From Candidatus Peregrinibacteria bacterium CG11_big_fil_rev_8_21_14_0_20_46_8 (lineage in GTDB: Bacteria; Patescibacteriota; Gracilibacteria; UBA1369; UM-FILTER-53-11), in NCBI GenBank assembly GCA_002796025.1, contig PCVQ01000026.1, positions 1-35,905 on the forward strand: DNA of 35,905 nt, written 5' to 3'. This document shows, piece after piece, positions 1 through 35,905 of the stretch. Each line of letters starts with the position of its first letter. Position 1 is the stretch's first letter. Under the pieces are notes generated by a model. That model made no database searches and was not told the origin of the DNA. It worked only from the letters and a program-made list of their open reading frames with translations. The position numbers and the translations under genes were made by a program.

Positions 1-199
1 GCCGCTTTGCGTAGTATCGGTTTCGGCTTTCAGTGCGCGAAACACCTGTGAGACCGGGCTCGCCGACATTGTCAGATGCCTCGCGAAGCGCTTCTTGTTG
101 CACAATTTGAAATCCGTCGTGGTATGCCATCAGGAGCAAGGGCGTAGCAATGAGCGCAATAGTTAGGACGAAATGGCTTATTTTAAGGCTTTTTCGCAT
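1..199 (-). CDS. hypothetical protein, N-terminal fragment (gene runs off the left edge)
   Basis: The reverse complement of 1-199 starts at ATG (199-197) and reads MRKSLKISHFVLTIALIATPLLLMAYHDGFQIVQQEALREASDNVGEPGLTGVSRTESRNRYYAKR with no stop. A basic N-terminus followed by a hydrophobic stretch looks like a signal peptide or membrane anchor. It is absent from the ORF track because it is truncated. Confidence 0.45.
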   Translation of the reverse strand, partial: MRKSLKISHFVLTIALIATPLLLMAYHDGFQIVQQEALREASDNVGEPGLTGVSRTESRNRYYAKR

Positions 200-337
200 C
201 TCTTCAGGATAAAATTAAGAAAAATGAAGAGTGCGAATATAGCAAAGAAATGGCCTTTTGTCAATACGTATAGGCGGAAATGTCTTCAAAAAGCAATTTC
301 CAGGTAGAATTTGCGGCTCGTTGTCGTCTTAGATCAT

Positions 338-697
338 ATGGAAGAAATGCCAAACACTTTAAGCGATGCTCAGAAAAATAAATTCTCTAAGCGAGCTGAG
401 AAGCTGGAGAAAAGAATTGAGCGATTTAAAAATGACGCAGAGAATGCTACTGATCTTGCTCGGATGGAAAAGCATTTGGAAATCTGCAGAATAATGATTT
501 CAACTGCAAATGTTTCTGATTACACTCCATTTGATATCGAGCTTCAGTTGCTGGCGGTAGAATTGAATGTTCTGCGAGAAGAAAGAAGATTGAATATAGC
601 AACTATTGCAGCAGAAATTGGATACAAGGTGAGGTTTATACTCTCAACTGTCCGTTATCGTCACGAGCTTGATAAATCACTGCAAAAACCCCGATAA
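338..697 (+). CDS. hypothetical protein, charged and helical (coiled-coil-like)
   Basis: The ORF in the track (311-697) begins at TTG. The first ATG is at 338 (MEEMPNTLSDAQKNKFSKRAEKLEKRIERFKND...). A TAGAAT -10-like box at 305-310 argues against the TTG start. No recognisable domain. Confidence 0.5.
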   Translation: MEEMPNTLSDAQKNKFSKRAEKLEKRIERFKNDAENATDLARMEKHLEICRIMISTANVSDYTPFDIELQLLAVELNVLREERRLNIATIAAEIGYKVRFILSTVRYRHELDKSLQKPR

Positions 698-715
698 CGT
701 ATTAGGTCATCGGGG
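689..715 (-). terminator. rho-independent terminator for the minus-strand high-GC membrane gene
   Basis: On the minus strand the sequence reads CCCCGAT-(13 nt loop)-ATCGGGG followed by TTTTTGCAG. This is a 7-bp GC-rich stem plus a U-run. It overlaps the stop codon of the plus-strand ORF 338-697. Confidence 0.5.
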
Positions 716-863
716 TCAGCTTCAGGAGTCTCGACCCAGAATCGGCTTTTTTATAAGGCCAATTCGAGGAAACTCACCGTTGTGTGTGCGCTATAGCGGC
801 AAAGCCCACACACGCTTTTCGCGGGAGCCCGTCCATCCTAGACAGAGCTCCCGCGATGGTCTT

Positions 864-1409
864 TTAGGCGAGACAGTGGAGGATCACCGCCCCGCCGATT
901 GCGGCTGCATGCTCCAGGCGCTCCTGCGCCGGGAAGCGGACCCGGATCACGTCCAAGACGCAGATCCAGACCCACAACAGAGCATGCAAGCCGGGGATGC
1001 TCTGAGCTCCCGAAAAATTGTGGCCCGCGAGGGCCACACCGAGAGGAATGAGCATGACGACGTCCATGGCCTTGTCGTCCCATTTCCCCTCTCCCAGGAG
1101 CTGAATGCTCTGCGACCGGGTGATCCTCCACCCGATCCAGACGGCAAAAATCCATACGTCCGCCAAGGCCTTAACCTCGGCGAACGAGAAGTGCAAATTC
1201 CCAAAAAAGAAATACAACGCCACGGCTCCTGCCGTGGCGAAACCCGCGGCCCACCCGCGGGAGCGCACGGCCCAAGCTGAGCCGAACGCCCCCACGAACA
1301 GGAACAAAAGGAGCCAAAGCGTCCACCCGGCGAGGTGTCCGCCCTGGCTCCCTACAGTTAGGATTTCAACGGCATCGCCCCCGATGCCGTCGTAGGTAAT
1401 CTTGTCCAT
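864..1409 (-). CDS. multi-pass (5-6 TM) integral membrane protein of unknown family, encoded by DNA of about 62% GC
   Basis: 181-aa ORF with hydrophobic segments WTLWLLLFLFVGAFGSAWAV, WAAGFATAGAVALYFFFG, ALADVWIFAVWIGW, AMDVVMLIPLGVALAG and LHALLWVWICVLDVI. Third codon positions are strongly G/C in this frame. AAGGAGGT lies 3 nt upstream of the ATG. The other four ORFs overlapping this interval have low-complexity Arg/Pro/Gly/Ser-rich translations. Confidence 0.7.
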   Translation of the reverse strand: MDKITYDGIGGDAVEILTVGSQGGHLAGWTLWLLLFLFVGAFGSAWAVRSRGWAAGFATAGAVALYFFFGNLHFSFAEVKALADVWIFAVWIGWRITRSQSIQLLGEGKWDDKAMDVVMLIPLGVALAGHNFSGAQSIPGLHALLWVWICVLDVIRVRFPAQERLEHAAAIGGAVILHCLA

Positions 1410-1426
1410 AATACCTCCTTATGGAC
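1404..1426 (-). promoter_or_regulatory. translation-initiation hairpin with SD in the loop and AUG inside the stem
   Basis: The minus-strand RNA reads GUCCAUAA-GGAGGUA-UUAUGGAC, a perfect 8-bp stem. The 3' arm contains the start codon (1409-1407) and the 7-nt loop is the SD core. Confidence 0.45.
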
Positions 1427-1507
1427 GTTGAAATGTTCTTGTGGAATATGCGAATAGCAAATCCAAAAAACAAAAAAAATCGCCGCTATGTTAAAGACCA
1501 GACGGTT

Positions 1508-1536
1508 ATAATAAAACTGCAATTTAATTCTGTCAA
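1508..1536 (-). promoter_or_regulatory. sigma70-type promoter for the high-GC membrane gene
   Basis: The minus strand reads TTGACA (1536-1531), a 17-nt spacer, then TATTAT (1513-1508). The -35 box contains the TGA stop of the upstream ORF 1533-2543. It predicts a leader of about 90 nt that includes the 1404-1426 hairpin. Confidence 0.5.
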
Positions 1537-2543
1537 TAGCGCGACCAATCGACGCGTCCTCCTTTTACCTTATATACAGCCTGAATCTGTCTCTTTATTT
1601 GAGAATCATAAGCATTAACCACTTGCTTCACTGCTCTCTCTTTATCCTGAGCAGACGTTGGACCACTTGCAAATGCAGACTCCACAATAGCCTTGTTTAT
1701 TAGATACTCTTGTCGAAAAGGAATATCTGCTTGCTCCAGAAAATTTGCGCCGACAGTATCAATAACACCATCCGACTCCGCAACTTGCTTCTTCGCCTGC
1801 GCAATACGGCTGCGTGTCAGTTTATCCATGTCAGCAAGAATGACTGCCTTATCTTTTGCATTCAAAAGATGACTTTGTAGTTCCGGATTTGGACCGCGCT
1901 CCGCACGGGGAATCCAGAGCAGGGGAATATGCAAAGGTTTATCGAGGTATTTAAATTGAGTCCAGTCATTTAAATCTTCCTCATGATTTTCACTCAAAAC
2001 ACGAAGGAAATTTTTTAAATCTTTTTCAAAATACTCCACAATCTCTTCTTCCGAAAAATTTTCAACCACTGCATAGTGTGCCGCAGCTTTAGCATAAACA
2101 CTCAAGACATTTGTATACAACTTCAGCGTCTGCGAATCATACAAACGGTGCGCTTGGTGGGCCTTAAATTCACGGTCAAAAATTGCCTGTAGTTTCGCAG
2201 TAAGTGTCGGAATATCTTTCACTTCCAGCGGCTTGAATTTTTTTACATCCAGTTTGTGAGGTGTGACTTCATTGCCTGCAGCCTTATCTAGAGCAATCTG
2301 CATCGGTGCCACAAGATCCGGGAACTCTCCGCACTCTTCACGAAGTTTTGCAAGCTCCGCCTCTGTTTTTTGGAGTGGCTTCTTTGCTTCTGCTGTTTTT
2401 TTTACATCTTCTGTTTCTATTTTGCACTCCGAGCGTGGTTTCCGCTTTTCCGGACTTTCAAAAATAAGGCGGCTCGGTTTGCCGCTTTGATCATTAAATA
2501 CATTTTTAAAATAACAAAAGAATTTCATAATTATGAGATCCAT
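1533..2543 (-). CDS. hypothetical protein (336 aa), last gene of the orphan four-gene operon
   Basis: Long ORF. The ATG at 2543 overlaps the upstream gene by 13 nt. An alternative ATG at 2528 (MKFF...) lies 2 nt after the upstream TAA. The protein is charged and helical with no motif I recognise. Confidence 0.75.
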   Translation of the reverse strand: MDLIIMKFFCYFKNVFNDQSGKPSRLIFESPEKRKPRSECKIETEDVKKTAEAKKPLQKTEAELAKLREECGEFPDLVAPMQIALDKAAGNEVTPHKLDVKKFKPLEVKDIPTLTAKLQAIFDREFKAHQAHRLYDSQTLKLYTNVLSVYAKAAAHYAVVENFSEEEIVEYFEKDLKNFLRVLSENHEEDLNDWTQFKYLDKPLHIPLLWIPRAERGPNPELQSHLLNAKDKAVILADMDKLTRSRIAQAKKQVAESDGVIDTVGANFLEQADIPFRQEYLINKAIVESAFASGPTSAQDKERAVKQVVNAYDSQIKRQIQAVYKVKGGRVDWSRY

Positions 2544-5500
2544 TTAGTGGCGCTGAGTCCAGGTTTTTCAGGATCAAATTTCGGCAGTTTTTCGCTCTGC
2601 ACAGTTCCGCCTACAACTGCATTATCCAAGTGCTGCTTAATCTTTGCACGCACCGTACTAAGAAATGTAATATCTGCAGCATCCAATTTTGCTTTATTCG
2701 CGAGTTGCGCCGTGCTTTCACTCCAAACTCTTAAAACTATCTGCCGTACTTTGTATGCATCGCCCGCAAGCATTTCGATCTTCTCAAAACCCTCATACGT
2801 ATATCCATCGAGCATTTTGCGCAGATCAAGATATTCTTTTTGGTATTCCGGACTTGCATAATTCATGAGCTCGAGTCCTTTAAACGGCGCATTAGCAGTT
2901 AGCAACTGATGAAATTGGGCTCCGCGTTGCTCAGGTGTTAACTTTTCAATACCGCTTACCAATTGTTGCATTTGACCAAGCAGCGTGCGGGGATCATGAA
3001 TATTTCCCATTCTCTCATTGTAAATTTTCTTTATATCAGCGAGGTTTGTGCCGTCTAAAATATCGCGCTCAACAAGGCGCAGTGCCTCCATACTCTTAAA
3101 TTCAATCATGTTTTTCCACCATGCATCGAGAATCGGTCCGTTAATTGCATCTATATTAAAAGATTTGGCCAATTCCCACTTGGCATCAATTTCTTTGGTG
3201 TCTTGAATGAGCTGATTCGCACGCGCAAAGAGATCCCGAAATTCCTTTTGTTCGCTGATATTGCGCACTATCTCAATTGCAAAGTTCCGCCCGTTGGTGT
3301 CGTCAATCTTTATCGCACTCGCACCTCCGACAAATTCTACGCCCGTATCGAGTCCTCCTTTTGCCGGTTTGCCCACAAATGGTACACCGGCAATCTCGCC
3401 CTGGATGCGGGCTTTAAGTGTTGGGTCCGGCGTAACAGATGCTATCTTTACCTCCAGCCCCTGTGCGATAGGTGGCAACATACGCTGAACATGACGTACA
3501 ATAACTTCATCACGATACGCTTCGGCAAGCGCCGAAGGTGATTTTACTTTTTCGGTCTTATAAGAAACTTCAAGATCTTGACCGTCATCGGTTGGCCGTA
3601 CACGGACATCTATGCTCCCTGTCGAAAGACCGAGCGAAGCATCGTTTTGTACCGGCACTCCTTTTACAATCCAGATTTTTTCATTTGTATCCCATATGGG
3701 AGTTTTCGATGCAAGACCCGGAAATTCCGCAGCCTTTTTTGCCACCAGTGCTTTCATTTCTTGTTCAATATGTTTTTCGATATTTGCGGCACTCGCTGTA
3801 TTTATTGCCGAATCACGATCATTTGAGAAATCAAGCTCAAACTGCTTGTTCGTAATAGTTGTTGTTGCTCCCATGATAATTCCTGCTTTGCCGCGCGGCC
3901 CACGATTTTGTAATTTAACGGGAAAGTCATTAATCCGTCCTTCATTGGGTGATGTGAATTCAACTCGAAATGTTTTTGGAAGTGCTCTTTCGTAGCCAAA
4001 GTCAGTTGTTTTTGCAGCAGCCTCGCCAAGCTTGTCTTTAACCGGCCGCTTAAAGCGATTCCAACCCGCCTGCGCAAATTCACTTGTTGGCTCCCACACG
4101 TGCTCGACGGTAGCTGCGGCTGCGGTTTTTGCAGCCTCGCCTGTTGCTGATATACCACGTTTAGCGAGATCTGCTACGGTCCCTAGAGGCGTTGTTTTTT
4201 TCTCTTGTGCAGCATGACTTCTTCGTGCTCGCTCTTCTGTATGCCGAAATCCATTTGCATAGATTGCAATATCAAAAAAAGTCGGCGGATCGTCAAAGCC
4301 ATCGATATACTCTTCAAATAAAATTTGTGCATTTATCTGGCCCGGCTGTTTCGCAAATTCTTTTAACAGTGCTGCCTTATCATTCACTTTGTGCTTCAGC
4401 GCGTATTGATTCACCGCTGCCTGCAAGACAACTCCTTCAACGGCTTCATAGGCAAGTTTGCCATCGATTTCTTTATTATAAAATCCGAGCCGGCGCGGAT
4501 CGATCCATTCTTTTGTGCGGCTATCTACTTTGCTTCCCTCACGATACAGCTCAAAGAGCAGCCGCATGTCCTTGCCGGCAATGTTATCGACGGTTTCTAT
4601 AAAACGAATATTTTCTTTGCGGGCAACTTGGTCGTTTTCCGCCTTTTCATCGGGCCGGACATCTTTTAGGCTGAGAATAAAATTCTTAATCGGATCACTG
4701 TCATCACGATCGTCAATTTTTCGGCCGAACCCCAAATAGTCACTCGGCCGTCGATTGCCGTTCGCATAATTTGCATACCCGGCCACTTCATTTGCTGCAA
4801 TTACTGCAGCGGTGAAGAGCCCAATGCCTCCCCACGAAAAGCCTTTGCCATCTTTTGTTAATGGCCCGGTAAATGGAGCGCGTTTATTCCAGTTTTTTAT
4901 TGCAAGTGCACTTGCGGCTATGGTTGCAACTATAATTGCTATGCGACTTTCCTTACTGCCACGATCCCATACGTCCTTAATAGAACCGAGGGGCGAGGTA
5001 ACCCACTTCGAAAAAGTCGAATTTGCCTCTTCATCGGTCAAATGCTCACGCGCCTCTTTTTTTTCATCGTAGTGCTCCTTAAGTTTAGCGATAATTTCTC
5101 GAAGAACTTCTGTACTTTTTTCCTTCGCAGGTGAGTCATCCGGTGCGGTTATCCCTCTAATAAATTCTGTACGCCCCGTACCTTCGGGCATAACATTCTT
5201 TAAGAACTCGGCCAAACCTTCCGGATCTTTTTTGGACCAAATAACCCAAGCCGTAAAATCTTCGATTGGAGCATCTTCTTTCCGTGAATTAAAGATCACA
5301 ACCTCGAGATGCTTTGCAACGTAGTCAAATTTCGGCGAACTCAAAAAACTTTCGGTGTATTTTTCGGCATCGCCCTCATTTATTTTTTCTCTCATTTTTG
5401 CCAAACCTTCTGTTGTTTCGCTACGCACTCCCATTACCTCTTCATCACGCTTTTTCTTAGCTGCATTCTCTTCGGGTGTTGGTTCAGGAGCGGGTCTGGC

Positions 5501-5695
5501 ATCTAATGCTGTACGTGCTGCGGCTTCGCGTTTTTTGGCAGCAGCTTCGAGCGGCTCAGTACCATAAAACTCCGAAGGATCCGGCGGTGCAGATGAAGCA
5601 GGACCCTCTGCTCCACTTTTTTTACTCCACCGCCACACGAGGCGCGCCACCAAAAACTGTTTTTTGCTATTTTTTTCTTGAGAAAATTCGCACAT
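2531..5695 (-). CDS. large hypothetical membrane protein (1054 aa) with a central pair of hydrophobic helices
   Basis: Uninterrupted 3.2-kb ORF. It has a charged, Pro/Ala/Lys-rich N-region of about 250 aa. Two hydrophobic helices follow, RIAIIVATIAASALAI and GGIGLFTAAVIAANEVAGYA (residues about 251-306, nt 4778-4945). About 750 aa of mixed alpha/beta-looking sequence comes after. No P-loop or catalytic signature seen. Confidence 0.85.
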   Translation of the reverse strand: MCEFSQEKNSKKQFLVARLVWRWSKKSGAEGPASSAPPDPSEFYGTEPLEAAAKKREAAARTALDARPAPEPTPEENAAKKKRDEEVMGVRSETTEGLAKMREKINEGDAEKYTESFLSSPKFDYVAKHLEVVIFNSRKEDAPIEDFTAWVIWSKKDPEGLAEFLKNVMPEGTGRTEFIRGITAPDDSPAKEKSTEVLREIIAKLKEHYDEKKEAREHLTDEEANSTFSKWVTSPLGSIKDVWDRGSKESRIAIIVATIAASALAIKNWNKRAPFTGPLTKDGKGFSWGGIGLFTAAVIAANEVAGYANYANGNRRPSDYLGFGRKIDDRDDSDPIKNFILSLKDVRPDEKAENDQVARKENIRFIETVDNIAGKDMRLLFELYREGSKVDSRTKEWIDPRRLGFYNKEIDGKLAYEAVEGVVLQAAVNQYALKHKVNDKAALLKEFAKQPGQINAQILFEEYIDGFDDPPTFFDIAIYANGFRHTEERARRSHAAQEKKTTPLGTVADLAKRGISATGEAAKTAAAATVEHVWEPTSEFAQAGWNRFKRPVKDKLGEAAAKTTDFGYERALPKTFRVEFTSPNEGRINDFPVKLQNRGPRGKAGIIMGATTTITNKQFELDFSNDRDSAINTASAANIEKHIEQEMKALVAKKAAEFPGLASKTPIWDTNEKIWIVKGVPVQNDASLGLSTGSIDVRVRPTDDGQDLEVSYKTEKVKSPSALAEAYRDEVIVRHVQRMLPPIAQGLEVKIASVTPDPTLKARIQGEIAGVPFVGKPAKGGLDTGVEFVGGASAIKIDDTNGRNFAIEIVRNISEQKEFRDLFARANQLIQDTKEIDAKWELAKSFNIDAINGPILDAWWKNMIEFKSMEALRLVERDILDGTNLADIKKIYNERMGNIHDPRTLLGQMQQLVSGIEKLTPEQRGAQFHQLLTANAPFKGLELMNYASPEYQKEYLDLRKMLDGYTYEGFEKIEMLAGDAYKVRQIVLRVWSESTAQLANKAKLDAADITFLSTVRAKIKQHLDNAVVGGTVQSEKLPKFDPEKPGLSATKWIS

Positions 5696-5718
5696 TTTTA
5701 TTTGTATTTAATCTATTG

Positions 5719-5747
5719 ATTATAGCAAAAAAGCCTATTTGGAGCAA
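5719..5747 (-). promoter_or_regulatory. internal promoter-like site upstream of the 1054-aa gene
   Basis: The minus strand reads TTGCTC (5747-5742), 17 nt, TATAAT (5724-5719), with TG at the extended -10 position (TGCTATAAT). It lies in the only real gap of the operon (5696-5755). Confidence 0.4.
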
Positions 5748-5755
5748 TAGAGCTA

Positions 5756-7000
5756 TTATTTCCGCCTCGATGACTTCTTCTGAGCAAGCTTTTTGGCACG
5801 GCTTTCCGCCGCCTCTTGTGCAGCTGAACCTGCCGCGGCACCAAGCATGGCAGCTGCATTTTCGCGGCTTCCTCCAAATACCGCCTTAAACCCATCAGTA
5901 ACTCCCCCCCAAATTTTCTGCCAAGTACTCTGCACCTCTCGCTCAATCTCCTCGAATTTTACCTTGCTCAGCTCTTTTTTTGCCTCAGCCGGCTTTGCCA
6001 GAGTATTGATGGCAGGAAGCTCTATCTCATTCAAAATGATACTACTGACCGCACCATAGGGAATTCCGGGCTTACTATGATCGACGGTTAATATTAAATC
6101 GCCGACTCGTGTGATTACAGCGGCTTCAAGATGTTCCACTTGCTGCTCTAATGCTTTTAGGTCACTTGCACGAATTCCGGTCGAACTTTGAATTCGCTCG
6201 TGGCTGCCCTTCCAGCGCAAAAAGTAAATCAAGCGCGTGAGATCACGTGGTCTTACTTGAGCAGTCGCCTTTGCAACTTCACTCTGCGTGGGCAAACATC
6301 CCTTTGCCAAATCTTTATATGGAGTTTGATTCCGTAAACAGGATTGCAGAGATTCACGCGTTAAAAATTTGCGCGCGTCAACTACATCACTTGCCTGGGT
6401 ATCGATAGGCGCCAAAGAACCTCCGGCTGTTATAAAAAATTCTGCGGTAGCGTGCGCTGCGGCGCGAATTAAATCAGGTCCGGTAAAGCCGGCTTCCATT
6501 AATTCACGCTCTATTCCTTCAAAAACCACTGCACTCAGCCGAACTGAGGGCGGCGTCTCCCTACAATTTTGCACTGCATCTAAAGCATCTATTACAAAGC
6601 TTTTAAATTGTCTTCCCGGAATTCGATAGTGTCGCCGCATAAGCTTTGTAAGTACATCAGGATCATACAAATTTATCTCCTGATCTTCGGGAATTCCTAC
6701 ATTTTTGCGAATATCGTTCTGACGTGACGGTTCGAGTTTTAGCCACCAATCATAAATATCATGACAAAATAGCAGATACGCCCGGTACAAAAAAGCATTC
6801 GTTCCATAATCATCTAAATCAATATCGCCGCCTTTTTTTGCAAGCATACTATTAAGTTCACGCGCAAATGCTCCGCCATCAAATCTTTGCAATTCTTCGT
6901 ACCATCCTCTAAAGGACTCATAGGTAACGCCCTGTGGTGTGTTTTTCACCATTTCGAGACTTGTAATATCGTATGATCGTATTGGCTTTTCTGCTGACAT
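5756..7000 (-). CDS. hypothetical soluble protein (414 aa)
   Basis: Long ORF whose ATG at 7000 is 2 nt after the upstream TAA (7005-7003). The C-terminus has a Gly/Ala-rich segment and then a Lys/Arg-rich tail (...GGSRENAAAMLGAAAGSAAQEAAESRAKKLAQKKSSRRK). No recognisable domain. Confidence 0.8.
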   Translation of the reverse strand: MSAEKPIRSYDITSLEMVKNTPQGVTYESFRGWYEELQRFDGGAFARELNSMLAKKGGDIDLDDYGTNAFLYRAYLLFCHDIYDWWLKLEPSRQNDIRKNVGIPEDQEINLYDPDVLTKLMRRHYRIPGRQFKSFVIDALDAVQNCRETPPSVRLSAVVFEGIERELMEAGFTGPDLIRAAAHATAEFFITAGGSLAPIDTQASDVVDARKFLTRESLQSCLRNQTPYKDLAKGCLPTQSEVAKATAQVRPRDLTRLIYFLRWKGSHERIQSSTGIRASDLKALEQQVEHLEAAVITRVGDLILTVDHSKPGIPYGAVSSIILNEIELPAINTLAKPAEAKKELSKVKFEEIEREVQSTWQKIWGGVTDGFKAVFGGSRENAAAMLGAAAGSAAQEAAESRAKKLAQKKSSRRK

Positions 7001-7002
7001 AG

Positions 7003-7629
7003 TTATTGGCAGTTATCATTATTCTCGAACGGGTCGCGAACTAGAGCATACGTTCCTGACGAGGTACCGGCGCCTTTGCTTACAACTGTAGGTTGAGGCG
7101 TAACTACAAATCGCTCTCCGCCAATGCATGCACGTACAACCGCCACTATTTCATCTCCAAAATCGCGAGGATTTATGTTTTCGAAATTAGATGGAATTTC
7201 TGATTGATTGCATGTATCAATAACTACAGAGGGCGGGGGAGTTGCAAGGGAAAGTTCCGCATTATCGCCGATACCGGCTATTTTAAAAGTTAAATGAACA
7301 TTGGGAATTGTTTCTAATGCTTCTCCAACACATTTTCCCGGAGGATTTATACGCACCGCCTCTTCAGCCATTTTATCGGTATCTATTTGCGAGATAGTTG
7401 CCTTCGATTTCTTTTTAGCCCGATCCGCCCCTGCGCAGTGGGTAACTGCAAGACCTGCCACAAAGAGCGCGCCAAGAGCAACAGCAATCTTCCCGCGATT
7501 ACTCGAAATTTTTGCCAGCAACCCACTTGGCGGCGGTGGCGCAGGAGGATGTGTTACGCCGGGTGCAACTATAGGTACAGGGGCAGGGCTGGGTCCTGGC
7601 GGGGGAGTTGGGCTTGGTGGACGAATCAT
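7003..7629 (-). CDS. hypothetical single-pass membrane protein with Pro-rich N-terminal tail (208 aa)
   Basis: MIRPPSPTPPPGPSPAPVPIVAPGVTHPPAPPPPSG is followed by one TM helix (IAVALGALFVAGLAV) and an extracytoplasmic domain of about 130 aa containing 4-5 Cys. It is the first gene of the operon. Confidence 0.75.
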   Translation of the reverse strand: MIRPPSPTPPPGPSPAPVPIVAPGVTHPPAPPPPSGLLAKISSNRGKIAVALGALFVAGLAVTHCAGADRAKKKSKATISQIDTDKMAEEAVRINPPGKCVGEALETIPNVHLTFKIAGIGDNAELSLATPPPSVVIDTCNQSEIPSNFENINPRDFGDEIVAVVRACIGGERFVVTPQPTVVSKGAGTSSGTYALVRDPFENNDNCQ

Positions 7630-7718
7630 TTTTTTCCGTTAAAGATAGAAAGTAGTAGATTATATCAGCGAATTTTTACTTGTCAAGTACCCTCTTTCAT
7701 GGTAGTCTAGGCTTCGCT

Positions 7719-7749
7719 TTGCCAAAAAATCACTAACTTTAATCATAAT
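7719..7749 (+). promoter_or_regulatory. candidate tig promoter, possibly giving a leaderless mRNA
   Basis: TTGCCA (7719-7724), 19 nt, CATAAT (7744-7749). The ATG at 7755 is only 5 nt downstream of the -10 box and there is no SD. Confidence 0.35.
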
Positions 7750-7754
7750 TTCGC

Positions 7755-9029
7755 ATGCAAATTACTGTTACCGAGCAACCAAAATCAGAAGTTCTTATTA
7801 AGGTGGAGGTAGCCTCCGAAGAGTTGAAGCAATATGAGGAGCAAACTGCACGCAATATATCTCAGCAAGTAGAAATTAAGGGATACCGTAAAGGCCAGGC
7901 GCCAAAGCTCGCGGTGCTTACCGCAGTTGGCCCCGAGCGTTTTAACGAAGAACTCCTGCGGGTTGCGCTTCCAATGACCTATGCAAAGGCGGTTCAAGAA
8001 AAAGAGTTGCGTGTTGTATCGCGTCCGGAAGTGAAGATTATTACTAATGATCCTTTAGTATATGAGGCGCGCGTTGCTCTTTTGCCAAAGGTAAATCTTG
8101 GCAAAATCGAAAATGTAACTATTCCAAAAAAGGAGATTATTGTTGATGATAAAGAGCTTGAGGCTTTATTGGAACAACTTAAAAAGTATCGTGCAACTTT
8201 TACTCCAATCGATCGTGCCATACAAAAAGGGGATCGTGTAGAAATTGATTTTGTCGGTACAGATGCCGAGGGCAAGCCGGTTGAAAATATGACTTCTAAA
8301 AATCATCCACTCTTTGTTGGCGAAAATACATTGATTCCAGGGTTTGAAGATCATCTTATCGGTATGAAGGTTGGAGAAAAAAAGAACTTCCCAATTACCT
8401 TTCCGAAGGACTATCACCACGAACCATCAGCCGGTAAAGAATTTACATTCGAAGTAGAGGTAAAGAAGGCAGAAGAACCTAACTTGCCCGAAATTACACC
8501 GGAGTTTATTAAAGAGGTAACTGGCCGTGAGCAAAGTGTCGAAGAGTTTAAAAAGAATATTAAAGAGGATGTCCGTGTTCAAAAAGAGCGCGAACAGCGT
8601 CAGCAGCGTGAAAATGAGCTCCTTGAAAAACTCGTGAAGGAAGCAAAGCTCGAAGTTCCACCTTCTCTCTTGCAAGAAGAGATTGAATACCTTATGTACG
8701 ACTTACAGCAAATGCTTCAGCAAAAGGGAATCGATATGCAGAAATATGAGGAGCATGTGCAGAAGAAGGGGCGAAATCTTAAGAAAGAGTATGAAGAAGA
8801 AGCGGATAAACGTATTCGGGTTAGGCTCGTGCTTCATCAACTCTTTGAGGAGCTAAATATTTCGGCAACGGAAGAAGAGATTACACAAGCAGTCGAGTCC
8901 TATATGCAGAGTGTCCCTCAAGAGCACCGCGAACAAGAGCAAAAGGCTCTTTCGCAAAAGCAGGGAAGATATGCGCAAATTGTGAATAACATTAAGCTCG
9001 ACAAAGTTTTTGCGAAGTTCTTGGAGTAG
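7755..9029 (+). CDS. tig: trigger factor
   Basis: 424 aa. The N-terminal ribosome-binding domain pattern is present (...GYRKGQAPKLAVL...). A central FKBP-type PPIase domain is also seen (DRVEIDFVGTDAEGKPVEN...LIPGFEDHLIGMKVGEKKNF). The C-terminal domain is helical. Confidence 0.95.
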   Translation: MQITVTEQPKSEVLIKVEVASEELKQYEEQTARNISQQVEIKGYRKGQAPKLAVLTAVGPERFNEELLRVALPMTYAKAVQEKELRVVSRPEVKIITNDPLVYEARVALLPKVNLGKIENVTIPKKEIIVDDKELEALLEQLKKYRATFTPIDRAIQKGDRVEIDFVGTDAEGKPVENMTSKNHPLFVGENTLIPGFEDHLIGMKVGEKKNFPITFPKDYHHEPSAGKEFTFEVEVKKAEEPNLPEITPEFIKEVTGREQSVEEFKKNIKEDVRVQKEREQRQQRENELLEKLVKEAKLEVPPSLLQEEIEYLMYDLQQMLQQKGIDMQKYEEHVQKKGRNLKKEYEEEADKRIRVRLVLHQLFEELNISATEEEITQAVESYMQSVPQEHREQEQKALSQKQGRYAQIVNNIKLDKVFAKFLE

Positions 9030-9047
9030 GATGATAAGAGCAGCCAC

Positions 9048-9076
9048 TTGTTTCCAAGGCGATTTTGTTCTATAAT
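9048..9076 (+). promoter_or_regulatory. promoter directly abutting the start codon of the small membrane protein gene
   Basis: TTGTTT (9048-9053), 17 nt, TATAAT (9071-9076). The ATG at 9083 is 6 nt downstream, so the transcript is predicted to be leaderless. Confidence 0.4.
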
Positions 9077-9082
9077 ATCTTT

Positions 9083-9334
9083 ATGAAAGGTTTTTATCTT
9101 GCGGGTTCGATAATTTTTACCGTACTTATTTTGATTGTGGGGTTCCAGAATTTTGGAGCAATCGTACAAGGCTTCGGTGTCTTCTTTACGAGCTTTAATG
9201 GCATAAGCGGAACTATGGTAGTATTTGGTTCGGCATTGCTTGGAATTTTTGCCGGGGGATTTTATTTTGGTTTTCTTCACTCACTCTTTAGTAAGAGTAG
9301 CGAAGATGATGAGGAAGGCGGAGCAGACTTCTAA
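9083..9334 (+). CDS. small two-TM membrane protein, LapA/DUF1049-like, with acidic tail
   Basis: MKGFYLAGSIIFTVLILIVGFQNF...MVVFGSALLGIFAGGFYFGFLHSLF...SSEDDEEGGADF. The track ORF starts at TTG 9065, but that position lies inside the promoter, so the ATG at 9083 is preferred. Confidence 0.6.
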   Translation: MKGFYLAGSIIFTVLILIVGFQNFGAIVQGFGVFFTSFNGISGTMVVFGSALLGIFAGGFYFGFLHSLFSKSSEDDEEGGADF

Positions 9335-9564
9335 CAAATTGAGCAATTTTTGTGCGCAAGATTTTAATGTTGAACACAAAAATTAATTTTTACTTTTCTT
9401 TTGGACTAGTTATTGATTCAAACTAGAACGTTTTTTTCTTTTTGCAATAGGATAAATTATATCTGTTGTTGGGTAGCCAAACATATTTATGACTACTTTT
9501 TTTGTTTTTATTCTTGACCGTTGAAATACTTTTTTATACAGTTATCAGCACGTGAATAAATTAT

Positions 9565-10137
9565 ATGCTCAAAAAACTTTTTACATCCGGCGCTCGCGTT
9601 AAGCTTCTAGAAATTTTCCTCCTCAATCCAGATGGAGAATTTTTTATTCGTGAATTAACACGCCGTCTCGATGAGCAAATCAATTCTATTCGTCGTGAAC
9701 TCACCAATCTTAAAAGCTGCGGCCTTCTCAAATCTCGCGTTAAAAACCGTAAAAAGTTTTATGTAGTTAATAAAAACTTTATCTTTTTTCATGAACTGCG
9801 CTCGATAGTTCTTAAAGAAGCCCGTGGACTTGATGATTTGGCAAAGCGCATTCAAAAACTTGGTGATGTTGATCTTTTAGTACTCTCCGGGATTTTCCTC
9901 GAAAAAGAGTCACCAACTGATCTTTTTACGGTTGGGAATATTAATAAAGAGGATATCGATAATATGCTGAGTGAATTTACTGAAGGACAAAGTGCACCGG
10001 TTCGCATGAGTGTCATGAGTCGTGAGGATTTTCTGTATCGCCTAAAAATACGCGATAAATTCGTCATGGAAACGCTTCGTGATCCCGAAAATCTTATTGC
10101 TGTAAATAAGCTTGAAAAACAGATAGAAGATAGGTAA
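9565..10137 (+). CDS. winged-helix (ArsR/MarR-like) DNA-binding protein with C-terminal domain of unknown function
   Basis: The N-terminus SGARVKLLEIFLLNPDGEFFIRELTRRLDEQINSIRRELTNLKSCGLLKSRVKNRKKFYVVN fits a wHTH pattern of helix-turn-helix plus a beta wing. Confidence 0.7.
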   Translation: MLKKLFTSGARVKLLEIFLLNPDGEFFIRELTRRLDEQINSIRRELTNLKSCGLLKSRVKNRKKFYVVNKNFIFFHELRSIVLKEARGLDDLAKRIQKLGDVDLLVLSGIFLEKESPTDLFTVGNINKEDIDNMLSEFTEGQSAPVRMSVMSREDFLYRLKIRDKFVMETLRDPENLIAVNKLEKQIEDR

Positions 10138-10149
10138 AGTAGGCTAGCT

Positions 10150-10593
10150 ATGATTAAAGAATTCGAACAAACTCAACTCAAAAAGAAGCACGCAAACGTC
10201 CAGTTTAAGCCAGGAATGATTGTTCGTGTGCAGCAGAAAATTCTCGAAGGAGACAAAGAGCGCCTGCAGGCTTTTGAGGGACTTGTTATTAAAGTGAGCA
10301 GTGGCAGCGGGCCCAATAAAACTATTACCGTGCGCAAGGTTGTTGGCGGTGTAGGCGTAGAAAAGATTATTCCTATTCACTCGCCGCTTGTTGACCATAT
10401 AGAGATTCGTAAACAGATGGCGGTGCGCCGTGCAAAACTCTATTACATGCGTGATGAAAAGCGTACAAAGCGCTTATATGAGGACAGAACAAAGAAGATT
10501 GCCGAAGTTCCTGTAGAAGAGCCAAAAGCAAAGGCACCGGTTAAGGAGGAAGAGCCAGCGGTTGAGACCGAAGAAGCGCCAAAAGACGAATAG
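10150..10593 (+). CDS. rplS: 50S ribosomal protein L19 with Lys/Glu/Pro-rich C-terminal extension
   Basis: FKPGMIVRVQQKILEGDKERLQAFEGLVIKVSSGSGPNKTITVRKVVGGVGVEKIIPIHSPLVDHIEIRKQMAVRRAKLYYMR is the canonical L19 core. Confidence 0.93.
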   Translation: MIKEFEQTQLKKKHANVQFKPGMIVRVQQKILEGDKERLQAFEGLVIKVSSGSGPNKTITVRKVVGGVGVEKIIPIHSPLVDHIEIRKQMAVRRAKLYYMRDEKRTKRLYEDRTKKIAEVPVEEPKAKAPVKEEEPAVETEEAPKDE

Positions 10594-10600
10594 TTATGCT

Positions 10601-11665
10601 ATGCGTATTACAATTGTCGGCAATTTCGGGTGCGGCAACCTCGGTGACGAGGCAATTTTGTCTGGCCTTAAAACGCTGATTTTAAAAAAGCATCGAGGGG
10701 CAGAGATTACTGTATTAGGAAAGGGAAAGCTACTACCAATAGGCCTTCGCTCTTTTTTAAAGTCCCTCGTACAGTGGCGATTGTGGAGTCAGCCTTTGCA
10801 CGCTCTCAAGGAGGCTGACTACGTCATTATTGGGGGCGGTGGACTCTTTACAGATGAAGAGTCCCGAAGAGGAACTGTATTATGGACATTGCACGGTATT
10901 GTTGCCCATTTTATGGGCCGAAAGGTCTTATGCCTTGGGGTAAGTATTGGAAAAATGGGCTGGTTGAGTACTCAACTTGCCAAGGTGCTTTTTCGGAGAG
11001 CGCTGTCTGTAGTTGTGCGGGATAAAAAATCTTTAGATCGCTCGCTTGCGTGGGGGATAGATGCAGCATTAGCACCGGACCTTGCATTGGCTAATGATGT
11101 ACAGCTTGAAAGTTCCGAGGTGAATACGGCTAGCGAAAAATATGTTGTTATAAATCTTCGTGAGTTCAAAAATTATAATGAAAAAATGATACAATTATTT
11201 GTTCAATTAGCTGATTTTTTAGTTGCTGATTTTGGCTATAAAATAGTATTTTTACCGCTTTCAACGGATGCCCATTCTGACTCTTATATTTTGAATAAAA
11301 TTCTTATTCAAATGAAACATTCTGAGAAGGCAGAAGTTGATGATGAAAAAGACACAATTTACGAAATCGTCAACCTTATGTGTGGCGCTGAATTAGTAAT
11401 TTCTATGCGCCTCCATGGAAGCATTTTTTCTATTCTTGCCGAAGTTCCGGTACTCCCTATTGCATATATGGACAAAGTCAAAAACTTCTGGTCTGGCGAA
11501 CAATTGAAGGTGACGCCACTATCTGTTGAATCTATAACTTTAGAAGTATTAAAAAAGGATGTGCTTGAGCATCTGAATTCGCGTGAGCGAATGCAGCGCA
11601 ATATGCGAGATTATAAAAAGGAGCTTGCTGTCAGATTCGATCCCGTGACTCGTCCAATTCTATGA
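10601..11665 (+). CDS. polysaccharide pyruvyl transferase family protein (CsaB-like)
   Basis: The N-terminus MRITIVGNFGCGNLGDEAILSGL, then ...IIGGGGLF... and ...MRLHGSIF are typical of the PS_pyruv_trans family. The ATG at 10601 is preferred over the TTG at 10562, which overlaps rplS. Confidence 0.8.
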   Translation: MRITIVGNFGCGNLGDEAILSGLKTLILKKHRGAEITVLGKGKLLPIGLRSFLKSLVQWRLWSQPLHALKEADYVIIGGGGLFTDEESRRGTVLWTLHGIVAHFMGRKVLCLGVSIGKMGWLSTQLAKVLFRRALSVVVRDKKSLDRSLAWGIDAALAPDLALANDVQLESSEVNTASEKYVVINLREFKNYNEKMIQLFVQLADFLVADFGYKIVFLPLSTDAHSDSYILNKILIQMKHSEKAEVDDEKDTIYEIVNLMCGAELVISMRLHGSIFSILAEVPVLPIAYMDKVKNFWSGEQLKVTPLSVESITLEVLKKDVLEHLNSRERMQRNMRDYKKELAVRFDPVTRPIL

Positions 11666-11676
11666 TAGCAATCAAT

Positions 11677-11704
11677 TTGACAAAAAAGTCCAAATTGGTA
11701 CTAT
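11677..11704 (+). promoter_or_regulatory. sigma70-type promoter upstream of the secreted-protein gene pair
   Basis: TTGACA (11677-11682), 16 nt, TACTAT (11699-11704), about 28 nt upstream of the ATG at 11733. Confidence 0.4.
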
Positions 11705-11732
11705 ATGCACCTTTCTTTAAATTAAAACGCCT

Positions 11733-13064
11733 ATGAAAGTCGAACGACCAGAAAAAATAACGGAGCAGGAAGCTATGGAAATCACCTCGGATGCAGGTTA
11801 TACATCCGAAGGCCCCTCTGACTGGAGGAGTTCCTTAAAAACTTCAGTTCGCAAGCGCAGATTCGGAACTGCTGCACAAATCGCTGCTTTGGGCGCGGTT
11901 CTGTCGGCACCAGCTACAGTCTCTGCTGGAGGCGGAACCAGTTACCATATAGAGCTTGAAAATCCCGAAAAGAGTGCGGCCTGGCAGGCAGTTCCTGTTG
12001 TAGCATATACAGGAGAAAAAATACCATATCGCTTTGAGGATGAAGGGAGAATACTTGTAATTCAAACACGTGCAGGTGCTTTAATTGAGCTTCGCGGCCA
12101 ATGTCCATCGCGGGCCTATGATCCATCGACAACAGTCGAGCTCCTGAACGTGAATCCCAAAGATAATACATTGGGCCCGGCAGTAACCGACCGCCCTGCA
12201 AATTCACTCTTCATTGAAACAGAGGCTCCAAATGTCCTACCAACTGGCAATTGGATAATTCCGGAATTTCATGTGCCGCATGTTCCACCAGGAAGTAAAT
12301 TAACCGGTTTTATTAATTGTAAATTTGATGGATCTGATAGTGACAGTGTGTTGCGTGTTATTATTGAAGTTGATTCAGGGGGACCAGGCGGCCATGGTAG
12401 AGGAGGAAGAGGGGCCTGGGAATATCCGCCACTACATACGCCACGAAAAGGTGCACGAACGGGTACACCAAAAGATTCTGAATATTCTGCACGCCGTCGC
12501 CGTCCGGTTGAGGTCGATGAGGGTGCACAAAATAAACTCTTTGCCCGCGTGCTTGCCACATTGCCGCAGGCGGATACGAGCGGACTGCTTCCGGGTGTCG
12601 AAATCGAATATCAACATGCGATCACCCGCTATCTCTTATTGGCAGTATTTGCAGGATACTATCGCGGTGAAGGAAGTACCTGGTTTATGCATCCAAGCGG
12701 TGACAAGGCACTTTCTGAGGCAGCATTTGTCGAATTTGAGTCACTTCTTGCAGGTGCAGGTTTAGAGTGGAATTATCCTCTTACAAAGCGTGTTGCAGTG
12801 CGAGCAGCACTTCATGCCGTGCTGGCAGGAACATTTGGCGAAGAGGTACCGCAAGGTACGGCAGCAGGTGGTGTTGGTGCAGCACTTCGCTTAAGTACAG
12901 GTATTGATTTTTCTTTAGCACCTGAGTCATGGAAAGATGATGAAGAAGGCATAACTGATTTTGGCGTAGGTGTTGGTGTTAACGGGCACCCTGCCGGTAT
13001 TAATGCACATCCAGGAGTCGTACCGCAGTTGAGTTTTGAATTGCGTGGTGGTGTCTCATTCTAA
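11733..13064 (+). CDS. secreted hypothetical protein with an RR-containing signal peptide, a Gly/Arg-rich linker and a beta-barrel-like C-terminal domain ending in Phe
   Basis: The signal-like segment is SVRKRRFGTAAQIAALGAVLSAPATVSA|GGG (residues about 38-65). The low-complexity linker is GGPGGHGRGGRGAW...RRRRP. The last 170 aa or so have alternating hydrophobic/polar strands and end ...VVPQLSFELRGGVSF. Confidence 0.75.
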   Translation: MKVERPEKITEQEAMEITSDAGYTSEGPSDWRSSLKTSVRKRRFGTAAQIAALGAVLSAPATVSAGGGTSYHIELENPEKSAAWQAVPVVAYTGEKIPYRFEDEGRILVIQTRAGALIELRGQCPSRAYDPSTTVELLNVNPKDNTLGPAVTDRPANSLFIETEAPNVLPTGNWIIPEFHVPHVPPGSKLTGFINCKFDGSDSDSVLRVIIEVDSGGPGGHGRGGRGAWEYPPLHTPRKGARTGTPKDSEYSARRRRPVEVDEGAQNKLFARVLATLPQADTSGLLPGVEIEYQHAITRYLLLAVFAGYYRGEGSTWFMHPSGDKALSEAAFVEFESLLAGAGLEWNYPLTKRVAVRAALHAVLAGTFGEEVPQGTAAGGVGAALRLSTGIDFSLAPESWKDDEEGITDFGVGVGVNGHPAGINAHPGVVPQLSFELRGGVSF

Positions 13065-13108
13065 GTTTTTCATATTAGCCCGACTCGTATTTATAACCAC
13101 TCGATACT

Positions 13109-14638
13109 ATGAAATTACGCTCATCAGCGCGCACTGCGCCTGCGCCGCTTAGTCCGCCAAAGAGGATTAATCCAAAATACACACGTCTTATTTCACAGTT
13201 TTTTACTGCAGCCGTCCTGAGTACTGCCGGATGCAAAGCTCCTGTTGCAAATGGCTTGTTACATGGCGATGCAGAGACGCCGGCACACGCGGATGCAGCG
13301 CAAGTCGCACCGCAACCCGACGCAGGCTTTCCAGCACATCCAGACGCAGTGATTGTATTTCCCGATGCAATGGAAATCGACAGCGGCGCAGCCGATGCTG
13401 GTATGTTGATTGATGCGGGTACTGCTGTGGATACTGGAGCTGGTGGAGACCCTGTTACCGATAGCGACAATGATGGTGTGCTTGATGATGATGATAACTG
13501 TCGTACAACCCCAAATTCGGACCAAGCAGACGCTGATCGTGATCGCGTAGGAGATGTTTGCGACAATGCACCAAATACACCAAACCGCACACAACGTGAT
13601 GATGATAACGATGGTATAGGCGATGCCGTTGATAACTGTAATTCTGTTCCAACTCAAGATCAATCAGATACTGATGGGGACCAGGTGGGGGACGCATGTG
13701 ACTGCGAACCTAACGATCCAAATATTCACGGTGCAAATCTTCCAAGGACAGTAGCTGCAACAGATCCGGCTTGCGATGGAATCGATCAAAATTGTGATGG
13801 AATTGATACCGGCGGAGCAAACTGCGAAGGAGTAATTGGCGATACAAGACCATTTGGAGCAACCGATCTTGGCAGTTGTGAATTTGGTGAAGAAGTAGTT
13901 GTCCCTCTTTTTAATAATGCAGGTGAAATTGTAGGCAGCAGATATGTTGTTCGTACTGCTTCAGTCGGCCCTCAGCGTGAGCGATGCGACGACAGGTTGG
14001 ACAACGATTGTGATGGCGCAGTAAATAATGGCTGCGCATGTACATATGATGTTGCAACTCCCGCAAATAATGAATTGAATTGTGGGCCTACCGATGTAGG
14101 AGATTGTGAATTTGGAACTCAACGCTGCATGCCGGACGGTACATTGACTGAGTGCATCGGAGCTCGGCTTCCCGAGGCAGTGGAAGATCCTGATCCTGCT
14201 ACAGACAGAAACTGTAATGGAAATCCGACCGATGGCTTTCCAACACTGGGTGATACATGTGGAATTGGGGTATGTGCAGGCGGCATTATAGAGGCGACAA
14301 ATCTGCAAGCAACGACAGTTGCAGCTGCAGGCCTTCGTTGCTCGACAATGCCCGGTGGCTCAGCTGATGCTTCAGGTCCGGAACTGTGTAATCGTCAAGA
14401 CGATGACTGTAATGGAAGAACAGACGACGCTCAGTTCCCACGCATTAACAGTAACCCGGCTACCGGAATGTCAGAGATGTTAAGACCAGGCGAAATTTGC
14501 ATCAACAGTGTAACAACAACAACGGTACCTCAGTTTCAAATTAGCGATCGCATTTGTGCTACAGAATGCTTCCCTATTGGTACACAAAATACACACTGCC
14601 CTGAAAATCCAGCAGTATGTATTGATGTTGTTCGCTAA
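13109..14638 (+). CDS. probable lipoprotein with thrombospondin type-3-like Ca-binding repeats and Cys-rich CxxxDxDCDG-type (MopE-like putative metal-binding) motifs
   Basis: A lipobox-like LSTAGC lies at residues 37-42. TSP3-like repeats are [62 protein letters not shown]. Cys-rich motifs are [44 protein letters not shown]. Confidence 0.85.
13457..13702 (+). repeat. tandem TSP3-like Asp-rich calcium-binding repeats (protein-level repeat inside CDS 13109-14638)
   Basis: Residues about 117-198 carry repeated DxDxDGxxDxxDNC...DQxDxDxDxxGDxCD units. Confidence 0.7.
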
Positions 14639-14641
14639 TAA

Positions 14642-15571
14642 TCAGTGATTCTGCGTACCAACTTTAGAGAGGCATCGGGCGGCGAGCTCGGTGCCTTTTT
14701 TGCAGGCGGTTATGAGAAGTTCGGCGTTGAGCGATTCGATGTTCGCGCTGCTTGTATTCGATAATTCATGCAAAAGACCTGCGCGAAAAGCGTCACCGCA
14801 CCCGGTGGGATCAACAACTTCGACACCCTTGGCTCCTTCTATCTCATATAGTTTGCCGTCAAAAAACAAGTGCGCACCCTTTTCTCCAAGCGTTATAACA
14901 ACAAAGGGGGCAATTTTTTTCAATGCATTAAAATCCATGCCGCTCTGCTTTTGCACAAGCCCGGCCTCGTACTCGTTCATAATCATACCCAATGAAGATG
15001 CTGCATAGTCGCGCAGCTCGTCGCCGCTAAAGATCGGCGTTGCTTGGCCGGGGTCAAAGATGTAGGGGATTGCATGCTGGCGGAATTTTTCCACGGCAAT
15101 ACGCATAAATCCCTTGCCGTTTGGGGCAACAATGCCGAGCATCGCCTCGGCTGCCAAAGTATCGATGTGCGCACCCATCGCCACCTCATCCGGTTCAGAA
15201 TCCGCTGCTGCGCCCAAATAAAAGAAGGTAATTTGCTGACCCTTTTTGTCCGTTACAATGGCAGCTTGAGACGTATATTTATCTTCACGTCGAACTACAT
15301 AGCGTGACCCGATATTTTGCTTGGCAAGATAATCTTCATACTCAGTATAGTCGCGCCCAGCTACACCAAGCATAATAAAGCCGTCGCCCAACTGCGCTCC
15401 GGTATACAAAATATTCGCGGCGCATCCCCCATAAAAAATCTTCTTCTCGTTAATATCAAACGCTACGCTGATATGTGCCGCGGTAGGGTCGAGTGAATCC
15501 TGAAAGAGCCCGGGGAAACTATATAAATAGTCGTACGCAATTGAGCCGGTAACGAGAATTTTGTTTTTCAT
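14642..15571 (-). CDS. PfkB-family carbohydrate/nucleoside kinase
   Basis: 309 aa. The C-terminal signature VVDPTGCGDAFRAGLL (PfkB motif 2) is present, along with the N-terminal MKNKILVTGSIAYDY... Its ATG is 1 nt after the rfbA stop. Confidence 0.85.
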   Translation of the reverse strand: MKNKILVTGSIAYDYLYSFPGLFQDSLDPTAAHISVAFDINEKKIFYGGCAANILYTGAQLGDGFIMLGVAGRDYTEYEDYLAKQNIGSRYVVRREDKYTSQAAIVTDKKGQQITFFYLGAAADSEPDEVAMGAHIDTLAAEAMLGIVAPNGKGFMRIAVEKFRQHAIPYIFDPGQATPIFSGDELRDYAASSLGMIMNEYEAGLVQKQSGMDFNALKKIAPFVVITLGEKGAHLFFDGKLYEIEGAKGVEVVDPTGCGDAFRAGLLHELSNTSSANIESLNAELLITACKKGTELAARCLSKVGTQNH

Positions 15572-15572
15572 A

Positions 15573-16385
15573 TTATGAGCGAATTCTTTGTGGCAACGAC
15601 TGTCCGGCAGCGGGCGTCCGCTTTAAATTTCGCTGGGAGCGCCGTTTAATGGAATCTTCAAATGGCGTGCGCAGGCCGGCACGTACTAAACTCCGGGCAA
15701 CTTGATTTGCACGATGCAAACTTTCGAATGTCCCAGCATCCGTCCACGCACCGTTTAACGTGGTATATGACATACGGCCGCGCTCAATATACACATTATT
15801 CACATCGGTAATTTCAAATTCCCCGCGCGCACTTGGTGTTAAATTCCGTACGATATCAAAAATCTCATTATCATACAGATAGAGTCCGGTAACCGCTAAA
15901 TTTGTAGGCGGATTTTTCGGTTTTTCGAGAATACGCGTGACCACTCCATCTTCGATCTCTGCCACACCAAATCGCTGTGCATCCTGAATCTCCTTTAAGA
16001 AGATATGTGCTCCGCCGTGAAATGCAGCCATAGTACTGGCAACTTGGTCTTCCAAAATATTGTCGCCGAGCATGACGGCCATATAATCTTTATCCACAAA
16101 ATCTTCTGCGAGCGAGAGCGCATGAGCAATACCAAGCGCCTCTTCCTGCACCTCGAATGTAAAGCGGCAACCGTAGTCGCGGCCCGAACCAAGAAGCTTT
16201 AAAAAGCCGCCGGCATACTCGCTACCGGTTACAATAAGAATATCTCGAATGCCCGCTCCAATAAGGGTATTGAGCGGATAGAAGATCATCGGCTTGTTAT
16301 AGACCGGAAGCAAATGCTTGTTTGTAACCTCGGTTAAAGGTTTCAGCCTGTTTCCATGGCCGCCGGCCAAAATGATTCCTTTCAT
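15573..16385 (-). CDS. rfbA: glucose-1-phosphate thymidylyltransferase (short RmlA-type sugar nucleotidyltransferase)
   Basis: MKGIILAGGHGNRLKPLTEVTNKHLLPVYNKPMIFYPL... is the G-x-G-T/N-R-L nucleotidyltransferase motif. An ATGA start/stop overlap with rfbD lies at 16382-16385. Confidence 0.88.
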   Translation of the reverse strand: MKGIILAGGHGNRLKPLTEVTNKHLLPVYNKPMIFYPLNTLIGAGIRDILIVTGSEYAGGFLKLLGSGRDYGCRFTFEVQEEALGIAHALSLAEDFVDKDYMAVMLGDNILEDQVASTMAAFHGGAHIFLKEIQDAQRFGVAEIEDGVVTRILEKPKNPPTNLAVTGLYLYDNEIFDIVRNLTPSARGEFEITDVNNVYIERGRMSYTTLNGAWTDAGTFESLHRANQVARSLVRAGLRTPFEDSIKRRSQRNLKRTPAAGQSLPQRIRS

Positions 16386-17242
16386 AACGCCTCGTATGTT
16401 ACCACTTTTTGCTCTAAATATGCGCTCAAAGCCTCTTTCCAGTTGCGCAACTTTGGCAATTTGTTGTTTTGTAATATTGAATAGCGGGGTCGGCGCGCCT
16501 TTGTAGCAAAATCGGCCGATTTTGCAGGTATCACACGCACTGGCAGACCAAGCATGTCGAAGCTTGTTTTTGCCAATTCATAGCGGCTACAGAAGCCGTC
16601 ATTAGCAAGATGATAGGTACCAAATGGATATTGGCCTTCAAAAAATGGGAGCAATCCCTCAGCGAGATCGTCAACGAACGTGGGGCAGCCGATCTGGTCG
16701 TCGACAATCCGAATTTCGTTTTTACCCTTGGAACCATCAATAACCCGGTCTACACAGTTATTTTTACGCGCAGCTCCATAGAGCCACGCTGTTCGCACAA
16801 TATAGTGCTGCGGCAAATACCTGCGAATCTCTTCTTCTCCTCCAAGCTTTGTTTTGCCATAGATATTTATGGGCCCGGTTACATCATCCTCAGCGTATCC
16901 CTCTACTTTTTCACCATCAAAGACGTAGTCGGTACTTATATGCAGTAAAGGCGCAGATGATGAGTCCGCTGCAAGAATTTGAGCAATATTTCGTGGTCCA
17001 ATAACATTGCCGGCATAGGCCGCTTCTTGTTCTTCTTCTGCACGCTCAACATCGATATATGCCGCGCAATTTATTACGAAATCAGGCTTATAGCCTGCGA
17101 TATAGGCTTTTAACTGTTTTTCATTTATAATGTCGCACTCGCTATGAGTTGGAGTAAGAAGCGTATAGGATTTACCGTCTTTCAAACGATGCGTGATCGC
17201 TTGCCCCAATAAACCGGCAGCACCCAAAATAAGTATTTTCAC
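16382..17242 (-). CDS. rfbD: dTDP-4-dehydrorhamnose reductase (RmlD-type)
   Basis: VKILILGAAGLLGQAI is a Rossmann GxxGxxG motif, and YGKTKLGGEE is the YxxxK motif. The protein has RmlD length (287 aa) if it starts at GTG 17242. The 338-aa ORF in the track adds a non-homologous extension that would overlap the divergent gene. Confidence 0.85.
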   Translation of the reverse strand: MKILILGAAGLLGQAITHRLKDGKSYTLLTPTHSECDIINEKQLKAYIAGYKPDFVINCAAYIDVERAEEEQEAAYAGNVIGPRNIAQILAADSSSAPLLHISTDYVFDGEKVEGYAEDDVTGPINIYGKTKLGGEEEIRRYLPQHYIVRTAWLYGAARKNNCVDRVIDGSKGKNEIRIVDDQIGCPTFVDDLAEGLLPFFEGQYPFGTYHLANDGFCSRYELAKTSFDMLGLPVRVIPAKSADFATKARRPRYSILQNNKLPKLRNWKEALSAYLEQKVVTYEAL

Positions 17243-17276
17243 GGCAAAACTATACTGATAATTACCAAAGCATACA

Positions 17277-17960
17277 ATGAGTGAAATCGTACTGATGAGT
17301 GGAGGATATTTCCCTCCACATGGAAAAGAAAAAATTTGTAGAGCGCTTCGAATGGAAGCTCCGGATATTATTCTAGTGCAAGGATCTGCAGCACTCACAG
17401 CCCAGCGTGAGCTTTATTTGGAGAAAATTAACGAGGCGCTTGAAAGACGTTTAGTGCCACCGGAAGCGGAACGTCTTATTAAAAATCAATTTAAAAGGAA
17501 AAATTATGAATGGCCCGGTGTTGAGCGATATAGAGTAGATCATCCTGAAGTTAGGATTGATTGTTTTAATGATGATGAGGGTAATAGACTTTCACCTGAT
17601 CAAATTAGTACAAATGCTTGTGCAGAAGTTATAAAAACATTAACTAACTTTCCCCGCATTGAAGATCTCTATATGAGGCAGCATGAGTTTGATGAAGAAC
17701 GCGCAAGAATCATAGCGGAACTGCGAAAAGTTCTTGATACAGACGCTGAATCTTCTATGCTGCCGAAGGGGCATATTTTTAATGAGCGGGGAGTTCTGAC
17801 TATGGAGGCAAGATTGCGGCAAGAAGCGGAACAAGCTCCTGATGCAAAGATAATAGCGATTATCGATATAATGCAGGCACTTTTACATAAAAAAAGAAAA
17901 AATCTTTGGTCTCGCATCCAAGATCTTAAGCCACGGCGTGTGCTACTGCTTGATAATTAG
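17277..17960 (+). CDS. hypothetical protein (227 aa)
   Basis: Open frame with a normal amino-acid composition (charged, helical C-half). No recognisable motif. The 3' end overlaps the proS 3' end by 18 nt (convergent). Confidence 0.6.
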   Translation: MSEIVLMSGGYFPPHGKEKICRALRMEAPDIILVQGSAALTAQRELYLEKINEALERRLVPPEAERLIKNQFKRKNYEWPGVERYRVDHPEVRIDCFNDDEGNRLSPDQISTNACAEVIKTLTNFPRIEDLYMRQHEFDEERARIIAELRKVLDTDAESSMLPKGHIFNERGVLTMEARLRQEAEQAPDAKIIAIIDIMQALLHKKRKNLWSRIQDLKPRRVLLLDN

Positions 17961-19622
17961 CTTTTCAAGCTCATCAACAGAAATAACATTTGACTCTTTT
18001 TCGGTGCGAGCTTTTACTTCGACACCGCCCTTTTCGAGCGATTTTTTGCTGACAATAACACGCAATGGAATACCGATAAGATCCGCGTCATTGAGTTTTT
18101 TACCGGTAGATTCGTCGCGGTCATCATAGAGAACTTCCACGCCGTCTGTCTGCAACTCTTTGTAAAGTTTATCCGCCTGAGCGCGAGCGTCATCATCATT
18201 TCCGAGAGTTAATAAATGCACTTGAAATGGCGCCACACTCTCCGGCCAAATTATTCCCTTTTCGTCGTGGCTCGCCTCTACAACTGTGCCTACTAAACGA
18301 GTCACACCAATGCCGTAACATCCCATAGTTGGATATTTTTGCTTGCCGTCTTTGTCAGTAAATTTAACATCAAAAGCTTCTGTGTACTTTGTGCCGAGTG
18401 TAAAGATATTGCCGACTTCTATTACGCGCTCTTCAGTCAGTGCACCGCCGTCATTTGGGCAGGTGAGGGGAAGATCGGCAAGGTGCAAAAACTCCTTCAC
18501 TTGAAAATCACGGCCAAGATTCGCATTTTTATAATCCTTGTGAAGCTCATTCGCACCGGTCGAAAAATTCTTCACATACTTAATTGAATGATCGGCAATA
18601 AATGGAATTTGTGCACCAATAGGTGAGATAAATCCCGGCACAAGTCCCGCCTCTTTTAAATCTTCTGCCGTTGCGCCGCGAATCTTTTCTTTAAGATTTT
18701 GCTCTAAGCGTTTAGTGTCTACTTTCAAATCTCCCCGAATACACACCCCCAACAAGCCGCCGTTCACTTTATAAATAACACTTTTCAAAACTTTCCACTC
18801 TGGTACAACGTGCAGATCAGCGCTTGCCTTTATATCCGGCTCACGTACTGCATCGATCTTTTCGAGCGGCTTTTCTTCTTCGTCCGCTCCTTTTGGCGCC
18901 TCAATCCGGGCCTCTGCTATTTCTAGGTTTTGCGCAAAGGAGCATTTTTCACACAGCAGCATAGTATCTTCACCGCTCATTGTTTTTACTACAAATTCGT
19001 GTGAGATATTGTCTGAAAATGCACCGCCGCTTGCCTCGATCATGTACGCCTCTAAGCCGCAGCGTTTAAAGACATTAAAATAGGCGACTTTTGACTGCTC
19101 ATAGAATTTTTGAAAATCCTCGTCGTCTACATGATAGCTGTACATATCTTTCATCATGAACTCACGGCCGCGGAGCACGCCGGCTTTTGCGCGGGCCTCA
19201 TTTCTAAACTTGAGCTGAATATGATAGGGCGCGTAAGGAAGATCTTTATAGGAGTTAATAATTTGCTGAGCAAGTACCATGAGTGGCTCCTCGTGGCTTG
19301 GCGCCAAGACAAATTCGTGGCCGCCCGCGCCTTCGGTACGGTATAAGACATCGTCTATGGTTTCATCGCGACCGGTCTGCTTCCAAATCTCAACCGGATT
19401 TAAAACCGGCATGAGAATCTGCTGGCCGCCGATTGCATTCATCTCTTCTTGGATGATCTTCTTGATTTTCTCTAGCACACGAAAACCGAGCGGCAAGTAC
19501 TGGTAAATACCGGCAGCAAGACGGTCCACAAAGCCGCCCTGCGTCAAAAAACGCGCATTCGGACTGTCTGCATCCGCTGGAGCCGTCTTCTTTGTTTTAC
19601 CGAAAAGTTGGGAGTAACGCAT
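17943..19622 (-). CDS. proS: proline--tRNA ligase (bacterial type)
   Basis: MRYSQLFGKTKKTAPADADSPNARFLTQGGFVDRLAAGIYQYLPLGFRVLEKI matches the canonical ProRS N-terminus. The class II motifs and the C-terminal anticodon-binding domain are present. The start is set at ATG 19622, not at the GTG 19673 implied by the track. Confidence 0.93.
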   Translation of the reverse strand: MRYSQLFGKTKKTAPADADSPNARFLTQGGFVDRLAAGIYQYLPLGFRVLEKIKKIIQEEMNAIGGQQILMPVLNPVEIWKQTGRDETIDDVLYRTEGAGGHEFVLAPSHEEPLMVLAQQIINSYKDLPYAPYHIQLKFRNEARAKAGVLRGREFMMKDMYSYHVDDEDFQKFYEQSKVAYFNVFKRCGLEAYMIEASGGAFSDNISHEFVVKTMSGEDTMLLCEKCSFAQNLEIAEARIEAPKGADEEEKPLEKIDAVREPDIKASADLHVVPEWKVLKSVIYKVNGGLLGVCIRGDLKVDTKRLEQNLKEKIRGATAEDLKEAGLVPGFISPIGAQIPFIADHSIKYVKNFSTGANELHKDYKNANLGRDFQVKEFLHLADLPLTCPNDGGALTEERVIEVGNIFTLGTKYTEAFDVKFTDKDGKQKYPTMGCYGIGVTRLVGTVVEASHDEKGIIWPESVAPFQVHLLTLGNDDDARAQADKLYKELQTDGVEVLYDDRDESTGKKLNDADLIGIPLRVIVSKKSLEKGGVEVKARTEKESNVISVDELEKLIIKQ

Positions 19623-19643
19623 CGCAGGGGATTTTAGCATATA

Positions 19644-19684
19644 TGCGGAACAGGATGAAATCATGTTCCGCACTTTCTTTTTGG
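19644..19684 (+). terminator. strong hairpin plus T-tract in the proS leader / upstream of ORF 19742 (orientation ambiguous)
   Basis: TGCGGAACA (19644-19652), an 11-nt loop, TGTTCCGCA (19664-19672), then CTTTCTTTTTGG on the plus strand. On the minus strand the same hairpin sits 22 nt upstream of the proS ATG. Confidence 0.35.
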
Positions 19685-19741
19685 TTGCCTTCTGAGAAAT
19701 ATCTAGTTAAGATTTTGACTTAATTAGTAATTATTATATTT

Positions 19742-20182
19742 ATGAAAAGTCCAGCTAGTGGAGAAGTCGCGGCCGCAATACACAAATTAGCCGATGCAGC
19801 TGATGAAGAGCTGTTTACAAAAATCGCGAGCCCAGAACTTAAAGCATGGCTGGCAGACGCTAATAACGCGGACGATGCAGTATGTCCTCAAAAGATCATC
19901 GTGACATTTAAATATTCAGCACCGCAAGTCGATCTCATGGCATCACGCGCAGAGCACGATCAACAACTGCGTACTTCGTTTGTTGCATTTCTTAATAAAA
20001 TTGGCATCCCAATAGATGAAAAGGAGACATCATGGTTAGCAAAATCAATTTGTGGGACATTTACCCGGCAAGAACTTTTTGAATTATCACAAAATCCAAA
20101 CGTGGTACGCATTGCTATAAGCGCGCCGCTTATAGCAGGTGGTACCGCAGAAAAAATAGAAGGGGATTTAAGAAGTGACTAA
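19742..20182 (+). CDS. hypothetical protein (146 aa), with a possible subtilisin-propeptide (inhibitor I9)-like fold
   Basis: The ORF has a plausible composition. The pattern KIIVTFKYS....(helix)....ICGTFTRQELFELSQNPNVVRIAISAPL resembles the beta-alpha-beta-beta-alpha-beta I9 layout. This is a weak call made by eye only. Confidence 0.55.
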   Translation: MKSPASGEVAAAIHKLADAADEELFTKIASPELKAWLADANNADDAVCPQKIIVTFKYSAPQVDLMASRAEHDQQLRTSFVAFLNKIGIPIDEKETSWLAKSICGTFTRQELFELSQNPNVVRIAISAPLIAGGTAEKIEGDLRSD

Positions 20183-20632
20183 ATAGCGTTTGCCCTTAAG
20201 GGCATCGTGCACATCGATGTTTAGTTCAAGTATTTTTGAAGGATGCAGCATTTTGGGAGAACTGCCATCCGAAGATATTTCTGCAATTTCACGGAGCACC
20301 TCAATTGGATTTCTTTGTGAAGCATCGGGAAATACTACAAGCATAAAGACAGGATGGGACGAGGAGCGGTCTAGTACCTCTTTAACTGCCTCTTCAGAAA
20401 TCCTCTCATCTTCGTGAGAAAGTAAAGTCAATGTGCAGCCAGTTTCTTGCACTTGGCGCCTCCAAAGCAAATCGCCTTTCACGCATAAGTCGAGGGCAAA
20501 GATCATGCAAGCTCTGCCTGAGAATTCGCGTTTTTCTGGGCCTGCAACAGAAGTGTTATTCCCGACTTCAGGCTCATGAGTTGTTTGTTCTAGTCTATCT
20601 GAAAGTTCCATATGACCAAAAATATACACCAA
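20168..20632 (-). CDS. hypothetical protein (154 aa), possibly a degenerate CheY-like receiver fold
   Basis: It lies 21 nt downstream of rfbB on the same strand. The pattern ACMIFALD...GCTLTLLS...PVFMLVVFPD...NPIEVLREI...KMLHPS...ALKGKRYLV follows the beta/alpha alternation of a receiver domain, but the canonical acidic pocket is not intact. An alternative start is at 20611 (MELSD). Confidence 0.5.
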   Translation of the reverse strand: MVYIFGHMELSDRLEQTTHEPEVGNNTSVAGPEKREFSGRACMIFALDLCVKGDLLWRRQVQETGCTLTLLSHEDERISEEAVKEVLDRSSSHPVFMLVVFPDASQRNPIEVLREIAEISSDGSSPKMLHPSKILELNIDVHDALKGKRYLVTS

Positions 20633-20653
20633 TTACAAATTCGGTCAATATTT

Positions 20654-21688
20654 CTATACTCTACTGCGTTCACCCGCCCACCAATCTGCTGCACGCTTAA
20701 TTGCAGCAGAACTCCATTCGCGGTTCTGATTGTACCACTCGAAAGTTCTCTTAATGCCTTCTTCAAATTGGAGCGATGGCTGCCAGCCAAGTTCGCGCTC
20801 AATTTTGCTGGCGTCTATTGCATACCGCCGGTCATGCGCGAGACGGTCTTCAACATACTGAATAAGCGAATCCGGTTTGCCTAAAAAGGTAAGGATGCGT
20901 TCAGCAATTTCACGATTGCGCTTCTCGTTATTGCCGCCGATGTTATAAATTTCCCCGGCAGACGCCTTTTGTACCACAAGATCAATCGCCTCGCAGTGGT
21001 CGGTTACATACAACCAGTCGCGGATATTCATCCCGTCGCCGTAGAGCGGCAGCGGCTTACCGCTTTCTGCAAGGGTAAAAAAGTAGGGGATTAGTTTTTC
21101 CGGATACTGGTAGGGACCATAATTGTTGCTGCATCGGGTAATCGTATTGTGCATACCGTATGTCTCAAAGTACGAGCGAACCAAGAGATCGGCGGCGGCT
21201 TTACTTGCAGCATAGGGACAATTGGGAGCAATCTGACTCTCTTCTGTAAAATAATCCTGAGAATCATCGCCAAGGTCACCATAGACTTCATCGGTAGAAA
21301 CTTGATGAAAGCGCGGTATACCAAAGTGGCGCGCGGCATCCAGCAGGTTGTGCGTACCTACAATGTTTGTCTGCACAAAAATCGAAGAATCTAAATTTGA
21401 ACGGTCTACGTGCGTCTCTGCCGCAAAATTAATAATACAGTCAATTGGTGCTCCGCTCTCTTTTTGCTCTTTTACAAGATTAAAAACAAACTCTTTGTCG
21501 GCAATATCACCATGAAAAAACTGAACACGATCTGCATCGATGAACGTTTGAATATTTTCTAAATTGCCTGCATAGGTGAGCTTATCGAGAACTAAAATCG
21601 CGGTCTCGGGATAGCGCTGTGCAATTAAGTGCACATAATTGCTTCCAATAAATCCCGCGCCGCCGGTAACCAAAATTTTCTTATGCAT
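20654..21688 (-). CDS. rfbB: dTDP-glucose 4,6-dehydratase
   Basis: MHKKILVTGGAGFIGSNYV, the catalytic YAASKAAADLLVRSY and the C-terminal DRRYAIDASKIERELGW are all present. The start is set at ATG 21688, which overlaps the stop of the upstream cupin gene by 8 nt (ATGCATAA). Confidence 0.93.
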   Translation of the reverse strand: MHKKILVTGGAGFIGSNYVHLIAQRYPETAILVLDKLTYAGNLENIQTFIDADRVQFFHGDIADKEFVFNLVKEQKESGAPIDCIINFAAETHVDRSNLDSSIFVQTNIVGTHNLLDAARHFGIPRFHQVSTDEVYGDLGDDSQDYFTEESQIAPNCPYAASKAAADLLVRSYFETYGMHNTITRCSNNYGPYQYPEKLIPYFFTLAESGKPLPLYGDGMNIRDWLYVTDHCEAIDLVVQKASAGEIYNIGGNNEKRNREIAERILTFLGKPDSLIQYVEDRLAHDRRYAIDASKIERELGWQPSLQFEEGIKRTFEWYNQNREWSSAAIKRAADWWAGERSRV

Positions 21689-22085
21689 TTTTAGAATTGA
21701 TAAAATCCTGGAGCTCCATAATATATCCTTTTGTGCCGTTGTAAACCGTAGAAGAGATAGCCAGCATAATGGCATCCGGGCTAAATTCATCAAATTCGTG
21801 CCAGATCATTTTATCGGTATAGAGCGCCTGGCCCGGCTGATTCATAGCAAAAGTATGCCATGCCGCACCATCATGAATCCGCGCTGAAAATGAGCCCGCA
21901 ATACAAACAAAAACCTCTTGCTCCTCAGTATGAGCATGGCCGCCGCGCAGCTCCTTTACATCGTATATAAAGTACATGCGCCTGGGAGAAAAGGGGAGTG
22001 AGGAAAATTCAATAGGACAAAGCGCGCCTTTTTGATCTACATGCACCGATAGATTCCAAAATGTATACTCTGGCAAATTTGACAT
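21681..22085 (-). CDS. FdtA/QdtA-family (WxcM-like cupin) dTDP-4-keto-6-deoxyglucose 3,4-ketoisomerase
   Basis: 134 aa. LPFSPRRMYFIYDVKELRGGHAHTEEQEVFVCIAGSFSARIHDG and ALYTDKMIWHEFDEFSPDAIMLAISSTVYNGTKGYI align by eye to FdtA (..IKRVYYIFD...RGFHAHKKLEQVLVCLNGS.. / ..GLYVGPAVWHEMHDFS..). The protein is too short for RmlC and has the wrong motifs for it. Confidence 0.8.
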   Translation of the reverse strand: MSNLPEYTFWNLSVHVDQKGALCPIEFSSLPFSPRRMYFIYDVKELRGGHAHTEEQEVFVCIAGSFSARIHDGAAWHTFAMNQPGQALYTDKMIWHEFDEFSPDAIMLAISSTVYNGTKGYIMELQDFINSKNA

Positions 22086-22091
22086 GGTGCA

Positions 22092-24230
22092 CTATGTTAC
22101 CGTCTTTTCACGATGCTCTTCTTTCCACGATTCCAATATATCACCAACTTCGAGCTGCACTTTGCCTTCATACTTCACACCGCACTCGCCACCCTCTTTC
22201 ATCTCCTTTACTTGATCTTTATTGTGGCGCAGTGATTCCAAGAATCCTTCGCCAATCAACTCGTTATTGCGGTACACCCGCATACGCGTCTTTGCTTGCA
22301 GTAGTCCGTTCGTCACCTTGCAGCCGACAATCATATACTTTTTCTCGGTCAAGAAGACTTGCTTTACAAGTGCCTTTCCAAGGCTGACCTCCACAACTTC
22401 GGGGTCGAGCAATCCAGAAAGCAACTTTTTGATGACATCTATTAATTCATAAATAACTTGATAGATTTGAATCTGAACACCCTGCCGGTCTGCAACATCC
22501 TTAACATGCGCATTTGCCAGCACATGAAATCCTATAAGTACTGCATTTGCCGCCTGCGCCATTCGTACATCGCTCTCGGTAATTTCTCCCACCCCAGAGT
22601 GAATAACCTGCGTTGTTACCTCTTCATGTTCGATTTTGGCGAGCGACTGTTTAATCGCCTCGAGCGAACCCAAGGTATCCGCTTTTAAGACAACTTTTAA
22701 CTGCTTCATCTTACCCATGCGTATTGCATTGATAATCTTGCTCATACTATTTGCTGCAACCGTTGAGTCTTCTTTTTTTCTCATCAATTCGATGGCTTCA
22801 GATTTTTTGCGTGCAGCTTCAAGGTTTGGAACCACTTGCAACACATCGCCAACGTGAGGCGTTGCATCTAAACCGGCGATACGCACGGGCTGTGATGGTC
22901 CGGCTTCTTTGAGCGCCTGTTTTTTATGATCGTGCATGGTCTTTACCCGCCCCCATGTATCACCAACCACAAAGGGGTCTTGAATACGCAGGGTTCCGGT
23001 ATTTACTAAAATCGTTGCAACCGGTCCGAGACTCTTATCTAAATGTGACTCAACAACGGTTCCTACTGCAGGGCGATTTGGATTTGCCTTTAAATCTTCA
23101 ACATCTGCAGTAAGCAAGATCATATCGAGAAGATCTTGAATGCCCTCACCAGTTAATGCAGAAACTGGAACCATGATTGTTTTGCCTCCCCAATCTTCAG
23201 GCTGCAGCTCGTGCTCTGCCAACTGCGCCTTTACACGATCCGGCTGGGCACCCTCTTTATCCATTTTATTAATTGCAACGATAATAGGCACTTCGGCATC
23301 CTTTGCGTGGTTCATCGCCTCGATTGTTTGTGGTTTTACACCGTCATCTGCCGCTACCACCAAAACTGCAATATCCGTTACCTTCGCACCTCTCGCGCGC
23401 ATTTCGGTAAAGGCCTCGTGCCCGGGTGTATCGATAAAGGTAATCTTTTTTCCATCTTTCTCAATTTGATACGCACCAATGTGCTGGGTAATACCCCCGG
23501 ATTCTGTAGAAACCACATTTGCTTCACGAATTGCATCCAAAATACTGGTCTTACCGTGGTCAACGTGGCCCATAACGGTAACAATCGGCGGGCGTAACTG
23601 CAAAAGTTCGGCATCGTCCTCTTTAATAAGAGACTCCAAATTACCGGCTGAAATATCTTCGACCTTCGCCTCACTGCGCTTCCGCTTTAATTTAATGCCG
23701 TTATCGTCGGCAATAATCGATGCCGTTTCAAAGTCGATAACCTGGTTAATGTTCGCAAGGATTCCGTTCTTCATCAACTCACCGATGATTTTAATTGGAT
23801 TGAGTCCTGTCTTCTCGGAAAACTCTTTAACCGTAATAGCATCACCAATCTCGACCTCACCGGTAGCAATACGACGCTGCTCTTCTTTTTGAGTATGCTG
23901 CTTCTTTGGGGCAACTTTTTTACCTGCAGTCTGCTTACGCTGCGCTTTAACAACTTCGCGCTCAAGCTCTTCGGACATCATGTCATCATAGGCATCGGCA
24001 GTATCTTTGGGGCTCGCATCAGAGAGATCATCGATAGGCGGCGGAGACTCTTCAGAGCCATCCGGCTCGGCACTTTGTCCTCCAAAGCTTTCTTCGAGCT
24101 TCATGGCAATAGTATCTTCGAGCGTGCGCGCGCGCGGCTTTATCTCAAAACCCAGCTCGTGCGCTTTCTTCTTCAGTTCATCAGGGGAAACGCCTAGTTT
24201 TTCGCTTAAATCAGCGAGTTTTACAGTCAT
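22092..24230 (-). CDS. infB: translation initiation factor IF-2
   Basis: The G-domain motifs are [27 protein letters not shown] and NKMDK. The C-terminal IF-2 domains are present and the N-region is acidic/basic. 712 aa. Confidence 0.95.
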
Positions 24231-24296
24231 AGCGGAGCCAGTTTATCTGAAACACTAAAGTTTCGCAACCATGCAGCTTATTTGGCAAATCATATC

Positions 24297-24305
24297 TGCT
24301 ATAAT
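24297..24305 (+). promoter_or_regulatory. extended -10 promoter element 8 nt upstream of the helicase ATG
   Basis: TGCTATAAT at 24297-24305, ATG at 24314, no SD in between. This predicts a leaderless or near-leaderless mRNA. Confidence 0.4.
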
Positions 24306-24313
24306 CAGCTCCA

Positions 24314-27300
24314 ATGCAGAGTACACATCTTTTTGAGGAACGGTATGCACTTTTAAACCCCGAACAGCGCAGAGCGGTAGATACTATTGAGGGCCCGGTT
24401 TTGGTAGTTGCAGGCCCTGGCTCTGGGAAAACTGAACTGCTGGGCATGCGTGTTGCAAATATTCTTCAAAAGACCGATGCCGCACCACAATCAATTTTGT
24501 GCCTTACATTTACCGAAGCCGCCGCTTTGAATATGCGCGAGCGCTTGGTGGGCCTCATCGGGCACAAGGCCGCTCACGAGATCGCGGTGCATACCTTCCA
24601 TAGCTTTGGTTCGAGAATTATAGAAGAGCATGCAGAACTTTTTTTTGGAGGAGCAAAATTTCAGCCAGCCGATGAGCTGACCCGTATTACCTTTTTAGAA
24701 GAGATCCTCAAAAATGAGCCGCATAGCAATCAGCTCCGCTCGTTCCATCCAGAAAAGGGCTTCGTATATCTCTGGAATATTGTTGAACGCATTGGCGATT
24801 TAAAGCGCGCCGGCATGGACCCGCAAGAGTTTCGCGAAGTAATCGAAGAAAATAAGCAGTTTCTGAAAACCGCTGCCCCAATTGTCGAACAATTTTATGC
24901 TGAGCACCGAATCAATTCGAAAGCAAAAATCCATCTTGTCGAAAGGCTCCTCAACGAGCTGCGCGCAATCCAAGTGAGTGAGCCGGCCGGACGCCACTAT
25001 CCTGCACTGCATACCGTGATTATCGATGATTTAGCGCACGCGCTCATCGAAGCGCAAAACCAGGAAAGTACCAAACCCCTGACCGAATGGAAGAATGCAT
25101 ATACAACCAAAAAGAGCGAAAAGATAATCCTAAAAGAGCAGTCGCGCCTGCGCCGGCATTTAGGATTGGCGGATGTATATGAAAAATATCAAACAATGCT
25201 CTATGAGCGAGGGCGTTTTGATTTTGACGATATGCTCATGCAGCTGACCGTTATGTGTGAGCGAAATGCGGATTTTGCCGCAGAGCTTCGCGAACGCTTT
25301 CAATATGTACTTGTCGATGAATTCCAGGATACAAGCGGTCTGCAAATGAAGATACTTGATGCACTGTTAGATGACGAAATACATAACGGCCGGCCAAATG
25401 TGCTTGCTGTAGGGGACGATGATCAGTCAATTTTTCGGTTTCAAGGTGCACAAATCGCTAATATTTTAAATTTTGCGCAGCGCTACCGAGATCCTGACAT
25501 TATTGTGCTCACAAAAAACTACCGCTCAACACAGCAGATTTTAGACATTGCCCGCCATATTATTCAGCAAGGCGAAGACCGCTTAGAAACACGCATGCCG
25601 GATCTTATAAAAAAAGAACTGCGTGCAGAAAAGAAACATGCTCATCCGGGGAGTATTTCGCATAGAATTTTTGCATCCCCGCTGGATGAATTAGCGTGGT
25701 GTGCACGTGATATTCAGCAGCATATTGCAGCCGGTGCCGCGCCACACGAAATCGCAGTTTTAGCTCCCAAACATGCGATGCTTGAAGAGGCTGCACGTAT
25801 ATTTAATTTTTTTGAAATACCAGTTGTGTACGAGCGCCAAACAGACATTTTAAAGGATCCGCAAATTCTGCAGATTCTCACGATCTTCGAATACGCTACA
25901 ACGCTTATGGACCATGACCGGCAGATTGCAGATGCCTATATGCCAGAAATTTTGAGTTATCCGTTTTGGGGAATTTCACGCATTACCATGTGGAATATCT
26001 CACTTGCAGCAGATATTCGAAAAAATAAACCATGGATCAGCGTGATGCTCGATCACGAAGATAAGAAAGTACATGATATTGCAGTATTTCTCATCAACCT
26101 TGCAGCCGAGGCTAAATCGAAGAGTGCTGCCGAACTGTTTGCATATATTACAGGAACGAGAGCAATTGATGGCGTCTCTTTTATTTCGCCTTTTAAATCG
26201 TATTATCTCGAAAAAGATAGAGAGGTGAGTGACGCCCTGCATGGACTTTTACACGAAATCGAACGCAGAAATAGCGGAGGTGAAATTACCGCAAAAGAGC
26301 TTCTCGCTTTTATTAAACTTCACCGGTCTCACAATATCCCAATTAATATTACGCAAATAGTAAATACTTCTCGCGGCACACATGAGCGTGAAGGCGGTAT
26401 ACAGTTAATGACCGTCTTTAAAGCAAAAGGGCTCGAATTTGACCATGTATATGCGATCGGATGCACAAAGCGAAACTGGATTTCTGCTCGCAACGGACAA
26501 CTCTTGCCACTGCCGCGCAATCTCTTTTTTTCTGCAGAAGCAGATACCGTTGACGACAAGCTCCGCACGCTCTTTGTTGCACTAACACGTGCACGCCTGC
26601 ATCTCACTATTTCTTCATCAAGCCACAACAAAAATGGAAGAGAAGAGGAGCGCTTGCACTTTCTCCAAGCATTTGAGCCTGAGCATCTCGACGAGCTTGC
26701 CGGCAGCACAAATAATTCCCTCCGAACTGCATTGCAACAAGAGCTCTTTATACCAAAGAAAGTGAGTGCCGATGAGCAGATTATTCTTCAGCAGCGGGCA
26801 CGCGAATATCGCTTAAGTGCAAGTGCTCTAACCACATTTTTAGATATTGAGGATGCGGGGCCACAGATTTTTATGGAAAAGCATCTGCTGCGCTTTCCGT
26901 TTCTCGATTCGCCGGAAGCGGCATACGGTACAGCAATGCATGCAGTCATGGAAGAGGCAATTAAGATTTGCAATACTGCCGGAACGCCGCCGCCTCTTGA
27001 GCTCCTTTTGCAGCGCTTTACCGAAGTTATTGGAACTGCCCGCATGAATCGAAATGATATGCGTATTTTTCGTGAACGCGGAGAGAAAAGTCTTCCTCTT
27101 TACTATTCGGCACGCGTACAGGATTTTCGGCCCGGAGATTATGCGGAGCTTAATTTGAGCAATCAAAATATTGAAATAGAGGGCATACCGCTTACGGGCA
27201 AAATAGATAAGGTGCGGATTGATGGAGAAGAAGCAACTATCTATGATTTTAAAACCGGCAAGCCGATCGATGATTGGAAGTGTAAAAAAGCATGGCGGTA

Positions 27301-27583
27301 CCAACGTCAATTAACACTCTACAAACTGATGCTCGAAGCAGCACCGGATTTTCGCGGTATACATGTTAGCAAAGCAGTACTTGAATTTTTGGAGCCGGAC
27401 GAAGACGAAATTCGCTCACTTGATTTACGTATCTCTGCCGAAGATATTGAGCACATGCGCCGCCTCGTAAAAGCCGTTGGCAGTCTTATTCGCAATCTCG
27501 AGTTTCCCGATGTAAGCCGGTATCCGAAAACCCTGCTCGGCATACGCAAGTTCGAAGAAGATATTATGAGCACATACTCATAG
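24314..27583 (+). CDS. UvrD/PcrA-type SF1 helicase fused to a C-terminal PD-(D/E)XK (RecB/AddA-like) nuclease domain
   Basis: The helicase motifs are AGPGSGKTE (Walker A), VLVDEFQDTS (motif II), NYRSTQQIL, TVFKAKGLEFDHVY and LFVALTRAR. The nuclease motifs are GKIDKVRIDGEEATIYDFKTGKP (nt 27197-27265) and QLTLYKLML (QxxxY). Confidence 0.9.
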   Translation: MQSTHLFEERYALLNPEQRRAVDTIEGPVLVVAGPGSGKTELLGMRVANILQKTDAAPQSILCLTFTEAAALNMRERLVGLIGHKAAHEIAVHTFHSFGSRIIEEHAELFFGGAKFQPADELTRITFLEEILKNEPHSNQLRSFHPEKGFVYLWNIVERIGDLKRAGMDPQEFREVIEENKQFLKTAAPIVEQFYAEHRINSKAKIHLVERLLNELRAIQVSEPAGRHYPALHTVIIDDLAHALIEAQNQESTKPLTEWKNAYTTKKSEKIILKEQSRLRRHLGLADVYEKYQTMLYERGRFDFDDMLMQLTVMCERNADFAAELRERFQYVLVDEFQDTSGLQMKILDALLDDEIHNGRPNVLAVGDDDQSIFRFQGAQIANILNFAQRYRDPDIIVLTKNYRSTQQILDIARHIIQQGEDRLETRMPDLIKKELRAEKKHAHPGSISHRIFASPLDELAWCARDIQQHIAAGAAPHEIAVLAPKHAMLEEAARIFNFFEIPVVYERQTDILKDPQILQILTIFEYATTLMDHDRQIADAYMPEILSYPFWGISRITMWNISLAADIRKNKPWISVMLDHEDKKVHDIAVFLINLAAEAKSKSAAELFAYITGTRAIDGVSFISPFKSYYLEKDREVSDALHGLLHEIERRNSGGEITAKELLAFIKLHRSHNIPINITQIVNTSRGTHEREGGIQLMTVFKAKGLEFDHVYAIGCTKRNWISARNGQLLPLPRNLFFSAEADTVDDKLRTLFVALTRARLHLTISSSSHNKNGREEERLHFLQAFEPEHLDELAGSTNNSLRTALQQELFIPKKVSADEQIILQQRAREYRLSASALTTFLDIEDAGPQIFMEKHLLRFPFLDSPEAAYGTAMHAVMEEAIKICNTAGTPPPLELLLQRFTEVIGTARMNRNDMRIFRERGEKSLPLYYSARVQDFRPGDYAELNLSNQNIEIEGIPLTGKIDKVRIDGEEATIYDFKTGKPIDDWKCKKAWRYQRQLTLYKLMLEAAPDFRGIHVSKAVLEFLEPDEDEIRSLDLRISAEDIEHMRRLVKAVGSLIRNLEFPDVSRYPKTLLGIRKFEEDIMSTYS

Positions 27584-27649
27584 ATTTTTGTCAGCACCTT
27601 TTTTGGATTTGCTCTGTTCAACAGGCAATTTTTTCGCAAAGATAGGCGT

Positions 27650-28810
27650 ATGACTACTGCAATTATTCTTATTGGCCTTGCGGTGCTTATCGGACTTGCC
27701 GCAGCAATTTATATAAAATTGAGCAAAGAGAGCAGCCAGCCCGATGAAGCTTTTATGCAGCAAAAAGAAGAAATAGCGCGGCTGCGTACAGAAAAAGATG
27801 AACTCGCAGGCAAGGGCAAGCAACTCTATGCAGATAATATTCAACTCAAGGAGGAGCTGAAATCAATTGCAAAAGAGCGCGACCAATCACAAAAGCGACT
27901 TGCAGAATTTGAAGCCCAGGAGATGCAGCGCAAAAAAGAGCATGAATATGCGCTCGAATCTGCAAAAAATATGAAGCAGGCATGGGAAGACGAACGAATT
28001 CGCATACGGCGGGAAGATGAAGAGCGGCAGGCACGAGAAATCGCAGAGCGCGACCGCATGTGGAACGAGCACGAACAAAATGTCATCGCACTTATCGGCG
28101 AGCTTTGTAAACTTCCAGAATATGCCTTTTCTTTTTTTGAGAATACATCCCTGCCAGAAAAATTTGATGGCTCGTTGAAACCAGATGCTATGATCGACTT
28201 TTTAGGCCAATATCTCATTTTCGACGCAAAGGTTTCGCGCTCAGATAACCTGCAAAGCTATCTCCAAAATCAGGTAAAAACTACGGTAAATAAAGTTAAG
28301 AAGAATCCTCAGATTTACCGTACCATCTACTTTGTCGTTCCAACCGAGGCGCTAGCAACTTTAAAAAAGACCTACTTTTTCGAAGGCGGTTATGCATTTT
28401 TTGTTATCAGCCCGGATGCTATTCCACCAATTCTTGGAGCACTTAAAAAGATCACAGCATATGAGCTTGCACAAGAAATGGATCCTCAGGAGCGTGAAAA
28501 TATTGTAACAATGATTGCCGAGTTTGACTTCCACATCCACTTTCGCAATGCTGCAGATCTTATTCTCGCACAAAGCGGCGTGGGTATTTTAGATAAGATG
28601 AAGCAGCTCAATCCTCAACTGCAAGATGATGTTGCCTTAAAAAAGAGCAAAATGCGCCAGCCAAATCTGCAAAATAATGATGTAAAGCACCTAATGCTCG
28701 ATACTAAGCATCAACAAGAGACCATCGACAGCTTAGTCTCACCGCAAGTGCCGGTTCCCGAAAAACATCTTGGTGCAGCTGCGAGAATGCTTTCTAAAAA
28801 AGCACAATGA
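27650..28810 (+). CDS. rmuC: DNA recombination protein RmuC-like
   Basis: An N-terminal TM anchor (AIILIGLAVLIGLAAAIYI) is followed by a long coiled coil and then a nuclease-like core, LKPDAMIDFLGQYLIFDAKVS...IYFVVPTEA, in the RmuC arrangement. Confidence 0.72.
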   Translation: MTTAIILIGLAVLIGLAAAIYIKLSKESSQPDEAFMQQKEEIARLRTEKDELAGKGKQLYADNIQLKEELKSIAKERDQSQKRLAEFEAQEMQRKKEHEYALESAKNMKQAWEDERIRIRREDEERQAREIAERDRMWNEHEQNVIALIGELCKLPEYAFSFFENTSLPEKFDGSLKPDAMIDFLGQYLIFDAKVSRSDNLQSYLQNQVKTTVNKVKKNPQIYRTIYFVVPTEALATLKKTYFFEGGYAFFVISPDAIPPILGALKKITAYELAQEMDPQERENIVTMIAEFDFHIHFRNAADLILAQSGVGILDKMKQLNPQLQDDVALKKSKMRQPNLQNNDVKHLMLDTKHQQETIDSLVSPQVPVPEKHLGAAARMLSKKAQ

Positions 28811-28829
28811 ATATAGGTCGCTTAGATCG

Positions 28830-29891
28830 CTAATGAATTTTGGGCATTGTCTCTATTACAACAGAGTCTTCGGCAAAAAATGAGAGTGGACGATGAGCGC
28901 TGGTATCAAAGCTATGCCGAATACAAGTATTCTCTTCGAATGCCTTTGTGTCTTGAAATGTGTATGCAGATGGAAACCACGTTCCATAGATACCATCACG
29001 TTTCATTTCTTCTTTAATTGCCGCAACTCTCGCGTGATATTCGGCAGGGGAGTACTCCACATTTAAAATATGGTATCGCTTATTTCGCAGTCCAATACAA
29101 CCGAAACAGTCTTCACATTCAAAGCAATACTCACAGTACTCTAAATTTTTTCCATACCAACAACAGCTCGAGAACATACAATTTTTAAGTCCCATGCCAC
29201 TCATAATCTCATAACAATCCTCAAGCGGCTCCTCGCCGGCAAAAGAAATATCGTAGCAGTTGGTGCAATTAATTGCATTTGTTAAATACATACTCTCTGC
29301 GCAATCACGAGTATCAAATGAATACCGTACATTTGTGCAATTATAAATGTAATCACCAGTGCATATACCGGTATTGCCGGATTCATGCGTGGCGAGCAGT
29401 GGCCGCTTCTGCTTAATTTCCCGGAATAATTTGCGCAGTTCCTCTGGAGACTTCTTTTTCAAACGGTTCAGCCGCTCAAAATAGGCCTCGCGGGAATAAG
29501 GTTTGTTAAAAATATAATACTGCTTATCTTTAAGTCCAATACAGGCAAAGCAGTCCCGGAGATTTTCACAATCAAAACAGTAAAAACAATCGGTACAATT
29601 TGTAGAATTTTGCAAAAAACTCGAGTTTTTGCAATCGCGGCAATCTATACACTCGTAACACGATATGCAGTTATAACAGTATGTACAATCCACACAGTCG
29701 GTATTGTGATACCCCCAATAATTGTAATGGCTATTCTTGAGATGGTCACTTCCGACTGAGCCAAAACAATCTTCGCATGCATAGGTATAGTTACCGAGAC
29801 CCCCCTCCTTTTGCTGAAAATTCATCAGTGCCGGACGCGGCACAGAAAGCCGAAGTGCTTCAAACTGATCAAAAAAATTGGGGGACAACAT
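28830..29891 (-). CDS. cysteine-rich repeat protein (31 Cys in 353 aa), internally duplicated, no signal peptide
   Basis: Runs of C-x2-C are present: DCVDCTYCYNCISCYECIDCRDC has 8 Cys at exact 3-residue spacing (nt 29631-29696), and there are also NCTDCFYCFDC and YCEYCFECEDCFGC. Two modules end in near-identical tails, DCFACIGLKDKQYYIFNKPYSREAYFERL and DCFGCIGLRNKRYHILNVEYSPAEYHARV. Confidence 0.8.
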   Translation of the reverse strand: MLSPNFFDQFEALRLSVPRPALMNFQQKEGGLGNYTYACEDCFGSVGSDHLKNSHYNYWGYHNTDCVDCTYCYNCISCYECIDCRDCKNSSFLQNSTNCTDCFYCFDCENLRDCFACIGLKDKQYYIFNKPYSREAYFERLNRLKKKSPEELRKLFREIKQKRPLLATHESGNTGICTGDYIYNCTNVRYSFDTRDCAESMYLTNAINCTNCYDISFAGEEPLEDCYEIMSGMGLKNCMFSSCCWYGKNLEYCEYCFECEDCFGCIGLRNKRYHILNVEYSPAEYHARVAAIKEEMKRDGIYGTWFPSAYTFQDTKAFEENTCIRHSFDTSAHRPLSFFAEDSVVIETMPKIH

Positions 29892-29896
29892 AGCCC

Positions 29897-30175
29897 TTAG
29901 TCAGTTACCTGTACAAAACAGGATGAACAGAAAATAGTATATTTACTATCTGGAGGATAACTCGAAATCATCTCTAATTTGCAACCATCGCAAGCTCTGC
30001 GATAGAGCGTACGCTCATTGCGCAAAGCTAATCTTCGCTTTTGCCGGCACGCCGGACAGTTTTGCGGTCTTGGCAGATTTCGTTTAGCATAAAATTCTAA
30101 TTCCTGGGCAATAAGTTCAAATGCTGCAGAGCAAGCAGCACATATTTTTTGAACAGTTATATTCGCTGATTTCAT
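29897..30175 (-). CDS. double zinc-ribbon protein (four CxxC pairs)
   Basis: MKSANITVQKICAACSAAFELIAQELEFYAKRNLPRPQNCPACRQKRRLALRNERTLYRRACDGCKLEMISSYPPDSKYTIFCSSCF. The ATG at 30175 is preferred because the TTG at 30196 lies inside the TGtTACAAT promoter element. The stop is 5 nt upstream of the next ATG (29891), which is in a different frame. Confidence 0.75.
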   Translation of the reverse strand: MKSANITVQKICAACSAAFELIAQELEFYAKRNLPRPQNCPACRQKRRLALRNERTLYRRACDGCKLEMISSYPPDSKYTIFCSSCFVQVTD

Positions 30176-30186
30176 GCCTACAAACG

Positions 30187-30195
30187 ATTGTAACA
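30187..30195 (-). promoter_or_regulatory. extended -10 element for the zinc-ribbon/Cys-rich gene pair
   Basis: The minus strand reads TGTTACAAT, 11 nt upstream of ATG 30175. There is no SD. Confidence 0.35.
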
Positions 30196-30311
30196 AAAAA
30201 CGAGCTTAGAAAAAGCTATTTTTGTAAAAAATCGTCAAAAATTTGTGTCACGCGATACGATGTACTATGGCAAAATACCAGTCAGCCAAAGCTGTCTCAA
30301 ATACGAGCGCA

Positions 30312-32564
30312 TTAAATCAACGGCTCTTCAAATTTCTCTTCGCCGGCTGCCACCAAAATATCCTCATCAGCTTTTGTTGCCGCTTCATCCCAGCGCTGCA
30401 GCGCCTCTTCAACCTCTTGGCGGGAGCGAGAATATTTTTTGCGCGACATATCGATAATTGTCTGTGCATGGGTGCGTTCCACAGGTGGTGTAGGAACCGT
30501 AAGTGTTCTTCCGGAAAATGCATCGCGCAGCTCCCCATCTACAGACATCTTTACATAAAATTCTCGTACACCGAGATTAATAATATCTCGCACTTTGAAT
30601 ACCGGCGTATACTCATTTTCAAGAATTGCAGCATCCTCTGCACCAACGCGGAAGTTCATTATGGTACCGACATTACCAAAGGCGGTAGTGCGAATTTCAT
30701 GACTGAGTTGTCCCATGTACTGGTGCGCCATACAAAGATTGAGGCGGTATTTACGGGCTTCGGACAAAATTTCGGCAAAAGTATTCGTTGCAAAGTACTG
30801 AAACTCATCGCAATACAGATAAAAATCGCGCCGTTGCTCCTCAGGGGTATCGGTTCGCGACATAGCCGCTTGCTGAATTTTTGTTACCACCATCGATCCA
30901 ATCAGAGCAGTATTTTCTTCCCCAAGTGCACCCTTAGAAATACGCATCAAAAGAATTTTTCCGGTATCCATAATTTCGCGAATATTAATCTTATTTTCCG
31001 CCTGCCCCACAATATTCCGAATCATCGAAGTAGAAACAAACTGACCTACTTTATTTAAGATCGGCATAATCGCCTCGTTGTCGAATTTTTCGTTCCAGGC
31101 GGCAAACTCGTTGACCCAGAAATTCTTTACTACAGAGTCCTGAATACGCGCCACAATTTTTTGGCGGTAATTCTTATCCGAGAGCATCTTCAAAATAGAG
31201 AGCACCGTGGTACCCGGTGAATCCAAAAGTGCCAGCGTGGTATAGCGCAGTACATGCTCTAAACGCGGCGTCCAGGCGTTACCAAAAAGCTTTTTAAAAA
31301 TATCTATAAAGCCGATCGTGACGCGCAAACGTAGCTCTGGGGGCACTTGCTCAAGAGGATTAAAGGCAACAGGATAGTCATAATCGGCAGGATTAAAGTA
31401 GACAACATCCTGCATGCGCTCCTTGGGGACATAGTTCAATACATTATCCACAAGATCGCCGTGCGGATCCAGAACGCCGACCCCGTGCCCGTAACGAATA
31501 TCTTCAGAAATAAGCAGCTCCAGCATCTTTGATTTACCGGTACCGCTCTTACCAACAACGTAAACGTGCCTGCGCCTATCTGCCCGCTTTAATCCGAAGG
31601 TGATATTTTCATTATGAAAATTTGTAACACCGAATGAAGAGACAGAATCTCCGCTCGTCTCGGTAACACGTGGCAAATCACGCGGTGGCTCGGCTTTTTT
31701 CGCCAAAACATGCACTACATGGGGAACATCATCAGGATGAGGAAAGTGGTAAACCGAAGCAACCTCCTGCGAACTTAAATGAAATGTCTCGGGCAAATTG
31801 CGATGCTGATAGCGCTTGAGAAATGAGTCTTTTCTAGCCATTCGCATCGGCTTAAATCCATTCAAATCTATCGTATTAAATTGCATATAGGCTTTAATCA
31901 GGACCTCAAGTTTTTGCCTGGCCGTAGCATCGTCACTTGCAACATAGGCAAGCCGAATTCCCGTCCGATAGGTACGATGCTCTGCTTTTGCCTTATATGC
32001 CTCATTTTCCATTTCGCGCATAGCGCGCGCAGATTTTAATTTAAAGTAATTTTTTAAACGGAAATACAGCTTCACACGATTCAGTTTCATCTTCCATGAG
32101 CGGAAAAAATTTAACGACCAGTCATCTGCAACCGGCTCAGAAAAAACCTGAATCCAAATTTGCTCTTGATTGGATGCCTTTGTCATTACTGAATAAATGC
32201 CGGCAAGCGAGTCACCTTCAAATTCAGTATATGTTTTTATCGGAATAATATCTGAACGCAAAAGCTTTAGTTCTGTACCGGCAAAACCACGGTTTAAAAC
32301 CTCACTCTTCGCATAGTCGGCAGATTCTTCAATTTCGGCAAACGGATACAGGGCATAGACCTGTCCCTCGATAAGCTCTTTAATATTGCGGTCACAACAA
32401 ATAAAGAAGTAAATATGCTGATTATAGGATGTAACTTCAAAAGAGAGATTTCTGCGTTTCAAAATCTCATGCATATTGACCAACAATTGTTCGAAAGTTC
32501 GCGCTCGTTTCTCTATTTCCTGAGGAATACGTACGAGAAGGAGTACTTTAGTCTGTGGAAACAT
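30312..32564 (-). CDS. TraD/TraG/VirD4-like (FtsK-HerA superfamily) P-loop ATPase without N-terminal TM segments
   Basis: Walker A is VVGKSGTGKSKM followed by VLDPHGDL. Walker B is FYLYCDEFQYF. The C-terminal region AHQYMGQL...GNVGTIMNFRVG is typical of coupling-protein-like ATPases. The N-terminal 330 aa or so is a soluble domain of unknown function. Confidence 0.85.
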   Translation of the reverse strand: MFPQTKVLLLVRIPQEIEKRARTFEQLLVNMHEILKRRNLSFEVTSYNQHIYFFICCDRNIKELIEGQVYALYPFAEIEESADYAKSEVLNRGFAGTELKLLRSDIIPIKTYTEFEGDSLAGIYSVMTKASNQEQIWIQVFSEPVADDWSLNFFRSWKMKLNRVKLYFRLKNYFKLKSARAMREMENEAYKAKAEHRTYRTGIRLAYVASDDATARQKLEVLIKAYMQFNTIDLNGFKPMRMARKDSFLKRYQHRNLPETFHLSSQEVASVYHFPHPDDVPHVVHVLAKKAEPPRDLPRVTETSGDSVSSFGVTNFHNENITFGLKRADRRRHVYVVGKSGTGKSKMLELLISEDIRYGHGVGVLDPHGDLVDNVLNYVPKERMQDVVYFNPADYDYPVAFNPLEQVPPELRLRVTIGFIDIFKKLFGNAWTPRLEHVLRYTTLALLDSPGTTVLSILKMLSDKNYRQKIVARIQDSVVKNFWVNEFAAWNEKFDNEAIMPILNKVGQFVSTSMIRNIVGQAENKINIREIMDTGKILLMRISKGALGEENTALIGSMVVTKIQQAAMSRTDTPEEQRRDFYLYCDEFQYFATNTFAEILSEARKYRLNLCMAHQYMGQLSHEIRTTAFGNVGTIMNFRVGAEDAAILENEYTPVFKVRDIINLGVREFYVKMSVDGELRDAFSGRTLTVPTPPVERTHAQTIIDMSRKKYSRSRQEVEEALQRWDEAATKADEDILVAAGEEKFEEPLI

Positions 32565-32573
32565 GATAAATAA

Positions 32574-33704
32574 CTATGATTCGGTTGTTACTTCTTCCGC
32601 ACCTGCAGGCGGTTCTTGTAATGCTTTAATCGACAAGCCGATTCGGTGGTCGTCAGGATCAATTGCGATAATTTTTACATCGATATCCTCACCAATTTTT
32701 ACAAATTTGTGGGCATCCTTCACCGGCTCATGGCTCAATTCAGAAAGGTGAATCAAGCCGCTAATGTCGTCCTCGAGTTTTACAAAGACTCCAAATTGTG
32801 TCACACGGTCTACACGTCCCTTTACCACTGTTCCAATCGAATATTTCTCAGCTGCTGCCTTCCAAGGATCAGGTGTTAAACGCTTCATTGAGAGGGATAT
32901 CTTATCTCCCTCGATGCCGATAATCTGTACCTGCACAGCATCGCCGATCTTCCCATACGATGCAGGGTTCTTTACATGACCCCATTCGATTTCCGAAATG
33001 TGGACCAGGCCTTCAAGGCCGTCAAAGGCAACAAAAATACCAAACTTCACAATACCAGAGATAACACCATCAACAACATCACCCGGCTTTAGATCCTGAA
33101 GTGCAGCCTGACGTTTTTCTGCCATTGCAGCTTTTTCCGAAAGAATAAGTTTGCCGCCTGCTTGATCCAAATTAATAATCTTTACATTCAACTTTTGGCC
33201 AACAAGACGCTGCAATCTGGTCAATATCTCTGCAGCATCTGCTCCGTCTACGCGAGGGTAGTGCATTGGAGCAAGCTGAGAAACTGGAATAAAGCCTTTA
33301 ATACCATCCATTAATACAAGTAGTCCGCCTTTATTTGCCTCATGAATCGTTACTGCAATAACTTCGTTATCTTCATATGCCTTCACAAAACTGCGCCATG
33401 TACGCTCTTGGCTCGCACGGGAGAGAGAAAGCACGTAATAGCCTTCTTCGTTTTCATCACCAATAACGTAAGCAGAGATAACATCTCCATTTTGAATTGA
33501 AGCAAGCGTGCCGCTTGAATCGCGCGCCTCTTTACCTGCAATCATGCCGGTTGCAACTCCAAACAGATCGATAAGAATTTTGTTTCCATATACACCAATA
33601 ACTTCACCCTCTACAAGAGAGCCAAGTACGGGACGAGTAAATTCAGGACTGAGCTTCAAGAGCTCTTCCATCAGGGCAGATTCACTTGTTAATGTTGCAG
33701 ACAT
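32574..33704 (-). CDS. rpsA: 30S ribosomal protein S1 (four S1 domains)
   Basis: Four repeats of the S1 OB-fold pattern are present (G..V.G.V......G..V......G.IH.SE), e.g. GDVVDGVISGIVKFGIFVAFDGLEGLVHISEI and GTVVKGRVDRVTQFGVFVKLEDDISGLIHLSEL. Confidence 0.9.
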   Translation of the reverse strand: MSATLTSESALMEELLKLSPEFTRPVLGSLVEGEVIGVYGNKILIDLFGVATGMIAGKEARDSSGTLASIQNGDVISAYVIGDENEEGYYVLSLSRASQERTWRSFVKAYEDNEVIAVTIHEANKGGLLVLMDGIKGFIPVSQLAPMHYPRVDGADAAEILTRLQRLVGQKLNVKIINLDQAGGKLILSEKAAMAEKRQAALQDLKPGDVVDGVISGIVKFGIFVAFDGLEGLVHISEIEWGHVKNPASYGKIGDAVQVQIIGIEGDKISLSMKRLTPDPWKAAAEKYSIGTVVKGRVDRVTQFGVFVKLEDDISGLIHLSELSHEPVKDAHKFVKIGEDIDVKIIAIDPDDHRIGLSIKALQEPPAGAEEVTTES

Positions 33705-33841
33705 ACTTAAGTAAAAGCGATGAGGTTGTTAGGGGTAAAATAGATTGCAGTTGGCGACCTCATCAAAGATACACCGCTTGCAAAGCGGGATAACTATACG
33801 GTATCAGCGGGATTGAGGCAAGTGTAAAAGGAAATGAAGCG

Positions 33842-35905
33842 CTATGCCTTTTTTGCAGCAGCCTTCTTACGAACCTTTGGTCCCTTACTGATGGTCAAAC
33901 CGTCATCCTTCTTTGCGCCAATTTTTACAAGATCGCCTTCGCTTAAAGTTCCCTCAAGGAACTTTTGCGTCAGTGGATCCTCAACAAGATCTTGAATCTT
34001 GCGGCGCACCGGACGGGCTCCGTATTTCGGATCGTAACTCACCTTAGCCAGGTAATCGAGTGCTGCATTGGTAAGATCAAGAGACATCTGCTTATCACCA
34101 AGACGCTTTGTAAGGCGGCTTAAATTCATTTGTACAATCGCCTTTAAATGCTCGTGGGTGAGGGGATCAAATACAATGATTTTATCGATACGATTCAAAA
34201 ATTCCGGACGGAAGTAGTCAGCCATTTCTTCTAAGATTTCATCACGTATATTTTGATACTCCTCTTCGGCTTGCTTAAGCTTATCGCTACTGAGATCAAA
34301 ACCAATTGGTCCCGCCTTTTCGGTAAGTTTTTCGGCACCGATATTCGAGGTCATTATGATGATTGTATTCTTAAAATCGACTTTGCGGCCCTTACCATCG
34401 GTAAGCACACCATCCTCCAAAATTTGTAAGAGCAGATTAAATACATCGGGATGAGCCTTTTCAATCTCATCAAAGAGAATCACAGAATACGGCTTTCGTC
34501 GGACTGCCTCGGTCAGGCTTCCGCCTTCCTCATAGCCAACATAACCGGCAGTAGTACCTGTTAAGCGGCTTGTATTATGCCGCTCCATAAATTCACTCAT
34601 ATCGATCTTAATAAGCGCGTTCTCATCGTTATATACTTCTTGTGCCAAGGCGCGAACCAGCTCGGTCTTACCAACACCTGTAGGGCCCAGGAAGATAAAT
34701 GAAGCAATTGGACGGTTTTCATCAGCAATACCTGCGCGTGAGCGGCGAATTGCCTTAGAAACTTCGCTAATTGCCTCTTCTTGACCAACAACACGGCTGC
34801 GAAGTGTATTTTCAAGCTTCATCAGTGCATCGACGTCCTCTTTCACTAAACGATTCACCGGCACCCCGGTCATGCTCGAAACAATATTTGCAATATCGGC
34901 CTCTGTTACTTTTTCTCGCTTTTCGCGGGGGATGACGATACGTCGTGCTTCCTCTATTTTTCGGCCGATTTCAAGCTCTTTGCAGCGCAATTCTGCGGCA
35001 GTTTCATAGTCCTGTGCACTTACTGCATCTTCTTTTCTCTTTACTATTTTTGCAAGTTGCTGCTGAAGTTTGCGAATTTCTTCGACATTGCCCTTTGCCT
35101 TTACGCGCTTGCGCGCAGCTGCCTCATCCATTAAATCGATTGCCTTGTCTGGCAGAAAGCGGTCGTGAATATAGCGTTTAGAAAGCTTTACCGCTGCAGC
35201 AAGAGCGCTATCTTCAATAAATAAACTGTGATGATCCTCGTATCCTTTTCGAATGCCGCTCAAGATCTCGACACAATCTTCTTCAGACGGCTCGTCGACC
35301 ATAACCGTTTGAAATCGCCGCTCGAGGGCTGGATCTTGTTCAATTTGCTTTCGGTAGTCATTTGTTGTCGTGGCGCCAATGACCTGCAGCTTACCTCGCG
35401 CCAATGCCGGCTTGAGTATATTTGCCGCATCGAGGCTGCCCTCCGCACTTCCGGCACCAACGACAGTATGCAACTCATCAATAAAGAGAATTACATTCTG
35501 CTGCGCAATAGCTTCATCAATAATTTGCTTTACGCGCTCTTCAAATTCACCTCGGTATTTGGTACCTGCAACAACTGAGGCCATCGAGAGCGAAAGAATC
35601 CGCTTATCGAGAAGTGATTCCGGAACTTGTTCGGTAACAATCGCATGTGCAAGACCTTCGACAACTGCAGTTTTACCAACACCGGGTTCACCGATAAGCA
35701 CGGGATTATTCTTTGTCTTGCGGTTCAAAATAGAGATCATGCGTTCAATTTCTTTTGCACGTCCAATGACTGGATCTAATTTTCCACGGCGGCATTCCGC
35801 CAGAAGATCAGTTGTAAAATAGTCGAGTGCAGGCGTCTTTGTTTTCTCTTTGCCTTGGGCAGCTGCACTTTGCTTATGTTTAAATCCTTCTTTTGCAAAA
35901 TCTTT
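33842..35905 (-). CDS. clpC: ATP-dependent Clp protease ATP-binding subunit ClpC (5' end beyond the right edge)
   Basis: There are two AAA+ modules (GEPGVGKTAVVEGLA; FLGPTGVGKTELVRALA). A short UVR-like middle domain (AVSAQDYETAAELRCKE) is present. So is the ClpP-docking loop GPIGFD. The frame stays open from 35740 to 35905 (..LDPVIGRAKEIERMISIL..), so the true start is off-window. Confidence 0.92.
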   Translation of the reverse strand, partial: KDFAKEGFKHKQSAAAQGKEKTKTPALDYFTTDLLAECRRGKLDPVIGRAKEIERMISILNRKTKNNPVLIGEPGVGKTAVVEGLAHAIVTEQVPESLLDKRILSLSMASVVAGTKYRGEFEERVKQIIDEAIAQQNVILFIDELHTVVGAGSAEGSLDAANILKPALARGKLQVIGATTTNDYRKQIEQDPALERRFQTVMVDEPSEEDCVEILSGIRKGYEDHHSLFIEDSALAAAVKLSKRYIHDRFLPDKAIDLMDEAAARKRVKAKGNVEEIRKLQQQLAKIVKRKEDAVSAQDYETAAELRCKELEIGRKIEEARRIVIPREKREKVTEADIANIVSSMTGVPVNRLVKEDVDALMKLENTLRSRVVGQEEAISEVSKAIRRSRAGIADENRPIASFIFLGPTGVGKTELVRALAQEVYNDENALIKIDMSEFMERHNTSRLTGTTAGYVGYEEGGSLTEAVRRKPYSVILFDEIEKAHPDVFNLLLQILEDGVLTDGKGRKVDFKNTIIIMTSNIGAEKLTEKAGPIGFDLSSDKLKQAEEEYQNIRDEILEEMADYFRPEFLNRIDKIIVFDPLTHEHLKAIVQMNLSRLTKRLGDKQMSLDLTNAALDYLAKVSYDPKYGARPVRRKIQDLVEDPLTQKFLEGTLSEGDLVKIGAKKDDGLTISKGPKVRKKAAAKKA

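Follow-up and report, generated by a model that had tools for sequence, protein, structure and literature searches.

A two-protein core with a conserved hydrophobic hairpin and two optional genes next to tig in Candidatus Peregrinibacteria

Four genes at a fixed chromosomal position

The window, i.e., the whole stretch of 35,905 nucleotides analyzed here (contig PCVQ01000026.1 of Candidatus Peregrinibacteria bacterium CG11_big_fil_rev_8_21_14_0_20_46_8), contains four co-directional ORFs on the minus strand, designated g1 to g4 (Table 1). All four frames given in a preliminary description of the sequence were found, g4 having been read there as a 336-aa ORF (1533-2543). This frame exists, but translation more likely starts at ATG 2528, giving 331 aa, because gene callers use this codon and the peptide of the family is then located at the very N terminus. 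The junctions are also as described: g1 and g2 are separated by TAA-ct-ATG, via which g2 is probably translationally coupled to g1, judging from the sequence, and g3 and g4 by TAA-tt-ATG, with the alternative ATG 2543 likewise present.

Table 1. Features of the cassette in the window
Feature	Coordinates	Strand	Basis
Promoter P1, upstream of g1	7659..7686	-	TTGACA, 16-nt spacer, TG-extended TATAAT; promoter scan
g1, 208-aa one-helix membrane protein, optional	7003..7629	-	ORF; hydropathy; homologues
g2, 414-aa protein, optional	5756..7000	-	ORF; family HMM
Promoter P2 and A-rich g3 leader	5696..5747	-	Sequence; 12-locus alignment
g3, 1054-aa core protein	2531..5695	-	ORF; homologue family
N-terminal peptide of g3, common to g4 family	5621..5695	-	Sequence comparison
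Conserved hydrophobic helical hairpin of g3	4760..4954	-	Positional conservation in 24 aligned members
g4, 331-aa core partner of g3	1533..2528	-	ORF; start by gene callers and N-terminal peptide

As had been proposed, all four proteins fall outside the described families. Pfam gave no match for g1 to g4 or for their relatives, NCBIfam, PHROGs, and PADLOC gave none for the four proteins of the window, and PDB sequences searched with the family profiles yielded nothing, g2, g3, and g4 being without a PDB match. Walker A, HExxH, and CxxC motifs are absent, in agreement with the lack of known motifs noted before, and conserved motifs for catalysis or nucleotide binding are likewise lacking. The cassette comprises four protein families for which no relatives were detected among described families or solved folds; in the member from Candidatus Peregrinibacteria bacterium CG_4_9_14_0_2_um_filter_53_11, the four genes all carry the annotation "hypothetical." The term "orphan" is nevertheless wrong, as relatives of each of the four genes occupy the corresponding position in other genomes.

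g3 adjoins the divergently oriented tig (trigger factor gene) in 10 of 10 genomes with upstream sequence, and the cassette keeps its position next to tig across divergent genomes. Most of the longer contigs share a flanking block composed of tig and the genes for a small protein of ~82 to 94 aa, a 190-aa winged-helix protein, L19, and a pyruvyl transferase. The suggestion of a native, non-imported origin was supported by synteny with Peregrinibacteria genomes over at least 10 flanking genes and by a GC content of 0.42 to 0.49, in line with that of the remainder of the window. The cassette is inherited vertically and is confined to Candidatus Peregrinibacteria of the candidate phyla radiation, which are uncultured and probably symbiotic bacteria. 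Full-length collinear homologues of g3 occur in >20 other assemblies, so that the ORF is neither a chance frame nor an assembly artefact; three contigs with 100% DNA identity probably represent one population and were excluded as independent evidence. Identity among relatives is 22 to 27% for g3, versus 43 to 51% for tig and 55 to 63% for L19. As far as sequences can tell, one would not usually expect a core housekeeping scaffold to diverge so much faster than its neighbors; the pattern fits proteins of the surface or of host interaction.

Alternatively, the cassette might be what remains of a prophage or of another mobile element, in which case g3 would resemble a tape measure or internal virion protein. 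Like phage tape measure proteins, g3 has a length of ~1,000 aa, is largely helical, and contains internal hydrophobic segments, and in the viral structure library BFVD it scores best against tape measure and internal virion proteins, at insignificant values (E, 7e-3 to 2e-2; probability, 0.12 to 0.23). However, unlike these proteins, g3 has a fixed chromosomal position without phage context: neither PHROGs applied to g1 to g5 nor Pfam applied to the larger ORFs of the window revealed phage structural, integrase, or tail genes in the flanks, and no relative was present in 2.9 million viral contigs, 50,697 phage records, and 72,556 plasmid records. Given the fixed locus, the native composition, and the lack of viral, phage, or plasmid relatives, this highly improbable origin is effectively refuted.

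An invariant g3-g4 core with its own promoter and optional g1 and g2

g3 and g4 represent the invariant core of the cassette. They are always adjacent, with g4 located directly downstream of g3 (loci L009, L010, L011, L014, L015, L016, and L017), or form a single polypeptide in three lineages, with g4 at the C terminus of g3 (L007, 1369 aa; L012, 1288 aa; L018, 1335 aa). The initially assumed four-gene operon is thus too simple, as the unit of g3 and g4 has its own promoter and the optional genes g1 and g2 are located behind a separate one.

The latter, P1, is a consensus sigma-70 promoter matching at 12 of 12 positions in the promoter scan; its -35 element TTGACAAAT was found again in the tig-g1 spacer of L007, L009, L014, L015, L016, and L018. 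The promoter-like site previously noticed in the gap at 5696-5755 proved to be real and conserved in 11 other genomes. P2 consists of TTGCTC (5747-5742), a 17-nt spacer, and TGc-TATAAT (5727-5719), followed by the leader CAATAGATTAAATACAAATAAAA and the g3 ATG at 5695. Because only three of the six positions of its -35 hexamer match, P2 was missed by the generic promoter scan. In the 12-locus alignment, the invariant positions span the -10 element and the g3 leader, which is without a Shine-Dalgarno site. Each of eight fetched loci contains a single copy of the pattern TATAATNNNRAGATWAAA, located no more than ~35 nt upstream of the g3 ATG, and the closely related pattern TATAATNNNNAGATWAAAWA has one match in the window. 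The element is also kept in L007, L012, and L017, loci missing g1 and/or g2. The g3-g4 pair is preceded by an extended -10 promoter of its own and by an A-rich leader, both of which are conserved.

g1 features a Pro-rich N-terminal tail, which in one homologue contains collagen repeats, a membrane helix (residues ~48 to 66; Kyte-Doolittle value, 2.1), and a C-terminal domain of ~140 aa. Of the "Cys-containing outer domain" ascribed to it, the domain itself, which is β-rich, was retained, whereas the cysteines are not conserved in relatives. The N-side flank of the helix has a net positive charge in five of six members, which favors a predicted N-in/C-out topology. Homologues are located at the same position in L007, L008, L011, L014, L016, and L018, and g1 is missing in L012 and L017. 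g2 lacks a membrane helix; at its C terminus, a basic tail follows a hydrophobic helix rich in small residues, a pattern common to the family. Its relatives, proteins of 364 to 585 aa, occupy the same position in L008, L009, L014, L015, L016, and L018 and are recognized by hhalign (probability, 94%; E, 1e-7; 307 columns) as well as by the family HMM; g2 is missing in L007, L011, L012, and L017.

Architecture of g3 and g4, the hairpin, and the shared peptide

An exhaustive HMMER search identified ~30 full-length relatives of g3 with 22 to 31% identity; the family has 32 cluster representatives, 17 of them with E < 1e-30, and the alignments extend mostly from end to end. From the N to the C terminus, g3 comprises the peptide (residues 1 to 25), charged helices, helical domain A (~106 to 221), the hydrophobic hairpin, helical domain B (~331 to 484), a variable linker, an α/β domain (~571 to 835), and helical domain C (~836 to 1054). 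The AlphaFold2 model of g3 has a mean pLDDT of 68.5, with values of 85 to 93 for approximately residues 630 to 1054; that of g4 has a pLDDT of 65.8, its first ~100 residues, with the shared peptide MKFFCYFKNVFNDQSGKPSRLIFESP, being disordered and the remainder forming a helical bundle. The structure check proposed earlier gave no fold match for either model: the best PDB match of g4 in Foldseek had an E value of 1.5, and g3 had no significant match in the PDB or BFVD, some of its top-ranked matches being the pore-forming toxins TcdA1, AhlB, and SmhB at insignificant values (E of at least 0.23; probability of at most 0.14). The 24-sequence alignment of g3 contains 20 invariant residues, almost all of them Trp, Tyr, Phe, Gly, or Pro, and without a conserved catalytic motif a non-enzymatic role appears most likely.

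The "membrane hairpin" attributed to g3 is indeed conserved and helical, but only moderately to marginally hydrophobic, with Kyte-Doolittle maxima of 1.47 and 1.29; the usual threshold of 1.6 is not reached in the window g3 and in several relatives. Its helices (residues 248 to 270 and 287 to 312), each with a short hydrophobic stretch of ~15 to 17 residues, are connected by a Lys-rich loop of ~14 aa, and the conserved motif DGxTLLQRLD follows. The position of the hairpin is kept in all 24 aligned members, and no other part of g3 is as well conserved (group conservation of 0.73 to 0.80 versus ~0.6 for the folded domains), which, together with the true membrane helix of g1, supports the membrane association suggested before. 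The helices are uniformly hydrophobic and non-amphipathic (mean hydrophobicity, 0.5; hydrophobic moment, 0.08), helix 2 carries a small-xxx-small motif in 24 of 24 members, and aromatic and Lys residues form belts at both helix ends. On a rough scale, the insertion energy is +5 to +7 kcal/mol, compared to +1.1 for the membrane helix of g1. The hairpin has the lowest pLDDT values in g3 (41 to 46) and is unpacked in the model.

The low Kyte-Doolittle maxima and the rough insertion energy, the positive charge of all three hairpin-flanking regions, loop included, and the presence of g3-g4 without g1 in L012 and L017 would also be consistent with a soluble cytoplasmic scaffold, e.g., a cytoskeletal or nucleoid-associated one, with the hairpin as a buried core or oligomerization interface. 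We regard this as doubtful, since a best-conserved buried core is normally modeled confidently, yet the hairpin is not, and since the aromatic/Lys belts, the near-zero hydrophobic moment, and the accessory proteins, i.e., the true membrane protein g1 and g2 with its membrane-targeting-like tail, point to a membrane.

A hydropathy scan showed no hydrophobic segment at the N terminus of g3 or g4; a Sec-type signal peptide is therefore unlikely, which speaks for a cytoplasmic orientation. Many members of both families carry the N-terminal peptide of ~25 residues, MCEFSQEKNSKKQFLVARLVWRW in the window g3. Among 550 candidate starts, 12 matched the peptide, 11 of which belong to g3 or g4 family members, and g3 homologues are also recognized over their first ~70 residues by the HMM of the g4 family. 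The peptide is lacking in ~7 of 25 full-length g3 members, with an in-frame upstream extension ruled out for L008 and L009, and also in the g4 part of the fused proteins, as judged from the aligned C-terminal segments.

The peptide might be a non-classical export signal, in which case g3 and g4 would be exported to serve as a translocon or effector that inserts into a membrane from the outside; the hairpin would stay soluble until insertion into a host membrane, with g1 as a membrane adaptor and g2 as a chaperone. The occurrence of the same peptide on two unrelated protein families of one unit, to which it is almost exclusive, argues for such a role, as does its absence from the g4 part of fusions, which is expected if an N-terminal position is required. 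The marginal hydrophobicity of the hairpin is typical for pore-forming toxins and secretion translocators, the cassette proteins evolve fast compared to their neighbors, and TcdA1, AhlB, and SmhB rank among the top Foldseek matches, although far from significance. Related Peribacteria have been described as symbiotic and as possessing type IV pili and type II secretion genes (PMC4736985), which would also be compatible. Export is nevertheless unlikely, as no secretion-system gene is linked to the cassette in any of the 12 loci, the peptide is absent from ~7 of the 25 full-length g3 members, the single, fixed locus lies in a housekeeping neighborhood, and the likenesses to toxins are insignificant.

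Proposed role and comparison with known systems

Our best model, tentative at a rough probability of 0.4, is that g3 and g4 would assemble at the cell's own membrane into a structural complex that is abundant and non-enzymatic, with g1 and g2 as optional components. The Gly/Ala-rich hairpin of g3 would hold the complex on the cytoplasmic face and would probably pack against copies of itself, with g4 and both large arms of g3 remaining cytoplasmic. Where present, g2 would dock peripherally, and g1 would connect the assembly through the membrane with the exterior. Candidate processes are membrane organization, envelope or division scaffolding, and host-contact architecture. Several points speak against this own-membrane model: the Lys-rich inter-helix loop would be unusual as an external loop, the hairpin helices are short and their rough insertion energy is well above that of a typical self-inserting membrane helix, the cassette proteins diverge much faster than their neighbors, the collagen repeats of the one g1 homologue would fall in its cytoplasmic tail, and the shared peptide has no role unless it is a docking element. 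The preliminary interpretation is supported in part: native origin, undescribed families, membrane association, and the promoter stand, whereas orphan status, the single operon, and membership of the Inc family do not.

Peribacteria genomes encode large, variable exported Cys-rich proteins with a proposed role in cell-cell interaction (PMC4736985). g3 shares the bacterial group, the large size, and the variability with them, but has one cysteine, no signal peptide, and another architecture. The neighboring 443-aa and 509-aa proteins (11733-14638) are a better fit to this class.

Like the chlamydial Inc proteins, to which it had been likened, g3 has two close hydrophobic helices forming a hairpin with soluble regions on either side, lacks a classical signal peptide, and belongs to a fast-evolving, lineage-restricted family. 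Inc hairpins are located near the N terminus and have two strongly hydrophobic lobes, and the proteins require type III secretion for export. In contrast, the hairpin of g3 is central (residues 248 to 312 of 1054) and marginally hydrophobic, and the protein occurs in a candidate phyla radiation bacterium without linked type III genes and without sequence similarity to Inc proteins, which excludes family membership.

Long helical domains, a central, weakly hydrophobic hairpin, and a partner encoded alongside are shared with helical pore-forming toxins of the ClyA, AhlB, and SmhB type and translocators of the IpaB, SipB, and YopB type. However, g3 has no significant fold or sequence match to them (Foldseek values as above; nothing in Pfam), is about twice as large, contains confidently predicted α/β and C-terminal helical domains without counterparts, and has no secretion apparatus nearby. 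Bacterial dynamin-like proteins, mitofusin, and atlastin need a GTPase domain, whereas g3 is without Walker A motif and GTPase Pfam match, and the Foldseek matches to atlastin and Dnm1 are insignificant; what g3 has in common with these proteins is an adjacent pair of membrane helices flanked by large helical-bundle arms, both of which presumably lie on one face of the membrane.

Relatives, genomic context, and gene content

An ORF scan recovered the four codirectional minus-strand genes g1 to g4, here called the cassette, at the positions previously proposed. The junctions also read as described, namely, TAA-ct-ATG between g1 and g2 and TAA-tt-ATG between g3 and g4, with an alternative upstream ATG at 2543. 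The GC content of the cassette (0.42 to 0.49) resembles that of the remainder of the window and synteny with relatives is kept, in agreement with the view that the genes are native and not imported. While the cassette had been regarded as an orphan, an exhaustive HMMER scan with g3 across 1.84 billion cluster representatives returned 32 proteins, 17 of them at E < 1e-30. Most are 995 to 1369 aa long and align almost end to end with g3 (residues 57 to 1053 of the window protein), which excludes that the large ORF is spurious or an assembly fusion artefact. In an alignment of 24 sequences, identity to window g3 was 21 to 28%, and 20 residues were invariant, nearly all of them Trp, Tyr, Phe, Gly, or Pro. 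Three contigs carrying exactly the window's g3 are 100% identical in their DNA and thus probably represent one population, not independent evidence. Word-indexed searches that took g3, g2, or the g3 alignment as query recovered nothing but the query; used by themselves they would wrongly imply true orphans, and the exhaustive HMMER scan was required.

No g3 relative was present in 185,579 reference genomes. A scan of reference genomes for the trigger factor gene (tig), using a word-pattern method that reaches close relatives only, found distant, nonsyntenic genomes only, the closest trigger factor being 34% identical. Scanning metagenome contigs yielded pattern matches, yet no relatives among them, and literature and accession searches found no description of the g1 to g4 genes. 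One family member, PJC37439.1, stems from GCA_002788775.1 (Candidatus Peregrinibacteria bacterium CG_4_9_14_0_2_um_filter_53_11), where all four cassette genes are annotated as "hypothetical protein." The cassette is specific to a single lineage and vertically inherited. An origin from a mobile element is effectively excluded, as viral contigs, phage records, and plasmid records contained no cassette relatives.

Twelve further family-bearing loci (L007 to L018) were fetched; as L013 and L014 cover one region in two assemblies, they stand for eleven relatives. Wherever sequence upstream of g3 is available (in the window and in nine relatives, 10 genomes in all), g3 adjoins tig in divergent orientation. 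The window, GCA_002788775.1, and other family-bearing contigs share a long syntenic block encoding a PfkB kinase, a nucleotidyl transferase, a TSP3/MopE-like large protein, a pyruvyl transferase, L19, a 190-aa winged-helix protein, a small membrane protein of ~82 to 94 aa, and trigger factor. By this synteny, the window belongs to a Peregrinibacteria-like genome of the candidate phyla radiation. Identities between the window and nine relatives were 43 to 51% for tig, 55 to 63% for L19, 64 to 71% for the 190-aa protein, and 36 to 45% for the pyruvyl transferase, versus 22 to 27% for g3 and 21 to 25% for g4, with g1 and g2 below tblastn detection. Consequently, the cassette is retained everywhere yet diverges much faster than its neighbors.

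Several other genes of the window deserve mention. The 190-aa protein, winged-helix-like with a weak PF25212 match, is the most conserved of the neighborhood, and the small hydrophobic protein encoded between it and tig is always paired (49 to 66% identity). L19 carries a Lys-, Glu-, and Pro-rich C-terminal extension, and the 3' end of its gene overlaps the longest pyruvyl transferase ORF (TTG at 10562). Two large proteins with sparse or no annotation resemble variable exported proteins described for Peribacteria: one of 443 aa, which has no Pfam match and ends in ...GGVSF, and one of 509 aa, which contains a thrombospondin type 3 repeat and has homologues of 511 to 900 aa in relatives. The only secretion-related gene of the window, ~23 kb from the cassette, encodes a 750-aa ATPase-like protein with weak matches to HerA/DUF87 and to type IV secretion coupling proteins (TraG/TrwB-like).

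Neighbor genes of the relatives were assigned to families by family HMMs and profile comparisons. By these means, g1 was found in the window, L007, L008, L011, L014, L016, and L018; it is absent from L012 and L017 and was not detected in the positional analogues of L009 and L015. g2, which matched its positional counterparts in hhalign with a probability of 94% (E 1e-7, 307 columns), is present in the window, L008, L009, L014, L015, L016, and L018 and absent from L007, L011, L012, and L017. g4 follows g3 directly as a separate gene in the window, L009, L010, L011, L014, L015, L016, and L017 (the L008 contig ends before this point) and is fused to the C terminus of g3 in L007 (1369 aa), L012 (1288 aa), and L018 (1335 aa), such fusions being classical evidence of joint action of the two proteins. 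Thus, the g3-g4 pair forms an invariant core, with g1 and g2 as accessory genes. With respect to co-occurrence and order, the pair and its position next to tig are kept, whereas g1 and g2 are optional, each missing from several genomes, so that the locus is not the fixed four-gene operon of the preliminary description.

Two downstream genes were rejected as additional members. For g5, the next gene after the cassette, no significant homologue was found at the corresponding position, and the gene is preceded by a promoter-like site of its own and by a strong Shine-Dalgarno sequence. A well-conserved 273- to 301-aa protein is encoded downstream of the cassette, not always directly, in eight relatives; most copies start with a signal-peptide-like hydrophobic segment, and several match Pfam Peptidase_Mx (weakly in four loci; the L018 copy is unmarked). 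This Peptidase_Mx-like secreted protein is no core part, being absent from the window, where the unrelated membrane protein g5 occupies its site.

Coordinates of the features described in the text (nucleotides, or residues of window g3 where indicated; L007 to L018 are the other family-bearing loci)
Feature	Location	Strand	Remarks
g1	window 7003-7629	minus	ORF, 208 aa
g2	window 5756-7000	minus	ORF, 414 aa
g3	window 2531-5695	minus	ORF, 1054 aa; start ATG 5695
g4	window 1533-2543	minus	ORF, 336 aa from first ATG; 331 aa from ATG 2528
g5	window 864-1409		next gene downstream of cassette
Promoter P1	window 7686-7659		upstream of g1
Leader/-10 element	window 5696-5747	minus	upstream of g3
Leader/-10 element, relatives	L008 2038-2055; L009 3657-3674; L010 22-39; L011 10015-10032; L012 2874-2891; L014 9971-9988; L015 4651-4668		
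N-terminal peptide of g3	window 5621-5695	minus	
N-terminal peptide of g4	window 2451-2528	minus	
N-terminal peptide, relatives	L009 6808-; L010 55-; L011 10049- and 13178-; L014 10001-; L015 4684- and 7932-		
273- to 301-aa protein	L007 14046-14900; L009 8747-9589; L010 5351-6253; L011 14320-15201; L012 6871-7692; L014 15105-16001; L016 13148-14041; L018 14162-15067		
g1 homologue of L007	L007 8965-9723		
Small hydrophobic protein	window 9065-9334	plus	~82-94 aa
Winged-helix-like protein	window 9565-10137	plus	190 aa
L19	window 10150-10593	plus	147 aa in total
443-aa protein	window 11733-13064	plus	
509-aa protein	window 13109-14638	plus	
750-aa ATPase-like protein	window 30312-32564	minus	
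g3, N terminus	residues 1-48		disordered, with N-terminal peptide; pLDDT ~30
g3, charged helices	residues 49-106		pLDDT ~55
g3, helical domain A	residues 106-221		invariant G108, W150, P170-x-G172-x-G174 motif; pLDDT ~78
g3, two hydrophobic helices	residues 248-270 and 287-312		pLDDT 41-46
g3, helical domain B	residues 331-484		pLDDT ~72
g3, variable linker	residues 485-570		pLDDT ~43
g3, alpha/beta domain	residues 571-835		pLDDT ~79 (85-93 from ~630)
g3, helical domain C	residues 836-1054		pLDDT ~80 (85-93 across most)

Promoters, leader, and shared N-terminal peptide

A promoter scan identified a perfect TTGACA-16-TATAAT site with a TG extension upstream of g1 (P1). The promoter-like site claimed to precede g3 (P2: TTGCTC at 5747-5742, a 17-nt spacer, and TGc-TATAAT at 5727-5719, inside the 60-nt gap) was missed by the generic scan, its -35 hexamer agreeing at three of six positions only; phylogenetic footprinting across 12 loci confirmed it. 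The 80 nt around the g3 start in these loci share the element TTGnnn, ~17 nt, TGG-TATAAT, ttnAAGATtAAAAAtAAAcA, and ATG, with the invariant positions spanning the -10 element and the A-rich leader and with no Shine-Dalgarno site. The pattern TATAATNNNRAGATWAAA occurs exactly once per locus in eight fetched loci, always at most ~35 nt upstream of the g3 ATG, and in the window, the closely related pattern TATAATNNNNAGATWAAAWA is matched once, at 5705-5724. The element is kept even where g3 directly follows tig or g1 (L012, L017, and L007), and its conservation shows that g3-g4 constitute their own transcription unit. A separate conserved TTGACAAAT -35 element precedes the first gene after tig. 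No terminator-like site was found by scanning between g2 and g3, so that read-through from P1 is possible. Conservation of the leader DNA, despite only 22 to 45% identity among the g3 proteins of the genomes sharing it, suggests a constrained role in expression. Translation of g3 would be strong and independent of a Shine-Dalgarno sequence, and the cassette is probably highly expressed.

An AAGGTG-type Shine-Dalgarno sequence precedes tig in several relatives, and a strong AAGGAGG precedes g5, while g1 (upstream region 7630-7754) and g3 of the window and g3 of the relatives have A-rich leaders instead; hence, two styles of translation initiation are mixed in these genomes. For the g3 homologue of L011 (region 10001-10063), the TTG called as start, at 10001, comes before the conserved promoter and leader (10015-10032); translation probably begins at ATG 10049 instead, a start that also puts the N-terminal peptide in its proper place.

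This peptide of ~25 aa is common to many g3 and g4 proteins, i.e., to two unrelated families, and has the form M-x-[FL]-F ... (P)-x-R-L-[IV]-[FYW]-[ED] before continuing into Pro-rich sequence (for example, MKFFCYFKNVFNDQSGKPSRLIFESP in g4 and MCEFSQEKNSKKQFLVARLVWRW in g3). Of 550 candidate starts in the window and loci, 12 fitted a strict regular expression, and 11 of these 12 belong to g3 or g4; the g4-family HMM also matches the first ~70 residues of g3 homologues. Among 25 full-length g3 representatives, 8 have the strict form and ~10 more have looser ones; ~7 have no peptide. Missed upstream starts were ruled out as the cause in L008 and L009, which have no in-frame upstream start. The peptide is also missing from the g4 segments aligned from the L007 and L012 fusions. 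The position of the peptide settles ATG 5695 as the start of g3 and favors ATG 2528 for g4. A role in docking, targeting, or export is possible.

Protein architecture and proposed mode of action

The AlphaFold2 model of g3, computed with 24 sequences, has a mean pLDDT of 68.5. Conservation of g3 peaks in the two hydrophobic helices (the hairpin) and the DGxTLLQRLD motif behind them, with a group conservation of 0.73 to 0.80 versus ~0.6 for the folded domains. The helices are short, uniformly but marginally hydrophobic (15 to 17 hydrophobic residues; mean 0.5, hydrophobic moment 0.08), feature small-xxx-small motifs with Lys and aromatic residues at the flanks, and are joined by a Lys-rich loop of ~14 residues. 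Kyte-Doolittle maxima are 1.3 to 1.8 in the members passing the 1.3 cutoff and lower in five members. The rough insertion energy of the hairpin is +5 to +7 kcal/mol versus +1.1 for the g1 helix and -0.6 for the g5 helix, figures from a position-independent scale that should be read as indicative. The g3-g4 complex might instead be soluble, the hydrophobic helices serving as a protein-protein interface, a possibility to which we give limited credence.

The cassette can be defined by a ~1000- to 1370-aa protein next to tig with a g4-type helical protein downstream or fused, by the hairpin EK-x-MILGAIGIG...KYKD / GALWGINYLSGKVSxDGxTLLQRLD, and by the preceding leader TGG-TATAAT-AAGATTAAAAATAAA; the window g3 keeps these hallmarks (hairpin, tig adjacency, g4 partner, and leader). 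In the AlphaFold2 model, g4 is a helical bundle with a confident core (residues 100 to 180 and 220 to 320) and a disordered N-terminal stretch of 100 residues. g1 consists of a variable Pro-rich tail, a single, clear membrane helix, and a ~130-aa beta-rich domain, as anticipated for tail and helix, but the cysteines noted in its outer domain are not conserved in relatives. Flanking charges favor an N-in/C-out orientation in five of six members. The g1 homologue of L007 harbors ~100 aa of collagen triple-helix repeats in its N-terminal tail (Pfam Collagen, E 4e-12), which conflicts with the cytoplasmic tail predicted from flanking charges. g2 has no membrane helix; a conserved C-terminal hydrophobic helix rich in small residues is followed by a basic tail.

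Our best model, held with a probability of about 40%, is a nonenzymatic, membrane-associated g3-g4 complex with cytoplasmic domains, accompanied by g1 and g2 at the membrane. Specifically, given the structural nature of the invariant residues and the lack of any conserved catalytic motif, g3 and g4 would form a nonenzymatic complex, which would associate with the membrane via the conserved hairpin. For the large domains, the cytoplasm is the simplest placement, because g3 and g4 are without an N-terminal hydrophobic segment; g1 would span the membrane and g2 may bind peripherally. Peregrinibacteria-type bacteria are not known to make their own lipids, and it is conceivable, though improbable, that g3-g4 act as a new kind of contact-dependent membrane-inserting machine, which would use a hitherto unrecognized N-terminal export peptide, place the conserved Gly/Ala-rich hairpin into the host membrane, and serve as conduit or anchor for the uptake of lipids or metabolites. 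We likewise doubt the broader notion of an exported device inserting into a host membrane with the N-terminal peptide as its signal; it fits the fast evolution of the cassette and the symbiotic lifestyle inferred for Peribacteria (PMC4736985), but no linked secretion genes are present. Should this export reading prove true, both the secretion signal and the host-interaction device would be new. On the preferred reading of a membrane-associated cytoplasmic complex, the initial proposal of an undescribed envelope-associated system stands in part: the cassette is undescribed, native, and plausibly envelope associated, but neither an orphan nor a fixed four-gene unit.

The candidate phyla radiation comprises a large share of bacterial diversity, mostly uncultured, and its envelope organization and modes of host attachment and feeding are poorly understood. 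A lineage-wide, positionally fixed cassette offers a testable handle on Peregrinibacteria-specific cell biology, and this one is, owing to the fusion, shared peptide, and conserved leader, unusually clearly defined and amenable to testing.

Comparison with known families and systems

Hypothetical proteins restricted to one lineage are frequent in genomes of the candidate phyla radiation. Consistent with the earlier statement that no motif can be assigned, Walker A, HExxH, and CxxC are absent from g1 to g4. Searches of Pfam, NCBIfam, PHROGs, and PADLOC with g1 to g4 gave no credible match; in Pfam and NCBIfam, the window proteins hit no family at E ≤ 1 except for isolated chance-level matches. 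Among all relatives of the four families, Pfam yielded nothing at E ≤ 0.01 but single-member matches (to YOMG_N in a single g3 relative, with E 0.0046, and to Collagen and DUF4381, each in a single g1 relative), and profiles of all four families detected nothing credible among PDB sequences. A g1 match to Csy3 (E 0.002) was dismissed as spurious, lying mostly over the low-complexity tail and membrane-helix region. No hidden paralogy between g2 and g3 was found, and the g3-g4 profile match reflects fused members only. Foldseek searches with the full-length g3 model gave a best E of 0.23 against PDB and of 7e-3 against the viral structure library BFVD (a tape measure protein, probability 0.12), none reaching 1e-3; the best PDB match of the g4 model had an E of 1.5. 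The confidently modeled C-terminal half of g3 and core of g4 thus have no PDB fold match in searches with full-length models, and the suggested novelty checks (Pfam and PDB profiles; AlphaFold and Foldseek for g3 and g4) returned no confident known family.

Regarding individual systems, chlamydial Inc proteins have two strongly hydrophobic ~20-aa transmembrane segments separated by a short loop, usually in the N-terminal third, together with a type III secretion system and a type III-dependent N-terminal signal. g3 also has two segments and a ~14-aa loop, but its hairpin is central and only marginally hydrophobic, and no type III secretion genes were found in the window or the 12 loci; the analogy drawn previously does not amount to membership. 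Hairpin GTPases of the dynamin-like, mitofusin, and atlastin type possess a GTPase domain with a P-loop (Walker A), whereas a Walker-A-like string occurs somewhere in only 7 of 24 g3 relatives and a GTPase Pfam match in none of 24 members. Similarity to ClyA/AhlB-type toxins and type III translocators was slight (Foldseek AhlB and SmhB, E 0.45 to 0.9, probability 0.06 to 0.08), without a Pfam or PDB profile match to g3. Phage tape measure proteins differ in that PHROGs gave no match below E 0.1 and housekeeping genes flank the cassette. S-layer and sortase-anchored proteins differ as well, since the N termini of g3 and g4 have no hydrophobic core and neither LPxTG nor an SLH or related Pfam match was found, and no Pfam or NCBIfam profile of division or elongation scaffolds (EzrA, DivIVA, RodZ, MreC, FtsQ, and ZipA) matched. 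The four families of the cassette thus lie outside every tested described family and solved fold, even if finer remote-homology tools might place individual domains. Even as a mere structural scaffold, the cassette would contribute four protein families new to science, a conserved regulatory element, and at least one alpha/beta domain that appears to be new.
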